A stretch of 64,000 bases of DNA from Erysipelotrichaceae bacterium (GCA_017432885.1 JAFRIE010000013.1:17956-81955), one strand, 5' to 3'; shown: positions 1-64,000, numbered from the stretch's first letter. Notes: generated by a model from the letters alone, not told the origin. Numbers and translations are program-made.

Positions 1-173
1 TTAGTGTTGATATTGGCAGCCGGGATAGCTTCGCCGGATGTTCTGCTTATCGATGCAATTCCGGGCTGCTGATAGTCAGACCTTTGGATGGTAATGCTCG
101 GACCACCGGGCAATTTCACGCGAAAAGCCATTGCTGAAATAACAGTCAGTTTTACCGCCTTCGTTCTTAACAT
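1..173 (-). CDS. N-terminal fragment of a hypothetical secreted protein (runs off the window edge)
   Basis: ATG at 171-173 with AAGGAG about 9 nt upstream. The frame is open to position 1. The N-terminus MLRTKAVKLTVISAMAF looks like a signal peptide. No family recognised. Confidence 0.3.
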   Translation of the reverse strand, partial: MLRTKAVKLTVISAMAFRVKLPGGPSITIQRSDYQQPGIASISRTSGEAIPAANINT

Positions 174-241
174 ATTATTTTTTCTCCTTTGATAAACAAA
201 TTATTTCATCAGGATATATAGGAAAGGGAAAATACTATCCG

Positions 242-985
242 CTAGTGTTCGAACAGATGCCGGTACATCGTTTCCGGTTTTTCAATAAAGTCTTTGGTGA
301 TCCGGTAGTGTTCCGTTTCCTTATATGAGGTCTTCCGGATCCCTTCTTCATCTAATTCGAACAAAGCCGCATCCGGATAAGACATCAGGATTGGTGAATG
401 GGTCGCAATAATAAACTGAGAATCCTCTTCCACCAGGTCGTGTATCAGACACAGCAGCTGCATCATTCTTGCGGGTGACAGAGCCGCTTCCGGTTCGTCG
501 AGGATATAAAGACCGTTCCCTGAGAATCTGTTCTTCACCAGGGCAAGAAAGCTTTCTCCATGGGACTGTCTGTGCAAAGAGATACCGCCGTAACTGTCAA
601 TGAGCGGTCTTCCCCCTGAAGATTCGCGGTCCATGGTATCGATGGAACTTGCGACATTGTAGAAGCTCTCGGCTCTCAAAAAGAAACCGTCTTTCGGATA
701 AGCCTGTTTTGCTACGGTCAGATGGCGATGAAGTTCGGAATGGGAATCCGCTGTCGAAAACGTGAAGTTTCTGGTCCCTCCTTCCGGATTGAAACCGGAG
801 GCAACGGCAATTCCTTCGATCAATGTCGACTTGCCTGTCCCGTTTTCACCGATGAAGATCGTGACCGGACTATCAAAAACAAGGCTGTCTTTCTCCAGCT
901 GTTTTACTGCCGGGATCTCATTTAAATAAGATTCCGGATCCAGAGCTTCAGATAGATATATGCTTCTGATGTAGAGTCTGTCCAT
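242..985 (-). CDS. Stand-alone AAA/ABC-type ATPase (COG3910-like predicted ATPase)
   Basis: Walker A GENGTGKST, Walker B LYILDEPEAALSP and H-loop ATHSP in a 247-aa protein with no transmembrane partner nearby. Confidence 0.7.
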   Translation of the reverse strand: MDRLYIRSIYLSEALDPESYLNEIPAVKQLEKDSLVFDSPVTIFIGENGTGKSTLIEGIAVASGFNPEGGTRNFTFSTADSHSELHRHLTVAKQAYPKDGFFLRAESFYNVASSIDTMDRESSGGRPLIDSYGGISLHRQSHGESFLALVKNRFSGNGLYILDEPEAALSPARMMQLLCLIHDLVEEDSQFIIATHSPILMSYPDAALFELDEEGIRKTSYKETEHYRITKDFIEKPETMYRHLFEH

Positions 986-1085
986 CTTCTTAAATTATAT
1001 TATAAAGAATATGGCAGAATTTCTTTTTGCATAGGTGTTTGCCGTTTTCCTGTTACGTTATTCCCGTAAAACAAGAGATGATCCG

Positions 1086-1116
1086 ATAAAAGAAAGCCCC
1101 CTTTATACAGGGGGCT
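1086..1116 (-). terminator. Intrinsic terminator after the lipoprotein gene
   Basis: Minus strand AGCCCCCU-GUAUAA-AGGGGGCU followed by UUCUUUUAU. Confidence 0.6.
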
Positions 1117-1138
1117 TGGTTTATTCTGCCTGTCTTGA

Positions 1139-1804
1139 TTATTCAGCAGGTTCAAATACGGCAACGTATTCCGCATCCGCATCAAAGGTTTCCGTGATGA
1201 TGCTTTCAGTAGAAAGATCCTCGCCGTTTTTCGTCCACTTTACAAACTTGTTGCCTTCTTCCGGTCTTGCTTCCAGGATATAGGTTTCTGCTTCCGCCAG
1301 ATTGACAACGGCTGAAGTGGCAGGATAATCCTCGTCGAATACCAGTCCTTCACTTTCTTTTGCGTAATCGAAGAAACCGCAGCCTTCCGTCTTGATGTTG
1401 ATGAAGATCTTTGCTTCAGGCATTTCCATCGGTGTGAGATGGTAGGTATTTCCGCCTTCGATCTCCAGAACGATTCCATTTTCTCCTTCTTCTGAAACCG
1501 TAGCGATCAGTTCTCCTTCTTCATAGGAAGGAATCAGATTTCCATGAAGCGTCTCGCCTGCAAGATCAAGCTTGCTTCCGGTCGTGAGATCGCCAGCCAT
1601 GATTCCGACATACCAGCCTTTGTCTTCTTCCATCATGTTTTCATCATCCATCCAGGTAATGGAAACGATGTCGCCGTCTTCATCTGTGAAATACCCTTGT
1701 CTGGTCCATTCAAAATCCGATACAGGCTTTTCTTCCGACTTGCTGCAGGAAACAAGTGTTAAAACCATAAGCAGCGATAAAAATAATGCAATAAACTTTT
1801 TCAT
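1139..1804 (-). CDS. Lipoprotein of unknown function
   Basis: Start trimmed to MKKFIALFLSLLMVLTLVSC (lipobox LVSC), with GGAGG 6 nt upstream. Acidic mature part; no family recognised. Confidence 0.7.
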   Translation of the reverse strand: MKKFIALFLSLLMVLTLVSCSKSEEKPVSDFEWTRQGYFTDEDGDIVSITWMDDENMMEEDKGWYVGIMAGDLTTGSKLDLAGETLHGNLIPSYEEGELIATVSEEGENGIVLEIEGGNTYHLTPMEMPEAKIFINIKTEGCGFFDYAKESEGLVFDEDYPATSAVVNLAEAETYILEARPEEGNKFVKWTKNGEDLSTESIITETFDADAEYVAVFEPAE

Positions 1805-1921
1805 AGTCTCCTCCAATAATTCTTTATTATTCTATCATTAATCATTTCATCCGGTCTATTCCGGTTGATGGGATCTGGTAGTCCGGTTTTGGATCAGGCT
1901 TCGGTTTTTCCTTTGAAACCG

Positions 1922-2044
1922 TCACAGTTGTATATGTTTCCAGATAACATCTTCCCCATAAACGTCAGCGGTCAGAAAACACAGGATCAGCAGGAAAAAA
2001 AGCAGGTGTAGTATTGTTTTCTTCTTTTGATGAAAGATCTTCAT
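1922..2044 (-). CDS. Possible 40-aa secreted peptide
   Basis: MKIFHQKKKTILHLLFFLLILCFLTADVYGEDVIWKHIQL, with GAGGAA 7 nt upstream. Below the ORF-track cutoff and with no homology support. Confidence 0.2.
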   Translation of the reverse strand: MKIFHQKKKTILHLLFFLLILCFLTADVYGEDVIWKHIQL

Positions 2045-2123
2045 ATCGCGTTCCTCAAACAACATTTCATCTTATTTGCAGGGAAACAAAAAGGGAAGAC
2101 TGTGTCCTTCCTTCCTGCTTCAT

Positions 2124-2783
2124 TTATCGGTTTGTTTCTTTCTTGTATTCCTCATAAAGACCGTCGTTTCCTTTGAGATCAAGAAGATAGAACTGTCCAT
2201 CTTCGATCAGAATATCGGCGGCATAGCCGTTGATGACAATATGACCCGTCTTTCCTTTTCTGTGCAGGATAGCAAAGAGTTTCGTCAGATCGATCCCCAT
2301 TAGAAGTCTCATCATATGCATCAGAATGGCTCCATGGGATACAAGCAGGATGTGATCGCCATCCTTCGCTTCTTCATAGATCTGATCAAGGATTTCTTTT
2401 GCCCTTGTGACAGCGGTCTGCGGGTTTTCTCCTCCAACATCCGTCCAGTCACAGTCTCCCAGCCGTCTTCGGTTGATCTCTTCCGGATCATCGCTGATCA
2501 GAAAGCCGTCATAATCGCCCCAGGAGATCTCTTTTAGTTTCTTGGTGTAGACTAGCGGGACATTTCTGCCTTCCAGTACGATATGGGCAGTATCGACGCA
2601 GCGTTCACTGGTTGAAGTGTATGCCTTTCGCAGTGGAACATCTTTTAACGCTTCTCTGGCCTGTATGGCATCTTCGATGCCTTCTTTTTCCAGCGGCGAA
2701 TCAGACCAGCCCTGCATTCTTCCCAGGCGGTTGAACAAGGTTCTACCATGACGAACATAATGAATGTATACTTTCTTCTTCAT
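2124..2783 (-). CDS. Histidine phosphatase family protein (phosphoglycerate mutase-like)
   Basis: N-terminal VYIHYVRHGRTLFN (RHG catalytic motif) and a later SHG motif. Start trimmed to MKKKVYIHY. Confidence 0.8.
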   Translation of the reverse strand: MKKKVYIHYVRHGRTLFNRLGRMQGWSDSPLEKEGIEDAIQAREALKDVPLRKAYTSTSERCVDTAHIVLEGRNVPLVYTKKLKEISWGDYDGFLISDDPEEINRRRLGDCDWTDVGGENPQTAVTRAKEILDQIYEEAKDGDHILLVSHGAILMHMMRLLMGIDLTKLFAILHRKGKTGHIVINGYAADILIEDGQFYLLDLKGNDGLYEEYKKETNR

Positions 2784-2872
2784 GTTTTGTAGCGCTTCAT
2801 CCTCTCTTAACCGAACTGTCTTAATTATATGACAAACATGTTTCAAAATCGCCAAAGACCGTTCTATCGTGC

Positions 2873-2899
2873 ATAAAAAAGAAAGACGCAGGTCTTTCT
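2873..2899 (-). terminator. Intrinsic terminator after the esterase gene
   Basis: Minus strand AGAAAGAC-CUGC-GUCUUUCU followed by UUUUUAU. Confidence 0.6.
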
Positions 2900-2910
2900 T
2901 TGTTTCTTGT

Positions 2911-3729
2911 TTATTTTCCGATATTGCCGCTGTTGATCCCGCTTTGTGTTTTCTCCAGCGGAAGCCAGTCGATCACGTGTTTAATATAACGATTCCAGAA
3001 ATCCCATTCATGAGCTCCCGGACCGGTTTCAAATGTCACGTCGTAACTGTTCTCTTTTAATTGTTCCGCAATATGTTCTGAATGTTTCAGAAGCGGATCC
3101 GATTCTCCACAGGCAATATAAAGTTTCTGACCCTTGTTTCTGTTTTTACGAATCAGCCAGTCGATCGAAACATCGCTCTCTTTTGCTTGCTCAAGATCGC
3201 CAAATATGGCTTCAAGATAAGCATCCTGCATAAAAGACAGTGTACCATCCGGGATATCGACCATGCTGGCAGCAGATAGGGCTCCGACATATCCGAACGT
3301 ATCACTGTATTTCAGTCCATTACGTAAAGCTCCGTATCCGCCCATCGACAATCCGCAGATAAATGTATCTTCCTTCTTGTCGGATAGAGGGAACATCGCC
3401 CTAGTCACATCAACAAGTTCTTTGCCAATAAAGCGTCCGTAATAATCATGGGTCGCAGGCTGATCGACATAGAAACGATTTTCTCCTGCCGGCATGATAA
3501 CAGCCAGGTTCTTTTCTTCTGCCCATCTTTGCAGATTGGTGCCGTTGATCCAGTCGACTTGAGAACCGAAGATACCATGCAGCAGATACAGTGTCTTAAA
3601 CTGCTTTACCTTTTCGATCTTCTGATCCTTCTGATCCGGCATTGCAATCTTATCTGCCGGAAGAATCACATTGACATTGACCGTCCGGTACAGCGACTCG
3701 GACATCATATTTACCTGAATAAAAGCCAT
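2911..3729 (-). CDS. Alpha/beta-hydrolase esterase (esterase D / tributyrin esterase type)
   Basis: YLLHG oxyanion region and nucleophile elbow GLSMGGYGA. Length and layout are typical of the putative-esterase family. Confidence 0.75.
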   Translation of the reverse strand: MAFIQVNMMSESLYRTVNVNVILPADKIAMPDQKDQKIEKVKQFKTLYLLHGIFGSQVDWINGTNLQRWAEEKNLAVIMPAGENRFYVDQPATHDYYGRFIGKELVDVTRAMFPLSDKKEDTFICGLSMGGYGALRNGLKYSDTFGYVGALSAASMVDIPDGTLSFMQDAYLEAIFGDLEQAKESDVSIDWLIRKNRNKGQKLYIACGESDPLLKHSEHIAEQLKENSYDVTFETGPGAHEWDFWNRYIKHVIDWLPLEKTQSGINSGNIGK

Positions 3730-3743
3730 GTACGAATACCTTT

Positions 3744-4952
3744 CTATTTCTCAAGGATGCTGCTGAGCATGATGTTCATGCTTCCCTTCTTCAGCATCTC
3801 GGACAGTTCCCTGCTTTCTTCCCGGATATCAATCGGAATATCCTTCAGATATTTGTTTTCTCTAACAACACTCTTGATGCGCTCCAGAAAACGGTCTGAA
3901 GCGTAGGAGAATACGCCCTGAATCACAAACAGATCGGGATCGATCGCCAGAACGACGTTTCGGAATGCCATTCCGATGATGTCCGCCATGTAGGTACAGA
4001 GTTCACCGGCTTTTCCGTCTTCTCTCTTTTCTTCTTCCAGCAGATATCTGCGAATATCCCCTTTTCCGTCGTAATTCTTCAGAAGAACTTCTCTTTCTTT
4101 CTCCGGCATGGCGTTGACCATCTTCCAGATCCTCTTCTGGGAAATCAGGACTTCGAAGCATCCTTTGGAACCGCAGACGCAGGCTTCTTCATCATGAGGA
4201 TCCAGACACATGTGGCCCAATTCCCCATTTACGTCGTTGGTCGACTCCAGCGTCTTTCCGTCTTCCAGGATCGTAATGGATACACCGAAATCCGCATACA
4301 TTACGGCAGTTCTCTTCCCCTGGACCTCGCTGCTGAAGCGAAGCATGCTGGAACAGACTTTAGAAACATTTTCGATTTCGATACGTGTATCCAGCCCGAG
4401 CATCCTTGACAGATCTTCGGCGGCATGAAGATCGTTGCCCCATTGAGGGATGCTGGAAGTACGGAAGATTCCCGACTTCCTGTCGATAATACCGCCGGTA
4501 CAAAGAATAATCCCGTAGAGATCTTCCTGCGGGATCCCGTTTCTTTTCATGAGGATTCTTACGCTTTCCGCACTCTTTTCAATGAATGCTTCATAGGTCA
4601 GCGCAGCCGGAAACATGAAGGATACCGTATCGATTTCCTCACCCGTAAAAGACATGAGACAGGCCAGCGTTTCGCCTCCCGAAGGAGCGATCGAGATCCC
4701 ATAACGGCCATCATTCAGCGAGTATTCCTGCGGCTTCTTTCCGCCCAGACTCGTAGAACTGCCTTTTCCGCCCTGAATGACGATCCCTTTCTCTATGAAA
4801 CGTTCCAAAGCCCTCGTGATCGTCAACCTGCTGATCTTCGTCTGATTGGCAATATCCTGCACGGTAAAAACGCGCTGACCGGCGATCGATCGAAGGATCT
4901 CGGCATCGTTCTTCTGTTTGATGTCTTTCGGAAGTGCACCTATTCTATCCAT
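3744..4952 (-). CDS. ROK-family transcriptional regulator
   Basis: N-terminal wHTH (ISRLTITRALERFIEKGIV) plus a ROK sugar-kinase-like body with the zinc motif HMCLDPHDEEACVCGSKGCFE. Confidence 0.8.
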   Translation of the reverse strand: MDRIGALPKDIKQKNDAEILRSIAGQRVFTVQDIANQTKISRLTITRALERFIEKGIVIQGGKGSSTSLGGKKPQEYSLNDGRYGISIAPSGGETLACLMSFTGEEIDTVSFMFPAALTYEAFIEKSAESVRILMKRNGIPQEDLYGIILCTGGIIDRKSGIFRTSSIPQWGNDLHAAEDLSRMLGLDTRIEIENVSKVCSSMLRFSSEVQGKRTAVMYADFGVSITILEDGKTLESTNDVNGELGHMCLDPHDEEACVCGSKGCFEVLISQKRIWKMVNAMPEKEREVLLKNYDGKGDIRRYLLEEEKREDGKAGELCTYMADIIGMAFRNVVLAIDPDLFVIQGVFSYASDRFLERIKSVVRENKYLKDIPIDIREESRELSEMLKKGSMNIMLSSILEK

Positions 4953-4981
4953 TGTGTTGTCCTGTTTGTTAAATCGTCTAA

Positions 4982-5815
4982 TTAATCTACTCTTGTATAA
5001 TTGTAAGCTACATTGCCGAATTTACCGTCTGTACGATCCGGCCCGCCCTTGCTGGCCCATCTCTTTGGAATGCCTGCAACCATGGGATTCGGATGATCAA
5101 ATTCCTCTTTGTCGTCTGTTCCGGCAAGGATCCTCTGACAGCAGTCGATCACATTGTTGACGCAGTCGTTCGAAACGACATCGTAATCGTGGCAGATGGC
5201 CATGCCGCTCATTTTCGGCAGCCATTCTTTCCTGATCCTTTCAAGGGATTCAAGATAGTGGGAGATGGATGTGGAGTCCTCCAGGAAGACCCAGGTTGAA
5301 TTGTTGCAGCAGTCGCCGACAAACAGCAGTTTCGACCTGTCGTCGTAGAATGCCATGGAACCTTTTGTGTGGCCTGAGAAGTCGATCGCCGTCAGCGTTC
5401 TTCCACCCAGATCGTTGACTTCGCCATCCTGAATGTCGATGATCCTGACATCCTTCACGTCACAGACATCATCTTCCGTCCATTCCGTCTTTCCGGCGAA
5501 TGTACGCAGCATATCCATGTACTGCAGACGGTCCGCCTTGGTATTGCTTTCAAGCATATACAGATCCTTGTGGGACATATGGACTTCATCGAAGCGGTAC
5601 ATGCCGCCTGCATGATCCAGATGGCCATGTGTCAGATAAACTTCAACCGGTTTGTCCGTCAGTGTTTCAACAAAGGCCTTGATGTCGTGCGTACCCAGTC
5701 CCGTATCAAGCAGAACGGCTTTCTTTTCGCCGATCACCAGGTACATGCCTACAGCACCCTGACCCTCGATGTGAAGGATATCGTTTCCAAGATCTTTCGT
5801 TACGAATTCAGCCAT
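4982..5815 (-). CDS. MBL-fold metallo-hydrolase
   Basis: THGHLDHAGG metal-binding motif and a downstream His/Asp ligand pattern. Confidence 0.75.
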   Translation of the reverse strand: MAEFVTKDLGNDILHIEGQGAVGMYLVIGEKKAVLLDTGLGTHDIKAFVETLTDKPVEVYLTHGHLDHAGGMYRFDEVHMSHKDLYMLESNTKADRLQYMDMLRTFAGKTEWTEDDVCDVKDVRIIDIQDGEVNDLGGRTLTAIDFSGHTKGSMAFYDDRSKLLFVGDCCNNSTWVFLEDSTSISHYLESLERIRKEWLPKMSGMAICHDYDVVSNDCVNNVIDCCQRILAGTDDKEEFDHPNPMVAGIPKRWASKGGPDRTDGKFGNVAYNYTRVD

Positions 5816-6792
5816 TATTTAGCACTCTTTCTAACAACCTGTCTTCTGTTGAGGTTGTACACGTCGATACCGATCGCCATCAGCATGATGATTCCTTTAG
5901 CAATAAACTGATAGTATGTATCCAGACCCGCCAGCTGCATGCCGTTGGTCAGGATCGAAATGATCAGTACACCTGCAAAGACGCTGGTCATCTTTCCTTC
6001 GCCGCCACGTACGGAGATACCGCCCAGCAGAATACCGGTGATTGCCGTGAATTCTGTGCCCGGACCGGTATTGGAATGTGCCGAACCAAGTCTTGCCGTA
6101 AGGATGATTGCAGAAATAGCAATCAGTGCACCTGCAAGGGCAGAGATGATATAACGCATCTTCTTGACATTGATACCTGCCAGATTGGCGGCTTCACTGT
6201 TTCCGCCCAGAGCATAGACATACTGTCCGAAATAGGTTTTGGACATCAGGATCGAACATACGATCAGCAGGAAGAACATGATGAACACCGGAAGAGGAAT
6301 CTTACCGATGTTTGCCTGACCGATGGCCTTGAAACCGTCAGAGAAGCCCCTGATCGAAACGGACTTCGAAATGACGTAAGACAGACCCTGGAAGACCGAC
6401 ATCGTCGCGACCGTGATCATGAAACGGTTGATCTTCAGAAGTTCCGAAAGGAAGTTGTTCAGCATGCTGAGGATCATGCCAATGACAATCGTGATGAGAA
6501 TCGTAGGAACAGCCGGAATACCCATCTGAACATTCAGAATGCCGGCGATGACGGAGCACAGAGACATGATGTAGCCGACGGAAAGGTCGATCTCGCCTGC
6601 CATCATCAGGAAAGCGACACCCAGCGAACAGATGATCGCATAAGAGTTCTGTGAAAGTATGTTGACGATGTTCGCAAAGGACAGGAAGTTCTTTGTGAAA
6701 GAGAATAGAATCAGTACAACAAGCAGAATGATCCATGCCATGTACTTTTTAAATACTTCATCGAAATTGATTTTTTTCATTTTTATATCCAT
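5815..6792 (-). CDS. Sugar ABC transporter permease (CUT2, RbsC-like)
   Basis: Polytopic membrane protein with an RbsC-type layout, lying between the ATPase and the rest of the operon. Confidence 0.8.
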   Translation of the reverse strand: MDIKMKKINFDEVFKKYMAWIILLVVLILFSFTKNFLSFANIVNILSQNSYAIICSLGVAFLMMAGEIDLSVGYIMSLCSVIAGILNVQMGIPAVPTILITIVIGMILSMLNNFLSELLKINRFMITVATMSVFQGLSYVISKSVSIRGFSDGFKAIGQANIGKIPLPVFIMFFLLIVCSILMSKTYFGQYVYALGGNSEAANLAGINVKKMRYIISALAGALIAISAIILTARLGSAHSNTGPGTEFTAITGILLGGISVRGGEGKMTSVFAGVLIISILTNGMQLAGLDTYYQFIAKGIIMLMAIGIDVYNLNRRQVVRKSAK

Positions 6793-6798
6793 CCCTTC

Positions 6799-8292
6799 TT
6801 AAGCCGCTTCGCGGATGCCCGATGCGAGCGCCATGATATGATTCTGTTCAAAATTCTCTCTGTCGACGAATCCGGTAATCTCACCTTCGTAGAAAACCAT
6901 GATCCGGTCGGACATACCCATTAGTTCTTCCATTTCCGATGAGATCATCAGTACGGATTTCCCCTGTGCAACCAGTTCGTTGATCAGATTGTAGATCTCC
7001 TGCTTGGCACCGACATCGATTCCTCTTGTCGGTTCATCCATGATCAGGATATCCGCTTCCGTCGCCAGTGTCTTGGCAACGACGACCTTCTGCTGGTTTC
7101 CGCCGGAAAGGTTTCTGACCAGCTGCTGAGCCGATGGTGTTGCGATCGACAGTTCCTTGATGTATCGGTCGACGATTTCGGTTATCTTCTTCCGATCCAC
7201 AAACAGGCCGTTGGAAGCTTTCTTAATCATCATGATCGGAATATTCCAGTCGATGGCATATTCCAGGAAAGCACCTTCTCTTTTTCTGTCTTCGGGGATC
7301 AGACCGATGCCGTTGGCGATTGCTTCGGAAGGAATGCGGATGTTTTTCTTTTCGCCATGGGCATAGATCTCGCCCTTGTCTTTCTTCAGATAGCCGTAGA
7401 CCATCTTAGCCATCTCCGTCCTGCCTGCGCCAACCAGTCCGGCAACACCCAGGACTTCGCCCTTATGCAGCTGGAAGTTGATATCGACATCTCCCTGTCC
7501 GTACAGGCCTTTCACTTCCAGAACGACTTCGTCTTCCGGTTTCGTATCTCTTTTCGGATACTCATCGCCGATATCTCTGCCAACCATCAGTTTGATCAGC
7601 TCGCGACGGCTGGTTTCTTTCGTACTGAGGGTCTTGATATACTTCCCGTCTCTCATTACCGAGATTCGATCGGAAATCTGGAAGACTTCTTCCAGTCTGT
7701 GAGAAATATACAGGATGGTGACGCCCTTTTCCTTGAGTGTTCCGACCATCTTCAGCAGATTTTCCGTTTCGGCAGACGACAGCGATGCGGTTGGTTCATC
7801 CATAATCAGAACCCTGCAGTTCTTGATCATCGACTTGGCGATCTCCACCATCTGCTGCTGTCCGGTTGAAAGCGAGGAGACCATTGTATTCGGGTCGATC
7901 TCCATGCCCAGTTCTTCCAGCACTTTTGAAGTCTCGGCATTCATCTGCTTCTTGTCCTTGTAGAACCTGTGCCCAAGCTTGTTGCCCAGACAGACATTCT
8001 CCGAAACGGAAAGAGAAGGCACCAGATTGAATTCCTGGTAAATGACGCCGATACCGTTTTCCGAAGAAAGCGTCGGTGTCAGATGATCAAAGCTCTTTCC
8101 GTTAACCGTGATTGTTCCCTCGTTCGGACGGATGGCTCCGCCGACCGTTTTAATCAGCGTCGATTTGCCGGCACCGTTTTCACCCATGATCGCATGGACT
8201 TCTCCTTCTTCAAAAGAGAGAGAAACATCGTCCAGTGCCGTTACACCCGGATAAAGCTTCGTTATATTGTCTAATTGTAGGATCGTTCCCAT
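6799..8292 (-). CDS. Sugar ABC transporter ATP-binding protein (duplicated ATPase, RbsA-like)
   Basis: Two ABC cassettes: GENGAGKST / LSTGQQQ / LIMDEPTA, and GLVGAGRTE / LSGGNQQK / LIMDEPTRG. Confidence 0.9.
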   Translation of the reverse strand: MGTILQLDNITKLYPGVTALDDVSLSFEEGEVHAIMGENGAGKSTLIKTVGGAIRPNEGTITVNGKSFDHLTPTLSSENGIGVIYQEFNLVPSLSVSENVCLGNKLGHRFYKDKKQMNAETSKVLEELGMEIDPNTMVSSLSTGQQQMVEIAKSMIKNCRVLIMDEPTASLSSAETENLLKMVGTLKEKGVTILYISHRLEEVFQISDRISVMRDGKYIKTLSTKETSRRELIKLMVGRDIGDEYPKRDTKPEDEVVLEVKGLYGQGDVDINFQLHKGEVLGVAGLVGAGRTEMAKMVYGYLKKDKGEIYAHGEKKNIRIPSEAIANGIGLIPEDRKREGAFLEYAIDWNIPIMMIKKASNGLFVDRKKITEIVDRYIKELSIATPSAQQLVRNLSGGNQQKVVVAKTLATEADILIMDEPTRGIDVGAKQEIYNLINELVAQGKSVLMISSEMEELMGMSDRIMVFYEGEITGFVDRENFEQNHIMALASGIREAA

Positions 8293-8323
8293 CGTGATCT
8301 CCCTTCCGGTATTCCTTTATAGA

Positions 8324-8351
8324 AATCTCCTGCCTTTTCGGGCAGGAGATT
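8324..8351 (-). other. Intercistronic stem-loop between the binding-protein and ATPase genes
   Basis: 11-bp perfect stem AAUCUCCUGCC/GGCAGGAGAUU with only a weak U tract. This is typical of an mRNA-stabilising hairpin after a binding-protein gene. Confidence 0.5.
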
Positions 8352-8375
8352 CATTCTCTGTATTCTGTTCGGATC

Positions 8376-9398
8376 TTATTCAGCGGTATGCATTGCGTAT
8401 GCTTCCTGAATGTTTTCAGCAGTAATCGTGTACAGAGGCATGATAGCCTGCAGCTTGTCATTGACTTCGAGTTCGCCTACGCCTGCTTGCAGGAATGCGA
8501 GTGTGAAGTCACCTGATTCGATGAATGCACGGAATGCGCTCTTGCCTTCGACACTCTGTTCAACGGCGTTTGCGGCAGCTTCCAGCCAGTCACATGCGAA
8601 GATGCCCATGCCTGTTGGATCAACACCGGCAGTTCTCATGATAACTTCATCGATTGCATTGCCGTAGTCGGCGGAGTGGACAATGATAGCCTTAACATCA
8701 GGATGCTTAAGAAGCAGCTGATCCGTGTATTCCTGGCACATTGCCTTAGGGTTAGCCTGGCCTACCAGGTCATATGTTTCAACGACTTTTGCCTTGGATG
8801 TAAACTTTTCGACATCATGCAGACCGTCTGCTCTGGCGATAAAAGCATCCTGAGATCCTTCCTGGAATACTGCAACTTCGATGGAACCGTCCGCAGCATC
8901 CGGATAAGTCTTGTCGATCCATTCAGCAGCGGCACGTGCAGCTCTGGAACCGAATTCTCTCTGATCAACGTTCAGGCAGATCGCGAATGGTTCTTCACCT
9001 TCAAACGGATCGCCGACATAGACGCAGGTAACGCCCTGTTCGCTTGCTTTCTTCATGACATCATGGAGAGCTTCCACATCCAGCGGAGTGATCAGAATAA
9101 CATCACAGCCCTGAGTGATCATGTTTTCAATCTGGTTGACCTGCGTAGCGGCAACACCCTCAGCAGATGCTTTCGTATATTCGTATCCTCTTTCAGCACA
9201 GTACTTCTCCAGACCGTCGGAAGTCGTTACCATCCAGTTGTCGGAGAACGTCATTGCCGAGAAACCGACAAAGTGTTCAGCAGTCTTGGTTTCACCGCCG
9301 TTTCCACTGTCGGCAGGTTCATTCTTTTCAGAAGAACAACCAGTCAGTACTGCAAGAACAAGAACTAATAACAAGAATAATTTCGTAATCTTTTTCAT
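8376..9398 (-). CDS. Sugar ABC transporter substrate-binding lipoprotein (periplasmic-binding-protein type I)
   Basis: Signal peptide with lipobox LTGC. RbsB/LacI-type binding fold pattern. First gene of the ABC operon. Confidence 0.8.
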   Translation of the reverse strand: MKKITKLFLLLVLVLAVLTGCSSEKNEPADSGNGGETKTAEHFVGFSAMTFSDNWMVTTSDGLEKYCAERGYEYTKASAEGVAATQVNQIENMITQGCDVILITPLDVEALHDVMKKASEQGVTCVYVGDPFEGEEPFAICLNVDQREFGSRAARAAAEWIDKTYPDAADGSIEVAVFQEGSQDAFIARADGLHDVEKFTSKAKVVETYDLVGQANPKAMCQEYTDQLLLKHPDVKAIIVHSADYGNAIDEVIMRTAGVDPTGMGIFACDWLEAAANAVEQSVEGKSAFRAFIESGDFTLAFLQAGVGELEVNDKLQAIMPLYTITAENIQEAYAMHTAE

Positions 9399-9446
9399 CT
9401 TTTCCTCCTGTTTTGAAACATTGTTGCATTACTATATTACAATTCC

Positions 9447-9475
9447 ATAATAATCAAACATGAAAGCGCTGTCAA
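9447..9475 (-). promoter_or_regulatory. Sigma-A type promoter of the sugar ABC operon
   Basis: Minus strand TTGACA (9470-9475), a 17-nt spacer, then TATTAT (9447-9452), about 50 nt upstream of the binding-protein start. Confidence 0.65.
9461..9474. promoter_or_regulatory. cre (CcpA) operator overlapping the promoter
   Basis: TGAAAGCGCTGTCA matches the TGWAANCGNTNWCA consensus at every defined position. It overlaps the -35 box and spacer. Confidence 0.6.
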
Positions 9476-9579
9476 CAGCTTTTTTCAAAAATCGTCTGTT
9501 TTTCTCATAAAAATAAAAAGAAGACCTTCTCTTTTTCAGATCAGGCCTGTTTTCTATGATAATTGATATGATTGTTACA

Positions 9580-10407
9580 TTATCCGTCCAGTTTTCCGGA
9601 TATGAAGTATCCCAGTATAAACAGGAGGATATAGAGGAGCAGATAGGAAACCTGATAGGTGAGCTTCCATAACATGACGATAACCGAAGCGATCATGATC
9701 CCCCCGATAAAAGCGCTGATAAAATGCCGGTAACGGTCGTAAAGATGTTTCACCAGCTTTGATAAAGTCAATATGGCAGCAAGAAGTCCAATCAGCACCG
9801 GCACTATGACGGTAAGATCCAGATTCGCAATCGCGGCAGTGATCTTCTGGTACAGACCCATCACGATCAGCAAGGATGAGGAACTTAATCCGGGAATGAT
9901 CATGGATAGACCCCAGATAGAGCCGGAGACCAGATACCAGAAAATATTGGCCCGGATCTCAATACCCTGACTTGTATCGATAAACCGAAAGACCGACAGG
10001 AACAGTAATGTCCAGAAGACAAATCTGTAGATCCCTTTTGTTTTGATTTCCGCTTCTTTCAGGATCGCGGGCATTGTTCCGACAATCAGTCCGGCGAAAA
10101 AAACGGTAGCAACTGTTTCATACTTTAAGAAAAGAACTTCAAGCAGCTTTGCCAGAAGAAAGAAACCGCCCAGCCAGCCGATGGAGAAAGGCAGAAAGAG
10201 ATTCCGGTGTTTTTTGAGATTCTTTCCGGGATTAGAAAGAACTTCAATCAGCGGTTCATAGATCCCGAAAGCAAGGCAAAGTACACCGCCCGATACACCG
10301 GGCAGAATAGCTCCGGTCCCGACGATCATCCCTTTTAGAAGTATCAGAATCCAATCTGTTTTCTGTTCTGTTTCCTTTTTCAAGCTTTCCTGTGTTTTTT
10401 CAGACAT
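9580..10407 (-). CDS. DUF368 family membrane protein (family reported as undecaprenyl-phosphate translocase, PopT-type)
   Basis: Polytopic protein with the DUF368-type GAILPGVSGG motif near the N-terminus and a repeat of it (IPGLSSSS). Confidence 0.7.
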   Translation of the reverse strand: MSEKTQESLKKETEQKTDWILILLKGMIVGTGAILPGVSGGVLCLAFGIYEPLIEVLSNPGKNLKKHRNLFLPFSIGWLGGFFLLAKLLEVLFLKYETVATVFFAGLIVGTMPAILKEAEIKTKGIYRFVFWTLLFLSVFRFIDTSQGIEIRANIFWYLVSGSIWGLSMIIPGLSSSSLLIVMGLYQKITAAIANLDLTVIVPVLIGLLAAILTLSKLVKHLYDRYRHFISAFIGGIMIASVIVMLWKLTYQVSYLLLYILLFILGYFISGKLDG

Positions 10408-10442
10408 ATCCTCATTATAGTGCTTTTCTTTGAAACAGGGAT

Positions 10443-10470
10443 ATAAAAATCCGCCCGGTCAGGGGCGGAT
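10443..10470 (-). terminator. Intrinsic terminator after pcp
   Basis: Minus strand AUCCGCCC...GGGCGGAU followed by UUUUUAU. Confidence 0.7.
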
Positions 10471-10491
10471 CCTTAAATGATAATAAAGCTT

Positions 10492-11103
10492 TTACGCTTT
10501 TGAATCGACGATGGCTTCGATGGAAGCTTCAATCGCTTTCACAACATCTTCTTTGGAAAGAGACGGTGTTTCCTTCTTATTCATGACCTGTTCATGCAGG
10601 AACGGTACATGCATGAAGCCGCCGATCATATTCGGAAATTCCTTCTCGATGTAGTAGCGTACGCCGTACATCAGATGGTTGCAGACATAAGTGCCTGCGG
10701 TATTGGAGATCGCTGCAGGAACGTTGGCCTTCTTCATATATTCGACCATCTTCTTGATTGGAAGCGTGGAGAAGTAAGCGTTGGCTCCATCGGCGAAGAC
10801 AGGCTGATCGACAGGCTGATTGCCTTCGTTGTCAGGGATCCTGCCGTCATCGCAGTTGATTGCGACTCTTTCCGGAGTTACTTCAAATCTGCCGCCGGCC
10901 TGGCCGATGCAGAATACGACATCCGGATTCTCTTTTTTCATCGCTTCGTGAACCGTTTCAATTGCCTTGCCGAAGACAACGGGTACGTAACACTTCACGA
11001 TCTGAGCGCCTTTGATTTCGTCTTTTACCAGTGCGACCGCCTCCTGAGCCGGATTAACGGTCTCACCACCGAACGGTTCAAAACCGGTTAACAGTATTTT
11101 CAT
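10492..11103 (-). CDS. pcp: Pyroglutamyl-peptidase I
   Basis: MKILLTGFEPFGGETVNPA N-terminus, the catalytic Cys context GTYVCNHLMY and His in FMHVP. Confidence 0.9.
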   Translation of the reverse strand: MKILLTGFEPFGGETVNPAQEAVALVKDEIKGAQIVKCYVPVVFGKAIETVHEAMKKENPDVVFCIGQAGGRFEVTPERVAINCDDGRIPDNEGNQPVDQPVFADGANAYFSTLPIKKMVEYMKKANVPAAISNTAGTYVCNHLMYGVRYYIEKEFPNMIGGFMHVPFLHEQVMNKKETPSLSKEDVVKAIEASIEAIVDSKA

Positions 11104-11112
11104 ATCATTACC

Positions 11113-12054
11113 TTAGAATGCCAGCGTAAGCAGCAGCACGACATGAACCAGCAGCATGCATACGGCAAACGGAATCTGAGATGCGATAACAGAATACTTG
11201 TTCTTGGTCTCCAGCAGAGCTGCAGGCACGATATTGAAGTTTGCTGCCATTGGTGTGCACAGTGTGCCACAGTATGCGGCAGTCAGACCTAATGCGCCGA
11301 CAACGATCGGATTGGCACCCTGATTGATCAGGAACGGTACGCCGATACCGGTCATAATGACTGTGAAAGCGGCAAAGCCGTTGCCCATGATCATTGTGAA
11401 CAGAGCCATACCTAAGCAGTAAATGAAGCAGGCGATCAGGATGTTGTTCTCAGGAACGACCATCGAGACATAGTAGGATACCGCTTCACCGACGCCGGCA
11501 GCCGTGAACAGTGCGCCTAAGGCAGACAGCAGCTGAGGCAAGATACCTGTCGTAGATACATTGTCCATCAGTCTTGCGCCATCAACAGCGGCATACTTCG
11601 GAGATGCCTTGGTCAGCAGCAGAACTGCCAGTAAGGCAACAACACCGGAGAGACCGATCGCGTTATTCGCCGTCAGCCATGAAAGGGCCGGAACCTTGGA
11701 ACCCAAAGTAGCACCAACAACGGCAACGACAGCAATACATAATGCAGGAATAAAGATCTTGTAACCGAGTTCATCTGCATGTTTACGGACAGAGGCTGGA
11801 TCCGGTACATCGTTCTTGGACTGTACAACACCGCCGATAGCCGTCAGACAAGCCATGATGACGATCGCAGCGCCGACCAGCCATTTCGGAACCCATGGTC
11901 CGCAGATGAATGTAAAGGCCAGCAGGAACCAGAAAGCGGCAGTTGTCACTTTCTTGGAACAGCCTTCATCTTTTAATGCCTTGACACCGACAAGGATGAA
12001 GACCAAACCGATAATGCAATAGAATACTTCACCTAAAATCTGAGCTGCATTCAT
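11113..12054 (-). CDS. DUF979 family membrane protein
   Basis: 313-aa polytopic protein in the conserved DUF969-DUF979-pcp arrangement. Confidence 0.6.
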   Translation of the reverse strand: MNAAQILGEVFYCIIGLVFILVGVKALKDEGCSKKVTTAAFWFLLAFTFICGPWVPKWLVGAAIVIMACLTAIGGVVQSKNDVPDPASVRKHADELGYKIFIPALCIAVVAVVGATLGSKVPALSWLTANNAIGLSGVVALLAVLLLTKASPKYAAVDGARLMDNVSTTGILPQLLSALGALFTAAGVGEAVSYYVSMVVPENNILIACFIYCLGMALFTMIMGNGFAAFTVIMTGIGVPFLINQGANPIVVGALGLTAAYCGTLCTPMAANFNIVPAALLETKNKYSVIASQIPFAVCMLLVHVVLLLTLAF

Positions 12055-12743
12055 TATTTCGTTCCTCCTTTGCTGGCTTTATCCAGCTGCTTGTCCAGCC
12101 AGAGGTTTCTGGCAATACCCAGAACCATGGAAATGACAGCGACTGGGATGGACCATTTCGCAACCTCTAAAGCGATTGCACCGGTCTCACCTAAACCTAA
12201 TGTTTCTGATAAGAAACCTGCAATCAGCAGTGTTCCTGAAGAACCCATGAAGCAGTTCTGTGCAAAGAAGTTGCCATAGTTCTCGGCACCTGCCGATCCG
12301 CCCTTAATGATGTCTGACATCTTGTCATTCAATTCGCCATACTTAGCAACAGCAGCACCTTCGGCCATTGGTACAACGACCGGACGTACGAACTGAGGAT
12401 GTCCGCCTAATCGGATCGAGAAGGCAGCAGCCAGTGTTCTGATTGCCTCGTAAACGATGATGACTCTGCCGGCAGTTGCGGATTTGATACTTCTGATAAA
12501 GTCGATCGCTTTTTCTTTCAGACCGTATCTCTCACAAATGCCGATCGCTGGTAAAGTCAGAACGAACAGAGTTGCGGTTCTCTGAGAAACAAAGGAATTT
12601 CCTAAAGTCGTAAGAATATCCATGATGCTCATACCGCCAACCAGTCCGGTGACAATACCGGCAAGGACAACTGTTGCAATCGTATCGAATTTCAGTACTA
12701 AGCCCACTACAACAATTGCCACGCCAATTAATCTTATAAGCAT
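12054..12743 (-). CDS. DUF969 family membrane protein
   Basis: 229-aa polytopic protein, translationally coupled (ATGA overlap) to the DUF979 gene and upstream of pcp. Confidence 0.6.
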   Translation of the reverse strand: MLIRLIGVAIVVVGLVLKFDTIATVVLAGIVTGLVGGMSIMDILTTLGNSFVSQRTATLFVLTLPAIGICERYGLKEKAIDFIRSIKSATAGRVIIVYEAIRTLAAAFSIRLGGHPQFVRPVVVPMAEGAAVAKYGELNDKMSDIIKGGSAGAENYGNFFAQNCFMGSSGTLLIAGFLSETLGLGETGAIALEVAKWSIPVAVISMVLGIARNLWLDKQLDKASKGGTK

Positions 12744-12785
12744 AACAATAATCCCCTTTCTTTAATTTACGTTTAATTATAATAC

Positions 12786-12821
12786 GAAAAAAACATGCTT
12801 GCAACAATTTACACAAGCATG
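12786..12821 (-). terminator. Intrinsic terminator (usable in both directions)
   Basis: CAUGCUUG, a 12-nt loop, CAAGCAUG, flanked by A7 and T6 runs. Confidence 0.6.
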
Positions 12822-12847
12822 TAATTTTTTACATTTTATTTGAATTC

Positions 12848-13237
12848 TTATTCAGAAATATTCTTCTGGTCAATTTCGAAGCAAGATTCGAAAACATGTG
12901 TCATGATTCTTTCGGTCTGTTTTCTATCCTTCCCCGTAAGTTCCATCAGATCTTTGATCGACCAGATATGTTTTTTCAGCAGTTTAGGCGGGTATACACG
13001 CAGTTCATTCAGCAGTTCCCTGATCCAGTATGCCAGCATGATCAACGGAATCGATACAAGAACTCTCCATAGGGTAAAATCGATTACAAACTTTCCCTCA
13101 TGAATAAAAAGCAGTCCTATTACCGCCAGCATGATCAGGCTGAGCAGTGCCGAGTAAAAGACAATATCAAATTTCGGTGCCTTGTAATGCAGCAGCTTTA
13201 CCGGTCTGTTAAAATCATACACAGGAAGTCGTTTCAT
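12848..13237 (-). CDS. Hypothetical membrane protein
   Basis: Two predicted TM helices (FYSALLSLIMLAVIGLLFI and VLVSIPLIMLAYWI). No family recognised. Confidence 0.5.
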   Translation of the reverse strand: MKRLPVYDFNRPVKLLHYKAPKFDIVFYSALLSLIMLAVIGLLFIHEGKFVIDFTLWRVLVSIPLIMLAYWIRELLNELRVYPPKLLKKHIWSIKDLMELTGKDRKQTERIMTHVFESCFEIDQKNISE

Positions 13238-13289
13238 TTCATTTGTCCCCTTTTTATTGTATTATTTTAACATAGAAAGAATATAGCCT

Positions 13290-14261
13290 ATGATTAATAT
13301 CGATAAAGGAATTTCCATCATACTGCACGACTGGCTCGATGTAGGAAAAGACGAGCTGATCCATTTTATTACCGATGAAACTCACATGAAAGAAGCCGAT
13401 GCCATTTCCAGATGGGCATACGGAGCAGACGCTGTACTGAAGACGACTATCCTGAATTCTCAACTGGTACAGAAAGGCGAGATCATTGAAAGTATGACAG
13501 ATATCTTCTGTAAAGAAGACGTCATCATCGGAGCAACGGATTTTTCTTTCATCACAACCAACGCCATCCGGACTGCCGTCAGACACGGAGCCCGTTTCCT
13601 TTCTCTTCCGTTGTCCTGTTCCGACGGATCTTCCCTGCTGGAAAACGACTTCATCCAGATGGATCCCCGTGTCACTTATCGGGACGCCAGAAGGATCATC
13701 AATGTCTTGAAAAACTGTAAGAAAGTTCATATTACAACGAAGAAAGGAACAGACCTTTCCTTTGATATTGAAGGCAGAAATCCCGGCTATTTCAACGGAA
13801 AAGCTGCCCGGAAAGGACTGATCGGTTCTTCCTCTTTTGAAGTTTTCGTCGCGCCAAATGAAGACAAGACCAATGGCGTCCTTTATCTGGATGCTTCCTT
13901 CGGCTATCTTGGTCTGGTAGAAAATACAGTTAGGATCATTTTTAAGGACGGTAAGATCATATCGGCAGAGAGTGAAGGAAACGATGCGCAGAAACTGCTA
14001 AACTATATAGAATCATTTCAATCGGAAAACATGTACAAAGCCGGAGAACTGGGTATCGGACTGAACCGCATCTCCAGAACCAGAGGCATTTCCTATATTG
14101 AAGATGAATCCGCCTTCCACACTTTCCATATCGGCATGGGCAGAAACCGGGGACTGGGCGGAAAACAGGATGCTGCAGGACACTTCGATATCGTTACCAA
14201 CGATCCGACGATTATCGCCGACGGAAAGATCATTATGAAAGACGGAGAAATCGTCTGTTAA
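13290..14261 (+). CDS. M29 (AmpS/PepS, aminopeptidase T)-like metallopeptidase homologue
   Basis: The C-terminal pattern EDESAFHTFHIGMGRN ... GHFDIV resembles M29 metal-ligand motifs. Assignment is from memory only. Confidence 0.5.
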   Translation: MINIDKGISIILHDWLDVGKDELIHFITDETHMKEADAISRWAYGADAVLKTTILNSQLVQKGEIIESMTDIFCKEDVIIGATDFSFITTNAIRTAVRHGARFLSLPLSCSDGSSLLENDFIQMDPRVTYRDARRIINVLKNCKKVHITTKKGTDLSFDIEGRNPGYFNGKAARKGLIGSSSFEVFVAPNEDKTNGVLYLDASFGYLGLVENTVRIIFKDGKIISAESEGNDAQKLLNYIESFQSENMYKAGELGIGLNRISRTRGISYIEDESAFHTFHIGMGRNRGLGGKQDAAGHFDIVTNDPTIIADGKIIMKDGEIVC

Positions 14262-14263
14262 GA

Positions 14264-14285
14264 ACCGCAGCCGCGGTTTTTTTCA
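14264..14285 (+). terminator. Intrinsic terminator after the M29-like gene
   Basis: AACCGC-AGCC-GCGGUU followed by U7. Confidence 0.7.
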
Positions 14286-14385
14286 TTCTCATTGCATTCT
14301 ATAATATCTTCTATCAGTACAAATTAATGTATCTGTATTCACTCAGATAAACCATGATTTCGATCTGTAAGATCCCGCTGAACGG

Positions 14386-14417
14386 GAAAAGAAAAACACA
14401 AGAGAGAATCTTGTGTT
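14386..14417 (-). terminator. Intrinsic terminator after the 57-aa membrane peptide gene
   Basis: Minus strand ACACAAG-AUUCUCU-CUUGUGU followed by UUUUCUUUU, starting 1 nt after the stop codon. Confidence 0.65.
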
Positions 14418-14591
14418 TTAGAAGAAGCTAAGAACAAATCCTACGATCCCCAGGATCAGCAGGATGTGCGGAGCATCCAGTACCCCGTGTTCAAGAGAAA
14501 CCAGGGCGTGCATCTGTCTCCAGTAGAAGAACAGGTAAAGGCAATAGCCGATAGCGGCGGCAGCGACGGTGAAGAACAGTGTATGAATCAT
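14418..14591 (-). CDS. 57-aa two-TM membrane peptide (absent from the ORF track because it is under 60 aa)
   Basis: MIHTLFFTVAAAAIGYCLYLFFYWRQMHALVSLEHGVLDAPHILLILGIVGFVLSFF. GGAGG lies 7 nt upstream, directly abutting the stop codon of the upstream XRE-HD gene. Followed by a terminator. Confidence 0.55.
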   Translation of the reverse strand: MIHTLFFTVAAAAIGYCLYLFFYWRQMHALVSLEHGVLDAPHILLILGIVGFVLSFF

Positions 14592-14603
14592 AAGTTACCT
14601 CCT

Positions 14604-15434
14604 TTACATCAGCCTTTTATAAATATCCAGCATACTTCTGATCTGGTACTGCAGAAGCCAGGAAGCGTTGTTGTATTCCGGCGTCTGCTTTAGAACTTTA
14701 AACAGCGGCAGCACATACTGTTCCGTTTCCATGATCGTCCGGTAGATCCTGTCTCTGCTTAAACCCCAGGACATCGTTGTCAGGTTGTTGCAGCGGTCCA
14801 CGCACTTGATCAGGGCGGCTTTCGGATCGGATGCGAGGTCCTTGTAGTAGGCTTTCATGATCGTTTCCCTGTTTTTGTCATCCTTTTCATGCGTCAGCAG
14901 TTTTACCAGCCGTTTTGTTTCTTCTCCGGTCGGAAGATCATCCAGCCTGTATTCCGTATCTTCCACAACATCATGAAGCAGACAGGCGGCAATCAACGCG
15001 TCATCATCAACTTCCATCGCAAAACAGTGACATGCCAGATTAAGGGGATGATAAATATAAGGAATATCCGACTTTTTACGGGTCTGCCCCTCGTGTGCCT
15101 TGATGGCGAAGTCCAGGGCTTTCAAGGTGTCGCGATACCCTTTCGCTCTGGCGGTGTGTTTCACGAAAGTCGCCATGTGTTTCCAGTCAAAGATATTTTT
15201 GTCCGTCGTAAAGACGTAATCCTCTCTGTTCTCTACCAGGGAAGAAACGGAAACTTCAAACAGTTTTGCCAGTTCCAGCAGATTGTACATATCCGGAAGC
15301 GCCTTGTCATTCTCCCAGAGCGATACCGCCTGATAGGAAACATTCAGTTTATCCGCAACCTGTGCCTGCGTCATATCGGCATCCTTTCTGGCCTTAGCGA
15401 TCCTTTTTCCAATTGAATTCAATGTTTCGTTCAT
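14604..15434 (-). CDS. XRE-family HTH fused to a RelA/SpoT-type HD (ppGpp-hydrolase-like) domain
   Basis: N-terminal HTH (MTQAQVADKLNVSYQAVSLWENDK). The C-terminal HD domain has YIYHPLNLA, LLHDVVEDT and IKCVDRCNNLTTM, which parallels the SpoT motif KLADRLHNMRT. Confidence 0.75.
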   Translation of the reverse strand: MNETLNSIGKRIAKARKDADMTQAQVADKLNVSYQAVSLWENDKALPDMYNLLELAKLFEVSVSSLVENREDYVFTTDKNIFDWKHMATFVKHTARAKGYRDTLKALDFAIKAHEGQTRKKSDIPYIYHPLNLACHCFAMEVDDDALIAACLLHDVVEDTEYRLDDLPTGEETKRLVKLLTHEKDDKNRETIMKAYYKDLASDPKAALIKCVDRCNNLTTMSWGLSRDRIYRTIMETEQYVLPLFKVLKQTPEYNNASWLLQYQIRSMLDIYKRLM

Positions 15435-15513
15435 CGTCTTCCCTCCCTACATTTCCAGTATAGATTTTTATCCCTTATCCGGTAATGGAATAGCACTATA
15501 GTTACCAATAGAA

Positions 15514-15534
15514 AACTCAAGTAATACTTGAGTT
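15514..15534 (-). other. Stem-loop immediately downstream of a perfect TATAAT (15543-15548)
   Basis: Minus strand AACUCAAG-UAUUA-CUUGAGUU followed by UUCUAUU. Could be a 5'-terminal hairpin or an attenuator of the XRE-HD mRNA. Confidence 0.4.
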
Positions 15535-15586
15535 CCCTTTTTATTATACGAAATATAGGCAAAATATGCAAATGAATGTGTGTACG

Positions 15587-15608
15587 AAAAAACCCAGGAT
15601 ATCCTGAG
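15587..15608 (-). terminator. Terminator-like hairpin in the ASCH / XRE-HD intergenic region
   Basis: Minus strand CUCAGG-AUAU-CCUGGG followed by U6. Confidence 0.5.
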
Positions 15609-15678
15609 TTCTGCTGATCGTATTTACTCTTCTACGATATGAAGTATTTCTTTGAAAGAATCAATGCCGTAGGTGGTG

Positions 15679-15702
15679 TTAAAAAAGCGGTATTACCGCT
15701 TT
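15679..15702 (-). terminator. Intrinsic terminator after the ASCH gene
   Basis: Minus strand AAGCGG-UAAUA-CCGCUU followed by UUUU. Confidence 0.5.
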
Positions 15703-15732
15703 AAAATACTTTCTATTTCTATTTATCCAGTC

Positions 15733-16158
15733 CTATTTCTCATATACGACTTCAAATTCTTCACATACCAGCTTCATCTTCTCATCGAAAGTCATATTTA
15801 CCGATTCAAGCTCATCCGTAAAGAATTCCCGATGGACCTCGCGCCAGTATATCAGAGACCTGTCTCCTTCACCTTCCTTGAAAGCGTGTTCTGTCGATAC
15901 CTTGTCAAAAGATTCAATATAGACCTTTGTCGTCCGGATGATACATACCGCTTCCTGCCTTGCATTCAGGATAACACTGTAATCCCCTTCTTTCGGAATC
16001 TCTTCCCCTTCCTGTTCATACAGAACAAGAGCCGAACAGGTTGCCGTCTTGATTCCTTTTCTTGTCAGTTCCGCCAGCTTATCCGGAGCACCGCCGAAAG
16101 CCCATGCTTCATAGGATCCCTGTAAACCCGACTTCTGCCACAATTCTTCAGCCGTCAT
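15733..16158 (-). CDS. ASCH domain-containing protein
   Basis: Start trimmed to MTAEELWQKSG. Pattern AWAFGG...KGIKTATCS...EGEGDRSLIYWREVHREFF is typical of ASCH proteins. Confidence 0.8.
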   Translation of the reverse strand: MTAEELWQKSGLQGSYEAWAFGGAPDKLAELTRKGIKTATCSALVLYEQEGEEIPKEGDYSVILNARQEAVCIIRTTKVYIESFDKVSTEHAFKEGEGDRSLIYWREVHREFFTDELESVNMTFDEKMKLVCEEFEVVYEK

Positions 16159-16172
16159 ATTCTTTCCCTTCT

Positions 16173-17243
16173 TTACCACATCTCTTCCAGATTCCCCTGG
16201 TCCTGGTAGTAGTCTTCCATCAGAACCACAAAGCTCCACTTGGACCGCTTTAAAAACTCTTCATGCGAATAAGCCGTCACATGCAGATCCCCTGTCCAGT
16301 AGGATTCACCGGTATAGATCTTTTCCTCATCCATTCCGATAACCATTCCGATATGTCCGATCAGACCGACAAAGTCTCCCGGTTTTACCTCATCGATATC
16401 AAGATAACGCAGATAGACCTTTTCACCCAGATCACTCAGATCGTGCGTGCCGGCTCTAGGACCCGATCCCAGATCGCCACAGTCGAATCCTGCGTTGTAC
16501 AATACCTAGCTGATAAAACCGGAACAGTCAAATCCGTTACTGGAATACCTGCCCCTGCCGTATTCATAGATCTTGCATCCCCAGATCCCCGGACCCGTTC
16601 CGGATCTGCCGATTTCTTCTTTCTTCTCTTCTGAAAGATAAAGACCCTTGTGATAATATCTTCCCTCTCCATCAACTCCATAGGAATTACTTAATCTGCC
16701 GTTCTCAAAGAAATAATTCAGTTTATAAGGAAACTGCAGCAGAAGGAACCGCGCAGCAGCCACGACTCCCGCTCTCGTCCGATGACCGGCCTGTTTCACT
16801 TCATATTCCAGCACACTATCCAGAAACTCGTTCTCTTCTCTCGTATAATGTTCACAAGGCAGGAATTCTTTCTCCGCCAGAACAGGGATCGTATACAGAT
16901 CCGAAACATGCACCAGATAGCCACTGCATTCTCCCTGTATCCTGACTGTTCCTCTTTTTACTCCTTTGATCGTATTCCCTTCAATGGAAACGATCTCTGT
17001 GTCCTGAGAGATATAGCGTCCTTCCGGAAGGACGCGTTCCTCACCGAAAGCCAGATAGATCTCTTCCTCAAAATGCAGTCTGCAGGCTGCAGGTACATCA
17101 ACGGCAATCGTCTCTTCCAGTCTTAATGTTTCTGGCAGCGGCTCAACAGAAAGTTCTTTTTTTGCATAAAGATACAATCCTGAGAGAAATGAAAAAAGAC
17201 AAAACATGAACAGGGAGATCTTTATGTCGTAACGTTCCGTCAT
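16173..17243 (-). pseudogene. NlpC/P60 (C40) cell-wall hydrolase interrupted by one in-frame TAG
   Basis: ORFs 16506-17276 and 16173-16502 are in the same frame. The read-through sequence is ...NGFDCSGFIS*VLYNAGF...GDFVGLIGHIGMVIG. The catalytic Cys lies before the stop and the catalytic His after it. The stop sits where the family normally has Trp (TGG to TAG). Confidence 0.7.
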
Positions 17244-17295
17244 ACCGGTATTATATGATAACCGAATCAAAAACAAAAGAAATATAAAAACAGGT

Positions 17296-17802
17296 CTATA
17301 CCTGTTTCATGATCTCCTTTCCCGTTTCATATTTATCCTGTTCAGGAATCGTAAAGATGATCCTGATCTCGTGATCCGGATGCTTCCTGCACCAGTCCTT
17401 ACAGGCTCTCAGAGCCGTTTTCCAGGCTTTTTTCAAAGGATAACCGTAGATACCTGCCGAAATCAAAGGAAAGGCGATCGAAGAAATAGAATGCTCTAAA
17501 GCCAGATCCAGACTGCTGATGTAACAGCTGTAAAGAAGTGTTTCCTCGTCGTGGTTTCCATCTTCATAGATGGGTCCTACTGCATGAATGATGTAGGGAC
17601 AAAGCGCAAAGCCCGGCGTGATCACCGCATTTCCCGTCTCGCATCCGCCGATGTCGTCACAGGCTTTCTGCAGTCTTGCAGCACCTGCGGCTCTGAAGAT
17701 GGCGCCGCATACTCCACCTCCCTGTAAAAGACGGGAATTGGCAGCATTGACAACCGCTTGCGCTTCCGTGGCGGTAATACCTGTTTTTCTGATCTCTATC
17801 AT
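17296..17802 (-). CDS. Macro domain protein (O-acetyl-ADP-ribose deacetylase / YmdB-like)
   Basis: VNAANSRLLQGGGVCGAIFRAAG and IAFPLISAGIYGYP motifs. Confidence 0.85.
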   Translation of the reverse strand: MIEIRKTGITATEAQAVVNAANSRLLQGGGVCGAIFRAAGAARLQKACDDIGGCETGNAVITPGFALCPYIIHAVGPIYEDGNHDEETLLYSCYISSLDLALEHSISSIAFPLISAGIYGYPLKKAWKTALRACKDWCRKHPDHEIRIIFTIPEQDKYETGKEIMKQV

Positions 17803-17830
17803 TCCAATATCCTTTCCTTCTTCTATTCAA

Positions 17831-18148
17831 TTATTTTATAAAAACATTCTGTATCAGCAGCATGTATGCAATAGTTCCTGACAGAATAGACAAAGCCGTT
17901 GAATGCTTCCATTTATATGTAACAACGACGATGACAACAGCGATCAGTTCCGGCAGAAATCCGCTGAATGTATTAAAACGGACATCTTTCAGACAGTACA
18001 CCACCAGCATTGCCATGGCGCAGTACGGCAGAACGTTTCCCAGATACAGGATCGCTTCCGGAGTCTTTTTCTGAAACAGCAAAAAGGGCATGAAACGGAT
18101 CATCATCGTACATAGAGCCATGACTGTAATCAGGATCCAGCTATGCAT
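17831..18148 (-). CDS. azlD: Branched-chain amino acid transport protein AzlD
   Basis: 105-aa protein with 3-4 TM helices, overlapping the upstream AzlC gene by 8 nt. Confidence 0.7.
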   Translation of the reverse strand: MHSWILITVMALCTMMIRFMPFLLFQKKTPEAILYLGNVLPYCAMAMLVVYCLKDVRFNTFSGFLPELIAVVIVVVTYKWKHSTALSILSGTIAYMLLIQNVFIK

Positions 18149-18824
18149 TGAAATTCCCCCTTATTCTTTTTAACAGGAACAGCATGCCCGTTATCATCAA
18201 CATCGACCAGATAAGAAAACGTTCTTTTCCAAAAAGAAGCAGACAAAGAACGGTAATCAGAAAAGAAAGAACAACGGTCAGATGGTCCTTGTTTGTTTCC
18301 CACTGGCTTAATACAATAACGATGAACAGAGCGGTCATGGAGAAGTCGATACCGGTATAGTTGAAAGGAAGGACATCCCCCAGGATGGCTCCGATCAGGG
18401 AGCCTGTGATCCACCAGAGATGATGAAAAAGAGAAAGGTGGAAACAGTAAGTCTCTTTCTTTAGAGCGGAAAGATCTTTGCTGCAGACGATAGAAAAGGT
18501 CTCGTCCGTCAGAGCGAAAATATCATAAAGACGGTGTCTTTTTATCGTCCCGTATTCTTTCAGCATCCCTATTCCATAAAACAGATGTCGGATATTCACC
18601 ATGACGGTCATCAAGAATGTGGTAATCACGGAGGCGGATCCACTCAGCAAATCAACCCCTGCAAATTGCATGGAACCGGCGTAGATAAATACGGACATAG
18701 CCAGCGTATGAAGAAAAGAGAAACCCTTGGCATCCATGAGAATACCAAAGCCCATTCCAAGAACCATATAACCCGGAAAGATCGTCAGAGAATCTTTGAA
18801 TGCCATTTTTGTTTCTTTCTGCAT
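18141..18824 (-). CDS. azlC: AzlC family branched-chain amino acid exporter subunit
   Basis: 227-aa polytopic protein with an AzlC-like layout (FIYAGSMQF motif), paired with azlD. Confidence 0.75.
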   Translation of the reverse strand: MQKETKMAFKDSLTIFPGYMVLGMGFGILMDAKGFSFLHTLAMSVFIYAGSMQFAGVDLLSGSASVITTFLMTVMVNIRHLFYGIGMLKEYGTIKRHRLYDIFALTDETFSIVCSKDLSALKKETYCFHLSLFHHLWWITGSLIGAILGDVLPFNYTGIDFSMTALFIVIVLSQWETNKDHLTVVLSFLITVLCLLLFGKERFLIWSMLMITGMLFLLKRIRGNFNA

Positions 18825-19102
18825 TAAGTAAATTATAGGCCATTTCCGCTAATTGCATCAGGGAATTGCTTTGGAAACAGCCTTAAAGAAAGACAGGATT
18901 CGAATTACGAGATCTATTACCGGAAACTGCTGAAGGTGTGGGGATAATCATTTCAGATGTTGATCTTCCATCAAGGGACAGATCGTATATGACCCTGTGC
19001 AGTTTTTTTACCATCTCCGGTGTTATATTATCCGTGTAATCAAGTTAAGTCTCGCTTTCCTCTTTCTCCTTTCTGTGTTAGTCATTCTGTTTTTCCTTTC
19101 CT

Positions 19103-19156
19103 GAAAACCCCGGCAACGGGGTTTTCAACATAGAAAAGGATCCTTTCGGATCCTTT
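19103..19156 (-). terminator. Two tandem terminator hairpins after rtcB
   Basis: AAAGGAUCC-GAAA-GGAUCCUUU followed by UCU (overlaps the stop codon), then GAAAACCCCG-UUGC-CGGGGUUUUC. Confidence 0.55.
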
Positions 19157-20360
19157 ATTCATCAGCCTTGAAATTGTAGATCGGTTTCACCGTTTGAATG
19201 ATCTGTGCAGTCGGAGTGATATTCTCGACAATATCTTTCATATCCTTATAGGCCATCGGGCTTTCATCCAGCGTATTACGGTTTACCGTCGTAGAGTAGA
19301 TGCCCTCCATCTGCCTTTCAAACTCTTCTACCGACAAGGAACGGAAGGCTTCGTTCCTTGACATGATCCTTCCGGCACCGTGCGGTGCGGAACAGTTCCA
19401 TTCCGGATTTCCTTTTCCGATACAGATCAGAGATCCGTCTCTCATGTTGATTGGGATCAGGAGTTTCTCCCCTTTCTGTGCGGATACGGAGCCTTTTCTC
19501 AAGATCATATTTTCGGTATCGATGTAGTTGTGTACGGTCGTAAACTGGTCGGTAACAGTCAATCCCATTCCCTCAACGATGATCTGCATCATCGTTTTAC
19601 GGTTGATATCGGCAAATTCCTGCATGATCTTCATGTCGTGGATGTAGTCCTTGAACAGGCTGCCGCTTACATAGGCCATCTCCTTTGGAATGTCCGTCTT
19701 TGCCTCTTTCTTGATATCCTCCAGCATCGCTGAAATTTCTCCGCTTCTGCCCTGTGACTTCAGTTCATCGATCCTTTTCTGAATCTCTTCCTTTGTGACT
19801 CCGTTGATCTGCTGCCAGGCCAGACGCTGATAGATCTCGGCCACTTCCTTTCCCAGATGTCTGGAACCGGAATGGATGACGATGTAGAGAGTTCCTTTCT
19901 CATCTTTATCCACCTCGATGAAATGGTTGCCTCCGCCCAGAGAACCGATGGCTTTCAGTTCCTTTTCAAGGTGTTCCAATCTGCTGATGCATCTTAGATT
20001 AAAGACACGCACTTGGTCGGCATTGACGTGCTTCTTTTTGCGCACATTTATGCCCGAAGGGATCTGTTCATGGATCAGACGATCCAGTTTCTCAAGATCG
20101 ATCTCCTTCTCTTTGATCATGACCGTTTCCATCCCGCAGCCGATATCAACACCGACCATATTCGGTGTAACCGCGCCATGCAAAGTCATGGTCGTTCCGA
20201 TGGTACATCCCGCTCCCGCATGGACGTCCGGCATGATACGGATCCTGGAATCCTTGTATATCTCCATGTCACACAAGGCCTGCAGCTGCTGTAGCGCTGT
20301 TTCTTCTACGTTTGAAGTGTAAACGATCGCTTCGTTGTATTTTCCCTGTATCTTGTACAT
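19155..20360 (-). CDS. rtcB: RtcB family RNA 3'-phosphate/5'-OH ligase
   Basis: MPDVHAGAGCTIG, GGGNHFIE, IHSGSRHLG and SAPHGAGR (the guanylylated His context). 401 aa. Confidence 0.9.
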   Translation of the reverse strand: MYKIQGKYNEAIVYTSNVEETALQQLQALCDMEIYKDSRIRIMPDVHAGAGCTIGTTMTLHGAVTPNMVGVDIGCGMETVMIKEKEIDLEKLDRLIHEQIPSGINVRKKKHVNADQVRVFNLRCISRLEHLEKELKAIGSLGGGNHFIEVDKDEKGTLYIVIHSGSRHLGKEVAEIYQRLAWQQINGVTKEEIQKRIDELKSQGRSGEISAMLEDIKKEAKTDIPKEMAYVSGSLFKDYIHDMKIMQEFADINRKTMMQIIVEGMGLTVTDQFTTVHNYIDTENMILRKGSVSAQKGEKLLIPINMRDGSLICIGKGNPEWNCSAPHGAGRIMSRNEAFRSLSVEEFERQMEGIYSTTVNRNTLDESPMAYKDMKDIVENITPTAQIIQTVKPIYNFKADE

Positions 20361-20405
20361 ATTACTCCTTTCATAAATCCGTCCGATCTCAGGACGGGCC
20401 TAAGA

Positions 20406-21854
20406 TTAGACGGTGATTCTTTCGTATCTTTCCGTATTCAGTACGGAAAGCATGTATTCATATGGCGTCATGTTGATTCCTTTGACCAGGGATTCGAATA
20501 CGGCTGTCGACTGACCGGAAGCCAGCTGTACCCCTTTACGGTCAAAGGAAGCGTGATAAGTACTGTGACGCGAATTGACGTTCCAGAAGACCACGCTTGG
20601 CATCTCGTAACCGTTATCCTCGAACTGTTTCTTCATCAGGTCGTAGAACAGCCAGTTGCCGCTGACGCATCTGTCGATTTCCATGTCGGTAATGACGACG
20701 ATGGAAGAAGGCATTTCCTCTTTCGGGGTCCGGTATTTGACTGCCGTATACAGCAGGAGCCGGAATGCGGCTTCAAGGTCCGTGTTCATCGCCCATTGGG
20801 CATTCGCAATGTATCGGATCTTCTCGAAAAGACTGTCGCCCTTGATGGTGACCAGTTCCGGCCTTGCGGAGAAGGTCATGAAGGTATTGGCAAAAGGACC
20901 TTTGTTTCTTTCGGCAAAATACATGGCCAGACCGACCGAAGTCGCCATCGGTCTGCCGGACATTGAACCGGAAACATCGGCCATGACCAGAAAGCTGTTT
21001 TCGCCTTCGATGTAATTCGGTAAGGCCTTCCACTGTTCCTCAAGGACCTTGTCCACACCTTCCGACTGATAAAGATATTTTTCAACGATATCGTAAGGAT
21101 AAAGGACGGAAGAATTTATTTTCTCTTCGCCTCTTTCAACCTTGCTTACGAACTCGTCGAAACGTTCTTCATCATGACGCCGGAAAGCTTTGCGGTAGTT
21201 GTTCATGGCTTTGGAAGGAACTTCCGGATAGATAATATCTTCCCAGTTCTTTGCAGACATATCGACTTCAACTACATTCAGATACTTACGCAATACCGCA
21301 AGGGTCTTCCGGTATTCCCGCTCGGACATGCCGAAGCTTTTCGCCAGATATTTGCCTTTTCTGACCGTCTCCCTGTTAGAAGTATTGACGGAAGGAAGCC
21401 ATTTCGCCAGTAAAGATACAGGCTCCATTTTCTTCATACCGGCCAGGTCTTCCTTAAGCTGTTTCTTCAGCAGCGGAACGATGACATCCGCTGCATCGTC
21501 CAGCAGATAGACCAGATCGTCCCATCTTCCGTAATCGGCAACGTATTCCAGATTCTTTCTGAAGATATCGGGATAGTTTTCAGCCAGATACTTCAGCATC
21601 AGTCTGCCGGTACGTCTTTCCCCCAGACCGCCTCTGACATCTCTGGTATAGAAAGCCAGTTTTGTCGCAACAAGCTTATCTTTCACCATGGCTTTTGAGA
21701 ACAGGGCGATGATTTCCTCGTCTTCTCTCTCGCGCATTGCGCCGGAGACGGCAAAAAGATCAACCAGGGCGTCTGACGTGCTGTTTAAAGCCAGAGCGTC
21801 GTTTTCGGTTAGTGTGTAGTTCTGTTCCTTTCTGATGTTATCGAATAAAGTCAT
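20406..21854 (-). CDS. DUF2828-type protein: helical N-terminal half plus C-terminal vWA/MIDAS domain (Ro60-like architecture)
   Basis: Start trimmed to MTLFDNIRKEQ, with AAGGAGG 7 nt upstream. MIDAS motif VMADVSGSMSG and a later VVITDME. N-half has YTRDVRGGLGERR and YGRWDDLVYLL motifs. The family name is from memory and unverified. Confidence 0.65.
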   Translation of the reverse strand: MTLFDNIRKEQNYTLTENDALALNSTSDALVDLFAVSGAMREREDEEIIALFSKAMVKDKLVATKLAFYTRDVRGGLGERRTGRLMLKYLAENYPDIFRKNLEYVADYGRWDDLVYLLDDAADVIVPLLKKQLKEDLAGMKKMEPVSLLAKWLPSVNTSNRETVRKGKYLAKSFGMSEREYRKTLAVLRKYLNVVEVDMSAKNWEDIIYPEVPSKAMNNYRKAFRRHDEERFDEFVSKVERGEEKINSSVLYPYDIVEKYLYQSEGVDKVLEEQWKALPNYIEGENSFLVMADVSGSMSGRPMATSVGLAMYFAERNKGPFANTFMTFSARPELVTIKGDSLFEKIRYIANAQWAMNTDLEAAFRLLLYTAVKYRTPKEEMPSSIVVITDMEIDRCVSGNWLFYDLMKKQFEDNGYEMPSVVFWNVNSRHSTYHASFDRKGVQLASGQSTAVFESLVKGINMTPYEYMLSVLNTERYERITV

Positions 21855-22019
21855 GGTTTTTACCTCCTTATGATTCTTAGACACGGCACTACGGGTGTTG
21901 CGTTTTTCCGGTTTTCTAGATGGTGCAAACAGTTTGTTGCAAGTGCCGTTATACAAGATGCCATATTCGTTCATTTATGAGATGAATGTCACTAAGATTG
22001 CTGCAGGCATCTTTGTTTC

Positions 22020-22122
22020 AAGACGTTGTTATGATCGCGGGATTCGAACCCGCCTGTCCCTGACTGCAAGTCAGGTGCTTACCGCTTAGTCAGATCTCTC
22101 AAAAGATTGCTGTTAACGTCTT
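22020..22122 (-). ncRNA. tRNA-like module (Y-RNA/YrlA-like candidate) in the leader of the vWA-rtcB operon
   Basis: Perfect T arm GCGGG-UUCGAAU-CCCGC (22037-22053). Anticodon-like arm CCUGA-CUUGCAG-UCAGG (22059-22075). D loop AAGCGGUAAG. Only a 4-bp acceptor (GAUC/GAUC) and no CCA. Clamped by an 8-bp helix AAGACGUU/AACGUCUU. Transcript ends are unknown. Confidence 0.5.
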
Positions 22123-22341
22123 TCATTCCAGACACCATAGTTCCTTTACAAGAGGTTTTGCTGTCGGTGTCTGATGTCCCTTGGGACAATTTCATCATAA
22201 CAGGAGTCATATTTATAATAAATTGTCAGTTTCTCAAATTACTTGACCACCTGTTTTATCATTTTTTATGGTTTTTTTACATAGATTTCTTTATTTCTTG
22301 ACCACCTTTTGTGTACCATAAAGGTATATGAAGGCAGAAAC

Positions 22342-23361
22342 ATGGAAGAAAAGATCAAAATATACATACCGGAAAGCGTCAACAGTATCCTATTAAAGGA
22401 CATGGAACTCTTTGAATTCTTCAAAAAGGACGGTTCCTTGAATAAAAACGAGTTCTACAACACTCTGATCGTCAACTACTATGAACAGTACGAAGAAAAC
22501 CAGAGTGCGATCTTTTCTCATATCATCGGCAGCATTTCCGAAAAGTCATCCCTTACGGAAACGGAGGCCAAGGACATCGCCGCCGACATCCTGCAGTACG
22601 TGGATGTCCGAACCTATCAGCTGGACAGACAGAAATACGACGTGGCGATTGCCATGAAACCGACCCGGAAATCCTCCGACGATATCGAATACATCCAGAA
22701 CTGTCTGCTAGGCAATTCCACGCTATCCAATTATTTCCGTAACATGTTCGCATCCTATTCCCTGCTGCCTCAGGACAAACGGGAGACGATCATTTTTAAG
22801 CAGAATTTCGACCTGATCAGGGAAGCTATTGAAGAAGACAGGAAGGTTTATTTCACTACTGTCAAAAACACTGCACCGCACATTATGTCTCCGTATACGA
22901 TCGCCAGTTCCAGAGAGGAGCTTTTCAACTATCTGATCGGTAACTACAAAGACCATCCCTACAGTTTCCGCATTTCCCGGATCCGGCAGGTCAAGATCCT
23001 GAATGAATCCAGGGATATGCCGGAAGGACTCGTCAGAATTTTCGAATGGATGGAAAAGTTCGGTCCGCAGTTCTCCTACGACATCAAGAAACCGAGAACG
23101 CCGATCATCGTCAGACTGACGGAAAACGGCAGACGGCAGTTCCGTTCCATGTATCTGCATCGGCCTTCTCCTTTCAAGATCGAGGAGGATCTCTACTATT
23201 TTGACTGTTCCCGTTCCCAGGCTTTCCAGTACTTCTCCAGACTCGGAAGCAACGCGACCGTACTGAAACCTGAAGACCTGGCCGATGATCTGTACAGGTT
23301 CTATTCCATGGCGGAAAGAAAATACCGGAAACTTGTCAGAGAAGAACCCGGAAATGAATGA
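22342..23361 (+). CDS. WYL-like domain protein with a WCX-like C-terminus and an unrecognised N-terminal region
   Basis: Start trimmed to MEEKIKIYIPE. WYL-type core: KVYFTTVKNTAPHIMSPYTIASSREELFNYLIGNYKDHPYSFRISRIRQVKIL. C-terminal ...FSRLGSNATVLKPEDLADDL resembles the WYL C-terminal extension. No canonical wHTH seen. Confidence 0.5.
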   Translation: MEEKIKIYIPESVNSILLKDMELFEFFKKDGSLNKNEFYNTLIVNYYEQYEENQSAIFSHIIGSISEKSSLTETEAKDIAADILQYVDVRTYQLDRQKYDVAIAMKPTRKSSDDIEYIQNCLLGNSTLSNYFRNMFASYSLLPQDKRETIIFKQNFDLIREAIEEDRKVYFTTVKNTAPHIMSPYTIASSREELFNYLIGNYKDHPYSFRISRIRQVKILNESRDMPEGLVRIFEWMEKFGPQFSYDIKKPRTPIIVRLTENGRRQFRSMYLHRPSPFKIEEDLYYFDCSRSQAFQYFSRLGSNATVLKPEDLADDLYRFYSMAERKYRKLVREEPGNE

Positions 23362-23364
23362 CGG

Positions 23365-23435
23365 ATTCTTTGCTGAGACTTGAACACAGATCTGCAGATT
23401 CAAAGTCTGCTGTCCTTCCTTTAGACGACAAAGAA
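23365..23435 (-). tRNA. tRNA-Gln (anticodon UUG), atypical
   Basis: Acceptor UUCUUUG/CAAAGAA (U1:A72). D arm GUC-UAAAGGAAG-GAC. Anticodon arm GCAGA-CUUUGAA-UCUGC. T arm CUGUG-UUCAAGU-CUCAG with one U*U mismatch. No encoded CCA. The 3' end is 3 nt from the stop of the convergent gene. Confidence 0.6.
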
Positions 23436-23438
23436 ACG

Positions 23439-23522
23439 TGGTGCACAGGGAAGGAATTTGCACCTTCACAGAATTAACGGGAGTTTTACAGACTCTTGAG
23501 CTCACTCGTGCTCAGCCTGTCC
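23439..23522 (-). tRNA. tRNA-Tyr (anticodon GUA), long-variable-arm type with a non-canonical elbow
   Basis: Acceptor GGACAGG/CCUGUGC (G2*G71 mismatch), A73, CCA encoded. D arm GAGC-ACGAGUGA-GCUC (no GG). Anticodon loop CUGUAAA. 12-nt variable region. T stem GAAGG/CCUUC with an 8-nt loop UGCAAAUU. Confidence 0.6.
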
Positions 23523-23523
23523 A

Positions 23524-23600
23524 TGGTCAGTGTGACAGGATTCGAACCTGTGGTCTCATGGTCCCAGGCCATGCGCTTTGCCAAGCTAAGCTACACACTG
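23524..23600 (-). tRNA. tRNA-Pro (anticodon UGG) with C at position 33
   Basis: Acceptor CAGUGUG/CACACUG. D arm GCUU-AGCUUGGCA-AAGC. Anticodon arm CAUGG-CCUGGGA-CCAUG. T arm ACAGG-UUCGAAU-CCUGU. A73 and CCA encoded. Confidence 0.8.
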
Positions 23601-23605
23601 ATGAT

Positions 23606-23680
23606 TGGCGGTCTATACGGGAATTGAACCCGTATCCGGTGATAGACAGTCACCTATCTTAGCCGTTAGACGAATAGACC
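23606..23680 (-). tRNA. tRNA-Asp (anticodon GUC)
   Basis: Acceptor GGUCUAU/AUAGACC. D arm GUCU-AACGGCUA-AGAU. Anticodon arm GGUGA-CUGUCUA-UCACC. T arm ACGGG-UUCAAUU-CCCGU. G73 and CCA encoded. Confidence 0.85.
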
Positions 23681-23682
23681 AC

Positions 23683-23757
23683 TGGTTCCAGATCAGGGAG
23701 TTGAACCCTGTTCCTGCGGCTTATGAGACCGCGACAGATACCGACCTTCCATCTGGT
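23683..23757 (-). tRNA. tRNA with CAU anticodon (Met, initiator or lysidine-Ile; undecided)
   Basis: Acceptor ACCAGAU/AUCUGGA with an A1*A72 mismatch. Weak D stem. Anticodon arm GCGGU-CUCAUAA-GCCGC. T arm CAGGG-UUCAACU-CCCUG. A73 and CCA encoded. Confidence 0.7.
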
Positions 23758-23760
23758 ATA

Positions 23761-23835
23761 TGGTAATGCCACCGGGACTTGAACCCGGATTGCAGGATTG
23801 AAAATCCTGTGACCTGACCTTTCGTCGATGGCATC
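23761..23835 (-). tRNA. tRNA-Glu (anticodon UUC)
   Basis: Acceptor GAUGCCA/UGGCAUU (G1:U72). D arm GAC-GAAAGGUCAG-GUC. Anticodon arm CAGGA-UUUUCAA-UCCUG. T arm CCGGG-UUCAAGU-CCCGG. A73 and CCA encoded. Confidence 0.85.
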
Positions 23836-23836
23836 A

Positions 23837-23911
23837 TGGTAGAAGCTGATGGACTTGAACCAGTCAACTGACGATTATAAGTCGCCTGTTTTTCCTTTAA
23901 ACTAAGCTTCT
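23837..23911 (-). tRNA. tRNA-Ile (anticodon UAU), atypical T stem
   Basis: Acceptor AGAAGCU/AGCUUCU. D arm GUUU-AAAGGAA-AAAC. Anticodon arm GGCGA-CUUAUAA-UCGUC. T loop UUCAAGU with stem GA(C)UGG/CCAUC (bulged C). A73 and CCA encoded. Confidence 0.7.
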
Positions 23912-23913
23912 GC

Positions 23914-23988
23914 TGGGGTATTGTAACGGTACTGCCCCGTTTCTTTCGCGGTCACAACGCGACGTACTGCTTCTATACGAACAACACC
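23914..23988 (-). tRNA. tRNA-His (anticodon GUG) with a non-canonical T loop
   Basis: Encoded G-1 paired to C73. Acceptor GUGUUGU/ACAAUAC. CCA encoded. Anticodon arm UCGCG-UUGUGAC-CGCGA. T stem AACGG/CCGUU is perfect but the loop is GGCAGUA. D loop AGAAGCA lacks GG. Confidence 0.7.
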
Positions 23989-23991
23989 ATA

Positions 23992-24065
23992 TGGCTTCGG
24001 GTGACCGACTCGAACGGTCATCCTATGAGTCAGAGTCATAGATCCTGCCATTAGAAGAACCCGAA
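23992..24065 (-). tRNA. tRNA-Gln (anticodon CUG)
   Basis: Acceptor UUCGGGU/ACCCGAA (U1:A72). Anticodon arm UAUGA-CUCUGAC-UCAUA. T arm GACCG-UUCGAGU-CGGUC. G73 and CCA encoded. D stem about 3 bp. Confidence 0.8.
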
Positions 24066-24070
24066 TCCCG

Positions 24071-24098
24071 GAGAGCCCTGGGTTCTCATTTTTCTTTT
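24071..24098 (+). terminator. Plus-strand intrinsic-terminator-like signal just past the tRNA array
   Basis: GAGAGCC-CUG-GGUUCUC followed by AUUUUUCUUUU. The minus-strand version is not followed by U's. It overlaps the 3' end of the XRE CDS. Confidence 0.5.
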
Positions 24099-24292
24099 AC
24101 AATGATCTCATCGATCGTCATCTGAAACAGTTCTGACAGCACCGCCAGATTATCCACAGTTGGCAGTGCTTCACCCCTCTGCCACTTGAAGATGGCCTGA
24201 GGCGTGTTGAAGCCCATCGCTTCCTGAATCGCTTTAATCGAAAGACCTTTTTCTTTTCTTAAGCGGGAGATATTGTTTCCCGTTTTGATCAT
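24086..24292 (-). CDS. Small XRE-family HTH protein
   Basis: MIKTGNNISRLRKEKGLSIKAIQEAMGFNTPQAIFKWQRGEALPTVDNLAVLSELF is a classic Cro/CI-type HTH. The start is ambiguous (24292 or 24325). Confidence 0.75.
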   Translation of the reverse strand: MIKTGNNISRLRKEKGLSIKAIQEAMGFNTPQAIFKWQRGEALPTVDNLAVLSELFQMTIDEIIVKEK

Positions 24293-24333
24293 GTTGATCC
24301 TGACTGCTACAAACACAGCAACCATCTCCTTTC

Positions 24334-24377
24334 AAACAAAAACCGCTTGTTATTGTTTTCTGCAACAGCCAAGCGGT
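24334..24377 (-). terminator. Intrinsic terminator after the channel/SepF-like operon
   Basis: Minus strand ACCGCUUG, a 20-nt loop, CAAGCGGU, followed by UUUUUGUUU. Confidence 0.55.
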
Positions 24378-24605
24378 CATTATTCTTCGGAATAATCAGG
24401 TTCGTTTATATCAAAAACGCAGACACACTGAAGCAGAAACGTCATCAAAAACGCCATCATCATATATAGGGCTGATAGCCTGCTGTTCTTCGTGCTGTGA
24501 ATAGAATCGCATGTTTCTGTTTAAGTTTTGTTTCAGCATGTGTTTCCTCCTTTACGGGAATACTATAACATAATTTTCAGAAAAGGGAAGTATACCTGTG
24601 GTATA

Positions 24606-24971
24606 TCATTCCTCAATGATCCCGACATTCTTGGGAGTACAGATAAAGACATCCTGCTGCAGTTTGACAATTGTTCCTTCCCTGGCCATGGCTACACCGG
24701 ACATAAAGTCAAGAAATCTTTGTTTCTCAGGTGTTTTCATTTCTTCCGTATGGATGATGATCGCCCTGCCGTTCTTGAGATGATCGCAGATCTTTCCGGC
24801 ATCCATGAAGGCTTTCGGACGGACCACGATCAGAAGATATTCGATCGGACCGTTTCCTTCCTGATAATCTCTTGTGATGTCTCCTGTTCCTTCCCCTTTC
24901 TTCTTTTCAGGATCAGGTTCAAAGATTGTATCGATGATTCTGCTTAGAATGCCCTTCTTTTCTTCTTCCAT
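24606..24971 (-). CDS. sepF: SepF-like cell division protein
   Basis: N-terminal amphipathic helix GILSRIIDTIF. C-terminal core LLIVVRPKAFMDAGKICDHLKNGRAIIIH...FLDFMSGVAMAREGTIVKLQQDVFICTPKNV matches the SepF/DUF552 pattern. Confidence 0.75.
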   Translation of the reverse strand: MEEEKKGILSRIIDTIFEPDPEKKKGEGTGDITRDYQEGNGPIEYLLIVVRPKAFMDAGKICDHLKNGRAIIIHTEEMKTPEKQRFLDFMSGVAMAREGTIVKLQQDVFICTPKNVGIIEE

Positions 24972-24972
24972 T

Positions 24973-26808
24973 TTAGTTCTCTCCTAATACAAACAGTCTG
25001 TCATTCTTATCAAACAGTACTCTTTCATTTGAATCGGGATTCAGATGAACAGCGCCATGATTGCTGTAACCTAAAAGTGTGTAGCCGTAGGACAGGACGA
25101 TCTGTTTCAGTCCGTTATAAGAATAATCATGCCTGGTCTGCAGATTAAACAGATGGATGGACTTGGAATACAGTTCGTTCCCTTTCTTGGAAAGCAGTTC
25201 ATTCAGGATCTCCTCCAGATCCGGATTCTCGGAAATCTGGGCCAGCAGCAGAGAAGCGATATTCGAACCGACGATATAGTCGATCTTGCTGTTTTTCATA
25301 GAAACGTTGTAGGAGTTTTCCATGTTCAGTTCAATCGTGATGTTGTAGTCGTAGCCGTAGAGTTCCTTTAAATTCATCAGTTTTAAAAGGAGAAGGATAT
25401 TATTGATGTCAGCGTCTTCTTTTTCCATGTTTCTGTCGATCAGAATGACGATATGATCGGCATCTTCGGCGAGCTGTTTCAGATCTTCTTCGTAGTCTCC
25501 TTCGTAACGGACAATCTTCTTCATCTTGTTTTTCCTGATCAGTTTATCTACCGTCTCTTCTTCATCTGATACGATCGTGATCTTCTCGACTTCATTAGGC
25601 AGCTCTTTCAAGATCGTATTCAGCATGACGTTTGAACCGAAGATCAGGACTTTCCCTTTCGGTTCCGTTCGGATTTCCGGCAGATCCCGTTCATTGACGT
25701 TCTTTTCGAGCTCTTCCGTAACCTCATAAGAACCTCTGCTTTCTTCAAAGAAAACCAGATCGTCTTCAATATCGACATTCATATCCTTGTCCGGATTCAG
25801 AATCGTCTTTCCTCCTTTTCGGATCCCTACGATAGAAGCCTTGTTCAGACATTTGGTGATCTCCATGACATTTTTGCCGATGAGACGGTAATCTTTCTCG
25901 AAATAGAATTCGTTTTCTTCAAAATTCAGCAGTTCCTTAAAGGCGATCGAAAGTCCCGGCTCCGTCGAAGTATGGGCGACGATCTTGGCCATGATGTCGT
26001 CCGTTTTCAGCATAATGATGTTTTTCTTATCGATCTTGTTTTTCGGCAACATGTGCTTCTCATCGGTCACACAGGCGACGATACGGCCTCTGAATTCCGG
26101 ATATTCCTTACGGATACACAGTACCGCCAGAATGGCTTTTATTCTTCGGTTGTCATCCAGGGCATTGACGACGATCACATCGGCTTTTTCGATTGAGCAG
26201 CAGCGCAGATCGTTGGTATTGGTGATATCGCCGTTCCTGCAGATCACTTCGATGTTCTTTGGGATCTCGACATTGTTCTGCAGATCCTGTTCCAGATCCG
26301 GCTTTTCGATATCCGTACAGATAACGATACATCTTTTCTTTTCTCCGGTCGCCAGGATCAGCTGTCTTAACAGACCGTGTTCCCCGATGTTATAGCCGAG
26401 AATCACGGTATGGCCATTCTCCAGAACCAGGGAATTTCCCTTGCGCAGATCATTCAGTTTCTCTTCAATGCCGCTGCTGACAACACCGATCAGAATACTG
26501 GTAAACAGCAGTCCTGCCAGAGCCGTCAGTGTATTCAGAACGATATAACCGATACCGCCGTCTTCACTGGAAGGCATTTCAGTATTGATGGTATTCGCCA
26601 GAGAATCCCAAAAGGCGGGGAAGATACTGTCCCTGAGTTTGAACAGAATAGCCAGAACAGAAACAAATACAATGACCGAAAGAACGGCCAATGTCAGAAG
26701 AACGATGATACTCATGGTTCCTTTCGCCATTTTCTTGTCCAGCCAGTATTTGAAACGGTCTGTCAACGAGGCATTCTTAATCGTTTTGCTATGATTGTAT
26801 TCAGACAT
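24973..26808 (-). CDS. CASTOR/POLLUX-related putative ion channel with RCK/TrkA-N-like domains
   Basis: N-terminal DRFKYWLDKKMAKGTMSIIVLL, a second TM/pore region LLFTSILIGVVSSGIEEKLNDLRKGNS, then NGHTVILGYN (Rossmann start) and a second one, KVLIFGSN. Confidence 0.7.
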   Translation of the reverse strand: MSEYNHSKTIKNASLTDRFKYWLDKKMAKGTMSIIVLLTLAVLSVIVFVSVLAILFKLRDSIFPAFWDSLANTINTEMPSSEDGGIGYIVLNTLTALAGLLFTSILIGVVSSGIEEKLNDLRKGNSLVLENGHTVILGYNIGEHGLLRQLILATGEKKRCIVICTDIEKPDLEQDLQNNVEIPKNIEVICRNGDITNTNDLRCCSIEKADVIVVNALDDNRRIKAILAVLCIRKEYPEFRGRIVACVTDEKHMLPKNKIDKKNIIMLKTDDIMAKIVAHTSTEPGLSIAFKELLNFEENEFYFEKDYRLIGKNVMEITKCLNKASIVGIRKGGKTILNPDKDMNVDIEDDLVFFEESRGSYEVTEELEKNVNERDLPEIRTEPKGKVLIFGSNVMLNTILKELPNEVEKITIVSDEEETVDKLIRKNKMKKIVRYEGDYEEDLKQLAEDADHIVILIDRNMEKEDADINNILLLLKLMNLKELYGYDYNITIELNMENSYNVSMKNSKIDYIVGSNIASLLLAQISENPDLEEILNELLSKKGNELYSKSIHLFNLQTRHDYSYNGLKQIVLSYGYTLLGYSNHGAVHLNPDSNERVLFDKNDRLFVLGEN

Positions 26809-26860
26809 TTTGTGTTACTCCTGTTTTCATTATAACAGATAGAACCTGTAGTCCTTTTTA

Positions 26861-26890
26861 ATATAAAAGATCAGATGAATCTGATCTTTT
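26861..26890 (-). terminator. Intrinsic terminator after the vWA gene
   Basis: Minus strand AGAUCAGA-UUC-AUCUGAUCU followed by UUUAUAUU. Confidence 0.6.
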
Positions 26891-26902
26891 GTTGCAGGAC
26901 AT

Positions 26903-27547
26903 TTACTTTTTCCTTTTCTCGTAGTCTTCCGCGATCTGTACACTCCAGTCCTCTGCGATACAGCCGCAGGTTCTGTGCATTTTAACGGCATCCGATAGTA
27001 CTTCATAGTTCTTCTTTGTTCCCTTGGAATCGCTGTGAAACCTTACCGCCCTGTCTTCTTCGATCCCGTAGCGTTTCGCCGTTTCTACCGCATCGATGTT
27101 GGCTGCCAGGAAGAGGAATTCCCAGCCTTTCTTTTTCTGCCGAGAGACCATTTTCTTGACATCGTCGGATGAATACCGGGTCGAAGCATTCTCCATGCCG
27201 TCGGTTATGATCACAAAGATCGTTTTCTCCGGGACATCCTCTTTCCGGATGTATTTGTGGACATTCCGGATGTGATGGATGGCGTCTCCCATGGCGTCGA
27301 TCAAAGCCGTCGTTCCGGAAGGGAAGTAGTCCTCTCTGTCCATCTTTCTGATCTCTTTCAAAGAGACCCGATCATAGACTACTTTACTGGTCTGGTTGAA
27401 CAGGACAGTCGAAACCAGACATTCTCCGTCCACTTTTTTCTGTTTTTCCACGAAAGAATTGAATCCGCCGATCGTGTCTTCCTCCAGACCGCTCATCGAT
27501 CCGCTTCGATCTAAAATAAATACCAGTTCTGTTAAATTCTTATTCAT
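26903..27547 (-). CDS. Small cytoplasmic vWA domain protein
   Basis: MIDAS LVFILDRSGSMSG plus FVIITDGMEN. 214 aa with no signal peptide. Confidence 0.8.
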   Translation of the reverse strand: MNKNLTELVFILDRSGSMSGLEEDTIGGFNSFVEKQKKVDGECLVSTVLFNQTSKVVYDRVSLKEIRKMDREDYFPSGTTALIDAMGDAIHHIRNVHKYIRKEDVPEKTIFVIITDGMENASTRYSSDDVKKMVSRQKKKGWEFLFLAANIDAVETAKRYGIEEDRAVRFHSDSKGTKKNYEVLSDAVKMHRTCGCIAEDWSVQIAEDYEKRKK

Positions 27548-27633
27548 TATCTACCTCCTTAAAATGTGACCGTATTTCTACAGTCACATCATAAGATTTA
27601 TCGGAAAATGAATGGTCGTTTGGGAAACGACAT

Positions 27634-28668
27634 TTAACAGCCCAGTGTTTTCTGATCCTGTTCGAACAGGATCTCGTTGACCTGATAAATATTGTAGATC
27701 CTGTGTTCAATGCAGTAACGGATAATCAGATCGAATTTGATCGCTTTCGAAAGAACATAACCTGCTCTCTCCAGAAGGATATTCGTATCTTCCATGTTCA
27801 GTCTCATTCCGATAGCCAGAGCTACGGCTGTTTCTTTCTTTGGCCGGTAGTTCTTCGTATTCTTGATGTGGTTGAAGTGTTTCCGGTCGATGTTGGCCTT
27901 TTTGTATACCTCGGGATCCGGCAGTCCCCTCTCGTCGATCATACGGATCAGACATTCCGAAAAGGATTCATCCGGTTCAAATTTTTCTTCTTCATAAACG
28001 TATTCTACCGATGTTGTATATTTTGGAACAACGGCATCTTCTTCGTAAAGTCTTCCCGCCTGCTCCGGCATCATTCCATCGACAAAAAACGTATCCTGAT
28101 ATGTTTTCCTTGCTTTCTTTGCCGTGTGATGGGCCGATGAACGAAGCTGTCCGTCCAGATAGTCTTGAATATCGAGATATAACCTGTTGGCAGTATCAAA
28201 GGATTCCTTGTCGTAAACCAGCAAAGAAACCTTCATTTCATTGTCATTCAGGAAATCCGTAATCGTGTCGGTAGCGATTCTTAACGCCTGACCTTTCGGG
28301 AAAGAAAAAGATCCTGAAGCAATTAAGGGAAATACGATCGACTCCAGTTTCTGTTCTTTGGCGATATTCAGACATCTCCGGTAACAGGAGGTCAGCAGCT
28401 CCACTTCCTGATGTTTTCCGTCTGTGTAGTTTGGACCGCAAGTATGGATGATGTAACGGTATCCTTTCAGGTCGAAGGAATCGCTTAAAACGGCCTCTCC
28501 TGCCGAAATATGACCAATGCCGAAACAGAATTCATCAAGCTTTTCTCCCGACAGTTCATGGATGATCCTGTCGACCCCTCCGGAGCCGGATAAAAAGACA
28601 TCCGTCGGACAGACGATCGCATCGGCACTGATGTTTCGGATATCGTTTCTGCTGATTTCCAGTGGCAT
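27634..28668 (-). CDS. Macro domain protein with a C-terminal HTH-like domain
   Basis: N-terminal macro fold (ADAIVCPTDVFLSGSGGVDRIIH and VFPLIASGSFSFP). The C-terminal about 110 aa (FSECLIRMIDERGLPDPEVYKKANIDRKHFNHIK...LLERAGYVLS) resembles an XRE-like HTH module. Confidence 0.7.
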   Translation of the reverse strand: MPLEISRNDIRNISADAIVCPTDVFLSGSGGVDRIIHELSGEKLDEFCFGIGHISAGEAVLSDSFDLKGYRYIIHTCGPNYTDGKHQEVELLTSCYRRCLNIAKEQKLESIVFPLIASGSFSFPKGQALRIATDTITDFLNDNEMKVSLLVYDKESFDTANRLYLDIQDYLDGQLRSSAHHTAKKARKTYQDTFFVDGMMPEQAGRLYEEDAVVPKYTTSVEYVYEEEKFEPDESFSECLIRMIDERGLPDPEVYKKANIDRKHFNHIKNTKNYRPKKETAVALAIGMRLNMEDTNILLERAGYVLSKAIKFDLIIRYCIEHRIYNIYQVNEILFEQDQKTLGC

Positions 28669-28847
28669 AATTTTCTCTTTTCTTTCTATTCAAATCATAC
28701 ATCATTCAATATGCCGTATGCTATAACGAATGACGGATCCGAAGTCATCGATAAATTTTTTCCTTGCCGGTATCGGTCTCTTTTCCTTAAAGATCATTAG
28801 ACATCAGAAGAAAAAGGTAATATAATACCGAGAATGGAGGTAATACT

Positions 28848-29237
28848 ATGACTAGACTGATTTACATGTTTATTCAACTGATCTCAAAACTTCATTCGAA
28901 GCTTCTTTCCATAAATTACAATCACGGCTACGATCTCTCCGATAAACAGCTGCATTTCCTGATTATCGGATTCTTCGGGTTCTGTATGCTGATGGTAATA
29001 CAGCCGGTCATCAAGTGGCTGTCAAAGCATCATGCCGAACTGATGATCACTTTCATTTATGTATTCTCCATCGTTATTGTAGTCAGTTTTGCGATCGAAC
29101 TGGGACAGGCTTATTCCGGAACAGGTGATATGGACTTTTACGACATCGCTTCCGGCATCCTGGGTTTCTTTGTCTTTTTCGGAATCTACCTGATCGGTTA
29201 TCTGCTATACGGGATCTATAAAAAGAAGACTGTCTGA
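28848..29237 (+). CDS. Small membrane protein, possibly VanZ-like
   Basis: Four predicted TM segments. The ELGQAYSGTGDMDFYDIASGILG pattern is reminiscent of the VanZ motif. Weak assignment. Confidence 0.4.
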   Translation: MTRLIYMFIQLISKLHSKLLSINYNHGYDLSDKQLHFLIIGFFGFCMLMVIQPVIKWLSKHHAELMITFIYVFSIVIVVSFAIELGQAYSGTGDMDFYDIASGILGFFVFFGIYLIGYLLYGIYKKKTV

Positions 29238-29238
29238 T

Positions 29239-29535
29239 CTATTCCGCGATCTGGGCGATCAGCAGTTCCTGATTCATGAATCGGATGATGCATAAAGCAT
29301 CATCTTTTATTTGGTCGTAGACTCTTCCTGCCGAACAGGTTCCTCTCATAACCGAGTAGACCGAGTTGGCCACATAGCCGCATTTCATCTGGTCTTTCAG
29401 TACGACAATAGCTTCATCGTCGTAAAGATTGTTTCTGTCTTTCTTGAGTGTCAATAGATCTCCCGGTTTAAGAAAAGCTGCACTGTTAAAATCATCCAGA
29501 TGGCTGATCGTAATGAATATGTTTCTTTCTTTCAT
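29239..29535 (-). CDS. Stand-alone HIRAN-like domain protein
   Basis: Start trimmed to MKERNIF, with GAGG upstream. LKPGDLLTLKKDRNNLYDDEAIVVLKDQMKCGYVANS fits the HIRAN pattern (G-D-x-L-x-L-x-x-x-x-N-x-x-D-x-x-A-I-x-V...G-Y-V). Confidence 0.55.
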   Translation of the reverse strand: MKERNIFITISHLDDFNSAAFLKPGDLLTLKKDRNNLYDDEAIVVLKDQMKCGYVANSVYSVMRGTCSAGRVYDQIKDDALCIIRFMNQELLIAQIAE

Positions 29536-29630
29536 GGCTAAAACCTCATCTGTAACCGGCCTTATTCTAAAAAGGGGAAGATGCAAAAAAAACGACAGGG
29601 ATGCTAAAATGAAGAAAAGAGGAAACGATC

Positions 29631-30599
29631 ATGGCAGAAAAGAAGCACAGCGTTCTGGCTTTACTGGAGATTTTGCGAAAGTATTCCGACGAAGATCATA
29701 TTTTAAGTCTAAAAGAAATACAGAGGCATCTGGAGAACGAATACGGTACGGTTCTGGATCGAAGGACAATCTATACCAATCTGGATATTCTGGAAGATTT
29801 CGGCTACGAGATCAGTGATTTCGAGGATAACGGAAAGGGATACTTTCTGGTTCAAAGGGAATTCGACAAGGGAGAAATCCTGCTTCTGGCGAATGCCGTT
29901 CATGCATCACATTTTATTTCAGCGAATCAGTCCGCTTCCCTGATCAACAGGCTTCTGGAAACGCAAAGCAGATATGTGAAGGCCGATTTCAAGGACAAGG
30001 TCTTTATGCCCAATCCGGTAAAAACGATGAAGCGGCAGCTTCTTTACAACCTGGAGACCGTTTCTGACGCAATCAGAGACAGCAGACAGCTGCAGTTCAA
30101 GTATCTGCGCTACGACAGCAGAAAGAAACCGGTACCCCGCAGAGAAGAACCTTACATCGTCGAACCGCGTTATATCGTCTATGCCGATGCCAGACCCTAC
30201 ATGATCGTCACCAGCGAAAATCATCCGGGATTCATTCATTACCGGATCGACAGGATGGCAGATGCCAGGATCCTCACTGAAAAATCCAGGCCGCTGCCTA
30301 AAAGATCCGATCCCTACGACTATGCCAGAAACAAACTGTTTATGTATTCCGGGGATACGGAAACGGTCTCCTTCCGATGCAGGAATGAAGTCATGGATCA
30401 TATGATCGATATCTTCGGTCCGGAACTGACTGTTCTACCGGAAGACGGGGAACACTTCCGGATCCGGGTAAAAGTTCCTGCCCAGGGAGCCCTGTATCTG
30501 GCACAGCAGTTCATGGACAGTATTACGATCATGGAACCGGAAGATCTGAAAGAAGAGTTTAAGGCGAAACTGAGGGAAGTCAGAAAGAGATATGCATAA
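29631..30599 (+). CDS. WYL-domain transcriptional regulator (wHTH-WYL-WCX)
   Basis: N-terminal wHTH (LSLKEIQRHLENEYGTVLDRRTIYTNLDIL). WYL core LQFKYLRYD...PYIVEPRYIVYADARPYMIVT...IHYRIDRMADARIL. C-terminal ITIMEPEDLKEEF. Confidence 0.8.
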   Translation: MAEKKHSVLALLEILRKYSDEDHILSLKEIQRHLENEYGTVLDRRTIYTNLDILEDFGYEISDFEDNGKGYFLVQREFDKGEILLLANAVHASHFISANQSASLINRLLETQSRYVKADFKDKVFMPNPVKTMKRQLLYNLETVSDAIRDSRQLQFKYLRYDSRKKPVPRREEPYIVEPRYIVYADARPYMIVTSENHPGFIHYRIDRMADARILTEKSRPLPKRSDPYDYARNKLFMYSGDTETVSFRCRNEVMDHMIDIFGPELTVLPEDGEHFRIRVKVPAQGALYLAQQFMDSITIMEPEDLKEEFKAKLREVRKRYA

Positions 30600-30619
30600 G
30601 AGACATGTCTCTTTTTTTA
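30599..30619 (+). terminator. Terminator after the WYL regulator gene
   Basis: Palindrome AGAGACAUGUCUCU followed by U7. TATAAT at 30626-30631 follows, serving pepD. Confidence 0.5.
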
Positions 30620-30654
30620 TTCTGCTATAATAGGGAAAATGACGGAGGTATCAT

Positions 30655-32091
30655 ATGGAATTTGATCTGTCGAAAAAATACTGTTACTACTTTAATGAAA
30701 TATCGAAAATCCCCAGAGGAAGCAGAAACGAAAAAGCCATCAGTGATTATGTTGTTCTTTTGGCAAAGAAAAACGGCTACGCCTGGAAGCAGGATGAAGT
30801 ATATAACGTAATCGTCGAGAAGCCGGCTTCTGCGGGATATGAACACAGCGAGCCGGTCATTCTGCAGGCGCATATGGACATGGTTTGCGAGAAGAACCGG
30901 GATGTCGAGCACGACTTTGAAAAGGATCCGCTGGATCTGTATGTCGATGAAGAAGGCTGGCTGCATGCCCGAGGAACGACATTGGGTGCGGATGACGGCA
31001 TGGGTGTCGCCTACATGCTGGCGATCATGGATGACAAAGATTTAAAACATCCGGCTCTGCAGCTCGTCTTTACGGTCATGGAAGAGATCGGACTTTACGG
31101 TGCTGCAGCCCTGAAGAAAGAAGATCTTCATGCCAGACGCTACATCAATCTGGATTCCGGAGGAGAGAACCAGACCAGTGTAACTTCTTCCGGCGGCGCA
31201 AGAACCGAGATCACAAGATCTTTACATTTTACCGGAAACAGGTCAAATACCTACTGTCTGAAAGTCAGGGGACTTCAGGGCGGACATTCCGCCTCCTGTA
31301 TCCGTCTGGAAAGAGGCAATGCCATTCTTTTGGCCGGAAGGATCGCGGAAACACTGAATTGCCGTTTCCGGGATCTTCGACTGGCAGACTATAACGGAGG
31401 CATGAAATTCAATGCCATACCAAGAGAAACAGATCTCGTTTTTGCCAGCGATGCAGATGAAAAACAGCTGAGAGAAGAAACCGACAGGATCGCAGGACAG
31501 ATCAAAGAAGAACTGCAGTATTCCGATGCCGGTTTCAGGGTAAAACTGGAAAGCGTAGAAACGGCTTCTAAAGTCTTAAGCGCCGAAGATACGGCAGAGA
31601 TCCTGGAATTCCTTTTCGTGCTGCCAAACGGTCTGCGACATTCTTCCATGGCCATTGAAAACCTGACTGTGGCTTCCTTAAATGCCGGAGTCGTCCGGAT
31701 CGAAAACGATATCCTGTATCTTGATGACCTGGTACGCAGTGCCCTGGCATCTCATGGCGATGAGGTCCTCCATCAGCTGCAGCTTCTCTGCAGACGATAC
31801 GGGTTTGGCTTCAGGATCATCGACCGTTACTACGGATGGGATTATGCCAAGGATTCTCCATTGCGAGAGATCCTAAGAGATGTCCTGAAAGAAAAAGGCA
31901 TAGAGATGAAAGAACGTTCTACCCATGGAGGACTGGAATGCGGGATCTTCAAAGGACTGATTCCGGATCTGGATATCATTACCTACGGTCCGATCGAGAT
32001 CGGCGAACATACCCCGGAGGAGAAACTGAATCTGGCATCCTTCGATCGAGCCTACGTTAATCTGCTGGAAGTATTAAAAAGGTGTAAATAA
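30655..32091 (+). CDS. pepD: Aminoacyl-histidine dipeptidase (M20C, PepD)
   Basis: FNEISKIPRGSRNEKAISDY and ILQAHMDMVCEKN, 478 aa. Classic PepD pattern. Confidence 0.85.
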   Translation: MEFDLSKKYCYYFNEISKIPRGSRNEKAISDYVVLLAKKNGYAWKQDEVYNVIVEKPASAGYEHSEPVILQAHMDMVCEKNRDVEHDFEKDPLDLYVDEEGWLHARGTTLGADDGMGVAYMLAIMDDKDLKHPALQLVFTVMEEIGLYGAAALKKEDLHARRYINLDSGGENQTSVTSSGGARTEITRSLHFTGNRSNTYCLKVRGLQGGHSASCIRLERGNAILLAGRIAETLNCRFRDLRLADYNGGMKFNAIPRETDLVFASDADEKQLREETDRIAGQIKEELQYSDAGFRVKLESVETASKVLSAEDTAEILEFLFVLPNGLRHSSMAIENLTVASLNAGVVRIENDILYLDDLVRSALASHGDEVLHQLQLLCRRYGFGFRIIDRYYGWDYAKDSPLREILRDVLKEKGIEMKERSTHGGLECGIFKGLIPDLDIITYGPIEIGEHTPEEKLNLASFDRAYVNLLEVLKRCK

Positions 32092-32117
32092 AAAGTGCTG
32101 TTAATAGCACTTTTTTT
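32091..32117. terminator. Bidirectional terminator between pepD and the AKR gene
   Basis: AAAGUGCU-GUUAAU-AGCACUUU flanked by an A run and a T run. Confidence 0.7.
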
Positions 32118-33219
32118 AATCTTCCAGTTCTCTGCACTTTTCCAGCAGTGAAATGATCGGGAGATGCTGAGGACAGACACTTTCACACTGACCGCACTGG
32201 ATACAGTCGCTGGCCTTGCCTTTCCCGGTCGTGACGATCACATATTCTCTCTTGGTCCTGAATTCCGGAGATCCCTTTTTTCTGTTTTCTACAGCAAAGA
32301 TATCAGGAATCGGAATTCCCATCGGACAGCCTTTTGTACAGTATCGGCAGGCGGTGCATGGAATGGACTGATCTGCATCGATCGCTTTCTGGGCTGCCGT
32401 GATGACCTGTTTCTCTGCTTCGTTTAAAGGCTTAAAATCTTTCATGTAGCTCAGATTGTTTTCCATCTGTTCCAGGCTGCTCATGCCGCTTAAAACCTTG
32501 AAAATCCCTTCCTGTGAAGCTACAAAACGGACTGCCCAGGATGCATAGGACGCATCAGGATCTGCCTCATTCAGGATCTTCTTGACACTTGGGATAGGAT
32601 CTGCCAGAATGCCTCCCTTGACCGGTTCCATGACGATCACCGGTTTGTTATGGGCTCTGCAGATCTCCAGGTTTTCTCTGGACTTGACACCCGGATTCTC
32701 CCAGTCGGCATAGTTGATCTGTAACTGAACAAAATCGACATCCGGATGCTTCTGCAACAGTTCTTCCAACAGTTCCGGATCGGCATGGAAAGAGAAACCG
32801 TAGTGTCTGATCAGTCCCTGTTCCTTCAACTGCTTCGCATAATCCCAAATGTGATATTCATCATACTTCTGATAGTTTCCTCTCTGCAGGGCATGTAAAA
32901 GGTAATAATCCAGATAAGTGGCCTGTGTTCTTTCCAGGGAAATATCAAATTCCCTCTTGGCATCTTCTTCGCTGCTGATATCCGGTGAACACATCAGCTT
33001 GCTGGCAAGGGTATAGCTGTCCCGCGGATAGCGCTCCACCAGAGCCTGACGGATCGCTTCTTCCGATCCCGGATAGGCATAAGCGGTATCAAAGTAGGTT
33101 CCCCCGGCTTCTATGAACAGATCGACCATCTTTTTGGTCTGTTCTACATCAATCGTTCCATCTTCCAGTTTTGGCAGTCTCATCAGTCCAAAACCGAGTT
33201 TTAGTCTGTTCTCATCCAT
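32116..33219 (-). CDS. Aldo/keto reductase with a C-terminal 4Fe-4S ferredoxin-like domain
   Basis: AKR N-terminus (GFGLMRLP, YFDTAYAYPGSEE) plus Cys clusters CTACRYCTKGCP and CIQCGQCESVCP. Confidence 0.8.
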   Translation of the reverse strand: MDENRLKLGFGLMRLPKLEDGTIDVEQTKKMVDLFIEAGGTYFDTAYAYPGSEEAIRQALVERYPRDSYTLASKLMCSPDISSEEDAKREFDISLERTQATYLDYYLLHALQRGNYQKYDEYHIWDYAKQLKEQGLIRHYGFSFHADPELLEELLQKHPDVDFVQLQINYADWENPGVKSRENLEICRAHNKPVIVMEPVKGGILADPIPSVKKILNEADPDASYASWAVRFVASQEGIFKVLSGMSSLEQMENNLSYMKDFKPLNEAEKQVITAAQKAIDADQSIPCTACRYCTKGCPMGIPIPDIFAVENRKKGSPEFRTKREYVIVTTGKGKASDCIQCGQCESVCPQHLPIISLLEKCRELED

Positions 33220-33232
33220 AATAAATCCTTAC

Positions 33233-35047
33233 CTATTTCTTCCACTTACCCAAAAGATAACGCATCTCGGCACCCTTGGAGATATTTCCATCGACTTTCA
33301 TCTGACCGTTTACAAACAGTTTATCTGCTGATACTGTTCCGTTCGCCATGTTGTAGAGATTATCGAAACTGGTAGATATCGTCACATCCGCACCATAGTA
33401 GCTGTACGGCTGCATCTCCATACCCTGCTTCGTACATTTGACGTAGAAAGTTCCCTCACCAGGTCCTTCGATACGGATCTGGGCAACATTCCGATAATCG
33501 TCATCCTGTTTTGAAAGATAGGCTTTACGGTATTCTTCCAGATCTCCATAGGCGACCTTCAGAACTTCATAGGCATCTTCAAAAGTGACGTTCGGATCAT
33601 AGCCGCTGCCGCAGATATCCGCATACATCTTCATGTAGGTCTGTGCGGAACGGTCCCAGGAGAAGTCTTTTCTCATACAGCGGTCCCGGATCGTCTTAAA
33701 GACATCGTTACGCGCAAAGTAGACCTTGATTGCTTCATCGATCGCCAGCATTAGTGATTTCGCATCATAGGAGGCAAAGGAGAAACCATCTCCGATTCCA
33801 TCGAAGTCGGAATACGGACGAATCGTATCCTTGAGTCCTCCGGTCTCATGGACGATCGGCACGGTTCCATAGCGCATGGCCATCATCTGGGAAAGACCGC
33901 ATGGTTCAAAGGAAGAAGGCATCAGGTAGAAGTCCGCTCCCGCAAAGACTTTGGCAGCCATTTCTTCGGTATACTGATCCGAAAAACCGAACTGTCCGGG
34001 ATATCTGTCCCTGCATTCATAGAAGTAATTGACATAGCGTTTTTCACCCTGGCCGAAAATGACGATCTGTATCCCTTTTTTCATCAACTCCGGCAATATC
34101 TGACAGATCAGGTCAACGCCCTTCTGTTCCACCAGTCTGGCCACCACCGCAAACAGAGGCCAGTTCTTTTCTTTTCTTAAGCCGAACTGTTCCTGAATAT
34201 ATTCCTTGCATTTCTCTTTTCCCCGTTTGTTTCTGACCATGAAATTGGCCGGAATACGCGGATCGCTTGCCGGATCATAGTGGGCAGGGTCGATACCGTT
34301 AAGAATACCGTACATCTTGGATTCGATCATATCGCAGACACCTTCCAGACCTTTGCCGAACTGCGGCGTATGAAGTTCTCTGGCATAAGTAGGCGATACC
34401 GTCGATACCGCGTCCGCCATCAGCATTGCTCCTTTCATCAGATTAATATCGGATCTTCCCTGGTAATCATAGGCAAGACCTCCTTCATACCATCCCGGAT
34501 CCAGGGCAAACGTGCTTGTCAGTTCGGAAGCCCCATACTGTCCCTGATAGGCAATGTTGTGGATGGTAAAAACCGTCTTGATATTCCGATATCGTCCATG
34601 AAGAGCCTGGTCATCTTTAAGATACATGACACACAAGGCGCTTTCCCAGTCGTTGCAGTGCAGAATGTCCGGGATGAAACCGATCTGATCCATTGAATCG
34701 ATCACTGCCTTGGAGAACCAGGCAAAACGGAAACGGTCATCGTCGTAGCCGTATAGCCTGTCCCGGTGAAACAGATCCATGTTATCGATGAACCAGACCG
34801 TAACACCGGATAAAACTGTTTTAAACAGACCGCAGTAAAGTGTCTTCTCGCCTAAAGAGACGGAAAAGTCTTTTACATATTCACATTCCTTTTCAAAACG
34901 GTCCCTGACACATTTGTAGTAGGGTGTAATGATCTCGACTTCATTGCCGCATTTTAACAGTGCCGGAGGAAGAGAGAAAGCCACATCCGCCAGACCTCCT
35001 GACTTCGAGTACGGCGCACATTCGCTGGTAACAAACAGGATCTTCAT
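33233..35047 (-). CDS. glgA: Glycogen synthase GlgA with a C-terminal SCP2-like extension
   Basis: MKILFVTSECAPYSKSGGLADV and a GT5 body to about residue 480. The last about 124 aa show an SCP2-type pattern (see findings). Confidence 0.85.
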   Translation of the reverse strand: MKILFVTSECAPYSKSGGLADVAFSLPPALLKCGNEVEIITPYYKCVRDRFEKECEYVKDFSVSLGEKTLYCGLFKTVLSGVTVWFIDNMDLFHRDRLYGYDDDRFRFAWFSKAVIDSMDQIGFIPDILHCNDWESALCVMYLKDDQALHGRYRNIKTVFTIHNIAYQGQYGASELTSTFALDPGWYEGGLAYDYQGRSDINLMKGAMLMADAVSTVSPTYARELHTPQFGKGLEGVCDMIESKMYGILNGIDPAHYDPASDPRIPANFMVRNKRGKEKCKEYIQEQFGLRKEKNWPLFAVVARLVEQKGVDLICQILPELMKKGIQIVIFGQGEKRYVNYFYECRDRYPGQFGFSDQYTEEMAAKVFAGADFYLMPSSFEPCGLSQMMAMRYGTVPIVHETGGLKDTIRPYSDFDGIGDGFSFASYDAKSLMLAIDEAIKVYFARNDVFKTIRDRCMRKDFSWDRSAQTYMKMYADICGSGYDPNVTFEDAYEVLKVAYGDLEEYRKAYLSKQDDDYRNVAQIRIEGPGEGTFYVKCTKQGMEMQPYSYYGADVTISTSFDNLYNMANGTVSADKLFVNGQMKVDGNISKGAEMRYLLGKWKK

Positions 35048-35151
35048 ATTTCATTCTCCTTGTATGATGATTGACATTGTTTTGTTTCTTATATTGTATC
35101 ACTGAATACGGTGCCTTAAGAGGCATACATAAAGAAAGGACTGTTTGAAAA

Positions 35152-35176
35152 GAATGAAAAAAGAGCTGACGCTCTT
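35152..35176 (-). terminator. Intrinsic terminator after the PNPOx-like gene
   Basis: Minus strand AAGAGC-GUCA-GCUCUU followed by UUUUUCAUU. Confidence 0.6.
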
Positions 35177-35191
35177 TTGTGTAAACGTTGT

Positions 35192-35584
35192 CTATAGTTT
35201 TACGGTTCTAGGAGCTTCCGTAAAGGAATAGAAAGTCGCTTCCGCTTCCTCAAAGTACAGGACAATGGTATTGTCATCATTCTCGTCGTACATGCCTCTA
35301 AGACTCGGATTCTTATCCAGCATGTCTTTCTTGGCCTCTACTCTGTCATCCGGAATCAGCTTTCCTGTCAGTCTAAGCCATCTCCCGTCCTTGAAGCAGC
35401 AGATCTCCGCCTTTGGATCCACCAGAAGCTGTCTGTAACAGTCCTTCTTCTTTCCGGTCTGAATGTAGAGTTTTCCTTCAAACTCTTCCGCCGTACCGAA
35501 CGGCCTTACTCTAGGCTGATCGCCCTCCAGTGTTGCCAGATAATAAACACCGCACGACTTGATAAAATCCAATACTTCTTTCAT
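35192..35584 (-). CDS. Pyridoxamine 5'-phosphate oxidase family (FMN-binding split barrel) protein
   Basis: YYLATLEGDQPRVRPFG pattern; 130 aa. Confidence 0.7.
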   Translation of the reverse strand: MKEVLDFIKSCGVYYLATLEGDQPRVRPFGTAEEFEGKLYIQTGKKKDCYRQLLVDPKAEICCFKDGRWLRLTGKLIPDDRVEAKKDMLDKNPSLRGMYDENDDNTIVLYFEEAEATFYSFTEAPRTVKL

Positions 35585-35586
35585 TT

Positions 35587-36249
35587 TTATTCTCCTGTCT
35601 TTACTGTAAGTTTATATTCACCCGATGCGTAGGAAGCCACAAAGTTTCTGATCAGTTTAAGCGCATTGTCATTTGCCTTATCCAGAATGCCTTTCTCGAT
35701 CGCTTTTTCTTCTTCCGCATGGATCAGCTCCGCAAAAGAGACCGCATAATCCTGCGGATCGATCGGATTCAGAATGTTGTTTTTAACTTCATAGAAAACA
35801 TAGCTGTCCGGATCGATGACAGAACTCAAGATCCTGGCCTGAGGAAGGATGACTGTCAGTTCTTTCTTCTCCGTATCTTTTTCTACCCTGACTGCAGAGA
35901 AATCAATACCTGCCTTGATCTCTCCGTCATAACTGTAAGAAAAACTGTTGGTCGTAAGCGGAATATCGTGGATGAAATTGATTCCGATACTGGTAAGATC
36001 GATCTTCTTGGTACTTTCTACCGTCTCCACGCGGGAGAAATAGTATTCCGCCGTATTCAGCTCACCCAGTTCCCGGATCCCCGACTGCAGCGTTTCTCCT
36101 AAGACCGTCATTTCTTCCTGAATGATCCCTTCCTTATCGGTAGCCATCGGATCCACTCTTTTGGAGTATACCTCAAAATACCACCACGATCCGCCGATGC
36201 AAAGTATCGCCACCAGGAGCAGCAGTTTTATCACGTTCTTGATTTTCAT
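35587..36249 (-). CDS. Membrane-anchored protein, DUF4230-like
   Basis: Single N-terminal TM helix plus about 190 aa outside. Family call is from memory and weak. Confidence 0.4.
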   Translation of the reverse strand: MKIKNVIKLLLLVAILCIGGSWWYFEVYSKRVDPMATDKEGIIQEEMTVLGETLQSGIRELGELNTAEYYFSRVETVESTKKIDLTSIGINFIHDIPLTTNSFSYSYDGEIKAGIDFSAVRVEKDTEKKELTVILPQARILSSVIDPDSYVFYEVKNNILNPIDPQDYAVSFAELIHAEEEKAIEKGILDKANDNALKLIRNFVASYASGEYKLTVKTGE

Positions 36250-36252
36250 CGA

Positions 36253-36825
36253 TTACTCCTTTAACAGTTCTTTACCGATGGAGAATGCCTGTCCGGCCTT
36301 TTCACCGACTGTATAATACCCGTTTTGAAACTGGTCGAACATCAGGGCATTCAGCCTATTCACGTCGACTTTCCCGTTTTCACTTAACACTTTCTCATCT
36401 GCAGAAACATTCACGATCTTTCCGACAACGCCAAAGATGCTTTCGGTTTCTATGATTTCAAACAGTTCACATTCCATGACCAGCGGGAATTCTTCGACGA
36501 CCGGTGCATGTACATGTGTGCTCTGCACAGCATGGAGACCGCTTATCTCGAACTTGTCTTTCTTCTGATTGGCTGAAACCATGCCGAAATAATCCGCTTC
36601 TTTCATATGCGCTACATCGGCCAAAGCTACCGTAAAAGCCTTGTGCAGGCGAATGTTTGCCGTTGTTTTATGAGTCTCTGTCAGCGAGAGGATGATCTTG
36701 TCGTAATCACAGATCTGCCCCCAGGCTGCATTCATAACGTCTACTTTATCTTCTTCATCGTATGTGCCGATCATCAATACCGGCATAGGGAATACTGCAG
36801 GAATAGCACCCAGATCTTTTTTCAT
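36253..36825 (-). CDS. Flavin reductase family protein (flavoredoxin-like)
   Basis: AVFPMPVLMIGTYDEEDKVDVMNAAWG pattern. Confidence 0.75.
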   Translation of the reverse strand: MKKDLGAIPAVFPMPVLMIGTYDEEDKVDVMNAAWGQICDYDKIILSLTETHKTTANIRLHKAFTVALADVAHMKEADYFGMVSANQKKDKFEISGLHAVQSTHVHAPVVEEFPLVMECELFEIIETESIFGVVGKIVNVSADEKVLSENGKVDVNRLNALMFDQFQNGYYTVGEKAGQAFSIGKELLKE

Positions 36826-36905
36826 CTCAAATACCTCCTAATTCAATATTAACAAATTTTTATTTGGAATATGTTAAAGTTAATTTGACCTAAGGAGAAC
36901 ATAAT

Positions 36906-37727
36906 ATGAGCGAAGTGTATCAAAAATGCAGTGAAGCAGCCGCCTATATCAGGACCTGCTTTGACGCACAGGGAGCTATCGGACTGATCCTGGGATCGGG
37001 ACTGGGAGAACTGGGTGATGAGATCGAGGATGCCGGAATCGTCAACTATGCGGATATTCCAAACTTTCCGGAAACGACCGTTCCGGGACATGCCGGTCAG
37101 CTGATCTGCGGAAAACTGAATGGCGTAAAAGTCCTGTGTATGAAGGGACGTTTTCACTTCTACGAAGGACATGACATGCAGACGGTAGCGATGCCTGTGA
37201 GGGTCATGAAACTGCTGGGCGTGAAAGCGGTGATCGTAACCAATGCGGCAGGGGGCGTCAACAGGACATTCAAGCCGGGAACCTTGATGTTTATCGATGA
37301 TTTTATCAACTACATGGGTGATAACCCGTTATACGGACCGAATGCCGATGAGTTCGGACCGCGTTTTCCGGACATGACCAAGGCAATCGATGAAGAATAC
37401 AATCGTTTGGGTAAAAAGTGTGCTGAAGAACTGGGTATCGAAGCCAGAAGCGGCGTCTACATGTCTTTCCGGGGGCCGAACTTTGAAACACCGGCAGAAA
37501 TCAGGTTTGCGGAAACGATCGGTGCAGATGCGGTAGGTATGTCTACGGTGCCGGAGATCCTGGCAGCCAGACACTGCGGTCTTAGACTGATCGGCATTTC
37601 CTGTATTACCAACATGGCGGCAGGCATTACCGGAGAAGAGCTGTCACACGAAGAGGTCCAGGAGACGGCCGATCGGGTCAAGGGACAGTTCAAGCAGCTG
37701 ATCAAAGAGATCGTCGGCAGAATGTAA
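36906..37727 (+). CDS. punA: Purine nucleoside phosphorylase (trimeric PunA type)
   Basis: GLILGSGLG, GRFHFYEG, NAAGG and VGMSTVPE motifs. Confidence 0.85.
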   Translation: MSEVYQKCSEAAAYIRTCFDAQGAIGLILGSGLGELGDEIEDAGIVNYADIPNFPETTVPGHAGQLICGKLNGVKVLCMKGRFHFYEGHDMQTVAMPVRVMKLLGVKAVIVTNAAGGVNRTFKPGTLMFIDDFINYMGDNPLYGPNADEFGPRFPDMTKAIDEEYNRLGKKCAEELGIEARSGVYMSFRGPNFETPAEIRFAETIGADAVGMSTVPEILAARHCGLRLIGISCITNMAAGITGEELSHEEVQETADRVKGQFKQLIKEIVGRM

Positions 37728-37730
37728 AGA

Positions 37731-37766
37731 AAAAGCCATAGATCATTGATTTATGGCTTTTTATTT
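37731..37766 (+). terminator. Intrinsic terminator after punA
   Basis: AGCCAUA, an 11-nt loop, UAUGGCU, followed by UUUUAUUU. Confidence 0.65.
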
Positions 37767-37768
37767 GA

Positions 37769-38593
37769 ATGCGATATAATGAAACCACGATGATACAGGA
37801 TATTGACCCGAACAGATACGATGTTTCCTATAAACCATGTCAGGTGGAAGATGACGACTTTGTTTTTCTTTTCAACCGGAACAGACAAACTGTTCTATTC
37901 CATAATGACATTGCCCGATACAAAGATCTTAAACATCGTCTGATTTCGGTGCAGTACCTGTTCTCGATCGACGAAGAACGGTTCTTCCTGGGTGTACAGA
38001 AAGATGAAGATTTTGAATGGGTCGCTGTCAGAAAACAGTTCCCGTTTCTAAACAAGACACACTGTTTCGCCTTATCCACAGCGCTTCATCTGTACCGCTG
38101 GTATTCCAGTCATATCTACTGCGGCGGATGCGGGCAGAAACTAAGACACATGGAAAATGAAAGAGCACTGAAATGTGACTGCTGCGGACAGATCTTCTAC
38201 CCCGTTATTTCTCCTGCTGTCATCGTAGCCGTAAGAAACGGGGAAAAGCTTCTGATGTCCCGCTATGCCGGAAGAGAGTACAGCGGAATGGCGCTGCTGG
38301 CAGGGTTCTGCGAGATCGGTGAAACGCCGGAGGATACCTGCAGAAGAGAAGTCATGGAAGAAGTCGGCATTCGAATCAAGAATATCCGTTACTTTGCCTC
38401 ACAGCCATGGGGCATAGAATCGGATCTGCTTCTGGGTTATACGGCCGAAGTAGATGGCGAAGACAGCTTGCGTGTGGATCACAATGAACTGGCAGAAGCA
38501 GTCTGGATCGACAGAAAAGACATTGAGGAGAGGACCGATCTGCGATCCCTGACCGCAAGTATGATTGAAGCCTTCCGTAAAGGAATCCTATAA
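37769..38593 (+). CDS. nudC: NAD+ diphosphatase NudC
   Basis: Zinc ribbon CGGCGQKLRHMENERALKCDCCGQ followed by the Nudix box GFCEIGETPEDTCRREVMEEVG. The start may be the downstream ATG at 37790. Confidence 0.8.
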   Translation: MRYNETTMIQDIDPNRYDVSYKPCQVEDDDFVFLFNRNRQTVLFHNDIARYKDLKHRLISVQYLFSIDEERFFLGVQKDEDFEWVAVRKQFPFLNKTHCFALSTALHLYRWYSSHIYCGGCGQKLRHMENERALKCDCCGQIFYPVISPAVIVAVRNGEKLLMSRYAGREYSGMALLAGFCEIGETPEDTCRREVMEEVGIRIKNIRYFASQPWGIESDLLLGYTAEVDGEDSLRVDHNELAEAVWIDRKDIEERTDLRSLTASMIEAFRKGIL

Positions 38594-38596
38594 GAA

Positions 38597-38623
38597 ACCC
38601 TCCATACCGGAGGGTCTTTTTTA
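38597..38623 (+). terminator. Intrinsic terminator after nudC
   Basis: CCCUCC-AUACC-GGAGGG followed by UCUUUUUUAUU. Confidence 0.7.
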
Positions 38624-38711
38624 TTCGTTGATCAGCTGTATCCCGGCAGCAGTACACGCATAAACCAGACAAACAGTTTTTTCATTTCATCGATCTTTTC
38701 CTGCCTCTGAT

Positions 38712-39440
38712 CTATTCGACATAGAAGATCTCGGCGATCTCTCCCTGCTCATTGATCTTCAGACAGCTTAATTTGCCTAAACCGCTTCCCATGGCACAGC
38801 CGCAGTCGATATTGTACCATACATAACCATTCCCAAAATCGTGAACAAAAACCTCATCCTTCCCGGAGAGTCTCCTGCTGATGATGTGTCCGGAAATCAA
38901 AGTAATTGGTTCCTCTATTGTTTCGTGGCAACTGAGCATTTCCAGAGAATACGGAAACATATTCCAGACAAAGTCCTGTATCTCCATCAGGCGGCCTTCA
39001 TAATCTTTCGTAAAGCGGTCGATACCATCGACCATAACGCCGGTATGGGAAAGAATATATCTATGTCCTTCGATCTCCAGATTCCTTACAACAGTAGTCC
39101 TGTTGCGGATGAAAGAAACGAACGCTTCTCTCTGTTCCTCATCGAGATCCATCAGCTTCTGATACGTTTCCCTTCCTCCGTTAGCCGCAAAAAACCAGGA
39201 TTCCTCATCCAGCCCATCCAGGTATGTCAGCATCATATGCTCATGGTTGCCAAGAAACATTTCCACATTTTCTCTATCCATGATATCCTGAAGTATCTTA
39301 AAACTGTCTGGTCCCCTGTCGATGACATCGCCCAGTACGTAAAGCCTGTCATCTTCTTTCAGATCGATTTTCTTTAACATGGCCTCATATCTATCGTAGA
39401 GACCGTGGATATCGGACATGATATAAATGTTACTCATCAA
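38712..39440 (-). CDS. Metallophosphoesterase (PPP-family Ser/Thr phosphatase, ApaH/PrpE-like)
   Basis: SDIHG, LGDVIDRGPDS and GNHE motifs. Confidence 0.8.
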   Translation of the reverse strand: MMSNIYIMSDIHGLYDRYEAMLKKIDLKEDDRLYVLGDVIDRGPDSFKILQDIMDRENVEMFLGNHEHMMLTYLDGLDEESWFFAANGGRETYQKLMDLDEEQREAFVSFIRNRTTVVRNLEIEGHRYILSHTGVMVDGIDRFTKDYEGRLMEIQDFVWNMFPYSLEMLSCHETIEEPITLISGHIISRRLSGKDEVFVHDFGNGYVWYNIDCGCAMGSGLGKLSCLKINEQGEIAEIFYVE

Positions 39441-39461
39441 TTACAATTATAAAACGTATCG

Positions 39462-39494
39462 GAAACAAAAAGAAAACCATCTTTTCAGATGGTT
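39462..39494 (-). terminator. Intrinsic terminator after prs
   Basis: Minus strand AACCAUC-UGAAAA-GAUGGUU followed by UUCUUUUUG. Confidence 0.65.
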
Positions 39495-39499
39495 CGTTC

Positions 39500-40912
39500 T
39501 TATTCGTAAAGAGAATAGACTTCCGATACCGGCGTATGGCAGGATACGGCAAGGATCAGTTTGGACAACATCCAGCCGATAGACAGCGTTGTGATTTTGT
39601 CAGTGTTTTTCAGATCCTCGGCACACGGAATGATCGTATTGGTTACGACGACTTCCTTGATCGGAGAATCCTGAATACGGATCGCCGCATTGTTTGAGAA
39701 GAGTCCGTGCGTCACACAGACGTAGATGTCTCTGGCGCCGTGTTCTTTTAAAATATTCGATGCGGCAATCAGGGAGCCGCCTGTATCGCAGATGTCGTCG
39801 ACAATGATCGCATCCTTGCCTTGTACATCACCGATCACATTGCAGGCTTCTACGACGTTGGCCTGCGGACGTCTCTTATCAATGATAGCCAGTGGCGTTT
39901 CCAGCATTTCCGCCATGATCCTGGCACGTTTGACGCCGCCATGGTCCGGGGATACGACCACCAACTGTTCCGGATCAAAGTGTTTTCTCTTGAAGTACTG
40001 TCCCATCATCGGCACTGTCGTCAGATCGTCGACCGGGCAATAGAAGAAACCCTGGATCTGTGCGGCATGCAAATCAAACGTTACAACACGGTTCGCTCCG
40101 GCATGTTCCAGCATTGAAGCGACCAGTTTTGCCGTGATCGGCTGTCTCGGCATGGCTTTCCGATCCTGTCTGGCATAGCCGAAATAAGGGATGATACAGG
40201 TAATCTCGGCTGCCGAAGATCTTCTTAAGGCATCCAGACAGATCAGTACTTCCATCAGGGTATCGTTGACCGGCTTGCAGGTGCTCTGAATGATGTAACA
40301 TCTCTTTCCTCTGACACTTTCACCCAGCTCGATCAGCGTTTCGCCATCCGCGAAATGTTTGACATCGATCTTGCCCGGTTCAATGTTCAAATAGTTACAT
40401 ACTTCTTTTACCAGAGAAACGCTGGAAGTCAGCGGAAAGACGACGACATCGTCCAGGCTTTCTTCCTTGGATGTCAATGCGTCTTCAACGGTAAACTTTC
40501 TGACTGTCTTGTGTTTAATTTCAATCGGCTGATAGTGGATCTTTTCATAGTCGTTCAGTCTGCTGCTGCGGATGGCAAAAGACTCAAGGATCCTTCCTTC
40601 CTGCACCAGCATTGCCGCATCGTAATCCTGCGACATCAGTCTGGTGTAGTCGTCGCCATTCAAGTCGGGAAACAAAGGAGAAACCAGTAAAGTCTTTCCT
40701 TCTGAATCGATTTCAGCCAATACATCCGCCACACTGTTTTTTATGACACATCCCGGCACTTCCGATTCCGCACCGATGATGAAAATATCCCTGATATCCT
40801 TCAGTTTACGGATTTCTTTCACGACATGTAACAGCAGATTACCGCCCAGATAAGGAGCTTTCGATAACTGCTTCTCTTGTTCATCCCGGATAAAAATAAT
40901 CGCGTTATTCAT
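39500..40912 (-). CDS. prs: Ribose-phosphate pyrophosphokinase with a roughly 150-aa N-terminal GlmU-like (degenerate nucleotidyltransferase) extension
   Basis: The C-terminal about 315 aa has KHFADGE, IIPYFGYARQDRKA and IIVDDICDTGGS. See findings for the N-terminal part. Confidence 0.85.
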   Translation of the reverse strand: MNNAIIFIRDEQEKQLSKAPYLGGNLLLHVVKEIRKLKDIRDIFIIGAESEVPGCVIKNSVADVLAEIDSEGKTLLVSPLFPDLNGDDYTRLMSQDYDAAMLVQEGRILESFAIRSSRLNDYEKIHYQPIEIKHKTVRKFTVEDALTSKEESLDDVVVFPLTSSVSLVKEVCNYLNIEPGKIDVKHFADGETLIELGESVRGKRCYIIQSTCKPVNDTLMEVLICLDALRRSSAAEITCIIPYFGYARQDRKAMPRQPITAKLVASMLEHAGANRVVTFDLHAAQIQGFFYCPVDDLTTVPMMGQYFKRKHFDPEQLVVVSPDHGGVKRARIMAEMLETPLAIIDKRRPQANVVEACNVIGDVQGKDAIIVDDICDTGGSLIAASNILKEHGARDIYVCVTHGLFSNNAAIRIQDSPIKEVVVTNTIIPCAEDLKNTDKITTLSIGWMLSKLILAVSCHTPVSEVYSLYE

Positions 40913-40948
40913 GGTTTTCTCCTTTATATACAGATTTATTATACTCTT

Positions 40949-41785
40949 TTATTGATTCAATGTTCTTGTAAAACGGATATAATAGCTGCTGTCTTTCAGT
41001 TCTTCCGCAATCTTTCTGATCTTGTTTCTGTCTTCGTCGATACAGAAAACCGTCGATCCGCTCCCCGACATCAGCACATTGCGTCCTCCGGCAGAGATCA
41101 GCTTTTCCTTGACGCTTACGATATCCTCGTTCAAGCGGAATGCCGGCTGTTCCAGAGAGTTACCCAGCAGACCGTCGATACCGGAACCGCTGATCAAAGC
41201 CTCTTTCAGTTTTTCAATATCCGGATGATCGCATTCATTCAGATCAAGAAGTTCATAGGCCTGTCTAGTAGAAACACCGGACCACGGTTTTACCAGAAGA
41301 ATATAATAGACTTTCTTCAGAGATATTCTTTCTATCTTTTCTCCCAGACCGGAAACAACAGCCGGAACATTATAGTAGTTGAACGGCACATCCGCTCCTA
41401 CCTGCATACAGATTTCCCGGATCTCGTCGTCTGTCATATTCAGATGATGAAGTTTTTTCAGGATACGTAAGGCGGCTGCCGCGTCGGCAGTACCTCCCCC
41501 CAGTCCGGCCTGTGTCGGGATCTGTTTGTTCAGTACAATGCGGTAATGATCCTTTAGAGAATAGCGTTGTTTCAGGATGTTTATCATCTTGATGACGGAA
41601 TTCTCTTCGGTATTACGGATATAATGGCGGTTGCACCTGTACTCGTCCTTGTCGGAGACGGCGATCTCCAGTTCGTCGTAAAAATCGATTGGAAGCATGA
41701 TGGACTTCAGATCATGGTAACCGTTTTCCCTGACGTTGAAAATATCCAGAGAAAGATTGATCTTGGCATAGGCGCGCTGTTTCAT
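40949..41785 (-). CDS. ispE: 4-diphosphocytidyl-2-C-methyl-D-erythritol kinase
   Basis: AYAKINLSLDI, PTQAGLGGGTADAAA (GHMP kinase motif) and MSGSGSTVF. Confidence 0.9.
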   Translation of the reverse strand: MKQRAYAKINLSLDIFNVRENGYHDLKSIMLPIDFYDELEIAVSDKDEYRCNRHYIRNTEENSVIKMINILKQRYSLKDHYRIVLNKQIPTQAGLGGGTADAAAALRILKKLHHLNMTDDEIREICMQVGADVPFNYYNVPAVVSGLGEKIERISLKKVYYILLVKPWSGVSTRQAYELLDLNECDHPDIEKLKEALISGSGIDGLLGNSLEQPAFRLNEDIVSVKEKLISAGGRNVLMSGSGSTVFCIDEDRNKIRKIAEELKDSSYYIRFTRTLNQ

Positions 41786-42600
41786 TGTGCTCCTCCTTCC
41801 AGGATCTGATGGATCTTCAGGAATGTTTCCAGACTCAGCTGCTGCGCTCTGATACCTTGTTCCAGATCCAGTTCCGTAAACACTTTCTGTATCAGATCCG
41901 ACTCATACAGATCTTTTAGATTGTTGTGCAAAGTTTTTCTACGCATCCGGAAACAGTTTTTTACCAGTGTGAAGAAACTCTTCTCGAATTCTCTGTTTCT
42001 TTCCCTTATTGGTGTAAAAGAGATGACGGCACTGTCGACCTGCGGTTTCGGATAGAAAACTTCCTTCGACACATTCATTTCCACTTTTACATCAAACAGA
42101 TACTGTACCTCGATACTTAAGGCACTGTAATCTTCACTTCCTATTTGAGCATTCAGACGGTCGGATACCTCTTTCTGTACCATGACCGTGATCTTTCGAA
42201 GATCCAGTCCGGATTCAAAGATCCGGAAAAGGATCGGTGTTGTTACGTAGTAAGGAAGATTCCCGCAGATGTTAAGCTTTTCCTTGTATTTTGAAAGATC
42301 GGCATCCAGAAAATCCTGCAGATAGACCTGCAGACGTTCGTCCTGGATCCCTTCATTCAGAAGACGATACATATCTCTGTCGATCTCATAAGCATCCACG
42401 TCTTTCGAATACTTCAGAAGCATTTCCGTGAGGGCACCTAAACCGGGTCCGATCTCGATCGTTTTCAAATCAGAGCTGCAGGCATTCTTCGCGATCCTGT
42501 CTACGATATTGGCATCAATCAGAAAATTCTGACCGAATCTTTTCTTCGCCCGCAATTCTCCCAGTGTTCTCTTTACATATGAAATATTCGCAATGTTCAT
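41782..42600 (-). CDS. rsmA: 16S rRNA (adenine1518/1519-N6)-dimethyltransferase
   Basis: KRFGQNFLID, IEIGPGLGALT and GNLPYYVTTPI motifs. Start trimmed to MNIANISY. Confidence 0.9.
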   Translation of the reverse strand: MNIANISYVKRTLGELRAKKRFGQNFLIDANIVDRIAKNACSSDLKTIEIGPGLGALTEMLLKYSKDVDAYEIDRDMYRLLNEGIQDERLQVYLQDFLDADLSKYKEKLNICGNLPYYVTTPILFRIFESGLDLRKITVMVQKEVSDRLNAQIGSEDYSALSIEVQYLFDVKVEMNVSKEVFYPKPQVDSAVISFTPIRERNREFEKSFFTLVKNCFRMRRKTLHNNLKDLYESDLIQKVFTELDLEQGIRAQQLSLETFLKIHQILEGGAQ

Positions 42601-42770
42601 CTGTTGTTTCTTTTCACTTCTCACGTCATTTTCCCGTGTGATAATATCATATCATTGCGCAAGACAATACGCTACAGACAGCGAGAATGAGACGGATGCT
42701 TCTGTGTAATCTGCCGGAAACAAACGTCTCAAATCTTTTTTGTCTATATTTGATGGACTGCTTTAATGGC

Positions 42771-45700
42771 TCATGATTTCGGTTTTACGCTATTGGAAGC
42801 ATCCTTGATCGTAAGCTTAAGAGTCGCCGTTTTAAGACCTTTGATGGAACTATCGGCCAGTGATTCTTCATAGGTGCCGTAGTCTCCGATCCAGTCGATC
42901 TTGATCGTAATGGCCTGCGAGGAACCCGACTTAAAGTTGGCGGCATCCTTGAGGATTACGATGATCTGTTTCTCAATATCGTCATAGAAGAATTCAAATG
43001 CTTCGGAAGCGGAGAACCACACATCGGCAACTTCGCCATAAGACAGATCAATAAGATCGATCCTTCCCACTTCGGTGTCTCTTTGTGAAGTATCATAAAT
43101 GTTGATTACGGACGTAGATAGCTTGACCGGTGGTGCCTTTCTGATGACCTTGACGGAGATCGGAGCCATGATCGGTTCTACGGCAGCATCGGTCATGACT
43201 GCCACATTGAATTTCAAAGTCTGATCCACGATCCTGTCTGCAACAGCCTTTTCAGTCAATGTAAAGACGATCTTATCTTCCTCGTTGAGGAAGATATCTA
43301 CATACTCATCGTCTTCCAGTACACCTAAGATTGAACCCTGTATATCGTTAAGTTTAATCGTACCAATACAGCTGCTTTCGTTTAACGGATCAAGCTGATT
43401 GAGGTTTCCTTTTATGGAGATGGAAGCCTTCGCCTGAGCATCGATCAGCGAAACGGTAAGTGTCAAAGGACTGCCGTCTCTCTCGATGAAGCCGTCAGTA
43501 TAGACAGGAGTCAGGGTATACTTGTAAGAACCCTTCTTCAGACCCGATCTATCATTCGGCAGACGGAAGCTGATCATCCCCGTATCTGTATCATAGTCCT
43601 GTCCTTCAATCACATCATCATTCACGGCATCCCATCTGACATCAGAAACTGTCGCGCCTTCCGGCAGGTCGACGACTTTCAAAAGAACAGCAGCTGTCTC
43701 ATCGTAGTTCAGATTGAGTTTTACAGATGATGAAGAAAGGGATGCCTTCGGCAATGTATTGGCCACCTTGACGGTGAGCGAAACATTTTTAAGCCCCTTT
43801 TCTTCCCCATTTACCGTGATGTATGGCGTGATCGTATACTTGTAGGTTCCGGTTTTGGCCTCATCGCTTCTGCTGATTAGAATGTATTTGCCGTCCTTTG
43901 AGCAGCTAAGCCCTTTCGCTTCGTAGTCCCCTTTGACCGTCAAATCGGAGATGTCATATCTTTGATCAAGACAATTCAAAGAAACTTCCGTATAGTTGGA
44001 AAACATAGAATTGAGCGAAACTGCCGCTTGCGATAATGCCGCATCCGGTAAAGTCTTGATCGTCTTGAAAGCGACTGTATACTTGTTATAGGCTCTTTCA
44101 TCGGAATAGCCTTCATAGTAGACCCTGACTTCACCCTTGAGGATTGGATTGCCCTTGCTGTCTGTGGTCAACGGATAAAGATAAGCGGATACTTCTTCCA
44201 TCCAGTTTCCTTCTGCGCTGTAGAATTCAATATCATATGGATGATCGCAAGTGACATCAAGGCCTAATGTGCTGGTGCCAAGTGCGGTATTGTATGTGCC
44301 TGTCGCCTTGAGAGTAGTCTTTGGAAGAGTAAGAACGGTGCTTACGGTATAGGCATAATCGTAGTTTCCCATATCGGTAACGACTCTGAGGATCTGCGCG
44401 TAGTTTGCGCCTTTGTTTTCTTTCTTCACCGCTTCGGACTGTCTGATGTTGAAATGGTTTTCACCCGGAACATAGGTGACAGTAAAGTCTTTCTCTTCAA
44501 GCGTCTTGGCGTTAAGCAGATGAATCTCCTGAATCGAAGAACCCGTGACTGCACTGATATTCACCTCTGTACCGTCATCGTAGTACTTGTTTACCGTAGC
44601 CTTGGCGGATTCAAGTCTCGGAGCGTAGTCCATGACACGGAATATGATCTCCTTCTTTACCGGATCAGCATCTTTCAGATTGGAAGTGACTGAAATCGTG
44701 ACCTTTGTCTGACCGGCCTTCTTGATCGTCGCCACGCCGTTCTTATCAACAGAAACGACCGATGCGTCAACAGGCGTATAGGCTACCGAGTAAGAACTCA
44801 TGTCTAAGCCGTCCCGGTCTTTTGCTGTAGTAGAGAAACGGATAGATCTCCCGATGGAATCAGAAACATCGAAATAAAGATTAAGCACACCGTTTTCGTC
44901 ATAAGTTCCGGTTCTTATGATGCTGCCGGCATCAACATACCGGAAACTGAGCTCTGCCGCCTGCCGCGCATGAATTTTGACGGTAAAACTAGCGGTTCTG
45001 CCGGCAGGATCACCAATCAGTTTTGCCGTGATCTTGACTGATCCCGGCTTATAGGCGGTAATCATTCCGTTTTCGTCAATCATTGCGATCGTTTCATTTG
45101 CGGAGCTGTATTCCAGGGCAGAAGCATCAATGTATTCATTACCGGCTTTTACCGTCAGGTATGCCGATTCAAGTACTTCCATTCCGGCGGAAGGATCATA
45201 GGAAACATCGTCGATAAAAGCGCTGAGACCGGCTGTTTTAGGATAGTCATAGACCGTGAAAACGGATACCGCTGTCTTGTCGATAATGCCTTCCTGCTGA
45301 TATAGTCTGGCCGTGATCGTCACTGTTCCGTGATTATGGAAAAGCACAAGTCCGTTCGTATCGACTTCGGCGATTCCGAGGTCTGAAGATTCATAGACCA
45401 GCGTATAGTAGTCTCCGGCGTTCTTTACACTCGCTTCGATCTGAACTCTTTCCCCCACCGTAACGTCTGCTTTGACCGGAGTAACCGTCAGACTTGCCGC
45501 TGAGGACGCTTTTATCGTCACCGGAATCGTATCGACATAGTCGCATCCATCGACCTGTGCCGAAAGCAGCACTGTCCCTGCCGCTTTGCCGCTAAGCCAT
45601 CCGCCCTGGCTGACTTCTGCCATTTCTTCATCATCAACCGACCAGAAGATCTCCCTGTCCGTGTTAACAACGAAGCGCGCGCTTCTGCCGGCGACGATCT

Positions 45701-48700
45701 CAGCCGTAGAGACGGTAATGTACGGCAGACTGATCGGGAAACTCGAACCGGGATCGTTGGCTGATCCTGACCCTTCAAATCCATAGGACTTCAACTTAAC
45801 CGTATAATCGCCCGACATACCCTCATACATCGAAGTTCTAGGAATCCTTACTTCGTTATTGATCTCATCATATAGAATGATCCGTTTCGTGACAGTATCC
45901 GCGTTCATTTCGTTAGCGAAAACATAATTGCCCTCAGCTGAAGAAAAGGAAATCATTCCACCCCTGCGGATCAGAACCCCGTTGACATCATATCTGTCCG
46001 GATCGGCCAGATTACGCAAATAGTCCTCGCTGTCCTCCGATACGGAATACACGACGATATCGCCGTTTTCTTCATCGAATCTCACATCGATTCCTTCAGG
46101 TACGTCCTCGCATCCTCCGGTGATGTCGATCGCAACAGGATATTCGTATACTTTATATCCTTTTGCCGTAAGCAATATGGTATAACTGCCATTCCTGATA
46201 TGTTCGGATTTTAACGAATCGGCACTAATGGTGATCGTGTCATTGTTGCAGGAATACACGATATGGGCGCTGTTTGGATAGACCCTGTTTTCCAGCTTTC
46301 TGTCTGTCAGGACTTCTCCGCCATCATCATAAGAGATCAGGCGGATATTTCCTCCCGTGGAAACGATCTGACTTGTGCTGCCGTATTCTGTCGCCTGTGC
46401 CACAGCATCCAGCCAAAGAGTGGCGGTGGAGCGAATGGTGATGTCGCCGTTTTCTTCAACGGTAATCTCTGGACCATCCGGAAGATTGCTGCTGCAAAGT
46501 TCCTGCAGAGTAACGCCCTCAAAGAATCTGTCATCATAAGCGGGAGCATGCAGTGTCACCGATGCACAATCGGTATCGTAGAAGTTCGCGTCGATCAACC
46601 GGTTCCTGCTGATGATGATCGTATTGTCCGATAAAACATATTGCTGATCCTCGACCAATGTGCCGTTTTGGTAATCAAGACGGTTGGTGAAAGCCTTGGA
46701 CGTATATCGGTCGCTGGATACCGCTATCTGTCCGCCCTGGACATATGCACTTCCATTGGTACTGCCATAGTTTCCTGTTGGAAGCATCAGGGCATTCAGA
46801 TAATCAGGATCATCTGCCGTGATCAACAGATCACCGTTATCGTTCTGACTGACGCTGATCTTCATTTCCGGAATGTATTCATCTAGGATCATAGGAAATT
46901 CGGTATCTTCATAACCGTAAGGCTGCAGAATCACTCTGTAGTTCCCGGCACTTATTCTCTTCTGCTTCAGCGATGTGGCTGAAAGCGTCACCTTGTCTGT
47001 ATCTACGACAATGGAATCGGCAGAAAACGCATAGCTGCTGCCATCGTCCAGATTCTCCAGCGTGATCATACTGTCCGGATGGGCAAAAGCGTTAACGTAA
47101 TCCGTATCATCTACGCTTATTTCCAAGTCTCTTTCACCATTCAGAACGACAGAAATTCCGGCAGGAATCTGCCTGATGCCACCCGTAACCGTGATTTCAT
47201 ACGGATAATCCATCTGCTTATAGCCGTAGGCAAAGAAGGCCAGATGGTAGTTTCCGTTCTTTATCCGGTTACGAATCAGGGAATCGGAACTGATCGTGAT
47301 CCTGCTGTTGCTGTAGCTGTAGCTTATGGCATGAAAATCGTTGTGAATATAGATGTCATAAGGATTGCTGTCATCTATGAATACGATCTCGCCGGGATAA
47401 ACGTTGTTGCCGTAATCCGATGCCCTGCATAAGGCATTCAGCCATGCGGTATTCAAAGAGGAGATCGTAATATCTCCGTTGTTCTGTTCATTTACCTGAA
47501 CGTCATCCGGAACCAGCGGATCACTTACCTGGTTTAAGGTAATCTCGCGGCTTATGCTTTCATATCCCGCAGGATACAAATTGATAATCGCAGATCCGGA
47601 ATAGACGTGTCTGTTCAGCATTTCCTGTCTCTTCAGGGTGATCTGCTTTTTATCGGTGGAAAGCGTATAAGTATAATCCCTGTTGATCTCAACGCCGTTT
47701 TCGTATTCTACGACATTGGAGTAACCTACATTCCTGCTTCCTTCCTGGATGATCTCTATTCTTCCGCCATATACCGCACTGCCGTCGGAATCAAATTCAT
47801 TGGCCTTGGCCAAAGCCTGCATGAAACCCGTATTATCAGAAGTGATGACCAGATCACCGATGGAACTCTGCCTTATCGTTACCTTGATGCCGGCAGTATA
47901 GTCTCCCAGAGTTACCGGGCCTTCATATGTGGCATAGCCGTAAACATGTAAATAAGCGGTATAGTCTCCCTCAGGAATCTTCCTCTCCTCCAGCTCGGCG
48001 GCAGGAATGGTCAGACTCTTTCCGCTCACTGTATAGTCGTTATTATCAAATTCATATGAGGATCCGCTTGTGTTATTGATGAAAACGACTCTGCTTTCGG
48101 CATGGGTAAATGCAGAGATGTACGCTGCGGTTTTGGATGAAATCACGATGTCGTAGTTATCCTGAGGCAAAATATCGATATCGTAAGGGTGTTCGATACA
48201 GACTCCCGATATACTGATCGGTGTGTTATATTCCTTCATTTGGGAACCAAAAGCAGTCGTCATGAATTTAAAGGTATATGATCCGTCAATTATGCCGTGT
48301 GCTCTCATAAAAGCGGCAGGAACGATCACCTTGCCGTCTTCGTAATAGTAAACCGGACCTTCACCGGTATTCGAACATCTGAACCAGTATCCGGTAGAAT
48401 TAACAAAAGCGATGACTCCTTTCTGTTGATCATCCGGATAATCTTCCGGTTCACATATCGCCATCAGCCATTCCGTGTCATTGCATGTGATGATTAAATC
48501 ACCGGAGAGATTTAAGAAAACATTCAGTTCATCTTCTTCACTGCCTGTGATTGACGCTTCGTCCTGTCCTTTGTTTTCTGTTAACGTCTCGCTTTCCTCG
48601 TGAATCTCAGTAGAATCCTGATCATTAGATTCTCCCTGGTCATTCGGCTCCTGTTCCAGGAACGTCTTATCCGTTGTATCATTACCTGAATCTTCTGAAG

Positions 48701-48830
48701 ATTCTGAAAGCACTTCTGTCTCACTGGTTGTTATATTTCCGTCTTCTTCTGCATAAATCCGATAATTGGATGTCATTACCGCAGTAATCAGCAGCAGAAC
48801 CGACAAAAAAACGTTCCATAAACGTTTCAT
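42771..48830 (-). CDS. 2019-aa secreted multi-repeat surface/extracellular protein (eight about 110-aa N-terminal modules, Big_2-like Ig domains, further Ig-like repeats)
   Basis: Signal peptide MKRLWNVFLSVLLLITAVMTSNYRIYA. An acidic linker, then repeated GD(I/L)xIxS...(W/Y)LxA modules. Big_2-type segments (for example GTVLLSAQV, GTVTITARL, GSVKITAKL, GQTKVTISV). No LPXTG and no C-terminal TM helix. Confidence 0.8.
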   Translation of the reverse strand: MKRLWNVFLSVLLLITAVMTSNYRIYAEEDGNITTSETEVLSESSEDSGNDTTDKTFLEQEPNDQGESNDQDSTEIHEESETLTENKGQDEASITGSEEDELNVFLNLSGDLIITCNDTEWLMAICEPEDYPDDQQKGVIAFVNSTGYWFRCSNTGEGPVYYYEDGKVIVPAAFMRAHGIIDGSYTFKFMTTAFGSQMKEYNTPISISGVCIEHPYDIDILPQDNYDIVISSKTAAYISAFTHAESRVVFINNTSGSSYEFDNNDYTVSGKSLTIPAAELEERKIPEGDYTAYLHVYGYATYEGPVTLGDYTAGIKVTIRQSSIGDLVITSDNTGFMQALAKANEFDSDGSAVYGGRIEIIQEGSRNVGYSNVVEYENGVEINRDYTYTLSTDKKQITLKRQEMLNRHVYSGSAIINLYPAGYESISREITLNQVSDPLVPDDVQVNEQNNGDITISSLNTAWLNALCRASDYGNNVYPGEIVFIDDSNPYDIYIHNDFHAISYSYSNSRITISSDSLIRNRIKNGNYHLAFFAYGYKQMDYPYEITVTGGIRQIPAGISVVLNGERDLEISVDDTDYVNAFAHPDSMITLENLDDGSSYAFSADSIVVDTDKVTLSATSLKQKRISAGNYRVILQPYGYEDTEFPMILDEYIPEMKISVSQNDNGDLLITADDPDYLNALMLPTGNYGSTNGSAYVQGGQIAVSSDRYTSKAFTNRLDYQNGTLVEDQQYVLSDNTIIISRNRLIDANFYDTDCASVTLHAPAYDDRFFEGVTLQELCSSNLPDGPEITVEENGDITIRSTATLWLDAVAQATEYGSTSQIVSTGGNIRLISYDDGGEVLTDRKLENRVYPNSAHIVYSCNNDTITISADSLKSEHIRNGSYTILLTAKGYKVYEYPVAIDITGGCEDVPEGIDVRFDEENGDIVVYSVSEDSEDYLRNLADPDRYDVNGVLIRRGGMISFSSAEGNYVFANEMNADTVTKRIILYDEINNEVRIPRTSMYEGMSGDYTVKLKSYGFEGSGSANDPGSSFPISLPYITVSTAEIVAGRSARFVVNTDREIFWSVDDEEMAEVSQGGWLSGKAAGTVLLSAQVDGCDYVDTIPVTIKASSAASLTVTPVKADVTVGERVQIEASVKNAGDYYTLVYESSDLGIAEVDTNGLVLFHNHGTVTITARLYQQEGIIDKTAVSVFTVYDYPKTAGLSAFIDDVSYDPSAGMEVLESAYLTVKAGNEYIDASALEYSSANETIAMIDENGMITAYKPGSVKITAKLIGDPAGRTASFTVKIHARQAAELSFRYVDAGSIIRTGTYDENGVLNLYFDVSDSIGRSIRFSTTAKDRDGLDMSSYSVAYTPVDASVVSVDKNGVATIKKAGQTKVTISVTSNLKDADPVKKEIIFRVMDYAPRLESAKATVNKYYDDGTEVNISAVTGSSIQEIHLLNAKTLEEKDFTVTYVPGENHFNIRQSEAVKKENKGANYAQILRVVTDMGNYDYAYTVSTVLTLPKTTLKATGTYNTALGTSTLGLDVTCDHPYDIEFYSAEGNWMEEVSAYLYPLTTDSKGNPILKGEVRVYYEGYSDERAYNKYTVAFKTIKTLPDAALSQAAVSLNSMFSNYTEVSLNCLDQRYDISDLTVKGDYEAKGLSCSKDGKYILISRSDEAKTGTYKYTITPYITVNGEEKGLKNVSLTVKVANTLPKASLSSSSVKLNLNYDETAAVLLKVVDLPEGATVSDVRWDAVNDDVIEGQDYDTDTGMISFRLPNDRSGLKKGSYKYTLTPVYTDGFIERDGSPLTLTVSLIDAQAKASISIKGNLNQLDPLNESSCIGTIKLNDIQGSILGVLEDDEYVDIFLNEEDKIVFTLTEKAVADRIVDQTLKFNVAVMTDAAVEPIMAPISVKVIRKAPPVKLSTSVINIYDTSQRDTEVGRIDLIDLSYGEVADVWFSASEAFEFFYDDIEKQIIVILKDAANFKSGSSQAITIKIDWIGDYGTYEESLADSSIKGLKTATLKLTIKDASNSVKPKS

Positions 48831-48900
48831 ATAAGCACATGCCTCCCTTGTTTTCAATGTATTTCCTTGATGCTCCTTATACAGCATTATTCCGGTTTTA

Positions 48901-49440
48901 TTATATCAAAACATCCGTCTTTCTTAGAAACAGACGGATCTCTTGGGCAGTAATCCCCGCAAGATTCAGGCGTTTCAATAATGTCTTGCCGTTGCATCTT
49001 CCCAGATGAAAATGTGCAGATACAAGCTGTCTTAAAGCGGCAGAATCTTCTTTTCCGTTTAATCCCAGAGAATAGAATTCACGCTCACTGATCGACTCCT
49101 GAACGTCTGTATAGCTTAATAAGTGTTTCAGTGCTTCTTCCAGCACTTCTTTGGATGCATGTTCGATCCCGACTTTCTTCTTTGTCCTGGCATCTTCTTT
49201 CATGAGGAAGGCATTTTTCAGTCCGGGTATGGCCTCGTTCAGCTTCTTTCTGATCTTCTCTCCCGGTGTATCGGGATCCAGAAACAGAATGATTCCTCTC
49301 TGCGTGTTGATCTGACGGATCAGTTCCACCGTCTCCCTGTTCAAGGCCATTCCATGTGTTTCTATCGTTTCACAGTCAAAAAAAGACTGCAGTCTTCTGG
49401 TGTCGTTCTTTCCTTCTACTACGATTATTTCTTTAATCAT
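48901..49440 (-). CDS. rnmV: Ribonuclease M5
   Basis: Toprim N-terminus IKEIIVVEGKNDTRRL and LDPDTPGEKIRKKL. Confidence 0.85.
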   Translation of the reverse strand: MIKEIIVVEGKNDTRRLQSFFDCETIETHGMALNRETVELIRQINTQRGIILFLDPDTPGEKIRKKLNEAIPGLKNAFLMKEDARTKKKVGIEHASKEVLEEALKHLLSYTDVQESISEREFYSLGLNGKEDSAALRQLVSAHFHLGRCNGKTLLKRLNLAGITAQEIRLFLRKTDVLI

Positions 49441-50066
49441 ATACCGATAAAATCTTCTTCCAGCGTGAGCTTTCGATTATCGTGAATGTCTTCCACAATA
49501 CTGACCGTATATCCGGCTGCTTCTACCAGGGATGCTTCGTCGGTAAAACGGATCCCATCGCTTTTTCTGTAACACTCTCGGATCAGATCGGTTTTAAAGC
49601 CCTGCGGAGTCTCGGCCAGAAACACTGTCCTGCGGTCTATCGTCCTGATGATCTTGTCTCCATCGATGATCTTAATGGTGTCTGTCGCTTTCTTTCCCGG
49701 TATGGCCGCCCCTGTCTCATAAACTTTCTGCTTCAGCAGTTCCAGCGTTTCCGGATGCAGAAAAGGCCTGGCTGCATCGTGGATCAGCACATAATCTGCC
49801 GTAACTTCTTTCAGTCCGTTCCTGACGGAATCTGTTCTCTCTTCTCCGCCTTTTACGACAACGGTTTTATCGCTCCGGTTCACCGCAGGTATGCAGTCTT
49901 CTCCGGTAACGATGATGATTTTCCGACAATCTTTATCCATGTTGAAAAGAGAGGCGGCATGTTCCAAAACCGTCCTTCCGTCTTTCATCTGATAGAAGGC
50001 TTTATTATAGCCGAGATTGGCTCTGATGCCCTTGCCGGAGGCAACGATGATCACATCATAATTCAT
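49437..50066 (-). CDS. ispD: 2-C-methyl-D-erythritol 4-phosphate cytidylyltransferase
   Basis: VIIVASGKGIRANLGYNKAF and IHDAARPF motifs. Confidence 0.85.
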   Translation of the reverse strand: MNYDVIIVASGKGIRANLGYNKAFYQMKDGRTVLEHAASLFNMDKDCRKIIIVTGEDCIPAVNRSDKTVVVKGGEERTDSVRNGLKEVTADYVLIHDAARPFLHPETLELLKQKVYETGAAIPGKKATDTIKIIDGDKIIRTIDRRTVFLAETPQGFKTDLIRECYRKSDGIRFTDEASLVEAAGYTVSIVEDIHDNRKLTLEEDFIGI

Positions 50067-50081
50067 AGTTCTTTTCTTGCT

Positions 50082-50867
50082 TTATATGAAAGGTTCAGTA
50101 ATATAGTTAAGATTCAGTCCATCCAGTTCTTTATAAGCATCCCTGACTGATTCCAGATCCAGCAGGTCTTCCGGCGCATGCGCATCAATACCGCAGACCA
50201 CCCGGATCGGATACTGTGCCAGGATCTGCCAGAAATCCCGGTTCGGATAGTAGCACTTTCTTCCTTCGATCGGACGACGTTTTCCTTTCATGATCCCTCT
50301 GACATTCAGTTCCAGAGGCGTATCTGTTTCTGCACATTTCTTCCCTATCATATGGGCGATCTCAACACAGGCACCGGTAAATTCCGGCTGTCTGGACATG
50401 ATCACATCCGGATGACAGAGATAGGTAAACAGGCCTGTATCCAGAGCCTCGCAGACCGACTTGCCATACTGCAGGATCTCTTCTTCACTGTTTTGTTTGA
50501 AATAATCGGTTTGTGTACACAGAGGATCGGAGAAATGCTGACCCAGCAGGAGATACTCCACTTTCTTCTTTAACTCTTCTCTTTCTTCGTGACAGTAAGG
50601 ATAGTACTCCGTTTCCAGTCCTACATGGATCTCGATCTGATCCCGGTATTTTTCTTTTAACTGTTCAATACTGCCGATGTATTCCTCCAGCTGGTCCCAA
50701 TCCATGAAACACTTTCGGTTGGAATACTTTTTAAATGGCGCATGATCGGAAAAACCAAGTATCCGATATCCTGCCTTGATGGCACATTGCACATATTCTT
50801 CATCCGTACCGGATGCGTGACCGCATCGTACGGTATGGGTATGGTAATTAAATCTCATCTTCTCCAT
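50082..50867 (-). CDS. PHP-domain phosphatase, HisJ (histidinol-phosphatase) family
   Basis: YHTHTVRCGHASG N-terminal PHP motif, and later FSDHAP and HPD. Confidence 0.7.
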   Translation of the reverse strand: MEKMRFNYHTHTVRCGHASGTDEEYVQCAIKAGYRILGFSDHAPFKKYSNRKCFMDWDQLEEYIGSIEQLKEKYRDQIEIHVGLETEYYPYCHEEREELKKKVEYLLLGQHFSDPLCTQTDYFKQNSEEEILQYGKSVCEALDTGLFTYLCHPDVIMSRQPEFTGACVEIAHMIGKKCAETDTPLELNVRGIMKGKRRPIEGRKCYYPNRDFWQILAQYPIRVVCGIDAHAPEDLLDLESVRDAYKELDGLNLNYITEPFI

Positions 50868-50869
50868 AT

Positions 50870-51340
50870 TTACTCTTTTACAATATCCTTAACATCTGCC
50901 TTAAGATAAGCCAGAATATCCTTTGTCTTCAGTTTCAGGCCGATCCCCATCGCTCCGGCGGAGATCTCGATCGCTTCGTGGTTCAGCACTTCTTTATCAA
51001 AGATTATGCCTTTGTTTTTCTTCACGCCGACAGGCGATACGCTTCCTCTTTCATAACCCACCAGTTTCAGCAGATCTCTGACGTGGATCATCTCCAGATT
51101 CTTGACACCCAGAGCTTTCGCGCATTTCTTGAAGTCGATCTCGTCGGCTACCGATAGTACGGCGATATAGACGTCGTGTTCGTGTATCAGTCCAAGCGTC
51201 TTGTAGCAGCACTTATAATCCAGACCCAGCAGATCGGAAACCGCCTCTCCGGAAAAACGGTCTTTTTCAATGGAATATTCCAGGACTTCATAAGCGATCT
51301 TGTCCCTGTCGAGCATTCGCATGGCGTTCGTCTTGTTCAT
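50870..51340 (-). CDS. ybaK: Cys-tRNA(Pro)/Cys-tRNA(Cys) deacylase YbaK
   Basis: MNKTNAMRMLDRDKIAYEV N-terminus and SPVG...ISAG pattern; 156 aa. Confidence 0.8.
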   Translation of the reverse strand: MNKTNAMRMLDRDKIAYEVLEYSIEKDRFSGEAVSDLLGLDYKCCYKTLGLIHEHDVYIAVLSVADEIDFKKCAKALGVKNLEMIHVRDLLKLVGYERGSVSPVGVKKNKGIIFDKEVLNHEAIEISAGAMGIGLKLKTKDILAYLKADVKDIVKE

Positions 51341-52236
51341 TTAAGCACCTGCATGTACAGTTTCTGCAAGTCATTCGGCAACTCGCAGTCTATCGAAAGC
51401 GTATCTTCTTTCAAAGGATGGTACATCTCCACGTTCTGGGCAAAGAGTCCCATCCGGATGCACAGGTCAGAGCTTCTTCCGTACAGAGGATCATTCAGGA
51501 TCGGATAGGACATGGAAGAAAGGTGCAGACGGATCTGATGTGTTCTTCCCGTTTCTAGGGAACAGTACAGGACACTATAGTTCTTCGGCTTGCTGCAGCC
51601 AAGGGATCTCACCTTTGTCAGGGCATTCTGGCCGTTCTTGTAGATGACTTTCCTGTTGGCGTTGTGCCGGTCGTTACCGATCGGCTTGTCGATGATCATC
51701 GTCTTTCCCGCTTCCATGATCCCGTGCACAAAAGCCAGATAGTTCCTGCGGATCTGTTTCTCGGAAAGCAGTTTATCCAGAAGCGGCTGAAAGACCGGAG
51801 ACTTGGAATAGATCACCAGTCCGCTGGTTTCCTTGTCCAGACGGTGGATCGGCAGCGGAACGACGTCATTCCGATCGCTGTAATAGGATTCCACGATCCT
51901 GTTGAGTGTCATTTCTCCGTTCCCATCCGAATGCACAAGCAGATCCTTCGGCTTGTTTACGATCGCCATGATCTCGTCTTCATAGACGATATCCGGACTT
52001 AAGCCAGTCTTTTCAAAAGAAGACGTTTCCGGATAGATGCACAGGCTTAATCGCATGCCTGCGATGTCGTCTTCCCTTTTCACCGGATTGCCGTCCAAAA
52101 GAATGTGCTTGTTCTGAATCAAAAGGTGCTGTATCTTTCTGGAAGGAACGTAGCTGTCAAAAAACTCCTGTATCGTCTTTACGAACAGGGACTCCGTTTC
52201 GATGTGCAGCCATCTGTCTTCCAGTATATATCGCAT
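51337..52236 (-). CDS. RluA-family 23S rRNA pseudouridine synthase (RluD-like, with S4 domain)
   Basis: HRLDKETSGL catalytic Asp motif and GRTHQIRLH. Confidence 0.85.
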   Translation of the reverse strand: MRYILEDRWLHIETESLFVKTIQEFFDSYVPSRKIQHLLIQNKHILLDGNPVKREDDIAGMRLSLCIYPETSSFEKTGLSPDIVYEDEIMAIVNKPKDLLVHSDGNGEMTLNRIVESYYSDRNDVVPLPIHRLDKETSGLVIYSKSPVFQPLLDKLLSEKQIRRNYLAFVHGIMEAGKTMIIDKPIGNDRHNANRKVIYKNGQNALTKVRSLGCSKPKNYSVLYCSLETGRTHQIRLHLSSMSYPILNDPLYGRSSDLCIRMGLFAQNVEMYHPLKEDTLSIDCELPNDLQKLYMQVLK

Positions 52237-52277
52237 ACACCACCATTATAACAAAGTCTGCATGTTATAATGAGGGC

Positions 52278-52964
52278 ATGATCACACAAATCTATTCCAT
52301 TCAAACCGTAGAAGAGGCACTCGACTGCATCGAAGCAGGTGCGGACTACATCGGTCTGGCCATCGATACGGGAGCGGGACTGCCCAACCAGGTATCGATA
52401 GATCAGGCAAAAAGAATCTTTGATGCGATCGGAAACAAGGCAAAAAAGGTCCTGATCTGCGTTACTGACAGTGATGAACCGATCTATGAACCACTTGTCT
52501 ATCTGAAACCGGATGTGATCCACCTCTGTGGTTATGATTTCCGGGCTACAAAGGAATTTGTCCGGAAAGTGAAAGAACTTGTACCGGGCATTGAAGTCCT
52601 GCAGGCGATCGGCGTAGAAGACGAATCATCCATTGAAGAAGCAATCTACTACTCCTCTTTTTGCGATACCCTGATCCTTGATTCTGTCGATCGGAATATC
52701 AACGGGATTGGTGCTGCCGGCTTTACCAACGACTGGGACATCGATGCGAAGATCGTAGAACTGGCAAAATGTAAGGTCATCCTGGCGGGAGGACTGTCAC
52801 CCGATAACGTCGAAGAAGCGATTCAGAAAGTCAGACCCTGGGGTGTGGATTCCTTCACTAAGACCAGCGATATCCTGCCGGACGGCAGCAGCCGCAAGAA
52901 TCAGGAAAAAGTCAGGGCATTCGTGCAGAATGCGAGAAAGGCTTTCACGGAAATCAATGACTAA
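52278..52964 (+). CDS. Phosphoribosylanthranilate isomerase (TrpF)-like TIM-barrel protein, orphan
   Basis: ADYIGL, GAAGFTNDWD and ILAGGLSPDNVEEAI...WGVD resemble PRAI motifs. No other trp genes in the window. Confidence 0.6.
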   Translation: MITQIYSIQTVEEALDCIEAGADYIGLAIDTGAGLPNQVSIDQAKRIFDAIGNKAKKVLICVTDSDEPIYEPLVYLKPDVIHLCGYDFRATKEFVRKVKELVPGIEVLQAIGVEDESSIEEAIYYSSFCDTLILDSVDRNINGIGAAGFTNDWDIDAKIVELAKCKVILAGGLSPDNVEEAIQKVRPWGVDSFTKTSDILPDGSSRKNQEKVRAFVQNARKAFTEIND

Positions 52965-53880
52965 GGTTCTTTGTCTAGGCGACAGCTGTGCCGATATCAT
53001 GATTCCGTATGGAGATCTTCTGAAAGGGAAAGATGTTTCCGTTTCTTTTTCCTGCGGAGGAGCCTGCGCCAATTCCGCTGCAGCCTTGGGCAGGTTGGGA
53101 GTAAACGTATCGTTTGCAGGAAAAGCCGGAAAAGACCTTTACGGTCTGACGATGAAAAAAGAGCTGGAAGAATGCGGCGTTGACACGGAATACTTCAGAA
53201 TCGACGACAGCCTGGTCTCCACCCAGATCCTGGTCGTACTCAACGAAAACAGCGAGCGTTATCCTTTCCTGATGCCCAAGGACAATCCGTCCTATCTGCA
53301 GATCTTTCCGGAAGAGCTGGATAAGATCGATCTTTCCGATACGGAATATATCCTGACCAACGGGATGATGCTGTTTCAGCAGCCTGCCGCAGGAAACATC
53401 TGTGCATTCCTGGATAGAGCACACCGTAAAGGAATCAGAATACTGCTGGATATCAACTACCGGATCGAGACCATTCATCAGGATAATGCCTGTCTGTTGG
53501 AAGCCGTTCAATTGAGCGATTACCTGTTGGGTTCTATCGAAGACGACTTTCTTCCTTTGACAGGAGGAAAGAACATTGAAGAAGCGATAAGAAAGCTCAC
53601 TGCACCGGACAAGGTCATCGTCGCCCGAAACAGCGAAGGCTCAACCGTATATACATCTGCAGAAGAATACTTCTGTCCCCGCTATGAAGTCGATGTATGC
53701 GATACATTAGGCGCAGGAGATGCCTTCAATGCCGGCTTCATCTATGGACTGACGAAGGGAAATAACCTGGAAACCTGCAACCGCTATGGATGCGCATCGG
53801 CGGCGATCTGCGTCTCCGGAAAGGGAGCCAGACATACACCTGATGAAGAAGAACTGCTTCGCTTCATCTTAAACCATTAA
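52957..53880 (+). CDS. PfkB-family carbohydrate kinase
   Basis: Start trimmed to MTKVLCLGDSCAD (8-nt overlap ATGACTAA with the upstream gene). GGACANSAAALG and the C-terminal TLGAGDAFNAGF motif. Confidence 0.8.
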   Translation: MTKVLCLGDSCADIMIPYGDLLKGKDVSVSFSCGGACANSAAALGRLGVNVSFAGKAGKDLYGLTMKKELEECGVDTEYFRIDDSLVSTQILVVLNENSERYPFLMPKDNPSYLQIFPEELDKIDLSDTEYILTNGMMLFQQPAAGNICAFLDRAHRKGIRILLDINYRIETIHQDNACLLEAVQLSDYLLGSIEDDFLPLTGGKNIEEAIRKLTAPDKVIVARNSEGSTVYTSAEEYFCPRYEVDVCDTLGAGDAFNAGFIYGLTKGNNLETCNRYGCASAAICVSGKGARHTPDEEELLRFILNH

Positions 53881-53881
53881 C

Positions 53882-53910
53882 AAAAAAAGAAGGATCATAT
53901 CCTTCTTTTT
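53882..53910. terminator. Bidirectional terminator
   Basis: GAAGGAU-CAU-AUCCUUC flanked by A7 and T5 runs. Confidence 0.65.
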
Positions 53911-53931
53911 AAATGTTCTGTTAATACGACA

Positions 53932-54573
53932 TTAAACCGCCTGTGTCTTCAGTGAGTCGGCAATGATTCCATACAGAGAATTCGCAACGGCTGTTCCATC
54001 TTTATACAGAGCTTGCGCTTCCTGTTCCATTTCTTTTACGAATGCCTGATCCTGAATTCCGCCGATGTTGATCAGCACGTTGAGATAGGCCGAATGCAGG
54101 GCTGCCTTCAATGATGCGACACCAGATCCCAGATCGCTTGCGGCATTTGTGTTGTACTTCTGAATCAGATCGGCAGCCAGTTTCAGTCCTTCATAGGAGA
54201 TCTTCATCGTCTCCAGAGGCGGATAACAGCATCCTTTCAGTCCTTCCTGTATTGTCTGTTTCCTGACTACTTTCTCTTCGTCTGTCTCTTTTGGAAGAGA
54301 GAACGCCCTGCTTACAACCATGAATGCATCCGTATCCTTGTCGATCGTAAGCTGGACCTGTTCACCCAGACGGTGTGCTTCTTTCAGGATCTTCCGATAC
54401 TTGTCGGCTTCATCCGCAAACTTCTTGTTCCGGATCGTGAGTTCGCAAACCATGGCAATCAGTCCGCAGCCGAACGAAGCCTCGACCGCAGCCGTAGATC
54501 CTCCGCCGGGTGCCGGAGAATCGCTTGCCAGTTCTTTGTAAAACCCTTCTACCGTATAATTTATCAGTTTCAT
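53932..54573 (-). CDS. Formimidoyltetrahydrofolate cyclodeaminase / cyclohydrolase family protein
   Basis: LASDSPAPGGGSTAA motif. All-helical 213-aa protein coupled to the formimidoyltransferase gene. Confidence 0.8.
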   Translation of the reverse strand: MKLINYTVEGFYKELASDSPAPGGGSTAAVEASFGCGLIAMVCELTIRNKKFADEADKYRKILKEAHRLGEQVQLTIDKDTDAFMVVSRAFSLPKETDEEKVVRKQTIQEGLKGCCYPPLETMKISYEGLKLAADLIQKYNTNAASDLGSGVASLKAALHSAYLNVLINIGGIQDQAFVKEMEQEAQALYKDGTAVANSLYGIIADSLKTQAV

Positions 54574-55484
54574 TCTTCTCCCTCCAGCAGTCTGTATTCC
54601 ATGACCTGTTCCATGCAGTCAAAATCATGCGCCTTCAGATAGAAAGCCGCACAGTCCAGCATCGCCTTGGCCGGTGTCAGACCGATGATTTCCGATTCAA
54701 TTACCTTGACCCCGTAGCTTTCCGCCAATGTCTTGATCATTTCAAACGGATAGTACAGCGGCGTCTTTTCATAGTTCACCATATTCATCGAAACCTGAAC
54801 AATGTGACGATCCTCCAGCGGGATTCCCAGAGCCTTGCAATACTTGAAACCTCCGGAGCTTCCCCTGATGGCCGCCGCAATCTTCTTGGCGATCTGCAGG
54901 TCATCCGTATCCAGGTTGACATTGAAGGCGATTAGAGGCATTCTGGCGCCGATGGCGGTAATTCCGGCAGTCTCGTGAACCTTTCTTTCGCCGAAATCCG
55001 GAGCCCATTCCGGAAGCTGCAGTTTCTCATTCATTCCTTCAAACTGTCCCTTGCGGCAGTTCGCAAGATTTCTTCTTTCTTCCCTTGTACAGGATTCTTC
55101 ATAAAGGAAGGAAGGAATCTGCAGTTCTTCCCAGATTCGCTTCGCCACTCTCTTTGACAGTTCCACGCACTCGCCGATATCCGTTCCCTTCAACGGGACA
55201 AACGGCATGACATCCGTAGCGCCCATTCTCGGATGTTCACCGGTATGCTTGCGCAGGTCTATTCTTTCAGCCGCCTTCTTGCATAAAAGGAATGCCGCTT
55301 CTTCTATCCCTTCCGGGGTTCCGATCATCGTGATGACGCTGCGATTATGGTTTCCGTCCGACTGAAAATCCAGCAGCATGCAGTCCTTGACGCTTTCTGC
55401 GACCTTGATCAGTTCTTCGCAGGTCTCGTTGTCATGTTCACGGCTGACGGAAAAATTAGGTATGAATTCAATCAGTTTCTTCAT
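54570..55484 (-). CDS. Glutamate formimidoyltransferase
   Basis: IEFIPNFSVSRE N-terminus and HPRMGATDV motif; 304 aa. Confidence 0.85.
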   Translation of the reverse strand: MKKLIEFIPNFSVSREHDNETCEELIKVAESVKDCMLLDFQSDGNHNRSVITMIGTPEGIEEAAFLLCKKAAERIDLRKHTGEHPRMGATDVMPFVPLKGTDIGECVELSKRVAKRIWEELQIPSFLYEESCTREERRNLANCRKGQFEGMNEKLQLPEWAPDFGERKVHETAGITAIGARMPLIAFNVNLDTDDLQIAKKIAAAIRGSSGGFKYCKALGIPLEDRHIVQVSMNMVNYEKTPLYYPFEMIKTLAESYGVKVIESEIIGLTPAKAMLDCAAFYLKAHDFDCMEQVMEYRLLEGEE

Positions 55485-56712
55485 TGAGATAGACTGTTTC
55501 TCCTTTCTTTATGACTCTATGCGCAAGATTGCTTCCCATCCTGTAGCACAGATAATTCAGATCCTTTGCATCCCAGATGACCAGGTCTGCCTGCTTACCC
55601 GGTTCGACGCTTCCGACCCTGTCTGCTCTGCCGATTGCCGCTGCTGCATTGATGGTCATCGCATTGAGCACTTCTTCCGGAGTCATTCTGTATTTCAGAC
55701 AGCCCAGATTCATAACCAGCTGCGGGTTCAGACACGGGCAGGATCCCGGATTGAAATCCGATCCGAAAGCGATCGCCACATCGTTATCGATCATCTTTCT
55801 TGCTTTGGCAAACTCTGCGGAAAGATAAAGACTTGTTGCCGGAAGCAGACAGGCAATGACGCCTCCCTTGGACAGTGCGTCGATCCCCTCTTGATTGCAG
55901 ACGATCAGATGTTCCGCACTGACCGCATGGATTTCTCCGGCCAGTATGGATCCGCCGATCGCATCGATCTCATCCGCATGGATCTTTGGTTTTAGTCCGT
56001 ATTCCTTTCCAGTCAGCAGTATCCTCCCGGATTCTTCCTTGGAGAATACTCCCGTCTCACAGAAGACGTCGCAGAATTCCGCCAGACCATGTTCGGCGAC
56101 ATACGGGATCACCTCTTCGCAGATCTTTTTGATGTATCCCTCGTGATCATTGACATATTCTTCCGGATAGGCATGCGCCCCCAGATACGTGGCAACCAGA
56201 TCCATCGGATGATTCCTGTCGAGTTCCCGTATCACTTCCAGCTGTTTGACTTCATCTTCCAGATTCAATCCGTAGCCGCTTTTTGCTTCACAGGTCGTCG
56301 TTCCCAGACTAAGCATCTCATCCAGGGACTTCCTGGCCTTTTCGTAAAGTTCTTCCTTTGCGGCCTTCCTGGTTTCCCTGACCGTCGAAAGAATCCCTCC
56401 TCCGGCTTTTAGGATGTCCAGATAAGCCGCTCCATTGAGTTTCATCGCCATCTCGTTTTGACGCCATCCGCCAAAGATAAGATGTGTATGGGCATCTACC
56501 AGTCCCGGCGTTACCAGTCTACCCTTCGCATCGATTACTTCATCCGCTTCAGAAAGAACGCCGTCACTGCCGTACTCTTTGATCTTTCCATCTTCACATA
56601 GAATATAGGCATTCTTGATCATCGATACATCTTTCTGATGTATTCCTTTCTTGAGCGATGAATCTGGGGATGTTGCCAGGAGGCCGATATTCTTAATCAG
56701 TAAACTCGACAT
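55468..56712 (-). CDS. hutI: Imidazolonepropionase
   Basis: PGLVDAHTHLIFGG, KIHADE and SDFNPGS motifs. Confidence 0.9.
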   Translation of the reverse strand: MSSLLIKNIGLLATSPDSSLKKGIHQKDVSMIKNAYILCEDGKIKEYGSDGVLSEADEVIDAKGRLVTPGLVDAHTHLIFGGWRQNEMAMKLNGAAYLDILKAGGGILSTVRETRKAAKEELYEKARKSLDEMLSLGTTTCEAKSGYGLNLEDEVKQLEVIRELDRNHPMDLVATYLGAHAYPEEYVNDHEGYIKKICEEVIPYVAEHGLAEFCDVFCETGVFSKEESGRILLTGKEYGLKPKIHADEIDAIGGSILAGEIHAVSAEHLIVCNQEGIDALSKGGVIACLLPATSLYLSAEFAKARKMIDNDVAIAFGSDFNPGSCPCLNPQLVMNLGCLKYRMTPEEVLNAMTINAAAAIGRADRVGSVEPGKQADLVIWDAKDLNYLCYRMGSNLAHRVIKKGETVYLNEETD

Positions 56713-58733
56713 TATTTCCTGTATTCCTTTATCGCTTTATCGATCAGTTCATCATCTGCCACATAAGGCAAAGTGATGACATCATTATCTTTGTTGTTCA
56801 GATTAAAGTCGGCAGCCGTACTTAACGCGTTCTCGTTTCTTGCCCAGGATCTTCTCGCTACGCCGACCATCGTATCCCAGGTCATTGCCATCTTAAGGAT
56901 CTCATCCACTCTCTTGCTGCCGTCCAGAACCATGCCGAAACCGCCGTTGATCGCTCTGCCGATGCCTGTTCCGCCGCCGTTATGCAAGGCAATGTAGCTC
57001 ATGCCTCTTGCCGCATTCCCGGCATAGCACTGTATCGCCATGTCGGCCATGATGTTGGAACCGTCCTTGATGTTGGATGTCTCTCTGAACGGAGCGTCCG
57101 TTCCTCCGGTATCGTGATGGTCACGTCCCAGAATGACCGGACCGATCTCGCCGTTTCTGACCATCTCATTGAACTTCAGAGCGATGTTGAGTCTGCCTGC
57201 GGCATCCTGATAGAGAATGCGGCACTGCGTTCCTACGACCAGTCTGTTCTTCTTGGCGTTCTTGACCCATACGTAGTTGTCATAGTCCTGATATCTTCTG
57301 TTATGGCTGTAAATATATTCTGCAGCAGCCTCATCCGTCTTATCCAGATCTTCCGGCTTTCTACTTAGACAGCACCATCTGAACGGACCGTAGCCGAAGT
57401 CGAACAGTCTAGGTCCCAGAATGTCTTCCACATAGGAAGGCAGAACAAACCCTTCCAGATCGTCCTTGCCGTTCTTGCAGATTGAAGTCTCTCCGGCATC
57501 ATAGACAGCTTTCAGGAAACTGTTTCCGTAATCGAAGAAATACGTCCCTTTATGAACGAATTTCTGAATCATCTCGTAATGATGTCTCAGCGATTTATTC
57601 ACCAGTTCTCTGAATCCGTCCCTGTCTTCTGCCAGCATCTTCGTTCTCTGTTCAAATGTCAGACCCTGCGGACAGTAGCCTCCGTCATATGGCACATGAC
57701 AGCTGGTCTGGTCGGACATCAGATCGACATGAACATCCTTTTCATACAGGTATTCCAGCAGATCGACGATGTTGCCGTTGTAGGCGATGGCGCAGGCCGT
57801 CTTGTCTTCCAGATGTTTTCTGGCCAAAGCCAGCGCTTCATCCAGATCTGAGGTCCTTTCCGAAACCCAGCCCTGTTCAAATCTGGTAGCGATACGGCTG
57901 GCATCGACTTCCGCAATGATGGCCGTCGCACCGGCAATCTCTGCCGCCTTTCCCTGCGCACCCGACATGCCTCCAAGTCCTGAAGAAACAAAGAGCTTTC
58001 CTTTCAGATCTCCGTTTTCAGGAACATTCAGTTTCAGCCTTCCCGCATTCAGCAGTGTATTGAACGTACCGTGAACGATTCCCTGCGGACCGATATACAT
58101 CCATCCGCCTGCCGTCATCTGACCGTAGTTGGCCACACCCAATGCCGCAGCTCGATTGAAGTTCTGCTGGTCATCGAATTCACCGATCATCAGACCGTTG
58201 GTGATGATGACCCTAGGCGCCAGTTTATGGGAATGGAAGAGTCCTAACGGATGACCGCTCATCACGACCAGCGTCTGTTCATCTGTCAGATTCTCCAGAT
58301 ACTTCTTGATCAGCCTGTACTGCATCCAGTTCTGACAGACCTGTCCCGTTTCGCCATATGTCGTAAGCTCATACGGATACAGAGCCACATCAAAGTCGAG
58401 ATTGTTGTCGATCATGACCTGAATGGCCTTGCCTTCAATGCACTTACCCTTGTATTCGTCGATCGGCCTTCCCCAGATCTTTCCGTAAGGACGGAAACGG
58501 TAGCCATAGATACGGCCTCTTTCTTCCAGTTCCTGATAGAATTCCTTCGCCATCTGTTCGTGGTATTTCGGATGAATGTAACGCAAGGCATTCTTGACCG
58601 CCAGGTGTCTGTCCGCTTCCGAAAGCTTTGATTCTCTCTTGGGTGCCCTGCGATACCCCGGCAGTATCTCGGGATATTCCGGAAGCTCCTCGTCCAGTGT
58701 AAATATCCTTGCCTTTTCTAAATCAAGATCCAT
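56712..58733 (-). CDS. hutU: Urocanate hydratase (long form)
   Basis: GLGGMSGAQ, MTAGGWMYIGPQGIV and HNGGG motifs; 673 aa. Confidence 0.9.
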   Translation of the reverse strand: MDLDLEKARIFTLDEELPEYPEILPGYRRAPKRESKLSEADRHLAVKNALRYIHPKYHEQMAKEFYQELEERGRIYGYRFRPYGKIWGRPIDEYKGKCIEGKAIQVMIDNNLDFDVALYPYELTTYGETGQVCQNWMQYRLIKKYLENLTDEQTLVVMSGHPLGLFHSHKLAPRVIITNGLMIGEFDDQQNFNRAAALGVANYGQMTAGGWMYIGPQGIVHGTFNTLLNAGRLKLNVPENGDLKGKLFVSSGLGGMSGAQGKAAEIAGATAIIAEVDASRIATRFEQGWVSERTSDLDEALALARKHLEDKTACAIAYNGNIVDLLEYLYEKDVHVDLMSDQTSCHVPYDGGYCPQGLTFEQRTKMLAEDRDGFRELVNKSLRHHYEMIQKFVHKGTYFFDYGNSFLKAVYDAGETSICKNGKDDLEGFVLPSYVEDILGPRLFDFGYGPFRWCCLSRKPEDLDKTDEAAAEYIYSHNRRYQDYDNYVWVKNAKKNRLVVGTQCRILYQDAAGRLNIALKFNEMVRNGEIGPVILGRDHHDTGGTDAPFRETSNIKDGSNIMADMAIQCYAGNAARGMSYIALHNGGGTGIGRAINGGFGMVLDGSKRVDEILKMAMTWDTMVGVARRSWARNENALSTAADFNLNNKDNDVITLPYVADDELIDKAIKEYRK

Positions 58734-58745
58734 TTCCTTCTCCTT

Positions 58746-60308
58746 CTATCTGTAATCAGAGATATACTGACGGACGATCTGCAGGAACTCCCCGCTCCTG
58801 ATCAGCTTCTCCATCTTCTCGATTTCTATTCTCATTTCCTTGTCTTCTTTTATAAATCCGATGACTTCCCTGACCCGTTCATAAACCGCATTCTGAACAA
58901 CGGAAAGGCCGTTGTTTTTCTCGTTCTTCTTTCTCAGATCGACTGCCTGGCAGGCCGTAAACAGCTCATAGCCCAGAACGGAAAAGACGTTCTGAATGAT
59001 GGAAGAACACTTCCTGGCGGCTGTCGTTCCCATGGATACGAAATCTTCCTGATTGGCGCTGCTTGGAATACTGTCGACCGATGCCGGATGAGCCAGCACT
59101 TTGTTTTCTGAAGCCATGGATGCGGCGGAATACTGTACGATCATAAAACCGCTGTTGATGCCCGGATCAGTACACAGGAAAGAATTCAGGCCGTTTGACA
59201 GTGATGCGTTCACCATTCTTTCCAGTCTCCTTTCCGAAATCGAAGCGATCTCGCTTAAGGCAATACCCAGAAAATCCATAGCTAGAGCCATCGGTTCGCC
59301 ATGAAAGTTTCCGCCCGATATCACCGTTCCATCTTCCGTAAACAGCAGCGGGTTGTCCGTTACCGCATTTAATTCGATATTGACTTTTTCTCTGACATAT
59401 TCAATCGCATCCCGGCAGGCACCATGTACCTGAGGGATACAGCGCAGCGTATAGGCATCCTGGACCCGCAGACCCTGAGATGCTTCACAGATCTCGCTTC
59501 CTTGCGTGAGCTTTAGGATGTTTTCAGCGGAATGGATCTGTCCTTTCTGCCCTCTTAACCGATGGATCCTATGATCAAAAGCATCCTTCTGACCGGTCAA
59601 TGCAGTAAAAGAGATAGAAGCGATCAGATCGGCCATGCCTATCAGTTCTTCTGCATCATAGAGATTAAGGGCAGCCAGCGAAGTCATCGCATGCGTGCCA
59701 TTGGTTAAGGCAAGACCTTCTTTGTTCACCAGGGTATCAAGTGTTTCAATTCCGGCAGCCTGCATCGCTTCCTTACCTTCCAGAATCCTGCCGCAATAAA
59801 AAGCTTTCCCTTTTCCCAACAGCAGCAAGGCGATATGACTCAACGGGGCCAGGTCTCCTGAAGCGCCCAGAGAGCCTTTCTGCGGTACTACAGGAATCAC
59901 ATCTTTGTTAAGCATGTCTATCAGGATCTCTACCGGTTTCACTCTGCAGCCGCTGTAACCCTTGGATAAAGAATTGCACAGCAGAAGCATCATCCCTCTG
60001 ATCTGTTCCTCGCTGTAGCTCTCTCCCGTCGCTACCGAATGAGAAAGAACCAGATTCGTCGAAAGTCTGTCCGACATTTCCCTGTCTACGGATACTCTGG
60101 AAAGCTCTCCAAAGCCTGTCGTAATGCCATAGGCTACATCATTGCGTTCGGCGATCTGTTCCACCAGCTTCCTGCTTTGCGTCATTTTCTCAATGGCCTG
60201 ATCGGCTATTCCGGTCCGCGCATGATATCTGGCAACCGCCACAAACTCTTCCAGACTCAGATCATGATCGCCGATTACGACCTTTTTCATTTCACATGCC
60301 TTTTCCAT
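58746..60308 (-). CDS. hutH: Histidine ammonia-lyase
   Basis: MIO-forming GSLGASGDLAPLSH motif. The start may be the ATG at 60290. Confidence 0.9.
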   Translation of the reverse strand: MEKACEMKKVVIGDHDLSLEEFVAVARYHARTGIADQAIEKMTQSRKLVEQIAERNDVAYGITTGFGELSRVSVDREMSDRLSTNLVLSHSVATGESYSEEQIRGMMLLLCNSLSKGYSGCRVKPVEILIDMLNKDVIPVVPQKGSLGASGDLAPLSHIALLLLGKGKAFYCGRILEGKEAMQAAGIETLDTLVNKEGLALTNGTHAMTSLAALNLYDAEELIGMADLIASISFTALTGQKDAFDHRIHRLRGQKGQIHSAENILKLTQGSEICEASQGLRVQDAYTLRCIPQVHGACRDAIEYVREKVNIELNAVTDNPLLFTEDGTVISGGNFHGEPMALAMDFLGIALSEIASISERRLERMVNASLSNGLNSFLCTDPGINSGFMIVQYSAASMASENKVLAHPASVDSIPSSANQEDFVSMGTTAARKCSSIIQNVFSVLGYELFTACQAVDLRKKNEKNNGLSVVQNAVYERVREVIGFIKEDKEMRIEIEKMEKLIRSGEFLQIVRQYISDYR

Positions 60309-60383
60309 TATCTACCTCTGATCATTCATATCTTCTATTTCTATTGTATATCCTGGCAGGTTTTTTCGCCTCACTTTACGGCA

Positions 60384-60416
60384 AAGAAAAAACGCATGCC
60401 TCTGAAACATGCGTTT
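60384..60416 (-). terminator. Intrinsic terminator after the C11 peptidase gene
   Basis: Minus strand AACGCAUG-UUUCAGAGG-CAUGCGUU followed by UUUUCUUU. Confidence 0.65.
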
Positions 60417-60437
60417 TCAGTAATGATAACAGCGTTT

Positions 60438-62717
60438 CTATTCCATCGGTGCCGTCCAGTAGGACTGCTGATAGATGTCTTTCAGTTCATAGCTGGAAAT
60501 CAGTGTGTAATCGGAAATGCTGACATCACCCAGATAGAGCTGATCAGTTACCGTGATCGGATCGCCCAGAATGTGGGTATCCTCGAAACTGCCGTCATAG
60601 TTGTAGTAGTCGCAGACAAAGGCGATCGTATCGGATTCCTTATCCGCTTCTTCATCTTTACCGATCTTGATCAGATTCTTCGCTACAACACCTGAACCCT
60701 CACGGTATTCAAACGTTGCACCGATCACCTTCGCAACACCGTCATTATCGATATTGACGATCAGGTTGGCGTATTCGCCGTTGAGCAGCACAGGGATCCT
60801 TCCGGTAAAGGTCACCTCATCCCCATCGATCGTCTGATACAGATAGTAGTAAGGGATGACCTGCCAGTTTTCTTTATCGATAGAAGCGGCCAGCCACATC
60901 TTGTCTTCATTTTTCAGCAGATTTCCTTCCTCATCGATCTCAAAAATACTGTCCTTACCTAGATCGATATAGCCGCTGCCGTCGTCCACCATAACATTCA
61001 GTTTCAGATCATCGATCAGTTCCCACTGATCCTTGCTGATGGCGATCTTGCCATCCTTCCAGTTAAGATCCGTAGAGAAATGGTTCTTTGCGATATATTC
61101 CGTCATGCTGCGGTCGATATTTCTGCCAAACAGCAGATCCAGCGCATCCCCGTAATAGGAAGAATAACTGTCGTTACTTGTATAAGAACCATTTAGGAAC
61201 AGATCCAGAACAGAATAGACCAGATCCGAGGAATCCTGATAGGAGTAGTAATCACTGGAACTGTATCCGCCGATCGACTGATAGGCATTATGCTGTCCGC
61301 CGGATGAAACCTGTCCTGCCGTCTGATAAGAAGCGAAGCTTCTGACGCAGTCGGCGTAATCGGCGTTCATGTTGATCTTGTTGTAGGTATTCAATACGGC
61401 ATTGACATACTTTCCGGAACGGTATGGGAAGTAAATGGATAAGCCATAGGATCCTGACATGTTTCTCGACGTGTTGTTGTATTTGATACAACTTAACAGG
61501 GCGTCTGCGAGATCTTTGGCTTCATTTGTGCCGACATTGCCGGCCAAATCAGCCAGGTCGACCAGATCGGTATAAGTCTGTGCCGCAAATTCTCTGGCTC
61601 CGCTTCTGGCGGAAGCGATCTGCCGGTAACCGTTGTTGTTGATCATATTAGTCGTAGATCTGGAGAATGCCGACAGTTTGGCAGGAAGAATGTCTTCCAC
61701 TTCTGCCAGGTCGATGACAGACAGCGTAGCACTCTGACTAGGCGTCTTGCTTCCGCAGGTTCTGACGAAACTGTCAGCTATATTTTTGCCGATTTCCAGT
61801 GTTGACATGGACGTGTTTCTTGACAAAGCGTTCAGCCAGTCGGTATAGTACCAGCCGATGCCCGGTTCGGATTCTTCCGACGCGATCAGATAGTCGGCAT
61901 GTTCCGCCAACATCAGCGCCGTTTCCGTATTTGCCATCAGACAGGCATCAAAGCCGATAAAGTCGAATGTCACATCGGCTTCTGTCAGAGCCTGGTCGAT
62001 CTTCGCCAGATCCATAGAGCCATTGTTCGGATATTTCAAGTCATAACCGTAGCCGCTGACCGAACCCCCACCATGATCCCAAAGGATCAGTTCATAACGG
62101 TCTGCTTCAAATTCATCGGCACACCATTCAATAAAACTCGTCAGCGTATCCGGATCGACCATCGATCCGGAACCGGCATTTTCTACCAGACGCAGAATTC
62201 CGTTTCCCTGGCCCTTGACCTGATAGATCTGATTGTACCTCGTGGAAATGCCCTCCGCATGCCACTTGGTCGTACCGCCGGTATAGACGATCAGATTGAT
62301 ATTGTCACTGATCGTGGCAGAGTTCATTTCCGACAGATCCGATACGCCCATGGCTGCCTGCGATTCCAGATCAGAACCGCACATGAATACCATGATCGTT
62401 ACCATATCCTTGTTGTTTCCCTGAATCTTTGTTCTCTTGGCCCGGACACCCGAAGCAACGGAACTGTTCAGTTTACCGACATTGCTGCTGAGTTTCCAGT
62501 TATTGTAGTAGCTGGAACCGTTGGCATTGTAATAGCCGGTATAAGTATCCTTGTCGCTGTTTCCGTCATTCGTACTGTTGTCTACTGCAGACGGTGCCGG
62601 ACTGACCGACGGCGTAGCCGGTTGCAGGAAAAAAGAACTGATAAAATAGAACGCTACTAAAACAAACACCAGAAACAGAAGCAGTTTAATAAAACTGAAA
62701 CCTCTTCTTTTTTTCAT
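60438..62717 (-). CDS. Clostripain-family (C11) cysteine peptidase, membrane anchored
   Basis: N-terminal TM helix. Catalytic dyad contexts LILWDHGGG and FIGFDACLMA. 759 aa. Confidence 0.75.
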   Translation of the reverse strand: MKKRRGFSFIKLLLFLVFVLVAFYFISSFFLQPATPSVSPAPSAVDNSTNDGNSDKDTYTGYYNANGSSYYNNWKLSSNVGKLNSSVASGVRAKRTKIQGNNKDMVTIMVFMCGSDLESQAAMGVSDLSEMNSATISDNINLIVYTGGTTKWHAEGISTRYNQIYQVKGQGNGILRLVENAGSGSMVDPDTLTSFIEWCADEFEADRYELILWDHGGGSVSGYGYDLKYPNNGSMDLAKIDQALTEADVTFDFIGFDACLMANTETALMLAEHADYLIASEESEPGIGWYYTDWLNALSRNTSMSTLEIGKNIADSFVRTCGSKTPSQSATLSVIDLAEVEDILPAKLSAFSRSTTNMINNNGYRQIASARSGAREFAAQTYTDLVDLADLAGNVGTNEAKDLADALLSCIKYNNTSRNMSGSYGLSIYFPYRSGKYVNAVLNTYNKINMNADYADCVRSFASYQTAGQVSSGGQHNAYQSIGGYSSSDYYSYQDSSDLVYSVLDLFLNGSYTSNDSYSSYYGDALDLLFGRNIDRSMTEYIAKNHFSTDLNWKDGKIAISKDQWELIDDLKLNVMVDDGSGYIDLGKDSIFEIDEEGNLLKNEDKMWLAASIDKENWQVIPYYYLYQTIDGDEVTFTGRIPVLLNGEYANLIVNIDNDGVAKVIGATFEYREGSGVVAKNLIKIGKDEEADKESDTIAFVCDYYNYDGSFEDTHILGDPITVTDQLYLGDVSISDYTLISSYELKDIYQQSYWTAPME

Positions 62718-62722
62718 TTCGC

Positions 62723-62890
62723 TTACCTTCCTCTGCTGTTCTTCTGTTTCCTAAAGAATTGAAACAGTCTTGATACAAAGCTGACGCCTTCTCCGACTCT
62801 ATCAAGACCCAGTCCTTGTCCCTGTCTCTTGACTTCGGCGACATTGCCTTCTACCGTATTTCTCTTTCTGCTTTTTGGTCTTTCACTCAT
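62723..62890 (-). CDS. 55-aa basic protein of unknown function
   Basis: MSERPKSRKRNTVEGNVAEVKRQGQGLGLDRVGEGVSFVSRLFQFFRKQKNSRGR. GGAGG lies 7 nt upstream of the ATG at 62888-62890. The gene overlaps the upstream stop by 8 nt and ends 5 nt before the C11 gene. Confidence 0.5.
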   Translation of the reverse strand: MSERPKSRKRNTVEGNVAEVKRQGQGLGLDRVGEGVSFVSRLFQFFRKQKNSRGR

Positions 62891-63482
62891 CTTGTACCTC
62901 CTGTTCGTCAACAGCTTCTTTGACGCTGATATTTTCTTCCTCGGCCAGGGTATCCAGATACGCCATGGCCAGTTCATCGGTTTTCCTGAATTCTTCGCTT
63001 TGTTTGTCTAGACCCGGGAATTCGTTGACCCGGAAACGGATCACCGGTATTTCTTCGTGGTCCAGCAACATTTCGAAATATAGATCAGCGCTGTCTTCAT
63101 CCAGGTAATCGGCTTCCATGACGCTGATCTCACGGATGGCAGAGAACGGGATCACGTCGGCATTTTCTTTCTTCAGATCTTTTCTTTTCGAAAAAATGAA
63201 CTGTGAAGCGTGTTCATCGATATAAAGAGAATACTTGCCTTCCACTTTCTTGTCGGTCGTAAAGCCATCCAGTTTCTCCAGATTCGCTTTCCGGTATTGC
63301 AGATGTTTGTGGATATCTTCCACTGTTCGGCTTTCATAATCCTTGTCTTCCAGCCAGGAAGACGCCTTCTTAACACAGTTCCGACACAGGATACCGTCTT
63401 TCAGTTTCTTGTTTCCGAATTCGGTCAGTCTTTCTCCGCATAAGGAACAGACTTCCTCTGTATACTCCAGTTCATGATCCAT
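62883..63482 (-). CDS. DUF4428-like zinc-ribbon protein
   Basis: Start trimmed to MDHELEY, with GGAGG upstream. CSLCGERLTEFGNKKLKDGILCRNC zinc-ribbon pattern. Acidic C-terminus. Confidence 0.6.
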   Translation of the reverse strand: MDHELEYTEEVCSLCGERLTEFGNKKLKDGILCRNCVKKASSWLEDKDYESRTVEDIHKHLQYRKANLEKLDGFTTDKKVEGKYSLYIDEHASQFIFSKRKDLKKENADVIPFSAIREISVMEADYLDEDSADLYFEMLLDHEEIPVIRFRVNEFPGLDKQSEEFRKTDELAMAYLDTLAEEENISVKEAVDEQEVQDE

Positions 63483-63532
63483 GTATGAAACCTCCATACT
63501 TTTATTTTTATTGTATCGCATTTTTAGCGGAT

Positions 63533-63574
63533 AATAAAAACCGGATGCCTGCGGACATGTCCGCCTTCATCCGG
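63533..63574 (-). terminator. Intrinsic terminator after the TelA-like gene
   Basis: Nested hairpin CCGGAUG...GCGGAC-AU-GUCCGC...CAUCCGG followed by UUUUUAUU. Confidence 0.7.
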
Positions 63575-63607
63575 CAATACTATTTTACCTTAACGGAACA
63601 GAAATTA

Positions 63608-64000
63608 CTATTTGTTGACGACGTCGGTCAGTTCTTTCTGCAGTTCCGCTTCAATACGACGCAGTTCAACCTGGGCAGCAGCTCTCTTTTCTCTGCCTTC
63701 CGTCTGAATACGTTTGACTTCTTCCAGTGTCTCAATCAGTTTCTTGTTGGTTTCGGTCAGCGTCTCGATATCTACGATGCCTCTTTCGGATTCCTTGGCT
63801 GTCTCGATCGTCGCCATCTTCAGATTCTCGGCATTCTGTTTCAGCATCTTGTTGGTCATTTCGGATACTTCATTCTGGGCCTTGACGGCTTCCTTAGAGT
63901 GAGCAATACCCAACGCAATCAACATCTGTGATTTCCACAGAGGAATGGTATTGACCAGTGTAGACTGGATCTTTTCCGTCATCAGCGTATCGTTGTTCTG
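63608..64000 (-). CDS. Toxic anion resistance protein TelA family, C-terminal part (continues past the window)
   Basis: The frame stays open to position 64000. IPLWKSQMLIALGIAHSKEAVKAQ...IETLTETNKKLIETL matches the TelA C-terminal pattern. Confidence 0.75.
   Translation of the reverse strand, partial: QNNDTLMTEKIQSTLVNTIPLWKSQMLIALGIAHSKEAVKAQNEVSEMTNKMLKQNAENLKMATIETAKESERGIVDIETLTETNKKLIETLEEVKRIQTEGREKRAAAQVELRRIEAELQKELTDVVNK

Follow-up and report, generated by a model that had tools for sequence, protein, structure and literature searches.

The nine tRNA genes packed onto the minus strand of a rumen Erysipelotrichaceae chromosome at 23363-24065 are best explained as a spare, non-housekeeping tRNA operon placed behind a leader attenuator and beside an RNA-repair unit, the two together acting to replace and repair tRNA. 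We hold this reading with moderate confidence. The operon is probably switched on through a small leader peptide sensing stalled ribosomes, to judge from the arrangement of operator, leader ORF, terminator, regulator gene and tRNA array set out in Table 1.

Table 1. Features of the tRNA operon and of the neighbouring unit. Positions refer to the window, which is the whole 64-kb stretch of DNA that was analysed.
Feature	Position	Strand	Basis and remarks
Operator-like repeat TATACCACAGGTATAC	24590-24605	(-)	Two palindromic GTATAC half-sites, at the operon promoter
Extended -10 box TGTTATAGT	24562-24570	(-)	Conserved across loci
Leader ORF, 42 codons plus stop	24411-24539	(-)	RBS-plus-ORF scan; RBS AAAGGAGG, peptide MLKQNLNRNMRFYSQHEEQQAISPIYDDGVFDDVSASVCLRF
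Segment a UUUCUGCUUCAG	24428-24439	(-)	Ser-Ala-Ser codons; 5' strand of proposed antiterminator
Intrinsic terminator	24333-24377	(-)	T5' 24370-24377; T3' and U tract 24333-24349
Segment a' CUGUUGCAGAAA	24357-24368	(-)	In terminator loop; partner of segment a
XRE-family HTH protein, 76 aa	24086-24316	(-)	First operon gene; Pfam HTH_3, E 2e-9
Hairpin over XRE stop codon	24071-24087	(-)	In 20-nt spacer; terminator-like on the plus strand
tRNA-Gln(CUG)	23992-24065	(-)	ARAGORN; U1-A72, G73, CCA; under Rfam cut-off
tRNA-His(GUG)	23914-23988	(-)	Full cloverleaf, G-1:C73; ARAGORN silent even at 80% threshold
tRNA-Ile(UAU)	23837-23911	(-)	ARAGORN; bulged T stem
tRNA-Glu(UUC)	23761-23835	(-)	ARAGORN; 58.4 bits
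tRNA, anticodon CAU	23683-23757	(-)	ARAGORN; under Rfam cut-off; A1.A72 mismatch, weak 2-bp D stem
tRNA-Asp(GUC)	23606-23680	(-)	ARAGORN; 55.5 bits; U37
tRNA-Pro(UGG)	23524-23600	(-)	ARAGORN; 64.1 bits; C33
tRNA-Tyr(GUA)	23439-23522	(-)	ARAGORN only at 85% threshold; homologue covariation; phage-array type
tRNA-Gln(UUG)	23363-23435	(-)	ARAGORN; 54.8 bits; U73, without CCA
WYL-domain regulator	22342-23361	(+)	Pfam WYL; convergent with tRNA array, divergent from Y-RNA/DUF2828/RtcB operon
Divergent promoter region	22194-22305	(-)	Direct repeats AGGTGGTCAAG at 22299-22305 and 22244-22250
Extended -10 box TGTTATGAT of divergent promoter	22194-22202	(-)	Conserved region
Four tandem Y-RNA-like hairpins	21880-22175	(-)	Each a closing stem followed by ACAGCAA
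Y-RNA-like modules M1, M2, M3, M4	22126-22175, 22017-22124, 21952-22015, 21880-21951	(-)	
DUF2828/DUF7788 protein	20406-21854	(-)	Pfam; Ro60-like fold (helical ring plus vWA), AlphaFold2 pLDDT 87
RtcB RNA ligase	19155-20360	(-)	Pfam RtcB, E 1e-64

The earlier note had described nine closely packed minus-strand genes, 1-5 nt apart, and the description holds: the spacers measure 3, 2, 1, 3, 2, 5, 1 and 3 nt, ARAGORN at default settings calls seven of the nine on this strand, and the remaining two, Tyr (called at an 85% threshold) and His (never called), are established by orthologues with compensatory changes. The cloverleaf, with its 7-bp acceptor stem, its D, anticodon and T arms and its 7-nt anticodon loop, was assigned by ARAGORN for the seven called genes and by folding and covariation for Tyr and His. 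The sequences likewise bear out a CCA encoded in eight of the nine genes, the exception being Gln(UUG), whose 3' end reads UCC-G. Only five of the seven ARAGORN-called genes reach the Rfam tRNA gathering score (52-64 bits), and the covariance scores of the other four of the nine fall under that cut-off, with low values below 29 bits; a housekeeping-type Pro-Gly-Arg-His-Gln cluster, taken for comparison, scores 64-76 bits. Structural anomalies had been claimed for five of the nine genes. The anomalies are real and the count is too small, as oddities affect His, Tyr, CAU, Ile, Pro, Asp and Gln(UUG). Departures from the canonical elbow (G18G19 and T54-Psi55-C56), U33 or purine 37 occur in the loops of His and Tyr, at C33 of Pro and at U37 of Asp; the other genes show none. 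The AU-rich acceptor stems, also put forward as unusual, are partly ordinary, since both Gln genes have U1-A72, the normal pair in bacterial tRNA-Gln. The odd positions 33 and 37 could hamper decoding, and part of the array looks damaged, with G73 and CCA missing from Gln(UUG) and a G2.G71 mismatch in Tyr. Synthetase identity features are retained nonetheless: G-1:C73 in His, U1-A72 and G73 in Gln(CUG), A73 and the long variable arm in Tyr, and C1-G72 and A73 in Pro.

Orthologous genes in related loci (numbered with the prefix L) indicate that many stem pairs have been preserved through two-sided changes and that few have been broken. Compared with their orthologues in L137, a metagenome contig with an L010-type array, Glu(UUC) preserves seven pairs in this way and Pro(UGG) six, neither with a broken pair, while Gln(CUG) and its L009 orthologue preserve five and break one. 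The CAU gene, which specifies either Met or, if lysidine-modified, Ile2, has orthologues with compensated acceptor pairs in L006 and L010 (seen directly) and in L137 (counted). The His gene combines a non-canonical D loop, AGAAGCA, without GG, with a T loop, GGCAGUA, without UUC; its orthologue in L152 is called by ARAGORN and has two compensatory acceptor pairs and a similar non-canonical T loop. The Tyr gene has a long variable arm, an invariant T arm (GAAGG-UGCAAAUU-CCUUC) with an 8-nt loop, and the D loop AYGAGUGA. Its cloverleaf is common to 38 distinct homologues, and an alignment of 24 of these has pairing in 92.6% of cells, with two-sided changes at 15 pairs; slid partners give no more than 57%. 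The odd loops of Tyr and His recur in orthologues. Orthologous Tyr and His genes carry C33 or G33, and the sequences read by eye place U37 of Asp also in L006, not in L010, and C33 of Pro also in L020. Two anticodons are switched between orthologues, Ile having GAU instead of UAU in L006 and Pro having UCA instead of UGG in L020. The Gln(UUG) orthologues end in G73-CCA, unlike the copy here.

Upstream of the array, one architecture recurs in each of the 12 distinct loci, which all conserve an operator, a leader ORF, a terminator and an XRE gene and have the tRNA genes directly 3' of XRE. The operator-like repeat, a candidate XRE binding site, is conserved in the window, L006, L009, L010 and L145-L154, and it is unique in the window, where 0.03 matches are expected by chance; the extended -10 box next to it would serve as the promoter. 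The leader ORF spans 38-47 codons at the equivalent place in 12 of 12 loci (11 from the RBS-plus-ORF scan and that of L153, with a GTG start, by eye), and throughout, this short ORF and its RBS stand ahead of an intrinsic terminator in the 5' leader. Pairing in the terminator stem is complete (100%), and two of the pairs have changed on both sides. The terminator sits between XRE and the sole promoter-like site conserved across loci, and no conserved promoter was found downstream of it across these loci. The XRE protein belongs to a narrow family of 241 members; its longest ORF reaches 24325, and 20 nt separate its stop codon, at 24086-24088, from the first tRNA. This spacer is taken up by a hairpin and holds no promoter-like site, which agrees with the earlier statement that there is no room for a promoter between XRE and the array. 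The hairpin keeps its position in other loci, where the sequences differ yet stay complementary.

Segment a, near the end of the leader ORF, can pair with a' in the terminator loop. The synonymous positions of its Ser-Ala-Ser codons are conserved across loci, and a synonymous GCT-to-GCA change in L147 is compensated in a'. In a small alignment (nine distinct rows), which leans in favour of the helix because it was assembled by hand, the a-a' helix and terminator together are 92.8% paired. For the a-a' helix by itself the figure is 88%, two-sided changes being seen in 4 of its 12 pairs, and slid controls do not exceed 52%. Folding of the leader as it stands before T3' is made gives a minimum-energy structure that contains a-a' in four of five species, and the full-length leader folds into the terminator. 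From topology, and on a small sample, we infer that a-a' and the terminator exclude each other, although the two might coexist as a pseudoknot.

The core composition of the leader peptides follows the content of the arrays behind them. Leaders are enriched for the amino acids whose tRNAs their array encodes (P=2e-4 by permutation for 12 loci that are not fully independent), and the match persists when each related group is reduced to one representative (P=0.0003-0.004). Of 16 amino acids, 15 have a higher count in leaders whose array includes the cognate tRNA. The relationship between sensor codons and regulated function is statistical and not one-to-one; the leaders of L006, L009 and L153 fit their own small arrays poorly, and a composition test with only seven loci was not significant (P=0.15).

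In the switch that we propose, the tRNAs would lack a promoter of their own and would be transcribed as one unit comprising operator and promoter, leader ORF, terminator, XRE and the nine tRNAs. During normal translation, a ribosome on the leader would cover segment a, allowing the terminator to form, and little XRE-tRNA transcript would result. Under tRNA shortage, the ribosome would stall mid-leader, in a zone rich in array-served codons (Tyr, Gln, His, Glu, Ile, Pro, Asp and Met), which would leave segment a free to pair with a' in the terminator loop. This pairing would block the terminator stem, and RNA polymerase would read through into XRE and the tRNAs. Once freed by RNase P and RNase Z, the tRNAs, presumably expressed and aminoacylated, would refill the depleted species, and XRE would shut the promoter again. 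The WYL-controlled Y-RNA-like/Ro60-like/RtcB operon would meanwhile handle damaged RNAs, so that both units together would provide replacement and repair of tRNA after depletion or cleavage. Leader and terminator architecture predicts an array that is silent in normal growth and induced by stress. Transcription and translation are reportedly only loosely coupled in Bacillus subtilis, which could weaken an attenuator timed by the ribosome. More tentatively, and with somewhat less than an even chance in our estimate, the locus may form a self-tuning tRNA-supply circuit, in which the leader codons mirror the array and depletion, whether by anticodon nucleases, toxins or starvation, would favour the antiterminator and so release phage-type tRNAs with altered loops. 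The adjacent Ro60-like/Y-RNA/RtcB unit, under its WYL sensor, would then repair or clear damaged tRNAs.

The RNA ligase operon that the earlier note placed beside the array is indeed there, and with it the proposed link to RNA repair: RtcB lies 3 kb from the array, a Ro60-fold protein adjoins as well, and the array-RtcB neighbourhood recurs in L006, L009, L010 and L146. Loci L006-L020 keep the gene order WYL(-)/DUF2828/RtcB, and 13 loci keep the divergent promoter region, which may be the WYL operator. The regulator of this unit carries a WYL domain and is not RtcR, a sigma-54 activator with a CARF domain. When the model of the DUF2828 protein was compared with the PDB by Foldseek, the best nine matches were all Ro60 (E 5e-8 to 1.5e-6, TM 0.5-0.6); the protein has no Pfam TROVE match and no sequence match to Ro60 in the PDB, and it can be read as Ro60-like by predicted fold. 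Within the second of the four Y-RNA-like modules, a non-permuted cloverleaf at 22028-22099 is called by ARAGORN as 'tRNA-Ala' and scores 32.8 bits. None of the four hairpins matches Rfam YrlA, and the same modules adjoin DUF2828 genes in Listeria, Enterococcus and Mycobacterium phages. The first reading of this DNA had overlooked the Ro60-like protein and Y-RNA-like hairpins, and also that a leader ORF and a terminator precede XRE.

The earlier note also proposed that the set is of mobile-element type, and this holds in part. The invariant T arm of tRNA-Tyr was found, mostly inside large tRNA arrays, in 54 contigs (8 viral from IMG/VR and 46 from metagenomes) and, by BLAST, in 17 records of isolate phages, which include phages of Alphaproteobacteria. 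By its sequence, tRNA-Tyr is a member of a phage-array tRNA lineage, a widespread type with a non-canonical elbow that ARAGORN mostly misses and that is unannotated in 17 of 17 isolate phage records. This relatedness holds for Tyr only; the other genes give generic 75-84% matches to single tRNAs. DUF2828 and RtcB are, in addition, typical companions of phage arrays: DUF2828 was found in 708 phage records and lies in or beside a tRNA array in four of five large phages inspected; in one of the four, Listeria phage LP-048, it is accompanied there by XRE and RtcB genes. Against the proposal, the 64-kb window holds no integrase or phage genes and is plain chromosome rather than a recognisable mobile element, the search of phage, plasmid and IMG/VR collections returned no array-level match, and the XRE family and leader motif are absent from IMG/VR.

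The claim that the array is not part of the housekeeping complement fares better. Since Firmicutes tRNA genes usually occur in compact, co-transcribed arrays, the nine genes might simply belong to the essential set; compact tRNA operons are the rule in this phylum (PMC8421152), and the good cloverleaves and encoded CCA of most genes are in line with such a role. However, array content is distinct in each of the 12 loci, with 3 to 16 genes, and some copies in close relatives are reduced to deletion stubs, namely Gln(CUG), His and Gln(UUG) in L006, with a truncated Asp in L020. Related loci (L013, L015-L019) have WYL, DUF2828 and RtcB without any array, and the XRE-array unit occurs in many differing genomic contexts. 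The array here is placed behind a regulator gene and a terminator, not adjacent to rRNA genes; its covariance scores are lower than those of the housekeeping-type cluster, and its Tyr gene is of phage-array lineage. An ordinary housekeeping cluster is therefore very improbable. With this patchy presence and variable content among relatives, the array looks accessory, or 'spare', rather than an everyday tRNA set, and its genes would be redundant within this genome. The overlap with anticodon-nuclease targets pointed out in the earlier note is not specific, because the pooled repertoire of related arrays spans 16 amino acids (no Ala, Gly, Lys or Val tRNA gene was seen in any array inspected). 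Odd anticodon-loop positions are present, but the nuclease resistance that the note offered as a possibility, like any link to anticodon nucleases, can be put forward only as a conjecture.

The array could also be a decaying relic, acquired from a phage and drifting towards pseudogenes without present function, as the stubs and truncations in L006 and L020, the loss of G73 and CCA from Gln(UUG), the non-canonical loops and the low covariance scores would suggest. We regard this as improbable given that stems are preserved through many two-sided changes with few broken pairs, that the whole operon, from operator through leader and terminator to XRE, persists in 12 diverged loci, and that leaders track what their arrays contain, a correspondence that dead genes would not sustain. 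That the tRNA-shaped RNAs act mainly outside translation, as nuclease decoys, as Ro60-like or RtcB ligands or substrates, or as damage sensors with fragments that signal to WYL, is unlikely as well. Such roles would accommodate the odd nucleotides that are conserved (C33 of Pro, U37 of Asp, a C or G at position 33 of orthologous Tyr and His genes, altered Tyr and His elbows), the anticodon switches, the proximity of Y-RNA-like tRNA mimics and a Ro60-fold protein, and the sponge role proposed for tRNAs of the Anabaena array (PMC8421152). Yet synthetase identity elements and encoded CCA are kept, XRE-array units also exist far from any DUF2828 or RtcB gene, and in Anabaena 23 of the 26 tRNAs from the array are found aminoacylated in vivo (PMC8421152); a decoding role fits best with leader codons that match the array. 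It is also conceivable, though quite improbable, that the spare operon is controlled by XRE at its operator only. The upstream ORF and hairpin would then amount to a small gene and its terminator, and both the a-a' complementarity and the make-up of the leader would be coincidence or have some other use. In favour of this, the operator is conserved and is unique in the window, the covariation sample is small and hand-aligned, and the seven-locus test was not significant. Nevertheless, the terminator stands between XRE and the only conserved promoter-like site with no conserved promoter after it, conserved synonymous sites in the Ser-Ala-Ser codons covary with a', folding gives a-a' first, and the composition match is significant in the 12 loci and in the pruned sets.

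Antibiotic-sensing leader peptides in Firmicutes are ribosome-mediated attenuators. Others include the trp, his and pheA leaders (e.g. PMC3082878). As in these, a short ORF with putative sensor codons precedes an intrinsic terminator, and the last part of the ORF would contribute to an alternative helix. Here, however, the regulated genes are tRNAs rather than biosynthetic or resistance genes, the sensor codons mix up to ~10 amino acids that follow array content, and only two elements would compete, a-a' and a terminator with a' in its loop. If our reading is correct, this would be the first leader-peptide attenuator found regulating tRNA genes. Accessory tRNA arrays are widespread, but the means and purpose of their activation are understood in essentially a single case, the L-array of Anabaena sp. 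PCC 7120, which is silent in normal growth, induced by translational stress and co-regulated with rtcB, and which comprises 26 genes, some of them pseudogenes, on a megaplasmid under repression by TrcR (PMC8421152, PMC10272220). Arrays of this type reach 43 genes, with 26-39 in those reported earlier (PMC8421152). In both systems a single operon groups tRNA genes that are spread horizontally and are, or here would be, supernumerary; the Anabaena array is linked to rtcB in function and in genomic neighbourhood. The array here differs in its chromosomal location and its nine genes (3-16 in relatives), short of a long array; it follows an XRE gene, leader ORF and terminator, whereas the L-array has direct repeats bound by a ribbon-helix-helix repressor, and it adjoins Ro60-like/Y-RNA/RtcB genes under a WYL regulator, whereas in Anabaena rtcB lies elsewhere in the genome. 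The locus offers a second, different and easily testable mechanism, in which the leader appears to read the availability of the tRNAs supplied.

The neighbouring unit has its own parallels, and the locus physically unites themes usually studied apart, namely spare tRNAs, Ro60/Y-RNA quality control and RtcB repair. The Salmonella rsr-yrlBA-rtcBA operon combines Ro60, Y RNAs with a tRNA-like domain, RtcB and the regulator RtcR (PMC4201824, PMC7790460). The unit here similarly pairs a protein of predicted Ro60 fold with small RNAs (one a tRNA mimic), RtcB and a dedicated regulator, but its protein is DUF2828 rather than TROVE, with Ro60 similarity at the level of predicted fold, its RNAs have no Rfam YrlA match and a non-permuted tRNA-like domain, its regulator is WYL rather than RtcR, and a tRNA operon is attached. 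One may regard DUF2828 proteins as Ro60-like and as having a separate class of partner RNAs. Phage tRNAs are known to counter tRNA-targeting defences (PMC10264068, PMC11555353, PMC11464382), replacing species hit by anticodon nucleases, and the tRNAs here resemble them in being extra, arrayed and altered in their loops, with the difference that these are encoded by a cell rather than by an infecting phage. If the comparison holds, the operon would be the cell's version of what phages do when they carry tRNAs in order to survive attacks on tRNA. Large phages with DUF2828 (annotated 'Ro-like RNA-binding protein') beside a tRNA array include Listeria LP-048, Bacillus Tsamsa, Salmonella FelixO1 and Enterococcus VRE9_3, and share with the window the one-strand order of tRNA array, ACAGCAA hairpins and DUF2828. 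Identities to the phage proteins are 45% for RtcB (that of LP-048) and 34-42% for DUF2828, while the XRE of LP-048 has no detectable homology to the XRE here, and the window, unlike these phages, is chromosomal, with no phage genes and no array-level DNA match to any phage. That large phages carry the same gene set suggests exchange of a tRNA 'replace-and-repair' kit between phages and gut bacteria.

Seven tRNA genes downstream of the XRE gene were called by ARAGORN at default settings, and just five of these reached the Rfam tRNA gathering score (52–64 bits). The remaining two, Tyr(GUA) and His(GUG), had been placed in the gaps by the earlier note; Tyr was called only at an 85% threshold, and His was not called at all, its sequence being foldable into a full cloverleaf with an extra G-1:C73 pair, a typical tRNA-His feature. 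Exact coordinates gave inter-gene spacers of 1–5 nt, CCA is encoded at the end of eight genes (Gln(UUG) ends UCC-G), and the XRE stop codon lies 20 nt upstream of the first tRNA, in a hairpin spacer where a promoter scan found no promoter-like site; the earlier description of the array was therefore accurate. The best site in that scan, within tRNA-Ile, is made of its D and anticodon loops and was dismissed as chance. Direct comparison with orthologues revealed pairs kept by two-sided changes in Glu (seven, none broken), Pro (six, none broken) and Gln(CUG) (five, one broken). A fuzzy search for the His arms found no homologue in the first 144 comparison loci; one was found later in L152, where ARAGORN calls a tRNA-His plainly orthologous to that of the window, with two-sided changes at two acceptor pairs (U-A to C-G; G-C to A-U) and a similarly non-canonical T loop. 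These comparisons indicate that the array tRNAs are structured RNAs under selection, and no chance cloverleaves.

Firmicutes normally have compact tRNA operons (PMC8421152), so compactness by itself says nothing here. The content of related arrays is more informative. In L006 (89% identity in DUF2828), only deletion stubs remain of Gln(CUG), His and Gln(UUG), Pro is missing, and the Ile anticodon is GAU, not UAU; the L010 array has twelve genes, including a His-like gene read by eye and uncalled by ARAGORN, that of L009 has four, and that of L020 has a truncated Asp and a Pro orthologue with anticodon UCA. Related species (L013, L015–L019) retain WYL-DUF2828-RtcB with the array absent there, and ten further loci reached via the XRE protein hold 3–16 tRNAs each in many unrelated contexts. 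Genes for tRNA-Ala, -Gly, -Lys and -Val are absent from every array inspected. Scores in the window array (52–64 bits, four genes below 29) are lower than those of a housekeeping-type Pro-Gly-Arg-His-Gln cluster at two other DUF2828 loci, L050 and L069 (64–76 bits). The comparative evidence points to an accessory set. Because array genes for Gln, His and Pro have been lost in a species, those tRNAs must be encoded elsewhere there, and we infer that the window organism likewise carries copies elsewhere in its genome. The UCA tRNA of L020, labelled 'SeC' by ARAGORN, would read UGA and may be a suppressor tRNA. An RRXRR/HNH endonuclease gene just after the L152 array recalls the HNH endonuclease all8564, which is conserved beside cyanobacterial L-arrays and co-regulated with them (PMC8421152; PMC10272220).

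The family of the XRE protein is narrow (241 members), and a tRNA array directly follows the XRE gene in 12 of 12 distinct loci examined. Alignment of the upstream regions revealed a single conserved layout, from an operator-like repeat carrying the candidate XRE binding sequence TATACCACAGGTATAC to the XRE RBS. Segment a (UUUCUGCUUCAG), at the end of the leader ORF, covers Ser-Ala-Ser codons, is conserved at synonymous positions as well, and is complementary to a' (CUGUUGCAGAAA) inside the terminator loop, the two forming a proposed antiterminator. A synonymous GCT-to-GCA change in segment a of L147 has its counterpart in a', and further two-sided changes occur in L009, L145 and L150. Across a hand-built alignment of 11 loci, a–a' and the terminator are together 92.8% paired, compared to at most 52% for slid controls; for the a–a' helix alone, in this small alignment, pairing is 88% and two-sided changes affect 4 of 12 pairs. 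The RNA order is a, T5', a', T3' (T5' and T3' being the terminator stem strands), and the two helices therefore cross; RNAalifold, which cannot represent crossing helices, recovered the terminator and not a–a' from four leaders. With T3' not yet made, the minimum-energy fold from RNAfold contained a–a' in four of five species; for the full-length leader RNA it was the terminator. As read from sequence, the layout is that of a ribosome-dependent attenuator, and a–a' and the terminator may coexist as a pseudoknot.

The centre of the window leader reads YSQHEEQQAISPIYDD, and nearly all of its residues are amino acids with downstream tRNAs. The match of leaders to their own arrays was compared with their match to other arrays in permuted pairings. 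Seven loci gave no significant result (P = 0.15 at the amino-acid level, 0.07 at the codon level), and the idea of leader sensing was retained only once five loci had been added and relatives pruned. With 12 loci, the own-array match sum was 6.16 versus 5.54 ± 0.18 for permuted pairings (P = 2e-4), and the mean leader count of 15 of 16 amino acids was higher where the array holds the matching tRNA. Leader cores are 15–45% identical, except for WIN (the window's own locus) with L006 (73%) and L006 with L151 (52%); using one representative per related group, P was still 0.0003–0.004. The L152 array is the only one with tRNA-Asn, and the core of its leader contains three Asn codons, roughly double the average for the other leaders. 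The match is statistical and not one-to-one, and is poor for the small arrays of L006, L009 and L153, which have apparently lost genes.

Coordinates of features in the window and in comparison loci
Feature	Locus	Position	Strand	Remark
tRNA array	window	23363-24065	-	ARAGORN calls: Gln(CUG), Ile(UAU), Glu(UUC), CAU, Asp(GUC), Pro(UGG), Gln(UUG)
tRNA-Tyr(GUA)	window	23439-23522	-	phage-array type
tRNA-His(GUG)	window	23914-23988	-	
Best promoter-scan site	window	23874-23901		rejected
XRE-stop hairpin	window	24071-24087		
XRE gene	window	24086-24316	-	
Intrinsic terminator	window	24333-24377		unusually long loop; followed by XRE RBS
Leader ORF	window	24411-24539		38-47 codons across loci; preceded by strong RBS
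Extended -10 box	window			downstream of operator repeat; conserved across aligned loci
Operator-like repeat	window	24590-24605		two GTATAC half-sites; once only in window
WYL-domain gene	window	22342-23361	+	divergent from hairpin-RNA/DUF2828/RtcB operon
Candidate WYL operator	window	22194-22305	-	AGGTGGTCAAG twice, ~55 nt apart; TATGGTACAC; extended -10 box
Four tandem hairpins	window	21880-22175	-	each a closing stem, then ACAGCAA; upstream of DUF2828
tRNA-like cloverleaf	window	22028-22099		in second hairpin
DUF2828/DUF7788 protein	window	20406-21854	-	AlphaFold2 model, pLDDT 87
RtcB	window	19155-20360		
HTH-HD_4 protein	window	14604-15434		
ASCH protein	window	15733-16239		
Macro-domain proteins (two)	window	17296-17802; 27634-28668		
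Small VWA protein	window	26903-27547		
Second WYL protein	window	29631-30599		
Pro orthologue, anticodon UCA	L020	8068-8144		
RRXRR/HNH endonuclease gene	L152	3473-4231		
Phage-array tRNA-Tyr, further examples	L091-L144			
Phage-array tRNA-Tyr, further example	JX100810.1	68365-68450		
ACAGCAA module	L089 (phage LP-048)	5653-5918		no Rfam family match
ACAGCAA module	L090 (phage VRE9_3)	5893-5956		no Rfam family match
ACAGCAA module	L086 (phage Moostard)	6483-6671		no Rfam family match
Long Rfam tRNA match	L065	9272-9650		
Long Rfam tRNA match	L034	9246-9364		
Long Rfam tRNA match	L050	9243-9472		
Long Rfam tRNA match	L069	9667-9787		

The DUF2828 sequence profile gave no Ro60 match against PDB sequences; Ro60 was found by fold search alone, where the nine best PDB matches to the predicted model were all Ro60, including that of a Thermus phage. 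The stems of the upstream hairpins covary across 13 species. ARAGORN reports the complete tRNA-like cloverleaf in the second hairpin as 'tRNA-Ala(UGC)', which we ruled out as a tenth tRNA: its acceptor stem is mismatched, it lies inside a Y-like hairpin, and its 'anticodon' loop varies freely among orthologues. An Rfam search of 21500-24600 (E up to 10) matched neither YrlA nor another family to the Y-like hairpins, the sole YrlA match in the interval (18 bits) being cross-talk with the Asp and Pro genes. The ACAGCAA hairpins are probably Y-RNA partners of the Ro60-like DUF2828 family. This layout resembles Salmonella rsr-yrlBA-rtcBA (PMC4201824, PMC7790460), from which it differs in protein family, in RNAs without an Rfam YrlA match, and in regulator. 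In the stretch separating the WYL gene from the Y-RNA/DUF2828/RtcB operon, 13 species conserve the two direct repeats, TATGGTACAC and the extended -10 box, which constitute a candidate WYL operator. In a set of 80 species representatives, same-strand clusters of at least two tRNAs occur within 10 kb at about 15 DUF2828 loci, and at least those of L050 and L069 look housekeeping. In Lachnospiraceae, the Rfam tRNA model matches stretches of 100–126 nt (38–50 bits) immediately before DUF2828, perhaps tRNA-like Y-RNA domains that contain large insertions. RNA/ADP-ribose-themed genes are abundant around the array (14604-18148 and 26903-30599), and Macro, VWA, XRE, array, WYL and DUF2828 are likewise syntenic in the related loci L006 and L148.

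The Tyr gene is one connection to phages. The loop of its T arm, GAAGG-UGCAAAUU-CCUUC, is 8 nt long; L006 and L010 carry the arm unchanged in their orthologous arrays, and in L020 two loop bases are different. A 20-nt pattern taken from this arm matched 8 viral contigs of IMG/VR and 46 contigs from metagenomes, nearly all of the matches being inside large tRNA arrays at a gap uncalled by ARAGORN. All 38 distinct full-length homologues have the anticodon loop CUGUAAA (C33 in L010) and A73, all bar two have CCA, and they share a D loop AYGAGUGA and the invariant T arm. In an alignment of 24 homologues, 92.6% of cells are paired and 15 pairs show two-sided changes, compared to at most 57% pairing for slid partners. 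BLAST retrieved this type from 17 isolate phage records (Caulobacter, Brevundimonas, Rhizobium and Sphingobium phages), none of which annotates it. The lineage occurs in freshwater, marine, soil and gut samples, and ARAGORN misses most copies. Several metagenomic arrays with this Tyr (L118, L132, L140, L144) also hold an anticodon-CUA tRNA, labelled 'Pyl' by ARAGORN, which would read UAG and may be a suppressor tRNA.

DUF2828 itself is found in 708 phage records, frequently under the label 'Ro-like RNA binding protein', and lies in or beside a same-strand tRNA array in four of five phages inspected (Tsamsa, FelixO1, Listeria LP-048 and Enterococcus VRE9_3); in LP-048 the gene order is tRNA array, DUF2828, XRE, HD hydrolase, RtcB. 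ACAGCAA hairpins flank DUF2828 in LP-048, VRE9_3 and mycobacteriophage Moostard, and one Moostard hairpin has the permuted, T-arm-then-D-arm order of YrlA. The window, from a rumen or gut Erysipelotrichaceae MAG, is ordinary chromosome in which no integrase or phage genes were found; its flanks (glycogen synthase, PRPP synthetase, urocanase, peptidases and similar functions) rule out a phage or prophage. The BLASTN comparison with phages and plasmids proposed in the earlier note returned single-tRNA matches only (75–84% identity) and no array-level relative. Neither the XRE protein nor the leader motif was found in IMG/VR, leaving carriage by a known virus unsupported. The description of the array as of mobile-element type consequently holds in part: the Tyr lineage and neighbouring gene set are phage-like and the module varies in position, but no mobile element is visible and phage, plasmid and IMG/VR collections gave no array-level match.

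The evidence best supports reading the locus as an accessory tRNA operon, at least its Tyr being of phage-array lineage, beside an RNA quality-control/repair unit. The terminator would keep the array off, probably helped by XRE at its operator. A ribosome sitting on segment a would favour termination, and one stalled upstream of a, or absent, would favour read-through, such that stalling for lack of the tRNAs encoded in the array itself would turn the operon on. Expression and charging of the array tRNAs, the direction of this switch and XRE binding are what we infer. The Anabaena L-array represents the same biology with different parts: it is silent until translational stress induces it, and the repressor TrcR controls it jointly with rtcB (PMC8421152, PMC10272220). 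This parallel, together with variable content and position, stubs and lower scores, supports the earlier idea of a spare set. The nuclease resistance suggested along with it did not gain such support; altered positions 33 and 37 and altered elbows echo proposals for phage tRNAs (PMC10264068, PMC11555353). Accessory tRNA arrays and their RtcB link are already known; the literature searched held no description of a leader-peptide attenuator before tRNA genes with sensor codons mirroring the array, of an array physically fused with a Ro60-like/Y-RNA/RtcB operon under a WYL regulator, or of a phage-array tRNA-Tyr lineage whose non-canonical elbow is invariant.

Two other explanations were weighed. 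Deletion stubs and the damaged Gln(UUG) could suggest a decaying relic, which we consider quite improbable given the compensatory changes and a conserved regulatory leader that tracks array content. That the array RNAs serve as non-translational decoys or Ro ligands would suit their odd loops and neighbourhood, but fits less well with retained identity elements, encoded CCA and the leader codon match, and XRE-array units also occur far from any DUF2828 gene; this, too, appears unlikely. A hairpin overlaps the XRE stop codon in the window and at the same position in L009, L010, L146, L147, L150, L151 and L154, with sequences that differ between species and are each self-complementary. Read on the + strand, the window's hairpin precedes a T run and is terminator-like, so a convergent WYL transcript might run antisense across the whole array and end there.
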